A stretch of DNA of 45,677 nt from Spirochaetota bacterium (GCA_018815555.1 JAHIWF010000158.1:1-45677); one strand, 5' to 3'; positions 1-45,677 are shown, counted from the first letter of the stretch. The notes: a model not told the origin generated them from the letters alone. Numbers and translations are program-made.

Positions 1-788
1 AACACTGCGGCAAACACGGCTGCAGCCGAAGTAAACATGCCGAGATTAAACTCGGTCTTAAGCACCCCCACATTCATGATGGCCGATACGAACAGCGACA
101 GGGTCATGTTCAGGCTGCCGAAAATCATGTAGGCACGCCAGGTACGGCTGGAGGGAGCGGTAATGAAAGCGCGGAACTTGCGCAGATCTGGCCGGACCAG
201 ATTCGCCGAAGGCAGCCGGATGGAAGGACCAGCACTCAGGGCAAAAAGCGCTGCAACGGCACCGGCCAGATAGATCCCGGTATAACCGGCCCGCACCGAA
301 GTAAAACGCATAAACAGCCCGGCCAGGAAGGGCATGGTTACGGCAATCACGATGGTACCTACCTGAATGGACAGCAATAGACTGTCACGGTTGTCATTTT
401 CGGTCAGGCAGCTGAATGCGGCATGCCGGGTAGACCAGAAGAAACCTTCGGCCGCTCCCTTAAGCATAAAATAGACCAGAATCATCCAGGGCATTTCGCT
501 TGTCGGCATGAAAAAAAACATCAAAGCGCCGATGAGCACCTGAAAAAGCAGGGCCAGGCGGAAGCCGCGCGAATAGCGGCCGGAAGCCACCCGCATTGTA
601 GAAAAAATGAAAACTGCCGCCAGACAACTGTAATAGAAGAGATACAGAAAAGACAGCAATACGAAAGAACCGGTAAGCCGCAAAGTAAAGGCAATATCAA
701 AACTGCCGGCTACAGCGGTATATAACGAATAGGTAACCACATACCAGGCGATGCTTCTGGTGGTACTTTGCTGTATCTTTTTGAACAT
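1..788 (-). CDS. MFS-type permease, runs off the left edge (not in the ORF track)
   Basis: Manual translation from ATG 788: MFKKIQQSTTRSIAWYVVTYSLY...LKGAAEGFFWSTRHAAF...; open to position 1 with many hydrophobic helices. Confidence 0.8.
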   Translation of the reverse strand, partial: MFKKIQQSTTRSIAWYVVTYSLYTAVAGSFDIAFTLRLTGSFVLLSFLYLFYYSCLAAVFIFSTMRVASGRYSRGFRLALLFQVLIGALMFFFMPTSEMPWMILVYFMLKGAAEGFFWSTRHAAFSCLTENDNRDSLLLSIQVGTIVIAVTMPFLAGLFMRFTSVRAGYTGIYLAGAVAALFALSAGPSIRLPSANLVRPDLRKFRAFITAPSSRTWRAYMIFGSLNMTLSLFVSAIMNVGVLKTEFNLGMFTSAAAVFAAV

Positions 789-885
789 GATAGGAGACTA
801 TAGACAGCCGTTCAGGCAATGGCAAGGGGGGATAAACAGCTCCGTCGGCAAGATGCGCTACAAGGCCAACAGTCAGAAAATCCAG

Positions 886-914
886 TTGAAGAACTGTCTG
901 TCTGATGCTACACT
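886..914 (+). promoter_or_regulatory. sigma70-type promoter for kdd
   Basis: TTGAAG (886-891), 17 nt, TACACT (909-914) with extended -10 TG; AGGAG SD at 961-965. Confidence 0.6.
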
Positions 915-973
915 TGAAGCGGCAGCCAGCAGCGCTCTGCTCCTGCGGCTGCCGGCAAAAAGGAGAAGGTATC

Positions 974-2014
974 ATGACCAACAATAAAGCCTGCCGCTAT
1001 GGCAGCCATCGCGTACTCGACGGAAAACGCATCCTGCCCCAGCCTGCTCAAAAGCTGGACAATACCATGACCATTTACGAAAACGAGGTGCTCATAGATG
1101 TAAGCACACTGAACATTGATTCTGCCAGCTATACCCAGATAAAAAAAGCCTGTGACGGCGACGCCGAAAGAATGAAAGCCATGATCATGGATATTGTTGC
1201 CGAGCGCGGCAAAATGCAGAACCCGGTTACCGGATCCGGAGGCATGCTCATCGGTACCGTCCGCGAAATCGGCCCGGAGTACCCCAACAAGAAACTGAAA
1301 GTCGGCGACCGCATCGCCACGCTGGTGTCGCTGTCACTTACACCGCTGAAGATCAGCAAAATTGTCAACCTCGACCCAGCTTCCGACCAGGTAGATGTCG
1401 AGGCGCAGGCCATACTTTTTGAGAGCGGCATCTTCGCGATTGTTCCCTCCGACATCCCCGAGAAACTGGCACTGGCCGTTCTGGATGTGGCCGGCGCTCC
1501 GGCCCAGGTAGACCGCCTGGTGCGCGAGGGTGATACCGTCTGCATCATCGGCGGCGGCGGAAAATCCGGCATCCTGTGCTGCTACCAGGCTATGAAGAAT
1601 GTCGGACCCTACGGCAAGGTCATCGTGGTGGAATACTCCAAGGATAACGCCCAGCGCATCATCGACATGAAATTGGCCACTGATGTTATCATCGCTGATG
1701 CCACTGACGCTATCGATGTGTACCACAAGGTAATCGCCATAACCGGCGAACGGGCCTGCGATGTAACCATCAACAATGTAAATGTCCCCAACACCGAAAT
1801 GACCTCCATCCTGATAACCAAAGGTCAGGGCCTTATCTACTTCTTCTCGATGGCTACCTCGTTTACCAAGGCCGCTCTTGGAGCAGAAGGTGTCGGCAAG
1901 GATATAGAGCTTATCGTAGGCAACGGCTATGCCAAAGGCCACTCGGACCTCTCGCTGAACATCCTGCGCGAGTCAGCCGAGATCCGGGCCATGTTCGAAA
2001 AACTATACGTCTGA
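974..2014 (+). CDS. kdd: L-erythro-3,5-diaminohexanoate dehydrogenase (lysine fermentation)
   Basis: CRYGSHRV...LPQPAQKLDN, LNIDSAS, GKMQNPVTGSGGMLIG, LDVAGAPAQ, GGGGKSG, FSMATSFTKAALGAEG, GNGY motifs; start placed at ATG 974 after AGGAG. Confidence 0.92.
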   Translation: MTNNKACRYGSHRVLDGKRILPQPAQKLDNTMTIYENEVLIDVSTLNIDSASYTQIKKACDGDAERMKAMIMDIVAERGKMQNPVTGSGGMLIGTVREIGPEYPNKKLKVGDRIATLVSLSLTPLKISKIVNLDPASDQVDVEAQAILFESGIFAIVPSDIPEKLALAVLDVAGAPAQVDRLVREGDTVCIIGGGGKSGILCCYQAMKNVGPYGKVIVVEYSKDNAQRIIDMKLATDVIIADATDAIDVYHKVIAITGERACDVTINNVNVPNTEMTSILITKGQGLIYFFSMATSFTKAALGAEGVGKDIELIVGNGYAKGHSDLSLNILRESAEIRAMFEKLYV

Positions 2015-2025
2015 ACCAAACCGGC

Positions 2026-2052
2026 GACAGCCCGCCTGCTAAGCGGGCTGTC
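2026..2052 (+). terminator. hairpin after kdd, probable terminator or stabiliser
   Basis: GACAGCCCGC-CTGCTAA-GCGGGCTGTC perfect 10-bp stem; no U-tract. Confidence 0.5.
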
Positions 2053-2086
2053 TGGCGGCTGATAAGATTGCCGGCCGGCAGAAATA

Positions 2087-2116
2087 TTGACAGTGGCAAG
2101 CCCTTGCCGCTACACT
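2087..2116 (+). promoter_or_regulatory. promoter with an inverted repeat in the spacer; likely leaderless
   Basis: TTGACA-18-TACACT; GGCAAG-CC-CTTGCC inside the spacer; ATG 6 nt after the -10; no SD. Confidence 0.6.
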
Positions 2117-2122
2117 GTCGGC

Positions 2123-3337
2123 ATGACCGAAAACAGTAACGCAGCAGCCAAAACCCGCAGCATAGTTATATTTACCTTACTAAGTTCGGTTTCATGGATG
2201 ATCTACAAAGTAGCCTTCAATCTTTTCCTGCGCGAACGCGGCTTCGACAACCAGTTTATAGGCACCATCGCCTCGTACGAAATGATCGGTTCGGCAATAT
2301 TGGGACTGGTTATTGCGGTACTGGGAGACCGCTTCGGCAAAAAGCGGGTTCTGGTCGGAATATCATTCGGATTCGGGCTGGTGCTCATACTTAAAGTATC
2401 ATTCCCGATTCCGGCATTTCTGCTGTCCATAGCCTTTCTCAGCGGCGGACTGCAGATGTCGCGGATGATGCTGTTAAATTCGCTATTGATAGATCTAACC
2501 GACCACGGCAGCCGCGGCAAAGCCTTCGGACTTAATTTCGGAGTACAGATGGGCAGCGGCCTGTTCGGAAATTTTATCGGCGGTGTACTCGGCGAGCAGA
2601 TCGGCATGACCAGTACACTGATTATCGCTGCACTACTTTATATACTGTCCAACGTATTCCTGGCAAAAATACCGAATATAAAACCAGGCAAGCTGTTGCC
2701 GCTGCGTGTTTTTTTCGACATCCGCGGCCTCTTGCCAGCCGAACGTAGCACCGTGACAAACCATCTCTTGGAAACATTTTTTGTTTCCTTCGGTGCCGGC
2801 TTGTTTGTAAACTTTGGCAATATAATTTTCAAAGACCTTTTCGATCTGTCGCCAACCATGATCGGCACGGCGCTTTCGATTGCCCAACTGGGAGCCGGTA
2901 TCGGATCGGTACTATCGTGGCGGCTGGCTCGGCGCTATGGCGCGGTTTCCTATGTCGGCCTGTTAACTTTTCTGGTGGTTCCGCTTATTATCGCGTTAGG
3001 CTTTATCCGCGACCCCTATATTTTTACAGTTTTTTACGCTGTACGCTTTTCTTTCATGAATATGACCAATCCGGTCGTTACTACCTGTGTGCTCAGTAAT
3101 GTGCCGGCCGACCGGGTTACAGCAATAAACAGTATCAAGAATACGCTCAACCATATCTCGCGCGCCATAGCGGCGGCGGTGTTCGGCCTGATCGTAGCGC
3201 TTCCTTCAGGTTATACTATCTTATTCCTGCTAAGCTCGGTGTTCTACGCACTCGGGTTTTTCTTTCTGATGCGGGTGCTGCTGCCGCTGAAACGTGCCGG
3301 CAAACTACAGAGCCTATATGGCGGAGAAAAATCATAA
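2123..3337 (+). CDS. MFS transporter
   Basis: About 12 hydrophobic segments; motif A LGDRFGKKR and LARRYG in the second half; the track start (TTG 2087) is the -35 box, so ATG 2123 preferred. Confidence 0.88.
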   Translation: MTENSNAAAKTRSIVIFTLLSSVSWMIYKVAFNLFLRERGFDNQFIGTIASYEMIGSAILGLVIAVLGDRFGKKRVLVGISFGFGLVLILKVSFPIPAFLLSIAFLSGGLQMSRMMLLNSLLIDLTDHGSRGKAFGLNFGVQMGSGLFGNFIGGVLGEQIGMTSTLIIAALLYILSNVFLAKIPNIKPGKLLPLRVFFDIRGLLPAERSTVTNHLLETFFVSFGAGLFVNFGNIIFKDLFDLSPTMIGTALSIAQLGAGIGSVLSWRLARRYGAVSYVGLLTFLVVPLIIALGFIRDPYIFTVFYAVRFSFMNMTNPVVTTCVLSNVPADRVTAINSIKNTLNHISRAIAAAVFGLIVALPSGYTILFLLSSVFYALGFFFLMRVLLPLKRAGKLQSLYGGEKS

Positions 3338-3425
3338 GGCATTTTAGAATAGCCAGAGCGAGCATATTTATTCTCCAACCCGGACACTTGCCGGCCGCCG
3401 GAACTGCGGCCATACTGTCAGTGTA

Positions 3426-5921
3426 ATGTTTTCATTTCAACAAACCGGATTGCCGATAGAAGCCTACCTGGATACCATAGCTTCGCGGCTTGCGGCGACC
3501 GGCACCCTGGTGTTGCAGGCAGAACCGGGGGCAGGCAAAACCAGTCTGGTGCCGCTCGTCCTGGCTAAACACTTTCATGGCCATATTCTGGTTATGGAAC
3601 CGCGCCGGGTGGCCGCGTTGCGTGCCGCCGAATACATGGCGGAGCTGACTGGAACACAGATCGGCAAAGAAATCGGCTATGCAGTCCGCGGCGACAGCCG
3701 GCAAAGTACCGCCACCAGGATACTCTGTGTTACCCCGGGCGTACTGCTTGCCCTGCTGCGTGAAGATCCGTTGCTGGAGCGAGTCGGGGCCGTCATACTG
3801 GACGAGTTTCATGAACGCTCAGCACAGGCCGATCTGGCTTTTGCCTTCCTGCGCGAAGCGCGCCGCGCCGGCGCGGAATGTGCGCTCCTGGTAATGTCGG
3901 CGACTATAGACGGCAAAGCTGCGGCGCAAGCGCTGGCTGATACGGATTCTGAGCCTGCCCTGCTTTCGGTTCCCGGCCGCAGTTATCCGGTAGAAACCCG
4001 CTATCAGCCACTGCCAACCGGTCGGGGCTTCGAGCAGGCTTTGGCTGAGCTGGCGGTTAATCTGGCCCGCCAGATACAAGGCGATGTACTGGCTTTTCTG
4101 CCGGGAGCCGCCGAAATTGCCCGAGCCCGAGAGGCGGCCCTGCAGCTCGGCATGGATGCAATTGCCCTGCACGGGTCAGCCCCGCTGGCCGAACAGCACA
4201 GGGCAGTGGCTCCGGCTGCCAATGCCGCTCAGCGGGTGGTTTTTGCCACCAGCATTGCTGAATCCAGCCTTACTGTAGCCAGGGTGCGCGGCGTTGTCGA
4301 CTCGGGCCTTGCCCGCCTCACCCGCTATCATCCTGGCAGTGGCCTAAACCGTCTGGTAACCGAGCGGCTTACCCGGGACCGGGCCGATCAGCGGCGGGGA
4401 CGTGCCGGACGCCTGGGACCTGGGGTCTGTATCCGCACCTGGGCCGAGCATGATCCACTGGTCGAACGGGCTATCCCGGAAATACTGCGCTCGGACTTGT
4501 CAGCCCTGGTACTGGATGCCGCTGCCTGGGGTGCCAGATCGCGTCTGGATCTTGCCTGGCTGGAAGCCCCTCCGGAGGCTGCCTGGCAGTCTGGGGTAGA
4601 ACTTCTGCAGCTGCTTGGCGCGCTGGACGATACGGCAGGCATAACAACGGCCGGCCGGGACCTGCTTAAGCTTGGCACTGAGCCTCGCTTGGCGGCCATG
4701 ATCATACAAGCACTGGACCATAACCGTGGCCAGGCTGCCTGCCGCCTGGCGGCCCTGCTCAGCGAAGATAGTCAGAGCAGCGACTGCGATCTGGCAGAGC
4801 ACCTGAACGACTTTCCCAGGCTGGCCACCAGCCGCGCGCGGAACGAAGCAAACCGGCTAAGCCGCGCAGCCGGACTGGAAGCAAACGCTGCAGCCGCTTC
4901 CCGGCTCGATTCTGGCTCCGCCGCGCGTACAGACACCGGCCGCCTGCTTGCAGCGGCATGGCCGGACCGCATTGCCCGCAAAGAACGCGGAGAGGGGATG
5001 GAAGCGCTATTCCGCATGGCTACCGGACGGGTACTGCGTGTACGCGGTAGACTTGCCAGCGCGGCCTGGATCGTCATAGCTGATGCCGATGCCGGCCAGA
5101 CTGAGGGCCGGGTGTATGCCGCGGCGGCTATAAGCGAGGCCGATGCCCTGAAGACGCTGGCCAGGCTGAGCACGGAAAGCGTAGAACTGGAATGGCAGGG
5201 TCTGCAGGCCAGAGCCAGAAAGCGTCGAAAAGCCGGGGTCCTTGTTCTGGAAGAAGTTATTTTACCCTCGCCGTCTGCTGAAGATGTCCGTACCAGCCTA
5301 ATGGAGCGGCTGCACAGCGAGAGGCTTGGCATTCTGCCCTGGGGGCACGGCTCCGGCAGCCCGCAGGCTTTGCTGGAGCGGCTGCGCTGGTATACTCAGC
5401 GCAAGCAGGAAGTCTCAGTTGAAAAAAACTTCACAGATAGGTTTGATGAACATAGCCTCATAAATAATGCCGAAGCATGGCTTGCCCCCTGGATTAACGG
5501 TGGCCCGGGTGATTGCCTTGATGAAAAAATGTTGGCACAAGCTTTGCTTGGACTTCTGGATACTGCGGAAAGACGGGCCTTCGAAAAGGAAGCTCCCGCC
5601 AGTCTGCTTTTGCCTTCCGGCGCTCGCCGGCCGCTGGAATATCCGGCCGGGCAGGCCCCGCTGCTGGAAGCCCGTATCCAGGAATTCTACGGCCTGGACA
5701 CCCACCCCCGCATCATGGGCCTGCCGGTACTGCTGCGGCTGCTGTCTCCGGCCGGCCGGCCGGTGCAGACAAGCGCGGATCTGCCCGGTTTCTGGCGCGG
5801 CTCCTGGAAAGAAGCACGCAAAGAACTGCGCGGCCGTTATCCGAAACACGACTGGCCGGAAGATCCTGCCAGCGCTAAACCCGGTCTGTCCAGTCTTAAA
5901 AGCCGACGCTTGCCGACTTAA
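3426..5921 (+). CDS. hrpB: ATP-dependent RNA helicase HrpB
   Basis: PGAGKT, PRRVAA, LDEFHER, MSAT, QRRGRAGR and HrpB C-terminus LSPAGRPVQ...FWRGSW...LRGRYPKHDWPEDP. Confidence 0.93.
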   Translation: MFSFQQTGLPIEAYLDTIASRLAATGTLVLQAEPGAGKTSLVPLVLAKHFHGHILVMEPRRVAALRAAEYMAELTGTQIGKEIGYAVRGDSRQSTATRILCVTPGVLLALLREDPLLERVGAVILDEFHERSAQADLAFAFLREARRAGAECALLVMSATIDGKAAAQALADTDSEPALLSVPGRSYPVETRYQPLPTGRGFEQALAELAVNLARQIQGDVLAFLPGAAEIARAREAALQLGMDAIALHGSAPLAEQHRAVAPAANAAQRVVFATSIAESSLTVARVRGVVDSGLARLTRYHPGSGLNRLVTERLTRDRADQRRGRAGRLGPGVCIRTWAEHDPLVERAIPEILRSDLSALVLDAAAWGARSRLDLAWLEAPPEAAWQSGVELLQLLGALDDTAGITTAGRDLLKLGTEPRLAAMIIQALDHNRGQAACRLAALLSEDSQSSDCDLAEHLNDFPRLATSRARNEANRLSRAAGLEANAAAASRLDSGSAARTDTGRLLAAAWPDRIARKERGEGMEALFRMATGRVLRVRGRLASAAWIVIADADAGQTEGRVYAAAAISEADALKTLARLSTESVELEWQGLQARARKRRKAGVLVLEEVILPSPSAEDVRTSLMERLHSERLGILPWGHGSGSPQALLERLRWYTQRKQEVSVEKNFTDRFDEHSLINNAEAWLAPWINGGPGDCLDEKMLAQALLGLLDTAERRAFEKEAPASLLLPSGARRPLEYPAGQAPLLEARIQEFYGLDTHPRIMGLPVLLRLLSPAGRPVQTSADLPGFWRGSWKEARKELRGRYPKHDWPEDPASAKPGLSSLKSRRLPT

Positions 5922-5939
5922 ATCAAATATCGGGCAGGC

Positions 5940-7100
5940 TTACTCGTTGTACATGCCCTGCCGGATATCATTTCGTTCCAGCCGGATCGTAAGGCTGGTA
6001 CGGTTATAACGGCGGTCGATCCGGATGTATAAACGAACCAGGCCGACTTCGCCGGAAAATTCAATATCGCTGCCGTTTTTACTGGCAACGGTAAAGCTGC
6101 CAAGTTCTGAGCCGACCTGTAATTCCGGATGCAGGATCAAGCCATCGGCAGCATCAAGCGGATTTAGCTTCAGCACAGCCTGGACCGGTTCTCCGCTGCG
6201 GTCCAGAAAATCGAAACTGCGTTCGTCTGTCGCCCGCGCTTTGGTCGCTGCGTCATAATAATACGTCTCGTTCAGTAATTGCTGCAAATCATACAATATT
6301 GAATTAAGGTCCCTGGTTCCGTCGCGCAGCACTTTGCGCTCGCCGGGAGCAAGTTCAAAATCGACCTGCCAGTCGGCAAAACGTATTTCAGGCTGAATCA
6401 CGACACCAAAACCCCGCCCCAGATGTATGCGCACGCTGTGCCGGCCGGGTCGTACTTTTTCCAGCACATAGGGCTCGGTAATTGATCCGGTGGTATAGCC
6501 GACAAATTCACCGTCGAAAAATATTTCGCCACGGATCAGATAGGAATGTATGGCTATGCTGCCGGGTTCTTCATTACGCAATGACACTATTCCGCGCTCG
6601 CCGCCGCTGCCGGCGAATTCGGGGCGGCTGCCGGTAAGGTATTCGACCAGGCTCTCGGCCGCCATATGCACGGTATTCTCGGTGCCGCCGCGCTCCACAA
6701 AGGCTCCGGAACGGCCACTGGCAACATTTACCACCTTTACTGTAACCAGCACCTCGGTTGACAAGGCGACATAATCGGCCGAGACAAGGAAATCGGCACC
6801 CAGTAGTTGGCCTACCCGCTGGCTGCTGTCGGTGTTGTCCAGTAAACCGCTCAGCTGCAGTTCCTGCTCGCGCAGTACCCGGTCCAGGCTATTGCGGTCC
6901 ACCAGTGTTATGCCGGGTGCACGGGTAAGATCGAAAAGCAATAAGCCCTGAATGATGCCGCCGACGTAATCACTGCGTGGATCGATATCCAGATTGCGGA
7001 CCGAAAGAAAAGCCACCTTTGGGCCGGTGGCAACAGGCTGTGCGGTAAGGGAGCTGGTCACTATAGCCAATACAAGCAAAAAAAAGCCAAGCTGTTTCAT
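5940..7100 (-). CDS. exported protein with CsgG/HfaB/FlgO-like domain plus PEGA-like domain
   Basis: Signal peptide MKQLGFFLLVLAIV; LVDRNSLDRVLREQELQLSGL...VGQLLGADFLV; GEIFFDGEFVGYT...PGRHSVRI; ATG 7100 preferred because TTG 7136 is the -35 box. Confidence 0.72.
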   Translation of the reverse strand: MKQLGFFLLVLAIVTSSLTAQPVATGPKVAFLSVRNLDIDPRSDYVGGIIQGLLLFDLTRAPGITLVDRNSLDRVLREQELQLSGLLDNTDSSQRVGQLLGADFLVSADYVALSTEVLVTVKVVNVASGRSGAFVERGGTENTVHMAAESLVEYLTGSRPEFAGSGGERGIVSLRNEEPGSIAIHSYLIRGEIFFDGEFVGYTTGSITEPYVLEKVRPGRHSVRIHLGRGFGVVIQPEIRFADWQVDFELAPGERKVLRDGTRDLNSILYDLQQLLNETYYYDAATKARATDERSFDFLDRSGEPVQAVLKLNPLDAADGLILHPELQVGSELGSFTVASKNGSDIEFSGEVGLVRLYIRIDRRYNRTSLTIRLERNDIRQGMYNE

Positions 7101-7107
7101 GCCGGAA

Positions 7108-7136
7108 AGTATACGATGCAGCAGCTGATAAGACAA
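7108..7136 (-). promoter_or_regulatory. promoter, likely leaderless
   Basis: Minus strand TTGTCT-17-TATACT, 7 nt, ATG; no SD. Confidence 0.6.
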
Positions 7137-7137
7137 G

Positions 7138-9645
7138 TCAGTGCCTGTGCTGCGGTTTTAGCGGCAAGCGCAGCGTAAAGCAGCTGCCCTTGCCGGGGGC
7201 AGTCTGTACATCAATGCTGCCGCCATGCAGCTCGGCAAAACGGCGGGCAATAGGCAAACCCAAACCGGTACCCGGTCGCTGCTCAGCCGGCGAACCAACC
7301 TGCTCGAACTCGGCAAAGGCCTGTGACACTCTCAGTGGATCCATACCCACACCGCTGTCTTCTACTGAAATCAGCACTGCCAGTGGTACTGCACCTGGGG
7401 CAGCCTCGGGCATCGTCTCCGGTACGGCCTCAGCCCGAATCCGGATAAAACCTTCATCGGTGTATTTTGCGGCATTGGAAATCAGGTTAAGCAATATTTG
7501 CCGGATTCGGGTGCGGTCGGCCTGTAGCAGAGGCAGCTCGGAAGCCGTCTCGATCAGAATCCGCACCGGCCGGCCTTGCACCAAAGACTGTGCGGTTTCT
7601 GCCAGTTCAACCAGCAGCGGACGCAGATCAAGCGCTTCTAATTGCAGCTCTAGTTTACCGGATTCTATTTTGGCCAGATCAAGAATGTCATTGATCAGTC
7701 CCAACAGATATTCACCGGATTTTTCTATGCGGGCCAGCAGGTCCTGTTGTCCTTCTTCCAGCGGACCATCGCTGCCGGAGCGCAGCAGATAGGCAAAGTT
7801 GATTATTGAATTGAGCGGAGTACGCAGCTCGTGCGACATGCCGGCCAGAAATCGGGACTTCTGGCGATTTGCCTCTTCGGCTGTCGCCCGGGCAACTGAT
7901 ACTTGCTGTCTGGCCTTCTCACGTTCCTCCAGCAGCAAAGAAGCCTTTATAGCCCTGGATAACTGGCTGCGCAGAATCTCGCAAATTCGCGAATTTGCCG
8001 GCTCGGTTCCCACCAGTGCAATACCTAGTGCTTCTTCGCGGAAATACAGCGGCACTACCATTAAATCATAGCGGCACATGGGGAAAAAATCGGCTGGTGC
8101 CAGCAGGCTCGAGTCATACTCAAAGTTTTCCAGCGGTAACGGCTTGTCGTGATTCCAAGCTACCAGCAGCCGGCAGCGACTGCGCAAGGCCGCCGCAGGC
8201 CCGCAATACAATGAAAGGGCAAAATCATGGATTCCCAGGCCCGGCAAACCCTGAACCAATGCTTCGCGCAATTCATCCAGCCCCAGGGTTACTCCGGTTT
8301 GCTCCATGGTGTCAGACAACAACTCGTTCGATGTTTCAATTTCCAGAATGCTTCGCTCAAAGTGACGAGTTGCCATATCTGCCGCCGTAAGCCGGGCCGC
8401 TACGGCAGTGCGCCGGAAGTGAGCATTATTCAATATTGTGTTGGGAAATTCCTCTAATATTCCGTCCAGGGCCCGGCCGGTGGCGATATTCTGAATCAGC
8501 AAGGATATAAAATCCTGACGCAGCTCGTTTGAACTGCGGGGGCCGGCCTTCGCCTCATTCTGATACGGCTCTTCAAAGGCCTGCAGAAAATCGTCCAGCC
8601 CGGATACGGCTTGCTTATCGTCATCGGGCAGCACGGACTGCCTTAAAAAGGTTTTGGTGGCTCTCGCTTTCCAGGTGGCATCCGCCGGCCCAAGACTGCG
8701 CTGCAGGCAGAAATCAGGCTCCAGGGCAATGCGGATACGTTCTGGCAGGCAGGAGCAGGATCGCCGGATGACCAGCTCGGTATCCAGCAAGCTCACTTCG
8801 TTCACCATCCTGCCTTCCAGCAAATCGGCGACTTTATCAATGCAGAGCTCAGCCATTCTGGCGAACGAGTAGCGTACCGTCGACAGAGGTGGATCGGAGC
8901 AGGGGGCATCGGCCCGATCGTCAAAACCGGCTACAAGGATGTCGGCCGGAACCCTTATTCCCCGCTTGCGCAATTCTTTGATTACACCGAGCGCAATTGG
9001 ATCATTTGCACACAGTATCGCATCAAACTGAATATTGCGGTGATCCAGCAGCGAGGTAATCGCCCTTGCACCGGTGGCCTCGTCAAAATATCCGGCACAT
9101 ATCAAAGCCGGATCTGACTCCAGCCCGCATTCTGCCAGAGTGGTCAAATAGGCGCTGTATCTGGCATCGGCTTCAGGATGACCAGCTGGCCCACGGACAA
9201 AAGCTACCCGCTGAGCTCCGTGGTCCAGTATCAGGTGCCGTAGCATCTTGCGGATACCGCCGGCATTGTCCCCAATTACACAGGGGATCCCGGGGAAATG
9301 ATAGGCTGCACTGACCAGTGGAATATTCGTGAAGCGCCCCAGAAAACTTTGCAGCAGCGGACCACCAGTAAACACTGCCATCTCGCCGGCCCAGGCGACA
9401 ATAGCATCAAAGGGTTGGCTGTCAATTATCTCAAACAGGGCATTGCCGGTTGCCGCAAATCCGCGGGTATCGCCAAGCATGCCGCCGCCTATGGCTATAG
9501 TATTTAGCCCGCGGCGGCTGGCGCCTTCTACGGCTCCGGCCCAGAATTGCCGGTCGATCAGAAAACGCGGCCCGGCGAACAATACGCCTACGGTCGGGTG
9601 CGAGTTCTGTGGCGACCTTTCTTTACTATTCAACGGCGCGGACAT
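7138..9645 (-). CDS. cytoplasmic histidine kinase with N-terminal LacI-type ligand-binding domain (no HTH)
   Basis: DNAGG...RVAFVRGP, ANDPIALG, VPADILVAGFDD, PPLSTV, LVIRRSCSC; H-box MSHELRTPLN, NLISNAAKYT, DSGVG, GTGLGL; no TM. Confidence 0.87.
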   Translation of the reverse strand: MSAPLNSKERSPQNSHPTVGVLFAGPRFLIDRQFWAGAVEGASRRGLNTIAIGGGMLGDTRGFAATGNALFEIIDSQPFDAIVAWAGEMAVFTGGPLLQSFLGRFTNIPLVSAAYHFPGIPCVIGDNAGGIRKMLRHLILDHGAQRVAFVRGPAGHPEADARYSAYLTTLAECGLESDPALICAGYFDEATGARAITSLLDHRNIQFDAILCANDPIALGVIKELRKRGIRVPADILVAGFDDRADAPCSDPPLSTVRYSFARMAELCIDKVADLLEGRMVNEVSLLDTELVIRRSCSCLPERIRIALEPDFCLQRSLGPADATWKARATKTFLRQSVLPDDDKQAVSGLDDFLQAFEEPYQNEAKAGPRSSNELRQDFISLLIQNIATGRALDGILEEFPNTILNNAHFRRTAVAARLTAADMATRHFERSILEIETSNELLSDTMEQTGVTLGLDELREALVQGLPGLGIHDFALSLYCGPAAALRSRCRLLVAWNHDKPLPLENFEYDSSLLAPADFFPMCRYDLMVVPLYFREEALGIALVGTEPANSRICEILRSQLSRAIKASLLLEEREKARQQVSVARATAEEANRQKSRFLAGMSHELRTPLNSIINFAYLLRSGSDGPLEEGQQDLLARIEKSGEYLLGLINDILDLAKIESGKLELQLEALDLRPLLVELAETAQSLVQGRPVRILIETASELPLLQADRTRIRQILLNLISNAAKYTDEGFIRIRAEAVPETMPEAAPGAVPLAVLISVEDSGVGMDPLRVSQAFAEFEQVGSPAEQRPGTGLGLPIARRFAELHGGSIDVQTAPGKGSCFTLRLPLKPQHRH

Positions 9646-9710
9646 ACAATGCTCCTGTATACAATCAATAAGCTATCAGGACATTTCTGTCAAATATCAT
9701 GCGCACAAAT

Positions 9711-9745
9711 AAAAAGCCCGACTGTATCGCATACAGCCGGGCTTT
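9711..9745 (-). terminator. intrinsic terminator after the FabX-like gene
   Basis: Minus strand AAAGCCCGGCTGTATGCGATACAGTCGGGCTTTTT: long stem plus U-tract. Confidence 0.8.
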
Positions 9746-9788
9746 AAACTAACAATAAAATCAAGAATTTAGCATAAATGCTTAGGGC

Positions 9789-10868
9789 TCAACATTCGGA
9801 CAGAAATTCCTGCTCCAACCCGTCCACCAATTCCTGCACCGGCACAATTTTATCTACCCGCGAGGCATTCAGGCCGGCGAAGGCAAAGCCTTTGTCCATC
9901 CGTCCCTTTTGGGCATTAAGCAATGCCAGCGAAATGCAATAGGGTGCTTTTGCCGGGTCGCAAGTGGCAATACAATGATACGGACAATTGCAGGGAACGT
10001 GGCGGCCCCGTTCTACTGCTGCAAGAAAATCATTTTGCAATGCCCGCCCCGGTAAACCTACCGGACTGGCTATTATTGACAAATCCCCGGCCTTAGCATC
10101 CAGAAAACTCTTCTTAAATGATGGCGCCGCGTCACATTCGTCGGTAGCCACGAAACGGGTAGCCATTTGCACACCGCTTGCTCCCAAGGACAGCAGATGA
10201 TGAATATCGGCCCCGCTGTAAACCCCGCCTGCGGCGATCACCGGTATCGGATTGTTACCGTCGGAAAAGGGAGCCAGGGCGGCTATCACTTCCGGCAGCA
10301 GTTTTTCCAGACAAAAATCCACATCTTCCAGTTGTTCTTTTTTGAAGCCAAGATGCCCTCCGGCTTTTGGACCCTCCACCACAAAAGCATCCGGCCGGTA
10401 ACTGAATTTTTCCAGCCAGCGTTTAGCAATAAGCGCCGCCGCCCGGCCGGATGATACTATTGGCACCAATTTTGTCCGGATTCCAGCCTTTAAAAATTCC
10501 GGTAAATTTACCGGCAAACCGGCACCGCAAAAAATCACATCAATTTCTTCTTCGATAGCCGTTCGGACCATGTCGGCAAAATTGGTCAAGGCTACCATGA
10601 TATTGACTCCCAGTATTCCTTTAGTCAGGCTCCGGGCCCGCCGGATTTCGCGACGCAGGGCGCGGATGCTTGCCCCCACAAAATCCCGGAAACCGTCCGG
10701 TTCCAGTAGACCAATGCCGGCAGCGGCAATTACGCCGATGCCGCCGCTGTTAGCCGTTGCCGAAGCCAGGCCGGACAGCGAGATGCCAACGCCCATGCCC
10801 CCTTGAACAATGGGAATCCGCGCAATCAGGTCGCCAATGTGCAAACCCCGCCAATTCTGTGCAGCCAT
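9789..10868 (-). CDS. nitronate monooxygenase/FabK-superfamily flavoprotein, FabX/UfaA-like with C-terminal 4-Cys cluster
   Basis: PIVQGGMGVGIS, GAGLP, VEGPKAGGHLG, AAGG, GVQMATRF, SPVGLPGRA, CPYHCIATC...YCI; GGAGG SD. Confidence 0.85.
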   Translation of the reverse strand: MAAQNWRGLHIGDLIARIPIVQGGMGVGISLSGLASATANSGGIGVIAAAGIGLLEPDGFRDFVGASIRALRREIRRARSLTKGILGVNIMVALTNFADMVRTAIEEEIDVIFCGAGLPVNLPEFLKAGIRTKLVPIVSSGRAAALIAKRWLEKFSYRPDAFVVEGPKAGGHLGFKKEQLEDVDFCLEKLLPEVIAALAPFSDGNNPIPVIAAGGVYSGADIHHLLSLGASGVQMATRFVATDECDAAPSFKKSFLDAKAGDLSIIASPVGLPGRALQNDFLAAVERGRHVPCNCPYHCIATCDPAKAPYCISLALLNAQKGRMDKGFAFAGLNASRVDKIVPVQELVDGLEQEFLSEC

Positions 10869-10933
10869 AATCTGGCCTCCTTACTGTCTACATGATGGAC
10901 AGCTAATAGTGATAAATACTTAGTTTAATAAAA

Positions 10934-12166
10934 TCAGACGCGTCCGAAGCAAAGCACGGCATTATGCCCGCCAAAGCCGAAAGAATTGGACAAAGCGGCC
11001 TTGATGGGCTGCTGTCTGGCCTGATGCGGAATATAATCCAGATCACAAGCCGGATCCGGTGTTTCAAGATTGATGGTAGGCGGCAGAATACCATGATGCA
11101 AAGCCAGAATGGTAGCAGCCGCCTCAATCGCACCGGCAGCTCCCAAGGTATGGCCAATCATAGATTTATTGGAACTGAGCGGCGGATTGGCGTATCCTTT
11201 GGCGCTGAATACGCTTTTTACCGCCAGAGTCTCAGTGCGGTCATTGGCTTCGGTACTGGTTCCATGAGCATTAATATAACCGATGTCGGAAGGGTTTAAC
11301 CCGGATCTTTCGATCGCCAACTCCATTGCCCGGGCTGCCCATCGGCCTTCCGGTTCGGGGATGGCTATGCTGTAGGCATCGCAGGTTGATCCATATCCCA
11401 GCAGCTCGGCATATATACGTGCACCGCGCCGGCTTGCGTCTTCATAACGCTCCAGAACCAATACGCCGGAACCTTCACCGATCACAAAACCGTCGCGGTC
11501 GCGGTCGAAAGGACGCGAAGCTTTTTGCGGCTGGTCATTGCGGGTAGAAAGAACGCGCATACAGCCGTACGCATCAACTACCGACGGTGTAATCGTCGCT
11601 TCGGTGCCGCCGGCGATCATCACATCAGCCTGGCCCAGACTAAGCATGTCCATGGCGTTGCCGATGGAATGTGCGCCACTGGCACAGGCCGACAGCACGG
11701 CGATAACAGGACCATGAGCTCCTATATCGATGGCCACATTGCTGGCTGCCATGTTAGGAATAATTTTTGGAACAGCCAGCGGATTCCCGTGGCCCGGCCC
11801 TTTTATGCGCAAATTGCCTAATTGGGTTTCCAGCAGGTCATAATCACCGGCTGCAGCCCCGATAACGCAGCCCACCCTGCACGGATCATATCCAGACAGA
11901 TCGATACCGGCATCTTTAACTGCCTGCAGGGCTGCCGCCGAGGCAAATTGAGAAAAACGCGCCATACTGCGGCTGCGCTTCCGGTCAAGATAATCCTGAG
12001 CCATAAAATCCGGTACCTCGCAGGCTATACGACTGGCGAAACCGCTGGCATCGAAAGCGCTGATTGTTCGGGCTCCTGACTTGCCGTCGACCAGATTCTG
12101 CCAAAACTCCGCCTGGTTACAGCCGATGGACGAAATAATACCGATGCCGGTTACCACAATTCTCAT
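10934..12166 (-). CDS. fabF: 3-oxoacyl-ACP synthase II
   Basis: Cys-His-His triad ACASG, NAHGTST, GHTLGAAG; SRPFDRDRDGFV; SNSFGFGGHN. Confidence 0.93.
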   Translation of the reverse strand: MRIVVTGIGIISSIGCNQAEFWQNLVDGKSGARTISAFDASGFASRIACEVPDFMAQDYLDRKRSRSMARFSQFASAAALQAVKDAGIDLSGYDPCRVGCVIGAAAGDYDLLETQLGNLRIKGPGHGNPLAVPKIIPNMAASNVAIDIGAHGPVIAVLSACASGAHSIGNAMDMLSLGQADVMIAGGTEATITPSVVDAYGCMRVLSTRNDQPQKASRPFDRDRDGFVIGEGSGVLVLERYEDASRRGARIYAELLGYGSTCDAYSIAIPEPEGRWAARAMELAIERSGLNPSDIGYINAHGTSTEANDRTETLAVKSVFSAKGYANPPLSSNKSMIGHTLGAAGAIEAAATILALHHGILPPTINLETPDPACDLDYIPHQARQQPIKAALSNSFGFGGHNAVLCFGRV

Positions 12167-12255
12167 AAGGACTCCTTGGCTCAGCTATATGCCCAGTCCA
12201 GCCGGCCAGGAGGAGTCTAACACGGTCACTTGAATGCCACAAGCTTACAAGATGA

Positions 12256-12272
12256 CAAATTGTGACAATTTG
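12256..12272. promoter_or_regulatory. palindromic operator candidate upstream of fabF
   Basis: CAAATTGT-G-ACAATTTG perfect 8-bp inverted repeat. Confidence 0.45.
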
Positions 12273-12298
12273 AGTATTTCGTAATCGTGTACAGGAAT

Positions 12299-12331
12299 AC
12301 AAAGCCCGGCTATAGGTGCTACAGCCGGGCT
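12299..12331 (-). terminator. intrinsic terminator after potD
   Basis: Minus strand AGCCCGGCTGTAGCACCTATAGCCGGGC-TTTGT. Confidence 0.7.
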
Positions 12332-12380
12332 GGTCATACCTAGGTAAGATACGGCAGAGAGGTGGCAGCTTCCTTAGATG

Positions 12381-13412
12381 CTAATTGCCAACCCTGATAC
12401 GCCGCCAAACTTCATTATACAGCAGCAGGGTTTGTGCGCCTAAATCTTCTTTAAACTCGCCCTTAGCCAAATCTTCGAACTGGTAATTAGGAGTTACGGT
12501 CATAAGGGCGCGGGCCGGAACATTCGGAGAAGGCAGCATCAGATAATCCGACACTCGCGCGGCGATATCCGGGCGCAGCATAAAATTGATGAATTTGTAG
12601 GCAGCTTCGACATTTTCGGCATCTTTGAGGATACAAAAACTGTCCATATACATGGGCATGCCTTCTTTGGGGAAAAAGAAGTCAATCTCGCTGTATCGGG
12701 AAGGCTCATACTCGATGTACACATTTTCGGCATAGCCCTGCACTACCCAGAACTCGCCGCCGGCAAACCCGCGGGCGAAGGATTCTGCGTCGAACTTGAC
12801 CAGATTCGGCTTCCATTCTTCCACAACCAGCCGGGCCTCCTCCAGATGCGCCGGGTCGGAATCATTCACCGAATAGCCGAGATATTTTAGGGCGGCACCC
12901 AAAATTTCGCGCATGTCGTCCAGCATGGTCATGCGACCATTCAGATCATTGCGTTCAAAGATATTCCAGCTGTGCTCATAGCCGGACACCTTGGTCTTGT
13001 TTACCGAAACGCCGGCAGCACCCATCATGAAGGGTATGCTGAAGCGGTTTCCGGTATCAAAGCGTATGCGGTTAAGCGCGCTTGCGTCCAGATTGGCATA
13101 ATTGGGAATCTTGCCCATATCCAGGCGCTGCAGCATACCGCCGGCTATCATGATGGACACATAATCTCCCGATGGAACTACGATGTCGTAACCTTTTCCT
13201 CCGGCCAGCAGCTTGTTGTACATTTCTTCATTGGAAGCATAGGAATCAACTACAACCCTGATTCCGCTTTCTTTCTGGAAATCTTCTATAACATCTTCCG
13301 GAATATAATATATCCAGTTATACAGATACAAACGGTCTTTGCTTCCGCTGCACGAACCGAGCAGCACTAGCACACAAGCCGCTGCAATCGCCGTAAAATA
13401 CTTTCTCTTCAT
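12381..13412 (-). CDS. potD: spermidine/putrescine ABC transporter substrate-binding lipoprotein
   Basis: Lipobox LLGSC; LYNWIYYIP, SNEEMYNKL, YDIVVPSGDY, MLDDMRE, PKEG; ATG 13412 follows AGGAGG. Confidence 0.88.
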   Translation of the reverse strand: MKRKYFTAIAAACVLVLLGSCSGSKDRLYLYNWIYYIPEDVIEDFQKESGIRVVVDSYASNEEMYNKLLAGGKGYDIVVPSGDYVSIMIAGGMLQRLDMGKIPNYANLDASALNRIRFDTGNRFSIPFMMGAAGVSVNKTKVSGYEHSWNIFERNDLNGRMTMLDDMREILGAALKYLGYSVNDSDPAHLEEARLVVEEWKPNLVKFDAESFARGFAGGEFWVVQGYAENVYIEYEPSRYSEIDFFFPKEGMPMYMDSFCILKDAENVEAAYKFINFMLRPDIAARVSDYLMLPSPNVPARALMTVTPNYQFEDLAKGEFKEDLGAQTLLLYNEVWRRIRVGN

Positions 13413-13423
13413 GTTCGACCTCC

Positions 13424-14218
13424 TCATTTGGCCGCGATGTTTTTAAGAAACCGGCGCATTGACCATGCGAGCACCACGGTTCCCAGTATCATAACTACAG
13501 AAAGGGCATTGATAACCGGCGACACGCCAAAGCGAATGGCCGAATACACGTACAGCGGCAGGGTGGTGGCTCCCGGCCCGGTTACAAAAAAGGTTATAAC
13601 AAAATCTTCCAGCGAAAGCGTAACCGCGGTAAGGAAACCGGACATGATGCCCGGCATGGTCAGCGGCAGAATAACCCGCCAGAGGGTCTGTAATTCGGTA
13701 GCGCCAAGATCGCGCGAGGCCTCAATAATCGAAAAGTCAAATTCTTCCAGCCGGGCCAGTACCAGCAGAAATACAAAGGGCAGGTTGAACGATACATGGG
13801 CCACAAACACCGTAAACAGGCCCAGCCGTATACCCAGCCCGGAGAAAAACACCAGCAATGAAACACCGATGATAATTTCCGGCAATATCATGGGCAGGAA
13901 CGTAATAGTACGCAAGTAGCCACGCAGCCGGAAACGGTACCAGTTGACGCCAACCGCCCCTAGGGTACCGATAACCGTAGCCACCAGAGCCGAACTGAGC
14001 GCCACGATGGCACTGTTGCCGAAGGCCCGCCACAGATCAGATGAATCAGTAAACAGCTTCACGTACCAGCGCAAAGAGAACCCGGTCCAGGAACCGGAAC
14101 GCGATTCGTTGAACGAATACAGCACCAACACCAGCAAGGGCATAAAAAGAAACATGATGGTTACGGCATATACGGTCCGCGAAAACGAAAAAGCTTTTAT
14201 AAAGTCAGGCTTTTTCAT
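13424..14218 (-). CDS. potC: polyamine ABC permease
   Basis: YSFN..., GFSLRWY, LPEII.G, EASRDLGA EAA loop, TLPLYVY. Confidence 0.9.
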   Translation of the reverse strand: MKKPDFIKAFSFSRTVYAVTIMFLFMPLLVLVLYSFNESRSGSWTGFSLRWYVKLFTDSSDLWRAFGNSAIVALSSALVATVIGTLGAVGVNWYRFRLRGYLRTITFLPMILPEIIIGVSLLVFFSGLGIRLGLFTVFVAHVSFNLPFVFLLVLARLEEFDFSIIEASRDLGATELQTLWRVILPLTMPGIMSGFLTAVTLSLEDFVITFFVTGPGATTLPLYVYSAIRFGVSPVINALSVVMILGTVVLAWSMRRFLKNIAAK

Positions 14219-15056
14219 GCTTTTTCTCCAGTATGTGCGTACCGTTGAAGCGCAGCAAAAGCATGACTCCTATTGTAGTTACCAGGGTTATAACCAGCGA
14301 AATGGCCGAAGCCAGGGGCCAGTTACGGCTTTTGGTAAGCTCGTCGGCTATCAGGTTGCCCAGCATGTAGGAATTGGTACCGCCCACCAGCAAGGGCACG
14401 GCATAGGCTCCGAAGATAGGAATAAAAGTAAACAGAAAGGCGGTAAAGATGCCGGCACGGATATTCGGCAGCAGCACCTTGCGGATAGCCATAAATTTGG
14501 TGGCACCAAGGTCGCGGGCCGCTTCCAGCAAGGAGAAGTCGAACTTGTCTATGGTCGAAAACAGCGGCAGTATGGCATAGGGCAGATAGGTATATACCAG
14601 CACCAGGGTAACGGCAGCACGGTTATATAAAAATCGCACGGATTCCTCGGCCAGTCCCAACCAGCGCAGCAGGTCGTTCAGGAAGCCTTCGTTGCCGAGA
14701 ATGGCGATCCAGGCATAGATACGTATCAGAAAATTGGTCCAGAAAGGAATTATTACCAGCAGCAGCAGCAGAGTCTGTTTGCTGCTGCGCGCCATATAAT
14801 AACCGCAGGGCAGGGCTATGAGCAGCGTAAAAAAGGTTGCCGCTAAAGCAACGGCTATGGTGCCGACCACAACCTTGCCGAAGCTCGGATTGGCAATGGC
14901 CCGGTATGCGTTCAGGGTAAAAGGCAGGTCTACCCCGCCCCGCTGTCCGGGAGTAAGAAAACTGTACAGCACTATGATCAACAGCGGTGCGATGAAGAAA
15001 AAAGTGAGCCAGAGCAGCGAAGGTGATGCATAGGCCAGTCCCGGCCCGCGCCTCAT
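14205..15056 (-). CDS. potB: polyamine ABC permease
   Basis: IPFWTNFLIRIYAW, YLPYAILP, LLEAARDLGA, RNWPLASA. Confidence 0.9.
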   Translation of the reverse strand: MRRGPGLAYASPSLLWLTFFFIAPLLIIVLYSFLTPGQRGGVDLPFTLNAYRAIANPSFGKVVVGTIAVALAATFFTLLIALPCGYYMARSSKQTLLLLLVIIPFWTNFLIRIYAWIAILGNEGFLNDLLRWLGLAEESVRFLYNRAAVTLVLVYTYLPYAILPLFSTIDKFDFSLLEAARDLGATKFMAIRKVLLPNIRAGIFTAFLFTFIPIFGAYAVPLLVGGTNSYMLGNLIADELTKSRNWPLASAISLVITLVTTIGVMLLLRFNGTHILEKKHEKA

Positions 15057-16159
15057 TGTTTGCGCTCCACCAGGAACACATCCTTGGCACTGAAAGACAG
15101 GTACACTTCATCTTTCCAGGCTATCTCCGGGCCTTCGTCCGACCAGTCGGCATGCTGCTTAATAACTTTCATTGTAGCGCCGCCGGCAGTCTTTATGTAA
15201 AATTTGGTCTGGAAACCGGAATAAATAGGCTCATCGACGCGGCCCTGCAGCGTGTTAAGCCCGCTGCGGCCATTGGCGGCCGAATCGTGAGAAATGCGCA
15301 GCTTCTCAGGCCGTACCGTCCAACTGACACGGGTGCCAATCGCTGGCGGGGTACTGTCGGTGAGGCAGATCGTACCGAACTCCGCGGTTTCCAGCTCCAG
15401 CAGCTCGCCGTCGATCTTGCGCACGATACCCTCGAAAAGGTTGGTTTCGCCGATAAACTTGGCCACAAAATCGGTGGCCGGAGCCTCATAGATTTCCTGG
15501 GGCGTACCGATCTGCAGTACCATGCCTTTGTTCATCACGGCGATGCGGTCGGAAACGGACAAGGCCTCTTGCTGGTCATGCGTAACATAGATAAAGGTAA
15601 TGCCGATCTTGTCATGGATTGAATCCAGCTCTATCAGCATGTGCTGGCGCAGCTTGGCATCCAGTGCTGAGAGCGGCTCATCCAGCAATAAAACGGAGGG
15701 TTCGTTGATCAGCGCCCGGGCTATAGCTACTCGTTGTTTCTGCCCGCCGGAAAGCTGCGACGGCTTCTTGTTGGCGTGGTCCTGCAATTCTACCAGCTGC
15801 AGATAATCGCTAACCCGTGCACGTATCAGCGGCTCTTTCTGCTTGTGCAGGCGCAACGGAAAAGCTACATTCTCGAACACCGAGAGGTGCGGGAACAAGG
15901 CATAATTCTGAAAGACGGTATTGACGCTGCGCTGATTCGGCAGCAGCGGCAGAACATCCCGGTCATCCAGCAAAACAGCCCCGGAGGCCGGTTCTTCAAA
16001 GCCGGCGATGATGCGCAGCAAGGTGGTCTTGCCGCAGCCCGAAGGCCCGAGAAGAGAGAAAAACTCTCCCTTCTGAATCTGGATGCTTACATCATCCAGG
16101 GCGACAAAGTCGCCGAACGTCTTGCTGACGTTACCGATATGTACGTTGCTTCCTATCAC
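15053..16159 (-). CDS. potA: polyamine ABC ATP-binding protein
   Basis: GPSGCGKT, VFQNYALFPHL, LSGGQKQRVA, LLDEP, TOBE-type tail; GTG start. Confidence 0.92.
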   Translation of the reverse strand: MIGSNVHIGNVSKTFGDFVALDDVSIQIQKGEFFSLLGPSGCGKTTLLRIIAGFEEPASGAVLLDDRDVLPLLPNQRSVNTVFQNYALFPHLSVFENVAFPLRLHKQKEPLIRARVSDYLQLVELQDHANKKPSQLSGGQKQRVAIARALINEPSVLLLDEPLSALDAKLRQHMLIELDSIHDKIGITFIYVTHDQQEALSVSDRIAVMNKGMVLQIGTPQEIYEAPATDFVAKFIGETNLFEGIVRKIDGELLELETAEFGTICLTDSTPPAIGTRVSWTVRPEKLRISHDSAANGRSGLNTLQGRVDEPIYSGFQTKFYIKTAGGATMKVIKQHADWSDEGPEIAWKDEVYLSFSAKDVFLVERKQ

Positions 16160-16191
16160 CTGTTGTGCCTTATCCCCTCCTGGTCAGGCGC

Positions 16192-16286
16192 ATAATGCGG
16201 CATGGTGGCTGGCAGTGTCAATATATTCGGGCTTGATTTATGCACCATTTATGCAGAATCTGCTGAAATTTCTGTATATTTATGCA
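16192..16286 (-). promoter_or_regulatory. pot operon promoter with three ATTTATGCA direct repeats
   Basis: Minus strand TTGACA-18-CATTAT; repeats at 16236, 16247 and 16278. Confidence 0.55.
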
Positions 16287-16322
16287 TGCGCAGAGACCAC
16301 GGCAGCCCGACGTATCGCCCAC

Positions 16323-17411
16323 TTATACCCGGGCGGAATAGCCGTTGTCGCGGAAACTGAAACAGGCCGAGGTACCAGGCTGCGCGGCGCTGAAATCCAG
16401 CGAGCCTTCCAGCTGATGCTCCACCAGCATTCTGGCCAGCTGCAGCCCCAATCCAGCCGCCGGTCCCGAGTCGGCTGCAGCAGTATAGCCCTTTCCGTCA
16501 TCCAGCACGAACAGCTTCTGCAAACCATCCGCCTGAGGCTGCAGCCTGACGCGGACCGTCCCGGAGCGGCCATCAGGAAAGGCATGGCGCAGACAATTGG
16601 AAACAAGCTCGCGGACCACCATATTAACCGGAATTGCGATATCCACCGGCAGCTTAAGCGGTGGAAGGTCGAAATCGAAGCGGACTCGTTCCTGGATATG
16701 CGGATAGCGCGGCAGCATGGCATCACAGAGCTGGGGCACCAACTGCTCGAGCTGAACATAGGTAAGCTCAATTTGATGCAGGTTTTGCTGCACCAGCGCC
16801 ATTGTGTGAATACGTTCCTGCAGGGTGCGCAAATCCTCCATCGTGGCCGGATCGCGGGTTTTCTGCAGCTGCATTTCTATCAGATTCATCATCACCGTCA
16901 TGTTGTTGCGTGTCCGGTGATGGATTTCACGCAGCAGCACTTCCTGCCGCTGCACGGCCGCCTCCAGCTCGGTGGTACGGCAGCGCACCACGGATTCCAT
17001 ATGCAGCTGCAGCCGGCGCAGCGTCAGGTGTGTGCGCACCCGTGCCAAAACTTCTTCGGTTCTGAAGGGCTTGGCAATATAATCGACGCCACCCAGCTCA
17101 AAGCCCCGGACGATGTCCGCCGTTTCGTTCAGTGCACTGATAAAAAGTACTGGTATTTCCCTTGTGCGTTCCTCAGCCTTCAGTTGCCGGCACACCTCGT
17201 AACCGTCCATTACCGGCATACGCAGATCCAACAAAATCAGGTCTGGATGGGCGGTGCGGGCAAAATAGAGCGCCCGTTCACCACTGGGGGCTGCCCGCAC
17301 CAGGTACCCCTCCGCTGAAAGAATTTGCTGCAGGAGATGCAGATTCTCCGGGATATCATCTACAGCCAGAATGGTATAAGGCTCGCGGTTTCCACAATCC
17401 GGTTCATTCAT
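16323..17411 (-). CDS. receiver domain plus HisKA_2-type histidine kinase
   Basis: VDD...LLDLRMP...AKPF receiver; EIHHRTRNN H-box; ELVSNCLRHAF, DDGKG, GLGL. Confidence 0.88.
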   Translation of the reverse strand: MNEPDCGNREPYTILAVDDIPENLHLLQQILSAEGYLVRAAPSGERALYFARTAHPDLILLDLRMPVMDGYEVCRQLKAEERTREIPVLFISALNETADIVRGFELGGVDYIAKPFRTEEVLARVRTHLTLRRLQLHMESVVRCRTTELEAAVQRQEVLLREIHHRTRNNMTVMMNLIEMQLQKTRDPATMEDLRTLQERIHTMALVQQNLHQIELTYVQLEQLVPQLCDAMLPRYPHIQERVRFDFDLPPLKLPVDIAIPVNMVVRELVSNCLRHAFPDGRSGTVRVRLQPQADGLQKLFVLDDGKGYTAAADSGPAAGLGLQLARMLVEHQLEGSLDFSAAQPGTSACFSFRDNGYSARV

Positions 17412-19980
17412 CTCGCATACCCCCGATTCCGTTTTGCAGCCAGGTTACAATTGCATCATACTCAAATTGACTAGTAAGCCGCAACAGTTCATCGGCCAGG
17501 GGCTCGCTTGTCTTACGGATTTCTGCAATCAGTTCCCGTATAAGCTGATCATCAAGCATCGCAATTGATTGATATAAGCGCATTGCCAAAACCGGATCGA
17601 GCCCGGCCAGATTTTCCGGGACAAGACAACTGACTTCGGCTTCATATTTATGGTGCGCATGGCCTGATTCATCCTGGTCCGCATATATAAAACGCGCATC
17701 AAGCAGGCCGGCCATCACCCGGAATATCTCTTCATTCTTAAATGGTTTTATTACAATACCATCACATCCGCTTTCAAGCACCCTGGTCCTGGTGTCATAA
17801 AAAGAATCGGCGGTAATCGCCGCAATCGGCACCCGGTACCACTGTCCCATTGGATTAGCCAGCAATTCATAACGGCGTATAGCCTTGATAGTTTCATAAC
17901 CGTCCATTTCCGGCATATGTATATCCATCCAGACAAAATCCGGCTTCCACTTTTTAAAAGCATCGAGTGCAATTTTACCGTTTTCAGCGGTTTTTACCGA
18001 GAAACCTACCGAAAGCAGTAAATCTTCCAGCAACCTGCGGTTGTCACCATCGTCTTCGGCTATCAGCACCCTGTACTCGCGCTGGCCGGGCTGAAGCTTA
18101 CGTACCATTCTGGCCGGCCTGGTTAATATTCCTGAGCTAAAGCCCTGAACGGCCTCGCCTGCAGGCAGGCAGAATGAAAAAACCGAACCCTTTCCCGAAT
18201 GACTTTGCAGGTTTAATTCGCCGCCCAGCAAGGCCACATATTCGCGGGTAATCGCCAGGCCCAGCCCGGAACCCTGCCCCATCGAAGTGCTGAAAATCTG
18301 CTCAAAAGGCTGAAAAATCCGTTCCTGATCTTCTACTGCAATACCAACCCCGGTATCACGCACTTCGAAACAAATGGCCGGATTGCGCTCAGCTCCTAGC
18401 GCTACTGCCGCGAGATCGGCCGGTCGAACCAGGCTTACACTCATTGTTACTGTACCACTTTGGGTAAATTTGATGGCGTTTCCCAACAGATTTACCAAAA
18501 TCTGATTTAGCTTTGCCGAATCGGTGCTAATCCTGACAGGCAGTCCGGTCTCCAGTGCCAGCCTTAGTTCCAATCCCTTCTGTACAGCTCGATGGCTATA
18601 CAAATCCATCAAACCCTGTAAAAAATCATCCAGGGCTATAGTCTGTAGGTGCAGCTCCACCCGACCAGCCTCAATTTTGGAGATTTCCAGAATATCATTG
18701 ATAAGCGCAAGCAAATGTCCTCCACTGCGGTTTATCACAGCCAGACGTTCCCGGTGTTCTGCCGGCAGCTTCAGGTCATGCCCCATCAACTGCGTAAATC
18801 CCAAAATAGCGTTTAGTGGTGTTCGCAATTCATGGGTCATATTGGCCAGGAAATTACTTTTTGCCCGGTTGGCCAAACGGGCTTCGTCCCGGGCTTGTGT
18901 CAGCTCGGCTGTCCGTTCCATGATGGAATCCTCCAGATCGATCTGATACTTGGCCAGATTCTCTTTCTCGTCACGCACCAAGCCTATAAGATGCAGCAAT
19001 TCCAGCGCAAAACTGCGAATCAAGGCATGGTACTGGATGTTTTCATCAAATTGCAGCGGCTTTTCCGAAGCATTGTGCAGCACTTCTGCCAAGGCCGGTA
19101 TCATTGAATCCAGCATAAGGACAGGATCACTCCCGGCTGCAGCAATAGATTTTGACAAACGCTGGGTAAACATCAAAAGCTCGTCATGTTCCCGGCGAAG
19201 CATTTCGAAATCAGAATGAATCCGGCTGGTGCGCCGGTTGACTATTGCGATGACTATCAGCAGAAGAATGGCAACACTGCCGAACAAAAGCATATCACTA
19301 CTGATATCCTGGAACACCAGCAGCTGTCCGCCGGCTATAGCCGTGATACTTTTCCCGACCACCAGATAGAGTTTCCCGTCATCGATGCGCAATAACCCAG
19401 TTTGTGGTTCCCTACCTAGCCAATCAGGATTATCAGAGTACCGGATATGTTCGTCGGACACAATGGCCAGTCGGGTTCCACTGGCCAGGGTAGAGGGGAA
19501 AAAATTATCCAGCCGGAAAGAATGCACCTGATAGTAACCCGGATAGCTCTTGACCAGGTGTACCCGCTGCTGGCCATCCAGCAGATCCTGGTAAAAAATA
19601 ATCAAAAGTTCACCAGATTCAAGTTTGCTAATTCTGGTAAAAAACCCGCTTTCACGCAGATCCAGCCCATTCATCAGCGGATCGGGCGACCGGAGCAGCG
19701 TTCCGCCGGCACTGATCCGCAGCTCATGTTCGGGCAGCGGCAGGTCGCCAAACCGGCGGGTTCCGTCATCCATGGTCATTTCAAGCCGGTCGAGCCGTGC
19801 AAGAAAATAGTCACGCCACAGTGTAATGACGCCATTTAGGTGAAGACTGTTTATAATAAGGAAAAAAACCAGGAACAGCAGAGCCATACCTATCAGCACC
19901 GCCCGGCTTATATTGAGTGTCTGAAGAATCTTGCGGTAAAGTGTGCTGATGTTTCGGGTAGTACCCTGTATGTTTGTCAT
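17404..19980 (-). CDS. membrane hybrid sensor histidine kinase (2 TM, HisKA, HATPase, REC)
   Basis: Two hydrophobic helices around an extracytoplasmic region; MTHELRTPLN, NLLGNAIKFT, DTGVG, GSGLGL; AEDD...WMDIHMP...IKPF; 8-nt overlap with the next gene. Confidence 0.9.
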   Translation of the reverse strand: MTNIQGTTRNISTLYRKILQTLNISRAVLIGMALLFLVFFLIINSLHLNGVITLWRDYFLARLDRLEMTMDDGTRRFGDLPLPEHELRISAGGTLLRSPDPLMNGLDLRESGFFTRISKLESGELLIIFYQDLLDGQQRVHLVKSYPGYYQVHSFRLDNFFPSTLASGTRLAIVSDEHIRYSDNPDWLGREPQTGLLRIDDGKLYLVVGKSITAIAGGQLLVFQDISSDMLLFGSVAILLLIVIAIVNRRTSRIHSDFEMLRREHDELLMFTQRLSKSIAAAGSDPVLMLDSMIPALAEVLHNASEKPLQFDENIQYHALIRSFALELLHLIGLVRDEKENLAKYQIDLEDSIMERTAELTQARDEARLANRAKSNFLANMTHELRTPLNAILGFTQLMGHDLKLPAEHRERLAVINRSGGHLLALINDILEISKIEAGRVELHLQTIALDDFLQGLMDLYSHRAVQKGLELRLALETGLPVRISTDSAKLNQILVNLLGNAIKFTQSGTVTMSVSLVRPADLAAVALGAERNPAICFEVRDTGVGIAVEDQERIFQPFEQIFSTSMGQGSGLGLAITREYVALLGGELNLQSHSGKGSVFSFCLPAGEAVQGFSSGILTRPARMVRKLQPGQREYRVLIAEDDGDNRRLLEDLLLSVGFSVKTAENGKIALDAFKKWKPDFVWMDIHMPEMDGYETIKAIRRYELLANPMGQWYRVPIAAITADSFYDTRTRVLESGCDGIVIKPFKNEEIFRVMAGLLDARFIYADQDESGHAHHKYEAEVSCLVPENLAGLDPVLAMRLYQSIAMLDDQLIRELIAEIRKTSEPLADELLRLTSQFEYDAIVTWLQNGIGGMRDE

Positions 19981-20152
19981 GCTTATCTTTCGACCGACTG
20001 CAGCGCGAACTGTCGCAGCAGTCCAGCCCGGGCTACAGGCATGCAGAGTAAAAAATGCTGACAGTTCTGGCGTATCATCCCGGCCACCTCGTTCCAGTTC
20101 TGAGTTTGATGCAGGAGCAGCCTGAAATCAAGTGACCGGGGCAAAAATCATG

Positions 20153-20905
20153 CTACAGCTGTACGCCGGCTTCATCCAATGCCAGAACCTCGTATACCTC
20201 TGTTGTTTCTCCGGCGCCAAGCACCGAAAGGGTTTCTCTAAACCCCAGCCGCAAGGCGGCCCGCACCGGCTCTATCGCCGAAGCGCTGGCGGCAACCAGG
20301 CTGGTGGTTTTGGTTTTTGCCCACTTCTGCAGCACCGAAGCCATGTTTACCGTATCGCCAAGAATATCCAGTCTGGCATACAGAGGGTGACCGATACTGC
20401 CCATCCACACCTGCCCGCTGGCAAGCGTATAGCGCGCCGTAAACGGCTGCGACCGCCGGGCGGCGAATACCGCGCGGAAAGCCCGCAACTGATGCTGCGC
20501 GCCAATAAACACCGCCAAGAGCTCGTCACCTATATATTTGACAGGCAGACCGTCCTGGGCCATCACTTGCTCGGTGAGTGGATAGAAAAACGTATTCAGG
20601 GAGATAGCCAGATCGGCGGCTGATTGTTTGCAGGCCAGACTGCTGAAATCCTGCAGGTCGGCAAAAAGCACCGTAGCCGCAACCGTACGCTGGTCGCGCC
20701 AGTTGGAACATAACAGTGTATCGATGGATACACCGAGAATTTCCGACAGCTGCGGCAACATGGCAATGTCCGGCGCATTTTCGCCGCGCTCCCACTTGGA
20801 AACAGCCTGCGCGCTTATCTGCAGTGCGGCGGCCAGATCATTCTGGGTAAAGCCCAGCCTGGACCTATAAGTTTTAATAACAGAACCGATATCCTCGAGC
20901 AGCAT
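20153..20905 (-). CDS. XRE-family HTH fused to a class III adenylate/guanylate cyclase-like domain
   Basis: TQNDLAAALQISAQAVSKWERGENAPD HTH; VLFADLQDFS, VKYIGDELL, LDILGDTVNMASVL; AGGAGG SD. Confidence 0.85.
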   Translation of the reverse strand: MLLEDIGSVIKTYRSRLGFTQNDLAAALQISAQAVSKWERGENAPDIAMLPQLSEILGVSIDTLLCSNWRDQRTVAATVLFADLQDFSSLACKQSAADLAISLNTFFYPLTEQVMAQDGLPVKYIGDELLAVFIGAQHQLRAFRAVFAARRSQPFTARYTLASGQVWMGSIGHPLYARLDILGDTVNMASVLQKWAKTKTTSLVAASASAIEPVRAALRLGFRETLSVLGAGETTEVYEVLALDEAGVQL

Positions 20906-21012
20906 GTATGCCTCCTGTGCTGTGTTGGCTTAAGCATAACACGGCGGACGGCACAAATAAATGACGCAATCAGACAGTCGGATCAACCAGCGCGCCATTT
21001 CCGGTGCGGCGA

Positions 21013-21744
21013 TTACTTCAAGCTGCGGATGCGCTGCAGCTCGGCGTCCATAACCTCGCGGCTGCGCAGGGCCAAATCGGCCGGCTTGTCTTCGGTGCTT
21101 ACCAGAATTGGTGGCAAAATGTGAATGTAAATCGGATGGCGGCAGAGTGCGTTAAAACCCTTCCTGGGCAGCACCTGATACGGCCCGTCGATAACCACCG
21201 GCAGCAAGGAAGTTCCGGTGCTGCTGGCCGAGCGGAAAGCGCCTTTTTTAAATTCACCCAGTTCGCCGTCTCTGGTGCGCGTACCTTCGGGGAACACAAG
21301 CAGCGAGTCGCCTTTCTGCAGCAGCGTTTCCAGGCGGCGTATCGCGTCAAACTGGCTTTTCTGATTTTTACGGTCCACCAGCAAATGGCCGCTCAGAAAC
21401 AGATTCCAGCCGATTATCGGTACAAAACCCAGAATTTTCTTGCCTATCATCTTAACCGGATAGAACAGACGGAAGGCGATAAGCACATCGATGAGTGATT
21501 GATGGTTCATGATGACCACATGCGGCTTGCTGCGGTCCAGATGCTCGCGCCCCTGGATTTTTACCTTCCACAGCGGGCTCAGCCACAGGGCAAAGGCACA
21601 CCAGAGTCCGGAATGGTAATGCATAACCACCCGGCGGCGGTCAAAAAGCGCGGTAAGCACGAACAACACCAGCTGAATCGGTATGAACAGCAGAAAACAC
21701 AGGGCAATTTCAAACCAGGTAAACAGCGACATCAGTGCCAGCAT
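21013..21744 (-). CDS. plsC: 1-acyl-sn-glycerol-3-phosphate acyltransferase
   Basis: NHQSLID (HX4D), VDR, FPEGTR, FKKGAF, LLPV. Confidence 0.85.
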   Translation of the reverse strand: MLALMSLFTWFEIALCFLLFIPIQLVLFVLTALFDRRRVVMHYHSGLWCAFALWLSPLWKVKIQGREHLDRSKPHVVIMNHQSLIDVLIAFRLFYPVKMIGKKILGFVPIIGWNLFLSGHLLVDRKNQKSQFDAIRRLETLLQKGDSLLVFPEGTRTRDGELGEFKKGAFRSASSTGTSLLPVVIDGPYQVLPRKGFNALCRHPIYIHILPPILVSTEDKPADLALRSREVMDAELQRIRSLK

Positions 21745-21874
21745 GGAACTTCCTCGTCAGACGGGCTAGTTCTGACAGTAGCGGCTGGCCGGCCAAAAGT
21801 CAAGTCGCCCGGCATGCCGCCGCCGTGCCGGTGTTGCCGTGCCGATGCCGCGCCCCGGGGGCAGGCCCTACTTG

Positions 21875-21903
21875 TTGAATATATTCATTTTTTAATATAT
21901 ATT
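21875..21903 (+). promoter_or_regulatory. promoter with palindromic operator, likely leaderless
   Basis: TTGAAT-17-TATATT, 6 nt, ATG 21910; palindrome TGAATATATTCA (21876-21887) over the -35. Confidence 0.6.
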
Positions 21904-21909
21904 GATGCA

Positions 21910-22410
21910 ATGACCAGACCAGCCCGCATCCAAGCCCTTATTTCGCTCATTTTTGTAGTATCAGTTGCTGTTGGCGGCTTTTTTATTCCCTATATCGGCT
22001 TTGCCGTAGCCCTGGTAATGCTTGTCGCGCTTATTATGACCCTGATAAAACCCCGCTCGTTCTGCACCTACGCCTGCCCGCGCGGCAAAGCGTTGGGCCT
22101 GGCCCTTAAGCCATTCAGCCGCGGCAAGCCCCTGCCAAAAGGTTTTGCAACAGCCGGTACCCGCCGCGCCTTATGCGGCTTTATGATGGTCTGCGTAATC
22201 AGCAGCATTGTGCGCCTGTTTCAGATACCGGCGGCGCTTGGTACATTTTTCTGGTCCGTGTGCGTTATTTCGCTGCTTGGCGGCGTAGCTCTGGGTCTGC
22301 TGTACCGGCCGCGGGCCTGGTGCGCTGTCTGCCCGATGGCCACGCTGCAGGAAACCATCGGGGGTTTTCGCCGGCCGGCAGCAACGCAAGCCGCAGGCGA
22401 AAAATCCTGA
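21910..22410 (+). CDS. small membrane 4Fe-4S-binding (NapH/Fer4_5-like) protein
   Basis: About 4 TM; FCTYACPRG and WCAVCPM motifs; the upstream 137 codons in the track are antisense to plsC or intergenic. Confidence 0.78.
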   Translation: MTRPARIQALISLIFVVSVAVGGFFIPYIGFAVALVMLVALIMTLIKPRSFCTYACPRGKALGLALKPFSRGKPLPKGFATAGTRRALCGFMMVCVISSIVRLFQIPAALGTFFWSVCVISLLGGVALGLLYRPRAWCAVCPMATLQETIGGFRRPAATQAAGEKS

Positions 22411-22431
22411 AGCAAGCTGATTCACGCTGCC

Positions 22432-22460
22432 GGGCAGCCCTGCCCCAGGCAGAGCCGCCC
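22432..22460. terminator. hairpin between convergent genes
   Basis: GGGCAGCCCTGCC-CCA-GGCAGAGCCGCCC; 13-bp stem with two G-U pairs on the minus strand. Confidence 0.5.
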
Positions 22461-22472
22461 AGACTGAAGCAA

Positions 22473-23345
22473 TCAGGGTTTCAGTGTATCCAGCAGCGCC
22501 TGCAAGGCTGTTTTTGCTACTGAAAATTCAACACCAGCGGCTGTTGCCGCATCGCGTACACTCGTAGTATTGGCACCGGGCTCGAAGCCGATAGCTGCCT
22601 GAACCTGTTCTTTAGTCAGGCCCCACTGATACAAATCGTAGAAAGTAGTCTTGCCTACTACTGTCATGGCAGTGCCGGTACCCGTGCCCGTTCCGATACC
22701 GCTGCCTTCGCCGGCTGGTGTCGGAGTGTGTTCTTCCTCTGCAGCTGTTTCGGCGCTGCCGGTTTCCGCAGCCTCGGCAGCTGTGTCTACCTTCCCCCCA
22801 GCCTCCTCAGGCGTTTCGGCAGCCTCCTCAGACAGGTTCGCACCAGCCAAAGCAGTCTTGAATTCCGCAGGCACCTCAAATGCCGCCAGGTCAGCACGAT
22901 TCAAGCCTTTTTCGCTTACCAGATACTGAATGGCCCCAGGGGGCAGCAGGGTGCCCACCTCGGCCTCAAAAGGCAAGCCGGTATACAAGGCCGTAAACAA
23001 ACGTACCGACCCGGTACCTATTTCAATATCTTCCGGCAGCACGGGTACATATAATTCCTCAAGCAAATTTACCCGGTCGGCAGGCGCGAAGCTATGCTTC
23101 GCTGAAGAAAACGCTGCGGCTGCGTCCGCTGCCGGCAGGGCAAAGACCCGCTCGATATCCAGCCAGGTATATGAACCGCGGATATCCGCCGGGTTTGGCA
23201 TTCCGGCAAACTCTCCGGTCTTGAATTTAACCGGTTCTTTGGTGGATTCAGTGGCCCAATAGCCTACAGCCTTGGCGATCATGATGCCGCCGAAAATACC
23301 GGCCACAACCAGCACAGCAAGTAAAGATGTTTTAACCCGGATCAT
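22473..23345 (-). CDS. membrane-anchored hypothetical protein with an acidic Ala/Glu/Thr/Gly linker
   Basis: N-terminal TM; ATGA overlap with the upstream Fe-S gene; two globular parts joined by EEAAETPEEAGG...GTGTGTGT. Confidence 0.75.
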   Translation of the reverse strand: MIRVKTSLLAVLVVAGIFGGIMIAKAVGYWATESTKEPVKFKTGEFAGMPNPADIRGSYTWLDIERVFALPAADAAAAFSSAKHSFAPADRVNLLEELYVPVLPEDIEIGTGSVRLFTALYTGLPFEAEVGTLLPPGAIQYLVSEKGLNRADLAAFEVPAEFKTALAGANLSEEAAETPEEAGGKVDTAAEAAETGSAETAAEEEHTPTPAGEGSGIGTGTGTGTAMTVVGKTTFYDLYQWGLTKEQVQAAIGFEPGANTTSVRDAATAAGVEFSVAKTALQALLDTLKP

Positions 23346-24238
23346 TCTGCGGCCTCCTCGTTAGCGCCGATGGCGGCAACTTTCATGCGGGGAAGAGCGC
23401 CGGCAGCCAGTACCACGGTATCAGCTACCGGGCAAGCTTCCTCACTGCTGCACTTCATGCAGGTGATGCACTGATGGTCACGCACTGTACCGGCAGTCGA
23501 CACCTTGATATTCATGGGACATTCCCGGTCGCAGGCTTTGCAGTCGATGCAGGTTTTGGCTACTCGCTTGATGCCGAAAATGCGGAACAGGTTAAAAATG
23601 CCCTGAAATGCGCCGTAGGGGCAGGCGTATTTGCAGAACGGCCGCTCTACAAAAAGTGACAATACCAGAGTGACCACCAGAATGACCACGCCGGTGAGGG
23701 CGACCTCGTGTGTCCAGAAATTGAACAGTGCAAAGTAGGGATCATACTCCTGGAAAAACAACTTGCCGCTTACAATGGTCATCCAGGTAACCCAGATCAG
23801 TGTCGCATAGCGGAGATAACGCAGGACTTTATCCAGGCGCCTGGGCACGAAATTGTTGTAACGTTTTTTAAACAACTTGCGGCCGATCGCTCCAAACCAT
23901 TCCTGTATGCTGCCCATCGGGCATACCCAGCCGCAGATTACCGGCCCGAACAGTACGCTCAGAACCAGCGCAATCACCGCAAGAGCTACCGAGGCTTCAT
24001 GGATCTTGCTTACAAAGCGGCCGGCTGTTACCAGCTGCCAGAAACTGACAACTCCGCCAAAGGGGCAGATTGCGTGCAATGAAGCGCCCTGCAACAAGAA
24101 TGGCTGCTCGACTCCAAGCTCCTTGATAGCGCCGGTAGTCGCGATCAGCGCCACCAGCACAAAGAAAAAAATCTGCACTCCCCGCCGCAGCCAGGAGACT
24201 GTTTTACGCCTTTTCGGGGCAGCTGCCTTGTCTTTCAT
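23342..24238 (-). CDS. membrane 4Fe-4S ferredoxin-type protein (NapH/MauN/YccM-like)
   Basis: HAICPFG, CGWVCPMG, FCKYACPYG, CIDCKACDRECP, CITCMKC...ACP; GGAGG SD; own promoter TTGAGA-17-TATACT at 24271-24299. Confidence 0.87.
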   Translation of the reverse strand: MKDKAAAPKRRKTVSWLRRGVQIFFFVLVALIATTGAIKELGVEQPFLLQGASLHAICPFGGVVSFWQLVTAGRFVSKIHEASVALAVIALVLSVLFGPVICGWVCPMGSIQEWFGAIGRKLFKKRYNNFVPRRLDKVLRYLRYATLIWVTWMTIVSGKLFFQEYDPYFALFNFWTHEVALTGVVILVVTLVLSLFVERPFCKYACPYGAFQGIFNLFRIFGIKRVAKTCIDCKACDRECPMNIKVSTAGTVRDHQCITCMKCSSEEACPVADTVVLAAGALPRMKVAAIGANEEAAE

Positions 24239-24315
24239 GGTTCCTCCGCGTTGTTATTCATTCACGGAGCAGTATAGTTTGACAGAACCCCTATCTCAAG
24301 CGAAACGGGCCATCT

Positions 24316-25521
24316 TCACACAATCTTCATGGATGCTTCAAGCTTTTCATAATAATTGATAACCTGACGCACATAACGCCGTTTTTCGGCATAGCTGCGC
24401 GGAAAGAACGAGCGCTTAAAGCCATTTATAATCAGGTCTTTCAGCTGGTGCGCGTTGATGTCGAAGTTTTCAGTAGCCAGGCACAATTCATTGGTTACGG
24501 TAGTATTGGAAACCAGGCGGTTGTCGGTGCAAAGGGTAATGGACAGCTGATTGTCCAGCATGCGCTGCAGGGGATGTTTGGCAACATGATCAATTTCCGG
24601 CACCGTCTGCAGGTTGCTGGTAAGGCATACTTCCAGGGTAATTCGCTTTTCAGCGATATAATTGATCAGATTATCAACATAGCGGTCTTTGTCCCTGATA
24701 TCGGAGGACAGGATTTTCGATGTATCAAAAAGAAAAAGGCCATGACCGATACGGTCGGCATGCAGCTTGGTTATGGCCTGGAATATCGATTCAGGCCCGT
24801 AGGCTTCGCCGGCGTGTACGGTCTTCATCATAAAGTGTTTGTGCACATGATCGTAGGACTCGCGGTGATTGTCGGCCGGATAGCCGTATTCGCTGCCGGC
24901 CAGATCAAAGCCAACCAGCTGGATGTCGGTATCGCGGCGGATGGCTACGGCACTGCGGGCCAGCTCCAGCGACACATCGCGGATTACTTCGCGCGAGCCG
25001 GAATATTTATGCAGCCCGAAGAACTGCTTGTAATATGGCGAGAATTTTTCATTGCAAAAGCGCATGGCACAGGCGATGATGCCGTATTCGAAACCCGGCT
25101 CGTCCTCCGGTACCTGCCGACGTATTTCCGCTCTGGCGCGCTTGAGCCCCCGGTCGGCGGCACCAAGCACCTCCTCGATCGACAGCTGCCCGTTCATAAG
25201 CAACTGCGGCGCAAAACGCGGCTCGATGTACCAGACTCCTTCAGCAAAATTGTCCATGGCCAGTTCGTAGGAAATCCGCTCGATGGCTTCAGCACTGCGC
25301 ATCACGGCACAGGTATAGGCAAAACCTTTCAGGTACTCGTTCAGATCGGCATAGCGGTCCTTGAACACGGTTTCGCGCAGACCGGCTTCGGTATAGCTGG
25401 GCAGCTCCACTCCAGCTTCTCGGGCTAATTCGATAAGCGTAGACAGCCGCATCGAACCGTCCAGATGCAAGTGTAAATCGGTTTTGGGCAGTTTGGCCAG
25501 AAATTCTACAGGGTAACGCAT
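24316..25521 (-). CDS. add: adenosine deaminase family protein
   Basis: LPKTDLHLHLDGS, YIEPRFAP, GFDLAG, TVHAGEAYG, RIGHG, LEVCLTSN, CTDN. Confidence 0.87.
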   Translation of the reverse strand: MRYPVEFLAKLPKTDLHLHLDGSMRLSTLIELAREAGVELPSYTEAGLRETVFKDRYADLNEYLKGFAYTCAVMRSAEAIERISYELAMDNFAEGVWYIEPRFAPQLLMNGQLSIEEVLGAADRGLKRARAEIRRQVPEDEPGFEYGIIACAMRFCNEKFSPYYKQFFGLHKYSGSREVIRDVSLELARSAVAIRRDTDIQLVGFDLAGSEYGYPADNHRESYDHVHKHFMMKTVHAGEAYGPESIFQAITKLHADRIGHGLFLFDTSKILSSDIRDKDRYVDNLINYIAEKRITLEVCLTSNLQTVPEIDHVAKHPLQRMLDNQLSITLCTDNRLVSNTTVTNELCLATENFDINAHQLKDLIINGFKRSFFPRSYAEKRRYVRQVINYYEKLEASMKIV

Positions 25522-25526
25522 CGATC

Positions 25527-27755
25527 CTACTCCTCCATGAGCTCCATCACACCGGCAGCCTTAACAAACAATACCGGAGGCAATTCTTTAAAATGATCGA
25601 GTTCGCGTTCGAATAATAATTTATCCAGCTTAAACATACGCGCCAGTTGTCCGGCCTTTTTTCCGGGCATACCCACCAGAATCAGAGAGGCATCACTACT
25701 GACCGTATGCAGCACGTCGACGAAGGAGTTTTCATCCTCTTCAAGCAAAAGCAGTTCGGCACTGATATTATTGTGATCCAGTAGTTCGTGCATTTCGGCT
25801 TCAACATCGGACTTCGACTGCCCAGCCTCCAGCCGGCGGACCAGACGTACCGACGGTGGAATTATTCCAGTTTCTTCATCACTCTTTACTATTATATAAG
25901 CCAGCAACGCCATCAGATTTCCGTTATCTTCACCCTTCCACCACAGATCGAGCCGCGGGGCCTTGTCCACAGGTATCGGTCCGTGCTGATAGACCATGAC
26001 GTTTTTCCCCTGCTCTATCAGCTTTTCGATAATTGCCGAAAGATGCAAACGGGTATCGGCACTCAGCAGCACCGAGTTAAAGCTTAGCCCACTGGGCAAA
26101 GCCAGCTGGGCAGCCGCCGGAATAAATTCCGAAGCCTCTTTTTGGTCAACATCCACAATTCTGGCATCATCGGGCAGCTGGCTTACATCCACTCCATTCT
26201 TGCCAGGTATCACATTAATGGAAACCATACCCTTAAAGTCAGCAATCCTGCGCGCCAGCCGCAGCGCTGGCAGGCCATCGTCCAACTGGTCACCGAACAC
26301 AAATACCGAAAGCAGCGGCCGCCAGTTCTTGGTTCCCTGAATGATTTTCTTCAGCCGGTGCATACCCCAGTTGATAATCGAGAACATCAGCCCCCACCAT
26401 ACGCCTTCCAGCTGCCCCTTGGCTTTATAGCGCAGGATCAGGTTAAAGATTAGCAGCTGGCTGCCAAGAACTATCAGTCCAAGCCACCAGCTGTCCATGG
26501 CAATAATGGTCATAGAACCGATAAAACCGGCCAGGCCGACAAAAGTCGGTACCTTGCGGGTCGGCCGGAAGCTGGGATTTCCGGAAACCCTTTCAAAGAA
26601 AGCTACTAGATTTATCCAGCCGTACACAACCAGGAAGGCAATACCCACAACACGAGAGGAAACATTAACATCACCACTCCAGACCACAACCATGGCGATG
26701 ATAAAGGTCAGAAGGGTGGCAAAGCGCGGCTCGCTTCCGCCTTTTTTAAAATCTTTTTTTAATATGTCCATCCAGCGCGGCAGGATAGAATCCTCCACCA
26801 GAGCCTGAGCAGTTCGCGGCGCGGTTACAAAGTAGGACAGCGCTGACGAGCCTGTAGCCACCATAACGCCGGCCATCAGAATTACATACAGGATAATATT
26901 GCCGGAGAACAGCCTGGTCATCGAAGGAATATTTCCGGCAGAATCAACAACCAGCATACTCGGGTTAATAAAACTGAACACTATGGCCAGTCCGGCATAT
27001 ACGGCAAAAGTAATGGCGATAGCAATAAAAGTACCGCGGAACAGGCTTCTTTTGGGTGTCTTCAGCAGACCGCTCATGCCCACGCCGGCATCAATTCCGG
27101 TAACTGCCGGGAAAAAAGTAGTCAGTGCCACAAAAAAACCATAGGCAGTGCCTGCTCCGCGCAGGTTGGCCATGGACTGGAAGATCGGCTGCCCGCCGGC
27201 TTGCAGACCCATCATCGGGCTGAAAAAGAAACCGCCTATAGCCACCGAAAGCATCAGAAAGATGATAAACTGAATCTTGACCACAAAGTCGGCACCTATC
27301 AGCGAAGAAACCAGCCCGAGTAGGGCCAGCAAGCTGCCCAGAAGCTGCTTTTGCACCAATATCGACCAGCCCATACTCTCGGCCAGGGCTGCTATTGCCG
27401 GGATGCCCTGCAACAATTCCTGTAACGGAGTGGCAAAACCTATGGCATAAAAACCGATACTGGCTGCCTGGGCCAGAAACAGTTGTATGCCGATGGAGCC
27501 ACCGAAGGCTTTTCCCAGGCTGCGTTTTGATACCGCGTACATGCCGCCAGAGCCGATATTGTGCACAGAACTGGTACAATCACCGATGGAAAATGCCGTT
27601 GCTGTGGTTATGAGATTAGCCACCACTACAATTAACAGCATGTTGACCAGGCCCATCTCGCCCACCAGATGCGGCAAGAGCAGAAAGAGCACCGCGCCGA
27701 GGATGGCCTCGAAGCTGGGGATAAATACCCCGTTGAATGTACCAAGCTTTTTCAT
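25527..27755 (-). CDS. APC-superfamily permease, cation-chloride cotransporter (SLC12)-like
   Basis: KLGTFNGVFIP, GGMYAVSKRSLGKAFGGSIG, FFPAVTGIDAG, KNWRP, LDLWWKG C-terminal domain. Confidence 0.85.
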   Translation of the reverse strand: MKKLGTFNGVFIPSFEAILGAVLFLLLPHLVGEMGLVNMLLIVVVANLITTATAFSIGDCTSSVHNIGSGGMYAVSKRSLGKAFGGSIGIQLFLAQAASIGFYAIGFATPLQELLQGIPAIAALAESMGWSILVQKQLLGSLLALLGLVSSLIGADFVVKIQFIIFLMLSVAIGGFFFSPMMGLQAGGQPIFQSMANLRGAGTAYGFFVALTTFFPAVTGIDAGVGMSGLLKTPKRSLFRGTFIAIAITFAVYAGLAIVFSFINPSMLVVDSAGNIPSMTRLFSGNIILYVILMAGVMVATGSSALSYFVTAPRTAQALVEDSILPRWMDILKKDFKKGGSEPRFATLLTFIIAMVVVWSGDVNVSSRVVGIAFLVVYGWINLVAFFERVSGNPSFRPTRKVPTFVGLAGFIGSMTIIAMDSWWLGLIVLGSQLLIFNLILRYKAKGQLEGVWWGLMFSIINWGMHRLKKIIQGTKNWRPLLSVFVFGDQLDDGLPALRLARRIADFKGMVSINVIPGKNGVDVSQLPDDARIVDVDQKEASEFIPAAAQLALPSGLSFNSVLLSADTRLHLSAIIEKLIEQGKNVMVYQHGPIPVDKAPRLDLWWKGEDNGNLMALLAYIIVKSDEETGIIPPSVRLVRRLEAGQSKSDVEAEMHELLDHNNISAELLLLEEDENSFVDVLHTVSSDASLILVGMPGKKAGQLARMFKLDKLLFERELDHFKELPPVLFVKAAGVMELMEE

Positions 27756-27765
27756 AGTACAGATG

Positions 27766-27794
27766 AGTATAAGAAGCCGCAGGATGCTTGTCCA
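27766..27794 (-). promoter_or_regulatory. promoter of the permease-add operon, very short leader
   Basis: Minus strand TGGACA-17-TATACT, 10 nt, ATG; no SD. Confidence 0.55.
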
Positions 27795-27809
27795 GCTGAA
27801 ACGGAGTTT

Positions 27810-28475
27810 TTATAAATCCTGCAGGAACTGCAGTGTCTTGTCCACCTTTGGGGCTACTACCAGACGACAGTAGGCGGCATCTGGATTCTTGGCAAAATAG
27901 TCCTGATGGTACTCTTCGGCCAGCCAGAAACGCTCCAACGGCTGCAGTTCCGTTACCACGGCGTTTTCATACACATTGCCGGCCCGGCCAAGTGCCGACT
28001 GCGCGGCCTTCAGCTGCAGCTCGTCGCGATACAAAATAATGGACCGATACTGCGGACCGATATCCGCGCCTTGCCGGTTGGGCGTCGTAGGATCATGTAT
28101 AGTAAAGAATAGATCGAACAGCAGCTCCAGGTTGGTATAGGCCGGATCGTAAACAATGCGCACTACCTCGGCATGGCCGCTTGTACCCAGTGAAACCACC
28201 CGGTAATCCGGATTGGGGCGCTCTCCGCCGGAGTAACCGGACTCAACTGACAGAACCCCCGGAACCAGTTCATAGGCTGCTTCAAGACACCAGAAGCAGC
28301 CGCCGCCCAGCACCAGCTCATCCATCCCGGCCGGGAGTTCTGCCAATCGGCTGTTCGTACTGGTCGATACTGCCGCTGAACCAGAAACGGAGTCAACACT
28401 CGCTGAATCAATCATATCCGGAGCAACACAGGCGGCGAGGCCGATGGTCAATAGTATAATTATTGTATATTTCAT
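27810..28475 (-). CDS. msrA: peptide-methionine (S)-S-oxide reductase with lipoprotein signal
   Basis: GGCFWC, GYSGG, GHAEVV, HDPT..NRQG.D.GPQYRS, AEEYHQDY; lipobox LAAC. Confidence 0.93.
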   Translation of the reverse strand: MKYTIIILLTIGLAACVAPDMIDSASVDSVSGSAAVSTSTNSRLAELPAGMDELVLGGGCFWCLEAAYELVPGVLSVESGYSGGERPNPDYRVVSLGTSGHAEVVRIVYDPAYTNLELLFDLFFTIHDPTTPNRQGADIGPQYRSIILYRDELQLKAAQSALGRAGNVYENAVVTELQPLERFWLAEEYHQDYFAKNPDAAYCRLVVAPKVDKTLQFLQDL

Positions 28476-28538
28476 AAAACTAATATAATAAAAAGGCGAC
28501 AGGTTTTGTGAAAAAACGTAATTATCGCTGGTTCCGGA

Positions 28539-28567
28539 TTGACAGGTTTATAAGCGGCACGTATTCT
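28539..28567 (+). promoter_or_regulatory. sigma70 promoter for the membrane DGC
   Basis: TTGACA-17-TATTCT. Confidence 0.6.
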
Positions 28568-28654
28568 ATGCTGGACAGAGCCAAGCTACATCGAGTAATC
28601 AGCTTGTTGAGTCTGTAAATAATACAATATAAAACAAAAAGACGGAGATACAGC

Positions 28655-29701
28655 GTGAAACTGCTTTCCCACGCAGCTGCAGTACTTACAGGAATCTTCC
28701 TTACCGCACTACTCCTCACGCTCAGAGCAACTTTGCCGTTTTTGGGAATGCCGGTGTCGGCAGTAAGTCTGATCCGTATGCTGTTGCCGGCTATTATCCT
28801 ACTTGGGGCCATAATCCTCAGCGTCGACACACTGATTCGTAAAGACAAAGCCTGGATTCAGTTTTCCGGCCGCAGTAAAACCGTGCTGGCAATCATCAGC
28901 TTCATTCTTACTATGGCCATATGTACAGTAGATCTGCTGACCGGTTTTGTACCTTTCCTGATTCTGCCAGGGCTGCTGGCTATCAGTGTGATGCTATGGA
29001 ACCATCCGCGCATACTGGGCTCGCTCAGCGTACTGGCAGTAATTCTGCTGGCAGCCGGACAGCTGCTACTGCACAAAGCGCTGACTATGGATTTTATAAG
29101 CTTGCTCGGCTTCGGCCTGCTCTTGTCGTTTTTCGGTTCGGAGCTGGTTCGGCGCAATCTGGCTCCCACCGAAGCCAGGCTAAAATCGCTGGAAGCCGAA
29201 AACCAGGAACTCTGGAACCTTTCCTACCGCGACTCGCTTACCGGCCTGTTCAACCGGCGCTACATGCAGCAAACCACCTCGCATATTTTTGCGCGCGCCG
29301 TGCGCTATCGCGAACAGCTGCATGTGCTGATGCTGGATATTGACCATTTCAAGAAGGTTAACGACAAACTGGGACACGCAGTCGGCGACGAGGTACTAAA
29401 AGCGGTTTCGGCCACCATCCAGTCCTGCATCCGGTCCAGCGACGTGGCGGCCCGCTACGGCGGTGAAGAATTTATCATTTTTATTGTGCAGGCCAATTCC
29501 GAGCTTACCCAGTTTATCGCCAACCGCATCCGCGATGGTGTGGCTGCGCTTAATATTTCCGGGGTTCCCTGGCCGGTAACCATAAGCATAGGCGTAGCCG
29601 GGCTGCAAGACGGCGACAACCAGGAAGGCCTCATCGAACGGGCCGACAAGTTTCTGTATACCTCAAAACACCAGGGGCGCAACCGCGTTTCAGGATTCTG
29701 A
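28655..29701 (+). CDS. membrane diguanylate cyclase
   Basis: About 6 TM; DSLTGLFNRR, DIDHFKKVND, I-site RSSD, RYGGEEF; GTG start after GGAG. Confidence 0.9.
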   Translation: MKLLSHAAAVLTGIFLTALLLTLRATLPFLGMPVSAVSLIRMLLPAIILLGAIILSVDTLIRKDKAWIQFSGRSKTVLAIISFILTMAICTVDLLTGFVPFLILPGLLAISVMLWNHPRILGSLSVLAVILLAAGQLLLHKALTMDFISLLGFGLLLSFFGSELVRRNLAPTEARLKSLEAENQELWNLSYRDSLTGLFNRRYMQQTTSHIFARAVRYREQLHVLMLDIDHFKKVNDKLGHAVGDEVLKAVSATIQSCIRSSDVAARYGGEEFIIFIVQANSELTQFIANRIRDGVAALNISGVPWPVTISIGVAGLQDGDNQEGLIERADKFLYTSKHQGRNRVSGF

Positions 29702-30892
29702 AAGCGGTACCTCCAGTCTGCAAACCAACCCGGGTCCGCGCGACCAGCTGACAGAGCCATCTACCTGACCCACCAGCGAACGTATTATAGACAGACCAAG
29801 ATTACCGCCGATTTCCGGGTCCAGACTATCCGGCAGCCCCGGACCGTTATCGCCAATGTGCAGCGAGACATGCTTTGTGTCTGACTCCAGGGTAATGGCT
29901 ATGCATAAGTCCGCAGTACCGCGCAGTCCGTATTTCAGCGAATTGGTTACCAGTTCATTGATAATCAGTCCGAGCGGGATGCTAGTCTCCAGGGGGATTC
30001 TGGTCGGGGCCAGCGAATACTGTATCCGCGGTGCCCGTGGTGCGGCCGAGGCGATGGTATGCACCAGGTTGGGAATATAAGAAGCCAGATCGATACTGGA
30101 AAAATCCTCGGACTGGTACAGCTCGGCATGCACCAGGGCCATGGCGCTGATGCGATTGCGTGCTTCGTTCAGGGTATTCTGCACACTGGCATCCTGGGAT
30201 TCGCTACTCTGCAGGTGCAGCAGGCTGTCCACAATCTGCAGATTATTCTTGACCCGATGATGAACTTCCTTAAAGAGCACCGTATTTTGATCTAAAGCCT
30301 TCTGCAGCCGCACTTTTTCGTGCTCCAGTTCACGGGTGCGCTCCTGCACCCGGGCTTCCAGCGTTTCGTACAGAATGCCGTTGCGCAGTACCAGGGCCAG
30401 CACTCCGGCCAGTTTGTCCAGGCTGGAAACCAGATTGCCCAAATGCTGTTCATCCATCAGCCCGAAGAGGAACATGACTCCGCTACGATTATTTTCGTAT
30501 AACAGTGGAATTATGATGGTCAAACCAGCGTCCAGTCCGATTAGGCATTCTTCGATGCGGCGCAGCAGTTCATCCTCCGGGGCAGCCTCCTCCGGCCGGC
30601 AGAAATACTGGATATGCGGCAACTCATGCGCCAGCTCCACCAGCTTCTGCATGTCGGCACTGTCGGCCAGACTGCGCCGGCGTTCTGGAACTGCCGAAAT
30701 CAGGCGGTGCAGGTGCTCGGAGCCGTTACCGAGACACTGAAATACCAAGACAGTTTTTACCCCCACAAAATGCCGCAGCCGTTCGGCCAGCAGCCCGGCG
30801 CTACCCGAAGGGCTGTCGGCCGCCGACAACACGCTTTGCAGAAGATCGGATAAAAGTATGCCGAAGGCGGCTTCGTCGCTATGCGCCGTCAT
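29690..30892 (-). CDS. cytoplasmic HisKA_2-type histidine kinase with a GAF-like N-terminus
   Basis: EVHHRVKNNLQ, NELVTNSLKYG, DNGPG, NLGLSII; no TM; 14-nt overlap with DUF1638. Confidence 0.88.
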   Translation of the reverse strand: MTAHSDEAAFGILLSDLLQSVLSAADSPSGSAGLLAERLRHFVGVKTVLVFQCLGNGSEHLHRLISAVPERRRSLADSADMQKLVELAHELPHIQYFCRPEEAAPEDELLRRIEECLIGLDAGLTIIIPLLYENNRSGVMFLFGLMDEQHLGNLVSSLDKLAGVLALVLRNGILYETLEARVQERTRELEHEKVRLQKALDQNTVLFKEVHHRVKNNLQIVDSLLHLQSSESQDASVQNTLNEARNRISAMALVHAELYQSEDFSSIDLASYIPNLVHTIASAAPRAPRIQYSLAPTRIPLETSIPLGLIINELVTNSLKYGLRGTADLCIAITLESDTKHVSLHIGDNGPGLPDSLDPEIGGNLGLSIIRSLVGQVDGSVSWSRGPGLVCRLEVPLSES

Positions 30893-31466
30893 AAGCCCCC
30901 AGATCTTTCAGGGCAGCGCGGATGGACAGTTCCAACTGCTGCAGGCCGGTGTGTTCGATCCGCACTGGCATGCCCATAAACGCTTCTATTTCCTTGATGG
31001 TACCGGAGGGGATAGTACTGACGCCGGTATCCAGATACACCAAGCCGCTCATAGAATCGGCCATAAAACGCCTGGCAAGGTCCGGGTCGGCAAAGCCCAG
31101 CTCGGTTTTAAAAACCTCAGCCCAGCGTTCGGTCCATTCCGGCATAAAGAAAAAAGAACCCTTGCTCCGCAACTCACAATAACGCGGCGAGCCAAGCATT
31201 ATCTCGCAGCAATTTACCCCAGCAGTACGCCGACAAACTGAAGGTCGTATAAACTCATCCATATTATGGCAGCAGTCGCCATACACCAACAGGGTTGGCT
31301 CCGGGTTGAGCAAGGCAGTGTGCAGAATCTGGTCCAGCTTTTCCGGCTGCATGTGCAGCATGGAGTCAAGAAAACTTAAGCGCAGCCCGGACAGCAGTTC
31401 CGGAGGCAGTCTGGCAAGTTCTTGTCGGAAAATGCCACAGGCCAGGGTGCGGACTTTGCTACTCAT
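30879..31466 (-). CDS. DUF1638-family protein
   Basis: LACGIF..E, LHMQPEKL, LVYGDCC, NCCEIMLG, FFFMPEW, YLDTG; ATG 31466 overlaps the end of the upstream gene. Confidence 0.78.
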   Translation of the reverse strand: MSSKVRTLACGIFRQELARLPPELLSGLRLSFLDSMLHMQPEKLDQILHTALLNPEPTLLVYGDCCHNMDEFIRPSVCRRTAGVNCCEIMLGSPRYCELRSKGSFFFMPEWTERWAEVFKTELGFADPDLARRFMADSMSGLVYLDTGVSTIPSGTIKEIEAFMGMPVRIEHTGLQQLELSIRAALKDLGAYDGA

Positions 31467-32478
31467 AAGCCGACCGGGCAATGACCTGTTTCACTGCCTC
31501 AAGTACAGCCGGATCGGTTCGCCAGGGCAGCTCGGCCCCGGAACTGCAGAGCATCCAGCGCTGGTCGCCCCGCATCGAATGCAGCAGAGCTTCCACCTGG
31601 CGTTGTACTCCGTCTACCCCGTAAGCGTCAAAGTGCGGTCCGGAGATATTACCCAAAAGCAGGCAGTCCGGCCCGGCTTCCTTCCTGGCCGCGTCCAGTG
31701 AGTCCTGCGGGCTGAGCAAAAAGCCGGCCAGATTAGGAAGGTTTGTATACAAAGACAAGCTGCCGGACAGCCGGTTGCCGCCATGATGGAAAACCAGTGG
31801 TACAGGCGAGAAGGCAAAGGCCTGGTGCAAAATCGGCAGAGCAAGCTTGCGCAGATTGTCCATATCCAATAACTCTGGATTGGCCATCATTACCGGGCAG
31901 GAAAGCATGTTTACTCCTGCAGCCGCATAGGCCTCCGCCATGCCACGGAAGTGCTCAAGGCATTTTTCGGCCAGGGCAGCAGCAGCAGCTTTGTCGAACA
32001 ACAAGGCATCCAGCCAGTTTTCCATGCCGATCAGCAGTATCGGCAGGTCTACCGGCGCAATAAGCGGTGCTACCAACAGCCGCTGGCCACCATACTCCGC
32101 GGCCATAGCCCTGGCTGCCCCGAGCAGATACCCCAGCCCAGCATCCTTGTACGGATCGGGCAGCGGAACCTCCAACGCGGCCGCCACTGTCGAATAAGGC
32201 GGCTTGCCGACATTCGGCGCAGCCTGCGGCTGCGCTCCCACCGGAGCACCAAAAGCCGCAGCATGATAGGCAAACAAAAAGGGCGTAAAAACCACATCCG
32301 GGTCCAGCAAGGCCACTGCCGCCCGCTGGCCGCGTACATACAGCTCCGGCTGGCTGAAATAATCGGCCAGAGGCAGGTCGGCCAGCCTGGCACCGAACAC
32401 ACTGGTTACCAGGCCATACGGTACCCGGTCGCGCTCCTGCCCGGCCAGCGTTGCCCCTATCCGCTCCATGTGGGTCAT
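31459..32478 (-). CDS. UroD/MtaA-CmuA (MT2 methyltransferase) fold protein with a degenerate Zn site
   Basis: ERIGATLAGQERDRVP, AAAFGA, LIGMENWL, FHHGG, LLGNIS, SSGAELP; ATG 32478 after AAGGAG. Confidence 0.8.
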   Translation of the reverse strand: MTHMERIGATLAGQERDRVPYGLVTSVFGARLADLPLADYFSQPELYVRGQRAAVALLDPDVVFTPFLFAYHAAAFGAPVGAQPQAAPNVGKPPYSTVAAALEVPLPDPYKDAGLGYLLGAARAMAAEYGGQRLLVAPLIAPVDLPILLIGMENWLDALLFDKAAAAALAEKCLEHFRGMAEAYAAAGVNMLSCPVMMANPELLDMDNLRKLALPILHQAFAFSPVPLVFHHGGNRLSGSLSLYTNLPNLAGFLLSPQDSLDAARKEAGPDCLLLGNISGPHFDAYGVDGVQRQVEALLHSMRGDQRWMLCSSGAELPWRTDPAVLEAVKQVIARSAYE

Positions 32479-32489
32479 ACTCAACTCCT

Positions 32490-33170
32490 TCAGCCGGCCG
32501 GGGCTGCCGCCGGTTTTTTGGAAAGGCCCTCTGCCAGGCGTTCCATTAATTGCGGTGCTTCCATGGCCGAATCCGCCGTTCCGTCCGCTCCAAGCTCCTG
32601 CACCAGGTCAGGCCGCAGTCGGAAAATGGCACCGCCCACCGCCAGTTTTATGCTGTCGCCCAGATTTCGCCGGTCCAGTTCGACCCGTACCGCCTTGATA
32701 TTCAGTGCGGTTGTAAGCATCATGGCAGAAACGCCGATAATGCAGGCCCCATGCCGCACCGCAGCATCGACAAAATCGGCAGCCGGAACATCATTGCCCA
32801 GATCCACTACCTGCCAGCCGTGTAGGCGCAAAAATGCTATTACCATGCGGCGTCCAAGCACATGAAAGTCATCCTCAATATTCCCCATGATAATGACACC
32901 GCGGCTGCCATCGCCTACCGGTGCGCTGCCGCTCTTTAAATACTCATCCAATAGCAATTCAGTTACCTTGCCCGCAACATAGCTTTGGGCCAATGAAATT
33001 TTACTTTCACCCCACATCTCCCCGGCTCTGCGCAATACCGGCTCGACCAGACCATGTATCAGCTCAGGATAGCCGCTGCGCTCGGCCTCTTTCCGTAATT
33101 TTGCTACTGCCCCATCCAGATTCCCGGCCAGAATATCATCGAGCAGTTCTATTTCCTGATACTCAAACAT
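32490..33170 (-). CDS. corrinoid (B12-binding) protein, MtaC/MttC-like
   Basis: Cap domain GEMWGESKISLAQ; DxHxxG motif DDFHVLG, DLGNDVP, GVSAMM, VGGA; GGAGG SD. Confidence 0.9.
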   Translation of the reverse strand: MFEYQEIELLDDILAGNLDGAVAKLRKEAERSGYPELIHGLVEPVLRRAGEMWGESKISLAQSYVAGKVTELLLDEYLKSGSAPVGDGSRGVIIMGNIEDDFHVLGRRMVIAFLRLHGWQVVDLGNDVPAADFVDAAVRHGACIIGVSAMMLTTALNIKAVRVELDRRNLGDSIKLAVGGAIFRLRPDLVQELGADGTADSAMEAPQLMERLAEGLSKKPAAAPAG

Positions 33171-33190
33171 GCCCGTCCTCCATAACCATA

Positions 33191-33219
33191 ACTATAAGGC
33201 TAAGCTCTGGCTGTGTCAA
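33191..33219 (-). promoter_or_regulatory. near-consensus promoter of the corrinoid operon
   Basis: Minus strand TTGACA-17-TATAGT. Confidence 0.7.
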
Positions 33220-33312
33220 AAAAGCGGGGCAAGCGAGCGAACTATCAAGGCAGGCTGCCAGGTCTTTGATACAGCTTTACCAGACGGCCATCGGGCACGT
33301 ATACTTGGCACT

Positions 33313-34320
33313 ATGAACACACTCAAACATCTGGCCGTGCGCGGCAGCGACATCCTGGTCGCAACTGATTCCATAAATCCTGACCAAACTGTGCCAGTCG
33401 ACTGCTGGCTGCATCCTGTCCTGCCGGCGGAGTTTTTGGCTCTGGCAGAGGACCATTGCCCCTTGTCACTGGCCGTCACGCCAAGCCGCTATGTTGTTCA
33501 TTCCTTTTCTGTTGACCAGCTGTCGCCGGCAAACTGCAGCTGGCTGCCGCTACGCGACCTGGTATACCGACTGCCCGAAGAAAGCTGGCTGCCGGCGGCC
33601 CGGGCCATGGCCTATGCCAACTGGCATCGCGGAAACCGCTTCTGCGCACGCTGCGGCGCGGCCATGGCGGATGCCGCACAGACAGCAGCGGCAGGTACAG
33701 CTGCGGCCGCTACAGTTTGGCTGTCCGGCAGCCCAGGCGCCGCAGCGGAGGCCCCAACAGCGCTGCCTACTCCGCCTTCTGCCGTCAGCCCAGGTTCCGG
33801 GTCTGGCTCGAGTGTCGAAGCGGCGGCCGTACCAAAGGCAGCACCTTTTGCCTCTGCCGCGCTCGCCGCCGCCGAGCCGGGAGAGCTGGCACTGCGCTGC
33901 ACCGGTTGCGGCCAGCTGCTTTTTCCGCGGATTTCGCCGGCTATCCTGGCGGTGGTGGTAAAGGACGGCAAGCTGCTCTTGGCCAGAAACGCCGCCAACA
34001 AGCAGGGCTTCTGGAGCCTGGTAGCCGGTTTTATGGAACCAGGCGAGCGCTTCGAAGACTGCGTCCGGCGCGAAGTGCGCGAGGAGGTTGGCATCGAGGT
34101 GCAGGTAGACGGCTATCTTGGTTCGCAGCCCTGGCCCTTCCCCGACCAGCTAATGGTAGGATTTTCGGCCAGCTGGGTGTCCGGCGAGCTAAAACCCGAC
34201 GGCATCGAGATTGCCGAGGCGCTCTGGTTTGCTCCCGATCAGCTGCCGCCGGTGCCGCGCAGCGGCAGTCTTTCGCGCCGCCTGATCGATCAAGCCTGCA
34301 AAAAGCTGTCAGCTAGCTGA
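33313..34320 (+). CDS. nudC: NAD(+)/NADH diphosphatase with an Ala/Pro-rich insertion
   Basis: RFCARCG...CTGCG..FPRISPA; Nudix box GFMEPGERFEDCVRREVREEVG; SQPWPFP; ATG 33313 is 7 nt after TATACT. Confidence 0.88.
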   Translation: MNTLKHLAVRGSDILVATDSINPDQTVPVDCWLHPVLPAEFLALAEDHCPLSLAVTPSRYVVHSFSVDQLSPANCSWLPLRDLVYRLPEESWLPAARAMAYANWHRGNRFCARCGAAMADAAQTAAAGTAAAATVWLSGSPGAAAEAPTALPTPPSAVSPGSGSGSSVEAAAVPKAAPFASAALAAAEPGELALRCTGCGQLLFPRISPAILAVVVKDGKLLLARNAANKQGFWSLVAGFMEPGERFEDCVRREVREEVGIEVQVDGYLGSQPWPFPDQLMVGFSASWVSGELKPDGIEIAEALWFAPDQLPPVPRSGSLSRRLIDQACKKLSAS

Positions 34321-34341
34321 ATTTTCAACTGGTCACATGGA

Positions 34342-34410
34342 AAAATACATTTATAATGTATTTTAATCAAATAATATGTTGACATATTATTTGTCAGGTA
34401 CTATTATAAT
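34342..34410 (+). promoter_or_regulatory. AT-rich promoter with two perfect inverted repeats
   Basis: AAAATACATT-TAT-AATGTATTTT (34342-34364); CAAATAATATGT-TG-ACATATTATTTG (34368-34393); TTGACA-17-TATTAT; AGGAGG SD follows. Confidence 0.75.
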
Positions 34411-34424
34411 TCCAGGAGGACACT

Positions 34425-35096
34425 ATGACCACTACAAACCTGGATACACTTACAGGCCTGCCCAAGCGCGAGGCCCTGGAAAAAGCGCTGGATCAGTTGA
34501 TGGAGAACGGCGATACCGGTTGTCTGACTCTGGTACTCTGCGATGTGGACAAATTCCTGGAGATAAACCAGGCGCATGGGCATGCCGGCGGCGACGCGGT
34601 ACTAAAACTGGTGGCAAAGGCACTGCAGACTGCCGGCGACAGTCTGGCTATCCGCTACGGCGGTGACGAGTTCGCTGTCATTTTTAAGGGTGTGGAACGC
34701 GAGCAGGCCTTCCTACGCATGGAAAAAATCCGGGCCGAGCTGGCTGAAATCAAACAGATAGAAGCCGACGGCAAGCAGCAGGCTTTGCGCTTCAGCATCA
34801 GTGCCGGTATTTCGGCCTGGCCGATCGACGGCAGCAATCAGGCCGAACTGATGCGCAAGGCCGACGCCGCGCTCTACCGGGCCAAACTTGGCGGCCGCAA
34901 CAAGATCATGCTGGCCTACGAGGAAAAAATGGTGCCCAAGACCGCCCATTTTACCGCCACCCAGCTGGAGCGCTTAAGCGATCTGGCCAAAGACCAAGGT
35001 GTTGGCGAAGCGGTGCTGCTGCGTGAAGCCCTCGATGAACTGCTAACCAAGTACGTGCATGGCTTCCAGCGCACTGGCATGCCCACGGCTGGCTGA
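34425..35096 (+). CDS. GGDEF domain fused to a C-terminal ribbon-helix-helix-like domain
   Basis: DTLTGLP, DVDKFLEIN..HGH..GD, RYGGDEF, ADAALYRAK; tail KTAHFTATQLERLSDLAKDQGVGEAVLLREALDELLTKY. Confidence 0.87.
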   Translation: MTTTNLDTLTGLPKREALEKALDQLMENGDTGCLTLVLCDVDKFLEINQAHGHAGGDAVLKLVAKALQTAGDSLAIRYGGDEFAVIFKGVEREQAFLRMEKIRAELAEIKQIEADGKQQALRFSISAGISAWPIDGSNQAELMRKADAALYRAKLGGRNKIMLAYEEKMVPKTAHFTATQLERLSDLAKDQGVGEAVLLREALDELLTKYVHGFQRTGMPTAG

Positions 35097-35106
35097 ACCG
35101 GTGAGG

Positions 35107-35145
35107 CAGGGCTGCCGCTGTGGGGCTCGCCTTGCGGCAGCTCTG
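35107..35145. terminator. hairpin between convergent genes
   Basis: CAGGGCTGCCGC...GCGGCAGCTCTG 12-bp stem with one G-U. Confidence 0.5.
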
Positions 35146-35150
35146 GCCCG

Positions 35151-37850
35151 CTAGAGGTTCTTTGCCTTGATGCGGGCCATAGCCCACTCGGTGTAGGTTC
35201 GCACCCGCTTGTCCGGATCGGCCTGCAGCTGCTCCAGAATGGTCTGGCCGTCCTCGGTATTCAGCCGCTCCAACGCCTTGGTTACCTGCACCCGCACCTC
35301 CTGGTCCGGATCGCGTGCGGCCAGCACGATGCCGCGGAAGGCAGAAGCGCTGCCGATGGTCGAAAGCATCACTGCGGCCGCCCGTCGTACCTTCGGGTCA
35401 CGGACTGCCAGTTTGCGTATCCAGCTTTCCACATAGCCGGTACTTTCCAGTATTTCCACTATATACGGCTTCAAGGACGGGATGCCTTCTTCCAGAAGTT
35501 CCACCATGGCCTGTTCGCCGCTTCCCCCCATCAGCTTAAAAGCCATACTGAGCTTGTCTTTAAACACACCCTTGGCATCCTTAAAAATATCGATCAGCTG
35601 CCGGATAAATTTGCGCTGCTTCTTGCGGGCAATACATTGCTGCAGTTCTGCTGCCTCAAAATAGTCCTCGGCCAGACTGTCCGTCAGGATCTGTAGAGAC
35701 TTTTCTTCGTCGCTTAAGGCCAGACCTTCGAGGGCCGCCGCCTTAACCGAATCCACTTCGTTTTTGTCCGCCAGCACCTCGGCCAGCTTCAGCAGTGCAG
35801 CTTCCGAGCCATAAGCACCAAGGGCCCGGCCAACTTCGCAGCGCACCCGTTCGACCGGGTCACGCAACATTTCCGCCGCCCGGCTGATGGTTTTAGCCTC
35901 GTCATACTCCACCAAAGCCCATACCGCGGCTACCCTGACTTCAGGATCGGCATCTTCCAGGCTCTCGCGTATTTCTTTCAGGAAAGTTTTGCGTCCGGTG
36001 GCCGGCAGGCCGGCTATCAGAGCGGCCCGGACACTGGCGTCATCGGACTGCAGCAGGGCGGCTGCACGTTGTTCCAGCACTTCGATATCGGTTTCGGCCA
36101 GAAGCTTCATGAAATTTTTAAGTTCATCAAGCGGCAGGGTCGGCAGATGCTCCAGCAGGAACTGTATGCTGTAATCCAGCTTCATGCTGCCGATCAGCCG
36201 GAAGGCGTCCATACGCACTGCATGCGGATAAGCCTCGCGCCCCTGACGGACAATCTTTAGCACAAAGGGCAGTACAAAGCTCGGGGGCATCTTGGCCAGC
36301 ACCGTGCGCAACCTGTCCCGCAGCGGGAAGGCCGGATCCACCAAAAATTCGAACAACATCGGACAGAAAATAAAATCACCGTGCACCGGCAGAGACTCGA
36401 GCACCAGGTCCAGTAACTGGAAGCGCGCCGCCTCGCTCTGCGGCTCAGCTTCTGTCGCATCAGATACAGTGGCATTTCCGCTGGTGCCGGCGGCCGCTGC
36501 CGCCGCGGTCGCTGAAGCCGCTGCAAGCAATGCTGCTGCGTCAGCGCGCAGTCGGCGCAATTCTTCGCCCAGGCTGAGCAGTGCCTGGTCGGTGCCGCGC
36601 AGCTGAACGGCCTTCAGGCCGGCACTGTACAATAGCAGATTAGCCTGCGACAGCGGCCTGCTGCGCACCAAGGTACTGATACGGGTCCAGAGCGGCAGAA
36701 TATGCGCGCGGTCGCCGGTCTCGGCTAACAGCTCCGCCCCGAGCAGCAGCGTACCATAGGCAGCATCCTCGGGTAGCTGTTCCAGAAAGGAATTGATGCG
36801 CACGCTGGATGCGTTGGTCAGCAGACGGCGGATGTGCTCCAGATCCTCACTGTCATCCGGCGAGGCCCGCAAGAACAGCTTATACAGGGTTCCTGAACGT
36901 TCCAGGAACAAGGCTGCCGAAAAACGCAATTCCATATCCGCTCCAGCCAGATAGGAGATGGCCAGATTTACATCGTCGTCGCGAGCAGGATCCAGCAGTT
37001 CCAGGATATGGCCAGCCTGCACGGTAGACAGCTCTGTATAGTCCACAACAAACAAGTCATTAAAGTCTTTCTCCAGCCTCAGGCGGGCAGCCTGGCGCAC
37101 TTCGAACACCGGGTCATCCAGATATAAAGCTTTTATACGTGAATAAAAGATTTCTCGATCCTGTACAGGGGCTTCCTGCACTACAGTCTTGCGGATAAGC
37201 GCGTGCGAATCATCCAATGATTCCCAGACACTGCGGACAGAGCGCGGCTCGCTATCATGAATCAGGATTTTGACAGCAAAAAAGCGCGAGGCCCATTCCG
37301 GATCACCGGTCATCTCCCGAATCTGGTCGATAGCGTCGGCCAGGAAAGCGGCGGCGGCTTTTCCGTCGAACGGCTCGCCTTTACCGGCCAAAGCGATCTG
37401 CTGATAGGGCAAAAAATCATGCCTGGAGGCCAGCCACTCGCGGATCGCGGCCTGCAGCGACCGGTTTTGCAGGGCAGCCTTAAAGCAGATAAAAATTGAA
37501 GCTGCCGGAGAGAATTCCAGCAGCAGGCGGCACAGACCTTCCTTCGGATGAGCCTGGAATTTTTGCAGCCAGAGCGAATCCAGGCCGGTCAGGACCGGTA
37601 GATTAAGCTCGTGCTTACGGGCAAGCTGTACCAGCAGGCGCACATTAGCCTGGGCACGACGCAGCGGCAGCTTTTTCTTTATCAGAGAGGCTGTATCCTC
37701 AGTCTGGCTTAATTGCCTAACCAGCCGCCGCAGACTCAGCTGTGAAAGTCGTACAAATAAAAGCAGAAGCAATGCACCGGCCAGCACCAATGCCACGGCT
37801 AAAACCAGCCACAAAGGCAAACGGGTAAAAAATTCCATGATACTCTTCAT
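35151..37850 (-). CDS. membrane-anchored HEAT (PBS-lyase-like) repeat protein
   Basis: N-terminal TM; repeats DPEWASRFFAV, DPVFEVRQAA, DADPEVRVAAVWAL, DPVERVR, DPKVRRAAA, DPDQEVRVQV, DPDKRVR. Confidence 0.85.
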   Translation of the reverse strand: MKSIMEFFTRLPLWLVLAVALVLAGALLLLLFVRLSQLSLRRLVRQLSQTEDTASLIKKKLPLRRAQANVRLLVQLARKHELNLPVLTGLDSLWLQKFQAHPKEGLCRLLLEFSPAASIFICFKAALQNRSLQAAIREWLASRHDFLPYQQIALAGKGEPFDGKAAAAFLADAIDQIREMTGDPEWASRFFAVKILIHDSEPRSVRSVWESLDDSHALIRKTVVQEAPVQDREIFYSRIKALYLDDPVFEVRQAARLRLEKDFNDLFVVDYTELSTVQAGHILELLDPARDDDVNLAISYLAGADMELRFSAALFLERSGTLYKLFLRASPDDSEDLEHIRRLLTNASSVRINSFLEQLPEDAAYGTLLLGAELLAETGDRAHILPLWTRISTLVRSRPLSQANLLLYSAGLKAVQLRGTDQALLSLGEELRRLRADAAALLAAASATAAAAAAGTSGNATVSDATEAEPQSEAARFQLLDLVLESLPVHGDFIFCPMLFEFLVDPAFPLRDRLRTVLAKMPPSFVLPFVLKIVRQGREAYPHAVRMDAFRLIGSMKLDYSIQFLLEHLPTLPLDELKNFMKLLAETDIEVLEQRAAALLQSDDASVRAALIAGLPATGRKTFLKEIRESLEDADPEVRVAAVWALVEYDEAKTISRAAEMLRDPVERVRCEVGRALGAYGSEAALLKLAEVLADKNEVDSVKAAALEGLALSDEEKSLQILTDSLAEDYFEAAELQQCIARKKQRKFIRQLIDIFKDAKGVFKDKLSMAFKLMGGSGEQAMVELLEEGIPSLKPYIVEILESTGYVESWIRKLAVRDPKVRRAAAVMLSTIGSASAFRGIVLAARDPDQEVRVQVTKALERLNTEDGQTILEQLQADPDKRVRTYTEWAMARIKAKNL

Positions 37851-37976
37851 ATCTACTCCACATACTCTGGCCGGGAACGCAAGCGTACTAACATACTTGC
37901 ATACCCGACCTATAATCGGACTTCCCCGGCCTGCTCAAATATGCCGGGAACAGACTCTATAAGGGTTTTGGCACAG

Positions 37977-39548
37977 CTAACGCCGCCCCAAAACTTTGTA
38001 TATCTGTATTGGCTGTTCTTTGCCTTTTACCTTTACCGGCTCCCTGGTCTCCAGCTTAAAAGCGCCGTCCAGCAGCTGCTTGGTATTTTCCGTTATTATT
38101 ACTTCATCCGCCTTGGCCACGCCTTCCAGGCGGGCGGCGATATTTACGGTATCACCTATAATCGAATAGTCCATGCGCCGGCTGGAGCCCAGATTGCCGG
38201 CAACCAGCGGGCCGGTATGCATGCCTATGCCTATGCGCAGATGGCTGGCTTTGCCGGTAAAGAACGTGCGTTTCGGATTGTCCACCAGCTGCTGGATATC
38301 CCAGGCACAGGAGACAGCCAGAAAAGCATCCTCAGCCTCGCTTGTCATGGGAACCCCCCAGGCCGCCATGATACAGTCTCCGATAAACTTGTCTATATAA
38401 CCGCGGTGCTTTACAACGATTTCCACCGCCTCTGAGAAATATTCATTTAGGACACCGATAATGTATTCCGGCTCTTTGCCTTCAGAAAAGGAAGTATAAC
38501 CGCGGATGTCGGCAAAAAAAACCGTGGCCTGTTTCTTGTCGCCGCCCAATTTTATCGAATTCGGTGAATCCATCAGGGATTGCACTACTTCCTGACTCAG
38601 GTAGCGCGAGAACATATCTTTGATCAGGCGCCGTTCTTCCACCGCCACATGCATCTGCTGCTTAAGTTCCTGCTCGCGGCTCTGGTCAGTAAACAAAAGG
38701 GTCAAGCCCTCATGCCGGCCGCGCTTGCCGCGCAAAGGACTGACGTTCAGTGAAAAATCCATAGGCCGGCTGCTGTCATTCCAGATGCCTTCTACCCCCA
38801 GTAGCTCCTGGCCATTAGTCTGGACGCCCAAAATGGCTTTCTGCAAACCTTCGTCGACCCTGCCGCCGAAAAAATCCTGCAGCTTCTGCCCGAGCCTGGT
38901 GTCATCAAGATTGAAAGCCTCCGCCGCCTTCTCGTTAAAATACTCGAGCTGCCCTTTTTCGTCGGTTGTAATCAGCAGATTGGTCATTGAAGAAAAAACA
39001 CTGGCCTGATAACGCTCCAGTTCTTCTATTTGTGCCAGGTAATCTTTCATTTCCTGAAAAAGCCTGGCATTGTCCATCATCCCGGCAGCCAGCTGGCTGA
39101 TGCTGTTCAGAAAATGAAAGCGGGCGCGGTTATAGAAATCCGGGGCAAAGGCATTCAGCACCAGAAAACCGAGGTTCATTTTCGGGGTTATCAGTGGCAA
39201 GGCTATGGCGGATTGCATGGCTGGATGCAGCAGAAAACCGGCCAGCGGGCTTATATGCCGCTCATGTACGATTATCGCCTCCCGGCAGTCATCCAGAAAC
39301 TGCAGAGATTCCTCCTGCCCGCTAAAGGCAGCGGGAATCTCGAAGCGGCCGCGGTGATATAAAAGACGCATACCCTTGGCCGGATTCTTGAAATCGCTCC
39401 AGGCATAAAAACCGGCTATATCTGAGCTGCTTACATCTATTGATTGCTCTACCAGCGAGGCTGCGAGCGAGCGAAAATCTGGTTCGTTGGCAACCAAGGC
39501 ACTGGCGCGCACCAACTCATCGAGCATGTCTACTTTTTCTGCCTTCAT
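37977..39548 (-). CDS. GAF-PAS class III adenylate cyclase
   Basis: SAIALPL GAF; TTDEKGQLEYFNEKA PAS; FADIRGYT, DKFIGDC, RMDYSIIGDTVNIAARLE (K/D specificity, N/R intact); ATG 39548 after AGGAGG. Confidence 0.9.
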   Translation of the reverse strand: MKAEKVDMLDELVRASALVANEPDFRSLAASLVEQSIDVSSSDIAGFYAWSDFKNPAKGMRLLYHRGRFEIPAAFSGQEESLQFLDDCREAIIVHERHISPLAGFLLHPAMQSAIALPLITPKMNLGFLVLNAFAPDFYNRARFHFLNSISQLAAGMMDNARLFQEMKDYLAQIEELERYQASVFSSMTNLLITTDEKGQLEYFNEKAAEAFNLDDTRLGQKLQDFFGGRVDEGLQKAILGVQTNGQELLGVEGIWNDSSRPMDFSLNVSPLRGKRGRHEGLTLLFTDQSREQELKQQMHVAVEERRLIKDMFSRYLSQEVVQSLMDSPNSIKLGGDKKQATVFFADIRGYTSFSEGKEPEYIIGVLNEYFSEAVEIVVKHRGYIDKFIGDCIMAAWGVPMTSEAEDAFLAVSCAWDIQQLVDNPKRTFFTGKASHLRIGIGMHTGPLVAGNLGSSRRMDYSIIGDTVNIAARLEGVAKADEVIITENTKQLLDGAFKLETREPVKVKGKEQPIQIYKVLGRR

Positions 39549-39751
39549 GAAAGGCCTCCTGCAGGGGCAAGCGCGGCAGCGAGCTCTTGCTGCGTAAAGT
39601 TTGCTGCATGAGCACGCAAAATACAAGACTCAGCGTTAAAAATAGCGCTATATTCGATGAATTTAGTATTAATTAGCCCATAGGGACAGTTTAATCTTGT
39701 GGAAACACGGCGCCTGATATGCTACACTGCGGGTAATTACGGAGACAGGTT

Positions 39752-40228
39752 ATGAGCGCCAGCAAAATGCCGAAAAGCCAGCAGCCAGCAATACAACTGC
39801 ACCAGGTGCTGTTCGGAAAAACCGAAAATCATCTGCAGCAGCTGCTAAGGTCTTTTGTGGCCAGTTTTGTCAGTTTTTCACTGGACTTCCTTACCCTTCT
39901 GCTGCTTAAGCGCTACATTTACCTAACAGCCGCGGCGGCTATCGGCTTTATCACCGGCACAGTATTGGTATTTATTCTAAACAAATACTGGGTATTTCCC
40001 CGACAACGCTACAGCAGCCTGGCAACCCAATTTTCGGTTTTTTTTAGTTTCGCCCTAAGTGGATCGCTCATGTACACCCTGCTGTTTGCCGCCTTCAGCG
40101 GGCCGCTGCGGCTACACTTTGCCCTCGCAAAAACCACCGCCAGCCTGCTGGTCTTTATCTTCAATTTTCTAACCCGTAAATTTTTCCTGTTTGCGGCCAA
40201 AAGAAAAAGCCGCCCTAATTCGGCGTAG
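39752..40228 (+). CDS. GtrA-family membrane protein
   Basis: 4 TM; QLLRSFVASF...DF, FILNKYWVF, AK...FNFLTRKFFLF. Confidence 0.82.
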   Translation: MSASKMPKSQQPAIQLHQVLFGKTENHLQQLLRSFVASFVSFSLDFLTLLLLKRYIYLTAAAAIGFITGTVLVFILNKYWVFPRQRYSSLATQFSVFFSFALSGSLMYTLLFAAFSGPLRLHFALAKTTASLLVFIFNFLTRKFFLFAAKRKSRPNSA

Positions 40229-42248
40229 TACCGCGGCCGGCCGTCTCTCCTGCCTGGTTAAGCAGATCCTGTATGCTTGCCTGATGCCGCAGAGGATTGG
40301 CGGTAATGCGCCGGATTTTCTTGCGGGCATACATACGGGCATCCGCCGCCGAAATCAGCGTATCCACATCCGTACCATCAGATGGATAGCCGGCCCTGCC
40401 GATACTGAGTTCGATACTTACCTGATGGCCTTCGATGTCGGCCGAAGTGTCAAACAGCCGCTCTATATCATTAACAAGCACCGGAGCTGAAGCTGCCACC
40501 ACCCCGGAATGCGCACCGGACCGACTGATGCAGAGAAACTCGTCGCCGCCAACCCGGCAAATATCCAGCTTGGCCCCAAAGCTGTCCTTCATGCGTTGGG
40601 CAAAAACCCGCAGCACTTCATCACCGGCCTGGTGTCCGTAATCGTCATTAATTTCTTTAAATCGGTCAAAATCGATATAAATAATATATAACTCATCGCG
40701 TTCACCAAAACGGCGTCCGGCCTCGATGCGGCGGCCCAGTTCCATATAAGCAAAGGCCCGGTTGTACAGACCAGTAAGGGTATCACGATACAGCAAACGC
40801 TCTATCTCGTGCTCTTTACGTTTTCGTTCGCTTATATCCATGTAGATTACATAGGCACCAAGATGGCTCTGATCAAGCAAAATAGGAAATGCAATAATCG
40901 CCACATCGATATCGGTTCCGTCCCGTCGCGTTCGGATGGCCTCAATCTCCAAAGATTTTCCGTCCAAGGCAACCATGTTCGAATAGCTTACCGCCTCCTG
41001 CATACGCTCCGGAGCGACAATCAAGTCATTCAGATTGCGGCCAAGCGTCTCCTCCTGGGTATAGCCGAACAAGCGCTCAAACGGTTTGTTAACCTTCCGT
41101 ACCAAAGCCTGCTGATCGGTGAGCACGACCGCGCTGGGAGTGTTGTCGAACAATTGCTGAAAATAAACATTCTCGCGCCGCATTGACTGAATCGCGAATT
41201 CTTCGCTACTGATGTCCCGGTACATTGCGAACATGCCGACCACCACTCCGTGCTTTACAACTGGGCTGCCGACTGCTTCCACCTGCAGCAGCGCACCGCT
41301 CTTATTGCGGCGTACAGTACGCGAGTTCATAGTGTGCTGAGTGAAGATAGTATCATGAAATGACAAGGATTCCTGTTCGTAACCAGGTGGCAAAATAAGT
41401 ATATTGATGAAGCTTCCTATAGCCTCATCGCGGGTGTACCCAAAGAAGGCACTGAACTGATCATTAACATCCAACACTGTTTCGTGCATATCCAGAATGG
41501 CAATAGGATACAGTGAACGGTTGAACAACTGTTCCAGGAAGTCTTCCTGCTCGCGCAAGCGCCGTTCGGCCTCGCGCTGGGCACTAAGATCTTTATAGAT
41601 GACATAATTGCCCACCAGCTTGCGGTCAATGGTAACCGGATAGCCGACTGCCTGCACCTCCACCAGGCTGCCCGCACTGGTTTTGCGCCATAGAGTAACC
41701 TGAACCTTTTCCTGACTGATAACCTTGCGAAATAGCTCTTTGGCAGCCGGTAGATCAGCCTCTGGGACGATCAGACTGTCTAGATCCATACCAATACTCT
41801 CGGCACGCTTGTAGCCGAAGAGCTGCTCAAAACCCGGATTCAGATCCATTATTCGGGAGTCGTTATCAATTAGTACAACCGCATCGGGGAAGCGGCCGAA
41901 AAGCTCCCGGGTATACGGGGCCAGCATCGACATCTCGCGGTAGGTTTCGATAACCCGGGGATTGATCTCCAGCAGCAATACCCGTTCAGCCTGGTTGACC
42001 GTACTTACCGATATCTCCAGGTCAAGCTGCCGCCCATGCTGGTCCGGCAGACTGCACTGCACTGTTCCAGCCCCGGAGGCCGGCAATAAGGATAGCAGTG
42101 ATCCGGCCAGCACTGAAGGAGCAGCATCCGGGGCCAGGCCAAAGAGCTGGCGGAAGGCACTGTTACAGTCCAGCAGTGTATCCGGACCGGCTATGGCCAC
42201 TGCCGATTTTATATGATTAAAAATCGCCTTGTACAGCAATTCCTGCAT
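40215..42248 (-). CDS. multi-PAS diguanylate cyclase
   Basis: One degenerate plus three tandem PAS repeats (N..F...FGY...E..G); DTLTGLYNR, DFDRFKEIND, RVGGDEF; ATG 42248 after GAAGGGGA. Confidence 0.9.
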   Translation of the reverse strand: MQELLYKAIFNHIKSAVAIAGPDTLLDCNSAFRQLFGLAPDAAPSVLAGSLLSLLPASGAGTVQCSLPDQHGRQLDLEISVSTVNQAERVLLLEINPRVIETYREMSMLAPYTRELFGRFPDAVVLIDNDSRIMDLNPGFEQLFGYKRAESIGMDLDSLIVPEADLPAAKELFRKVISQEKVQVTLWRKTSAGSLVEVQAVGYPVTIDRKLVGNYVIYKDLSAQREAERRLREQEDFLEQLFNRSLYPIAILDMHETVLDVNDQFSAFFGYTRDEAIGSFINILILPPGYEQESLSFHDTIFTQHTMNSRTVRRNKSGALLQVEAVGSPVVKHGVVVGMFAMYRDISSEEFAIQSMRRENVYFQQLFDNTPSAVVLTDQQALVRKVNKPFERLFGYTQEETLGRNLNDLIVAPERMQEAVSYSNMVALDGKSLEIEAIRTRRDGTDIDVAIIAFPILLDQSHLGAYVIYMDISERKRKEHEIERLLYRDTLTGLYNRAFAYMELGRRIEAGRRFGERDELYIIYIDFDRFKEINDDYGHQAGDEVLRVFAQRMKDSFGAKLDICRVGGDEFLCISRSGAHSGVVAASAPVLVNDIERLFDTSADIEGHQVSIELSIGRAGYPSDGTDVDTLISAADARMYARKKIRRITANPLRHQASIQDLLNQAGETAGRGTTPN

Positions 42249-42340
42249 CTGATCCCCTTCACTATCAAGCATCGTACAGAATGCATTATTTAGCAAGAGG
42301 AAATAATTCCGATGGCACTCGGGGATCAGTGTGCCGGAAT

Positions 42341-43270
42341 TTAAATAGAAAGCTGTTTAGTCCACTGCCGGCTGATGTAATTGCGGCGGAAACCAATTGC
42401 TGAATAAAAATCCTGCCCGCTGCCGACATACGCTTTGCGCGCGCCCAGACGATACAAACGGTTCAGCCCTTCTTGAATCACCGCGCGCCCCAGCCCCATG
42501 CGACGGAAGTCCGGCGGAGTACACACCGGCTCATACACGCCAAAACGGTTTTTGTCGTCATACCACACAATGCATACACTGGCATATTGACCATCTGGGG
42601 CCAACACATACAGATCCTGCTCGGCATGGTAATCCGGAGCAGTCTGCACCAGGGCGTATTCTTCAGGAGTAGACCACTCCGCCGGATCAGGATGGTTGAA
42701 GCCCAGGCCCTGGGCTTTGCAGCGCAGATCCAGCCGGCTTTCGGCTTCCGCCATACTGTGGATGCTGAAACCAGGCGGCAGCAGCGGAATCTGCTCGGCC
42801 TCTATGTCAATTTCCGACCAATAGCCGCAATCCTCCGGCCGCTGGTAACCACGTTTTTCGGCAGCGGCAAGCAGCTGCGTGTCATGGTCATAGATATCCA
42901 GCAGCAGCTTGCCATCCGCCGGATTGGCCATATAGCGCTCAGCTTCGGCCAGAATCTCATCCAGCAGAACAGCGGCAGACGGCACCCGCTGTACCCAGAA
43001 CTCGCCATTTGCCTCCCGCCATTCGGTATTCAGCAGGGCTACTATCTGCCCCGCCTGCTCCCAGATGCGCACCGCGTTTTCGAAGTGGTCAATATGGGAC
43101 TTCCGGGCGGTACTGTCGCCTTCAAACATACAGGGATGAAAGCGCCCCCAGTTCCAGCGTTCCAGCCCCCAGTTAAGCGGTTTGCCAAAAGAATAATAGG
43201 CGTCTTTTAAGAAATCGCGTATTTTAATGAAGTCTTCCGGACCTTGATAATTTCGTAGTATTGTTTTCAT
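42341..43270 (-). CDS. GNAT-family acetyltransferase (two-domain)
   Basis: C-terminal EPVCTPPDFRRMGLG acetyl-CoA motif, FYSAIGF; AGGAG SD. Confidence 0.85.
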   Translation of the reverse strand: MKTILRNYQGPEDFIKIRDFLKDAYYSFGKPLNWGLERWNWGRFHPCMFEGDSTARKSHIDHFENAVRIWEQAGQIVALLNTEWREANGEFWVQRVPSAAVLLDEILAEAERYMANPADGKLLLDIYDHDTQLLAAAEKRGYQRPEDCGYWSEIDIEAEQIPLLPPGFSIHSMAEAESRLDLRCKAQGLGFNHPDPAEWSTPEEYALVQTAPDYHAEQDLYVLAPDGQYASVCIVWYDDKNRFGVYEPVCTPPDFRRMGLGRAVIQEGLNRLYRLGARKAYVGSGQDFYSAIGFRRNYISRQWTKQLSI

Positions 43271-43367
43271 GATTTTCTCCTAAGCGATTCGAGTATAGAA
43301 TATATGGCCTGCCGGCTGAGCTCAAGGCTACAAATCAGGTTGACTAAAGGTCTACAGCTTTTTCCGC

Positions 43368-43397
43368 TTGACGTTCAACAATTTTGAACGATACAAT
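43368..43397 (+). promoter_or_regulatory. promoter with an inverted-repeat operator in the spacer
   Basis: TTGACG-18-TACAAT; CGTTCAA-CAATT-TTGAACG (43372-43390). Confidence 0.6.
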
Positions 43398-43452
43398 CAA
43401 GGCTCAACAGCACGCTTACGGCCGAAGCCGGCAAGCGGCTAAAGGAGCAGAC

Positions 43453-45531
43453 ATGTACGACTTTCCCGAAACCCGAAAAGACCAGACAGTGGATGTGTAC
43501 CACGGCAAGAGCATTGCCGACCCGTATCGCTGGCTGGAAGACGATAACTCCGCCGAGACCAAAGCCTGGGTAAGCGCGCAAAATTGTGTGACAGAAGAGT
43601 ATCTGGCCATGGTACCGGAGCGCGGCAGATGGCGTAAGCGCCTGGCCGAACTGTGGAATTTCGAAAAATTCGGTCTGCCCCAAAAGCACGGTCCGTACTA
43701 CTTTTCTTTTTACAACAGCGGCCTGTGGAATCAACCGGCTCTGTATATCTCTCCATCCTATGCCGACCGCGGTCGGCTTTTGCTGGATCCGAACAATCTG
43801 AGCAGCGACGGCACTGTCTCGCTGAGCGCAATCGCACCGTCGCCGGACGGAAAGCTGCTGGCCTATGCACAGGCCGAAGCCGGATCCGACTGGGTGGTGT
43901 GGAAAATTCTGGATACGGCCAGCGGCAAGCAGCTTCCGGACCAGATACGCTGGTGCAAAAACGGCTCGGTAGCCTGGCTGGGTGATGGTAGCGGCTTCTT
44001 TTACTCGCGCTTTGCCGAACCGGCAGCGGATGCCGAACTGACTGCTTTGAACAAGGGGCAATCAGTATGGCTGCACCGCATGGGCAGCAACCAGGCCGCC
44101 GATACTCTGGTATACGAACGGCCGGATCAGAGCGAATGGTATCTGTATCCGACTACCTCCGACGACCACAAATGGCTCATCATTTATGCCTCACCCGGCT
44201 GCAATCCGGAAACCGGAATATTCATCAAGGACCTACGCATAGACGACTCACCGGTAGAACCCTTTCTGGCGGATTTTGATGCCGCCTGGCAGGTAATTGA
44301 TTCCACAGAAGAACGCTGGATCCTGCTTACCAACCAGGCCGCCGGACGGCAGCGGCTGCTTTCCATCACGCCGGGAAACAGCGACCGCAGCCAGTGGCAG
44401 GAGCTGGTGGCCGAAGATCCGGAAGGCCGTGTTCTGGATGCAGCGCATTGCTGCGGCCAAAGCATACTGGCCCTGTACATGACCGATGCCCGGGCCGAAC
44501 TGCGGGTTTTTGACCGCAGCGGCGCAAACATGCGCAAGGTAGAATTGCCCGGCATAGGCACCATCAGCGAGAGCTGTGGTCAGCGCGAAAGCAACGAAGC
44601 CTTTATCCTGTTCAGTAGTTTCGCCCGGCCATCCAGCCTATACCGCTTTGACGGCAGCAGCTCTGCGCTGAGCCTGGCAAGTGCTCCGAGCCTGGCCTTC
44701 AAGCCGGATGATTTTGTTACCTCGCAAGTATTTTATCCCTCAAAAGACGGCACCCGCATTCCGCTGTTCATCGCCCACCGGCGCGGATTGCAGATACATA
44801 AGGATACACCGGCTCTGCTCTACGGCTATGGGGGCTTTAACATTCCGGTGCGGCCGCGCTTCGAACCGACCGAAATGGCTTGGATGGACCAGGGCGGCCT
44901 GGTGGCATTGGCCTGCCTGCGCGGCGGCGGCGAATATGGGCTGGACTGGTACAATGCCGGCCGCTTGGCCAACAAGCAGAATGTTTTTGACGATTTTATC
45001 GCCGCAGCCGAATGGCTGATCGCCGAAGGCTATACCAGCCGGAGCAAGCTGGCCATAAACGGACGGTCCAACGGCGGACTGTTGGTAGGTGCCTGTCTGA
45101 CCCAGCGCCCCGACCTGTTCGGCGCGGCCGTACCGGAAGTAGGCGTCATGGATATGCTCCGCTATCATAAATTCACACTTGGCTGGGGCTGGACCAGCGA
45201 CTACGGCTGCAGCGACACGCCGGAAGGTTATACTATTGTGATTCAGTATTCTCCACTGCACAATATCAAAACCGACCGGCACTATCCGCCAACCATGGTA
45301 ATGACCTGCGACCACGACGACAGGGTAATTCCTGCACACAGCCACAAATTTACCGCCACCCTGCAAGCCGCCCAGAAGGCAGCAGGCGGTTCAGCTCCCA
45401 TCCTTACACGCATAACCACTTCGGCAGGACATGGGGCCGGCATGCCCACTGAAAAACGCATCGAAGAGCGGGCCGATCTGCTCAGCTTCCTGACTGCGGC
45501 GCTGAACTTGAAGCTGGCGGAGCAACCATGA
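43453..45531 (+). CDS. prolyl oligopeptidase (S9A)
   Basis: DPYRWLED, YGYGGF, RGGGEYG; triad GRSNGG, DHDDRV, GHGAG; ATG 43453 after AAGGAG. Confidence 0.93.
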   Translation: MYDFPETRKDQTVDVYHGKSIADPYRWLEDDNSAETKAWVSAQNCVTEEYLAMVPERGRWRKRLAELWNFEKFGLPQKHGPYYFSFYNSGLWNQPALYISPSYADRGRLLLDPNNLSSDGTVSLSAIAPSPDGKLLAYAQAEAGSDWVVWKILDTASGKQLPDQIRWCKNGSVAWLGDGSGFFYSRFAEPAADAELTALNKGQSVWLHRMGSNQAADTLVYERPDQSEWYLYPTTSDDHKWLIIYASPGCNPETGIFIKDLRIDDSPVEPFLADFDAAWQVIDSTEERWILLTNQAAGRQRLLSITPGNSDRSQWQELVAEDPEGRVLDAAHCCGQSILALYMTDARAELRVFDRSGANMRKVELPGIGTISESCGQRESNEAFILFSSFARPSSLYRFDGSSSALSLASAPSLAFKPDDFVTSQVFYPSKDGTRIPLFIAHRRGLQIHKDTPALLYGYGGFNIPVRPRFEPTEMAWMDQGGLVALACLRGGGEYGLDWYNAGRLANKQNVFDDFIAAAEWLIAEGYTSRSKLAINGRSNGGLLVGACLTQRPDLFGAAVPEVGVMDMLRYHKFTLGWGWTSDYGCSDTPEGYTIVIQYSPLHNIKTDRHYPPTMVMTCDHDDRVIPAHSHKFTATLQAAQKAAGGSAPILTRITTSAGHGAGMPTEKRIEERADLLSFLTAALNLKLAEQP

Positions 45532-45677
45532 CAACGGCAGAATTACTGGCGCTTTACGACCGCTACGAACGGAGAGGCGCGGCCTATCCGGATTACGAGC
45601 GCAATGAAAGCGCCCGCACAATCCGCATGACCAGCCTGGATGGCGGTCATAATTTTGTCATCTGGTCCGCGCTCAAC
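45528..45677 (+). CDS. 5' part of a downstream gene, possibly GNAT family (not in the ORF track)
   Basis: ATGA overlap with the peptidase stop; MTTAELLALYDRYERRGAAYPDYERNESARTIRMTSLDGGHNFVIWSALN open to the edge; family is a weak recollection. Confidence 0.6.
   Translation, partial: MTTAELLALYDRYERRGAAYPDYERNESARTIRMTSLDGGHNFVIWSALN

Follow-up and report, generated by a model that had tools for sequence, protein, structure and literature searches.

The window analysed here is a 45,677-nucleotide stretch of DNA from a Spirochaetota bacterium (GCA_018815555.1 JAHIWF010000158.1:1-45677), in which four successive minus-strand genes encode a corrinoid protein, a UroD/MtaA-like protein, a DUF1638 protein and a soluble HisKA_2 kinase. 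The corrinoid protein gene (32490-33170, 226 aa) has GGAGGA before its start, and an 11-nt gap separates its stop from the UroD/MtaA-like gene (31459..32478, 339 aa), which likely begins at the ATG at 32478 with AAGGAG upstream. The DUF1638 gene (30879..31466, 195 aa), with a likely ATG at 31466 (MSSKVR), overlaps the UroD-like gene by 8 nt (ATGAGTAG) and is itself overlapped over 14 nt (ATGACGGCGCATAG) by the kinase gene (29690-30892, 400 aa), whose last 12 nt, up to position 29690, overlap a convergent GGDEF gene at its 3' end. These gene coordinates agree with a preliminary description of the stretch, which had reported four tightly coupled minus-strand genes (one gap of 11 nt, then overlaps of 8 and 14 nt) behind one TTGACA-17-TATAGT promoter. 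This sigma-70-like element is present on the minus strand (33191..33219), 20 nt upstream of the corrinoid ATG; it matches 11 of 12 consensus positions and is the best match in the region, tied with one other site. A single promoter site is only suggestive because the scan returned 12 promoter-like sites compared to 3.5 +/- 1.6 in shuffled sequences. The leader is short, which leaves no room for a riboswitch, and no Rfam family matches anywhere in the window.

The corrinoid protein has an MtaC/MtbC-like architecture in which a B12-binding_2 cap (25.5 bits in Pfam) is joined to a B12-binding Rossmann domain (79.5 bits). Its DxHxxG motif (D101-F-H103-V-L-G106; 32853-32870, minus strand), earlier described as intact, is there, and D101, H103 and G106 are invariant in all 73 of 73 aligned orthologues. 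The top-scoring NCBIfam model is TIGR02370 (91.4 bits, under its cut-off of 215.3); the MtgC (78.6 bits, cut-off 310) and MtbC (75.8 bits, cut-off 350) models also score below their cut-offs. The UroD-like protein scores 118.6 bits against Pfam URO-D and 55 bits against the MtaA/CmuA model TIGR01463, below the cut-off of 235.4. Among solved structures, MtaA (4ay7) comes closest to its family profile (E 2.9e-22, positions 5-334). MtaA carries an H-x-C...C site, whose residues we take to be zinc ligands of a thiol-activating metal site. In the profile alignment, MtaA 'LHICGN' corresponds to 'vfHhgGn' and MtaA 'PGCG' to 'tsgaD', so that the His (H231) is kept and both Cys are replaced throughout the family, and the earlier label 'Zn-less' suits the family as a whole. 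H231, D61 and R265 are invariant, D305 and D316 are near-invariant, and mean column identity is 52%; such strong conservation points to a site for ligand binding or catalysis and speaks against a pure scaffold role.

The third protein matches DUF1638 (PF07796) with 80.5 bits (Pfam gathering cut-off 27) over profile positions 1-158 of 161 and has an alpha/beta fold with two lobes. It had been called Cys-rich, and it contains 7 Cys in 195 aa, three of which (C10, C65 and C86) are kept in all compared relatives, distant paralogues included. These three are placed after beta-strands 1, 3 and 4 at the C-terminal edge of the beta-sheet. Published genetics of this family, overlooked in the preliminary description, indicates that Phaeobacter inhibens, which makes methionine with a split MetH, requires DUF1638 for this synthesis; this evidence ties DUF1638 to corrinoid methyl transfer, and the available part of that paper gives no specific function for it (PMC5764234).

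The kinase is of the HisKA_2/HWE type, with a phospho-acceptor domain (30047..30268, minus strand, aa 209-282; HisKA_2, 95.6 bits; H-box HHRVKNN) and a catalytic domain (29699..29980, minus strand, aa 305-398; HATPase_c, 40.5 bits). Its N-terminal domain, here called GAF-X (30317..30892, minus strand, aa 1-192), has no match in Pfam, including the GAF models. An AF2 model of residues 1-192 adopts a GAF fold with a pLDDT of 90.5 and yields 207 matches in the PDB (E<=0.001), headed by GAF domains (e.g., 3p01, 3cit and phytochromes). The earlier claim that the kinase is soluble is borne out by this modelled GAF N-terminus and by hydropathy, the highest 19-residue Kyte-Doolittle mean being 1.69. 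Residues 5-200 of the window kinase align at the extreme N-terminus of 72 of 74 proteins encoded downstream of related DUF1638 genes, and the output that follows the GAF domain varies: 13 are HisKA_2 proteins, many are HisKA kinases, and 0-4 PAS/GAF domains occur. A receiver domain is present in 37 of the 75 downstream sensor proteins scanned, and an HD-GYP output occurs in one database relative. Beside the corrinoid, UroD-like and DUF1638 trio it is not the kinase core that is conserved but a dedicated GAF-fold domain at the N-terminus. The preliminary description had overlooked this domain as the conserved partner.

Conservation of the arrangement was assessed among 135 confirmed relatives, from which the best 80 loci were taken for counts; because the loci were found through patterns of this DUF1638 subfamily, the counts describe that subfamily rather than all DUF1638 proteins. 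Corrinoid, UroD-like, DUF1638 and sensor genes are adjacent on one strand in 66 of these 80 loci. Seven more have an adjacent sensor with the upstream part cut by a contig end, and another (L071) has an adjacent sensor with corrinoid and UroD-like genes joined through an internal deletion. Where there is room for a downstream gene, the next one encodes a sensor protein in 77 of 78 loci. A survey of DUF1638 neighbourhoods had been named as the comparison that could overturn a link between kinase and trio, and it instead finds the kinase conserved at their side. There are exceptions: one locus (L036) has a corrinoid-DUF1638-response regulator arrangement without a UroD-like gene or downstream kinase, another (L037) has a DUF1638-kinase fusion without the GAF domain, a third (L092) has a kinase without a match to the window's GAF domain, and three (L045, L059 and L065) encode proteins with PAS domains only. 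In L072 the upstream genes include a CdhD-like one and a ferredoxin gene; the flanks of the 80 loci are otherwise unconserved and rich in two-component proteins, with a response regulator as the next co-directional gene in 10 of them. The pairwise identities of the four parts, compared as matrices across 63 loci, are correlated (Spearman 0.44-0.72, values inflated by locus kinship), in line with co-inheritance. Hosts include Spirochaetota, Desulfobacterota, Bacteroidota, Planctomycetota, Verrucomicrobiota, Nitrospirota, Chloroflexota, Synergistia and Clostridiaceae among bacteria, and Methanoperedenaceae and Methanospirillum among archaea. Carriers are largely anaerobes, and cultured ones exist (Desulfopila aestuarii DSM 18488, Malonomonas rubra DSM 5091 and Geomonas sp. 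Red32), which makes bench tests feasible.

Gene fusions connect the same partners covalently. A search for longer DUF1638 proteins gave 14 matches, comprising nine DUF1638-kinase proteins, four UroD-DUF1638 proteins and one partial DUF1638-PAS protein. Among the best 150 matches in 1.84 billion representatives, 19 are long proteins that begin with DUF1638, and in 12 it is C-terminal, preceded by 170 residues or more that mostly make up a UroD-sized region. Open frames of 614-668 aa occur in several relatives within the same family. Further DUF1638-kinase fusions are found at loci L024, L061 and L037 and in a second, diverged copy of the module (corrinoid protein, UroD-like protein and kinase) on contig C119 of the window's own genome. 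The preliminary description had overlooked this second copy, which has 30% identity to the window in the corrinoid protein and 26% in the UroD-like protein. The N-terminus of its kinase is a divergent DUF1638 (Pfam E 0.027; E 1.8e-4 with our DUF1638 profile A3) that keeps the three Cys and both Trp and is followed by a GAF-like stretch. Fusion of DUF1638 to the kinase and, in other lineages, to the UroD-like protein fits a chain that runs from corrinoid protein through UroD-like protein and DUF1638 to kinase.

Partners of a catabolic pathway were sought among known families. The own genome (95.7% complete, 415 contigs) has no MttB, MtaB, MtmB, MtbB, MtrH or RamA/RACo (RACo_C_ter), and its Pterin_bind matches are confined to a FolP-sized frame and a MetH-sized frame. 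No MT1, MT2 or RamA family occurs in 242 flanking ORFs (119 downstream and 123 upstream) of the best 80 of 135 loci, and no MT2 partner of a known family is found in the own genome or in the flanks of the loci. The reported lack of MT1 and RamA thus holds for the window's operon and, for known families, for its 95.7% complete genome. Among 14 related genomes whose DUF1638 is a strong, module-type match, only two have a RamA-like gene; where DUF1638 matches are found close to RamA, at 1.3-2.6 kb in three genomes, they are weak and of the classical type.

Taken together, the trio probably acts as the sensory input of the kinase. On balance we favour the view that the four genes form a self-contained cobalamin-based signal-input device for a two-component kinase rather than a catabolic methyltransferase pathway. 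A cobalamin-based sensory system had been proposed for this locus before, and synteny, fusions and partner absence support that reading in every part that is accessible to computation. In such a device the MtaC-like protein would hold the corrinoid base-off/His-on, as its invariant DxHxxG suggests. The MtaA-like TIM barrel may dock on the corrinoid protein, as MtaA does on MtaC, and set the cobalt state; it would most likely shuttle a methyl group between cobalt and a small donor or acceptor that is presumably not a Zn-activated thiol. We infer that DUF1638 is positioned between the methyltransferase-like protein and the kinase because it is fused on both sides, and it could either keep cobalt reducible or report the cobalt state. 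The dedicated GAF domain would then take the input and switch HisKA_2/HATPase autophosphorylation. That the methylation state of cobalt is itself the signal is a tentative suggestion. A still more specific version, in which a B12-dependent methyl chemosensor works through protein methylation, is decidedly improbable: a donor methyl group would pass to cobalt through the Zn-less MtaA-like protein, one of the three conserved DUF1638 Cys would replace coenzyme M as acceptor, and S-methylated DUF1638 would switch the kinase through its GAF domain.

Sensing of redox state, oxygen or the supply of corrinoid without methyl transfer, which we consider unlikely, would let the kinase read corrinoid loading or the Co(I)/Co(II)/Co(III) state, with DUF1638 as a thiol- or metal-based redox partner and the UroD-like protein as a non-catalytic docking scaffold. 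The largely anaerobic carriers, the loss of the thiol-activating Cys pair from the UroD-like protein, the lack of a RamA to restore Co(I), and the DUF1638 Cys after beta-strands 1, 3 and 4, which is the usual cofactor site of a Rossmann-like fold, are all compatible with this explanation. UroD-like conservation (52%, with H231, D61 and R265 invariant) nevertheless favours a ligand or catalytic site over a scaffold, and three accessory parts are not obviously needed by a supply sensor.

It also appears rather improbable that the locus is an ordinary corrinoid methyl-transfer system, catabolic or biosynthetic, with its own regulatory kinase. The partner methyltransferase would then belong to an unrecognised family, and the kinase would sense the substrate separately and control expression. 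Such a system would agree with the best scores of the corrinoid protein, which are to methyltransferase-cognate models (91 bits with TIGR02370, followed by MtgC and MtbC), with MtaA as the best solved relative of the UroD-like family (E 2.9e-22), with the genetic need for DUF1638 in metabolic methyl transfer in P. inhibens (PMC5764234), with the mec cassette, where kinase, corrinoid and UroD-MTI genes are grouped in a catabolic cluster (PMC9768040), and with the widespread type 1 mlp clusters of UroD homologues, for which the substrate is not known (PMC10418091). Synteny and fusions are also compatible with a regulator whose only task is to sense the substrate of an enzyme system. All NCBIfam scores, however, are far under family cut-offs, no second methyltransferase or RamA of a known family was found in the 242 flanking ORFs or the own genome, locus flanks are unconserved, and a DNA-binding regulator is absent beside most loci. 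Covalent fusion to the kinase, seen for DUF1638 in many lineages, is not what one usually finds between an accessory of an enzyme and a regulator of transcription, and the common dedicated N-terminal domain of the kinases travels with the trio. A light sensor that responds to photolysis of a methyl- or adenosyl-corrinoid, with the UroD-like and DUF1638 proteins restoring the dark state, would give all four parts a role and has a precedent in CarH-type regulators, whose B12-binding domains are photoreceptors, but it is extremely improbable because the CarH model matches weakly and below family level (54 bits, cut-off 400), the corrinoid protein is nearer to methyltransferase-cognate proteins than to CarH, Pfam shows no DNA-binding domain in it, of the MerR type or otherwise, many loci come from groundwater, mine and sediment genomes and from methanogens (judged by record titles), and the public runs with this stretch are groundwater metagenomes only, possibly its source.

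If the signal-input reading is correct, many anaerobic bacteria, together with some archaea, have put parts of the methanogen-type corrinoid methyltransferase machinery to use in sensing rather than in feeding on methyl compounds, and three accessory proteins with a dedicated GAF domain would constitute a new two-component input module. It would also provide a testable handle on DUF1638, which was tied to B12-dependent methionine synthesis in 2018 with no function proposed. Annotation of 'MtaA/MtaC-like' pairs in non-methylotrophs calls for caution since they need not mean methylotrophy. The improbable protein-methylation version would, if true, add a second, cobalamin-based route of protein-methylation signalling beside the SAM-based CheR/CheB route and would give DUF1638 its long-sought function.

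Known systems share some of these parts. MtaABC, and MtbA with MtmBC, MtbBC or MttBC, likewise place a two-domain DxHxxG corrinoid protein beside a UroD-superfamily TIM barrel, whereas the module has neither a substrate-specific MT1 nor RamA, has lost both Cys of the MtaA site, and is tied to DUF1638 and a kinase instead. In the split methionine synthase and glycine-betaine demethylase systems of Rhodobacterales, DUF1638 also adjoins a B12-binding protein; according to the available parts of the sources, it co-occurs there with a RamA-like protein (DUF4445/RACo_C_ter) and serves metabolism (PMC5764234; PMC12478193). Module DUF1638 differs in that RamA is found in only two of the 14 related genomes and in its linkage or fusion to a kinase. 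The mec cassette for anaerobic dichloromethane degradation has the MecA kinase, MecB corrinoid protein and MecC UroD-family MTI side by side, but it also encodes a response regulator, a transporter and the additional methyltransferases MecE, MecF and MecI; a PocR domain is part of its kinase, and the available part of the source reports no DUF1638 (PMC9768040). Type 1 mlp clusters, described by Kountz and Balskus, are also widespread in anaerobes, combine MtaA-like UroD homologues with a corrinoid protein and, like the module, are without an H4folate methyltransferase; they differ in having two or three Mlps and a Ram/RACE activase (PMC10418091). No sensor is mentioned in the available text, where kinases come up only in a figure legend, as unrelated enzymes of metabolism; the function proposed there is in methyl-sulfur or methyl-selenide metabolism (PMC10418091). 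Our literature search found no description of a corrinoid - UroD-like - DUF1638 - kinase module, which, if it is a sensor, would represent a third regulatory use of B12 after riboswitches and CarH/AerR-type proteins. In CarH/LitR and AerR, a B12-binding domain is the sensory element of a regulatory protein; each of these is one polypeptide chain that responds to light or to B12 binding and targets DNA or a repressor, whereas the module pairs a methyltransferase-type corrinoid protein with two accessory proteins and a kinase.

The module is a compact minus-strand operon in which a corrinoid protein (32490-33170, 226 aa, preceded by GGAGGA) is followed after an 11-nt gap by a UroD/MtaA-like protein (31459-32478, ATG after AAGGAG, 339 aa), a DUF1638 protein (30879-31466, 195 aa) whose gene overlaps the UroD-like gene by 8 nt (ATGAGTAG), and a histidine kinase (29690-30892, 400 aa) with a 14-nt overlap with the DUF1638 gene. 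Pfam assigns these proteins to B12-binding plus B12-binding_2, URO-D, DUF1638 (80.5 bits against a cut-off of 27), and HisKA_2 plus HATPase_c, respectively. The TTGACA-17-TATAGT promoter at 33219..33191 ends 20 nt upstream of the first ATG, leaving a short leader. Coordinates, Pfam and promoter scan bear out in every detail the preliminary description of four coupled genes behind this promoter. Its soluble kinase also stands: there is no transmembrane-grade hydrophobic segment and the top 19-residue hydropathy is 1.69. An Rfam search of the window had no match at or above a family's gathering score, and hence no cobalamin riboswitch was found. A terminator scan gave 7 sites against 6.1 expected, none convincing 3' of the kinase. 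No RNA run is listed among public sequencing runs that hold the stretch; the 3 DNA runs are groundwater metagenomes and possibly its source. GGDEF genes flank the operon on both sides: a membrane-anchored one (28655-29701, plus strand) runs towards the kinase gene and shares 12 nt with its 3' end, and another (34425-35096, plus strand) is fused to a ribbon-helix-helix domain. A divergent NudC-like NUDIX protein (33169-34320, plus strand) has its zinc-ribbon region split by an Ala/Pro/Ser-rich low-complexity stretch; its ATG, listed at 33169, overlaps the start of the corrinoid gene, so the true start probably lies further downstream. An 899-aa ORF (35151-37850, minus strand) carries a single hydrophobic segment, at its N-terminus, and an extended repetitive sequence, rich in helix, that is HEAT-like by eye.

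The preliminary description made its reading depend on the kinase being conserved beside the first three genes (the trio) in other genomes, and it is. Eighteen close DUF1638 homologues were aligned and one genome per species was scanned across 185,579 species, which confirmed 135 relatives; the best 80 loci (numbered with L) were retained, and their ORFs were searched with the four window proteins under strict counting. The order corrinoid - UroD-like - DUF1638 - sensor occurs uninterrupted on one strand in 66 of these 80 loci, and in 7 more the sensor adjoins DUF1638 with the upstream genes lost at a contig end. Where there is room downstream, a sensor protein is the next gene in 77 of 78 loci. 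Among the incomplete or variant cases, the contig stops at DUF1638 (L076, L078), DUF1638 and kinase are fused (L037), a HisKA kinase adjoins DUF1638 (L092), or DUF1638 precedes a PAS-GAF-PAS protein cut by the contig end (L068). The sole departure is L036, where DUF1638 stands between a corrinoid gene and a response-regulator gene, and a PocR-PAS hybrid kinase is encoded upstream. Module order is kept in L071, but its first two genes are joined (5596-7005); a corrinoid-UroD fusion was rejected and not counted, as the junction is an in-frame internal deletion that removes the corrinoid C-terminal end and some 55 N-terminal residues of the UroD-like protein, and the joined gene represents a decaying copy or else an artefact of assembly. 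L091 (1-5275) carries two tandem modules: a first corrinoid - UroD-like - DUF1638 set precedes a 1131-aa PAS/GAF protein with no kinase domain listed, and a full module comes after.

Going by record titles, module hosts include Spirochaetota, Desulfobacterota, Bacteroidota, Planctomycetota, Verrucomicrobiota/Kiritimatiellia, Nitrospirota, Chloroflexota, Synergistia and Clostridiaceae among bacteria, and Methanoperedenaceae and Methanospirillum among archaea. Carriers available in culture are Desulfopila aestuarii DSM 18488 (L052), Malonomonas rubra DSM 5091 (L088) and Geomonas sp. Red32 (L089). Distribution is patchy among 40 relatives of the window's own genome, with the module in 13 of 24 same-family genomes and in 0 of 1 same-genus genome. 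Pairwise-identity matrices of the four parts correlate (Spearman 0.44-0.72; 63 loci with all four, 1953 pairs), and the N-terminal GAF domain of the kinase correlates with the UroD-like (0.64) and corrinoid (0.57) proteins to much the same degree as trio members do among themselves; these values are inflated by shared ancestry and fit joint inheritance and transfer of the four parts, without amounting to proof.

The kinase core is not the conserved part of the sensor. Residues 5-200 of the window kinase align at the extreme N-terminus of 72 of 74 downstream proteins, and the remainder aligns in the closest relatives only. These N-terminal ~190 residues have no Pfam match in the 75 downstream proteins scanned, in which they are followed by 0-4 PAS or GAF domains and then by HisKA_2 (13 proteins) or HisKA. 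HATPase_c is present in 67 of the 75 and a receiver domain follows it in 37; the eight proteins lacking HATPase_c are either truncated at contig ends or PAS-only (L045, L059, L065). L083 encodes the N-terminal domain alone, with a separate kinase gene next. An AlphaFold2 model of this domain from 73 sequences (pLDDT 90.5) adopts a GAF fold; comparison with the PDB gave 207 matches at E<=0.001. Searching a database with the GAF-domain profile gave 31 long proteins at E<=1e-10; almost all of these are kinases, one has HD-GYP output and one has an added PocR domain. Such a pairing of a conserved input domain with interchangeable transmitters is the signature of a sensory module. Complex prediction for DUF1638 with the kinase GAF domain (score 0.01, mark 0.32) gave no answer either way.

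The corrinoid and UroD-like proteins share folds with methyltransferase systems but differ from them in detail. D101, H103 and G106 of the corrinoid protein are invariant in 73 of 73 sequences (mean column identity 56%), so the DxHxxG motif described as intact in the window is intact throughout. The protein is nearest to methyltransferase-cognate models, well above CarH, and is far below every curated cut-off. The UroD-like family profile matches MtaA (4ay7) over nearly full length at E 2.9e-22, whereas matches to true uroporphyrinogen decarboxylases are 2e-8 or weaker, and identity as HemE was rejected on this basis. The His of MtaA 'LHICGN' corresponds to invariant H231; the Cys of that motif and the Cys of 'PGCG', at sites that we take to supply the MtaA zinc ligands, are both replaced across the family. 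The Cys loss that fits the Zn-less label of the preliminary description is family-wide. H231, H232, D305 and D316 might act as alternative metal ligands. In MtaA the thiol substrate is activated on zinc (PMC539065).

DUF1638 occurs in two contexts. Price et al. (PMC5764234) report that in Phaeobacter inhibens DUF1638 (PGA1_c13340) shows cofitness with a RamA-like protein and with a methionine synthase made of three parts, and that DUF1638 and RamA have near-identical phyletic patterns in alpha-proteobacteria; they propose no specific function for DUF1638. A 2025 paper treats DUF1638 and a RamA-like protein as predicted cobalamin rechargers (PMC12478193). Strong module-type DUF1638 occurs in 14 relatives of the window's genome, only 2 of which have a RamA-like gene, so the kinase-linked form works without RamA. 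Three related genomes (G027, G031, G009) have weak, classical-type DUF1638 matches at a distance of 1.3-2.6 kb from RamA genes. Of 14 longer DUF1638 proteins returned by a search, 9 are DUF1638-(PAS)-kinase fusions, 1 is a partial DUF1638-PAS protein and 4 are UroD-DUF1638 fusions. An exhaustive profile search of 1.84 billion representatives gave 2121 matches at E<=0.001 (188 at E<=1e-30); among the best 150 of the 2121, DUF1638 is N-terminal in 19 proteins of at least 420 aa, and C-terminal in 12, behind a stretch of 170 residues or more that is mostly UroD-sized. Fusion to each neighbour in different lineages places DUF1638 physically between the methyltransferase-like protein and the kinase.

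The AlphaFold2 model of DUF1638 (pLDDT 96.1) has two alpha/beta lobes. Conserved residues follow beta-strands 1-6 (C10; S35/H38; G63-D64-C65; N85-C86; E110-W111; D146-T147-G148) and, from the secondary-structure string, would lie at the usual ligand edge of such folds. Foldseek found no PDB match at E<=0.001. The best wide VIA-align hit is the PrpR N-terminal domain (2pju, Z 7.8), followed by LacI/periplasmic-binding-like and receiver-like chains (Z 6-7); these scores are in the background range and no fold family is assigned. The own-genome contig C119 (L013 2-3242, minus strand) holds a second, diverged module copy, with a corrinoid protein 30% identical to that in the window (DxHxxG kept), a UroD-like protein 26% identical, and a HisKA kinase with a divergent DUF1638 fused at its N-terminus and then a GAF-like stretch; the contig is only 3.8 kb and its end cuts the kinase. 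Pfam (E 0.027) and pairwise BLAST (E 0.001) give only weak matches of this C119 segment to DUF1638, but a subfamily profile supports the assignment (E 1.8e-4, whole-genome search). So does an alignment of eight DUF1638 sequences, which includes this copy and similar second modules of L046, L089 and L091 and in which C10, E16, S35, C65, R80, C86, W111, W115, T147 and P167 are invariant.

The comparative evidence for corrinoid-based sensor input to histidine kinases is strong, and the trio is probably the sensory input of its kinase. In the likeliest chemistry, the MtaA-like protein would set the cobalt methylation state with a small, non-thiol partner, and DUF1638 would keep cobalt reducible or report its state to the GAF domain; this methyl version is a tentative proposal. 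A redox or B12-supply sensor that operates without methyl transfer is a serious alternative, albeit an improbable one. A catabolic system that carries its own regulator is less likely again. The preliminary description saw neither MT1 (a substrate-specific methyltransferase) nor a RamA activator in the window, and this absence now covers the own genome and 242 flanking ORFs of the 80 loci. The assembly (3.66 Mb, 415 contigs, 95.7% complete) has no match to RACo_C_ter (RamA), MTTB, MtaB, MtmB, Dimeth_Pyl or MtrH; the two module copies account for all of its URO-D genes, and its only Pterin_bind frames (312 aa, and 938 aa with a B12-binding match too) are presumably FolP and MetH. None of the 119 downstream and 123 upstream ORFs belongs to the RamA, MT1-type or MtrH families. 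Light sensing is very unlikely, given the subsurface and methanogen hosts.

The flanks of the 80 loci are otherwise unconserved and are rich in two-component proteins. A response regulator is the next co-directional gene in 10 loci (L016, L019, L031 with HD-GYP, L032 with GGDEF, L036, L048, L051, L056, L061, L079). Upstream of the module, L072 has a CdhD-like gene and a ferredoxin, and L036 (276-3218) and L048 (3187-5259) have PocR-domain sensor proteins directly adjacent. PocR also occurs in the mec kinase MecA (PMC9768040), and one database kinase joins the module GAF domain to PocR. L016 and L023, which are among the closest relatives, each encode just upstream of the module a divergently transcribed protein of 357-363 aa that combines B12-binding_2 with B12-binding (L016 3977-5065, L023 4036-5109, minus strand); a GGDEF gene lies beside it (L016 3369-4781, L023 3448-4026). 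On own-genome contig C306, the minus-strand stretch L096 4986-7655 encodes a 650-aa protein without a Pfam match and, directly downstream of it, a third MtaC-like corrinoid protein (235 aa, cap and B12-binding domains), with a single-domain response regulator nearby (7951-8421, plus strand); this may be another corrinoid-linked signalling pair.

The four-part module is real and widespread and seems to be undescribed; the literature searched, with subscription journals and supplementary files outside its reach, holds no description of it. The module is not CarH-like. It shares folds with methanogen methyltransferase systems, but lacks MT1, RamA, the Cys metal site and cut-off-level scores. DUF1638 links it to the split-MetH system, from which it differs by having no RamA. 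The head of the mec cassette, made up of kinase, corrinoid protein and UroD-MTI (PMC9768040), is similar but is accompanied by further methyltransferases, and type 1 mlp clusters (PMC10418091) are similar but carry further methyltransferases and an activase that the module lacks. DUF1638 is not reported for either of them.
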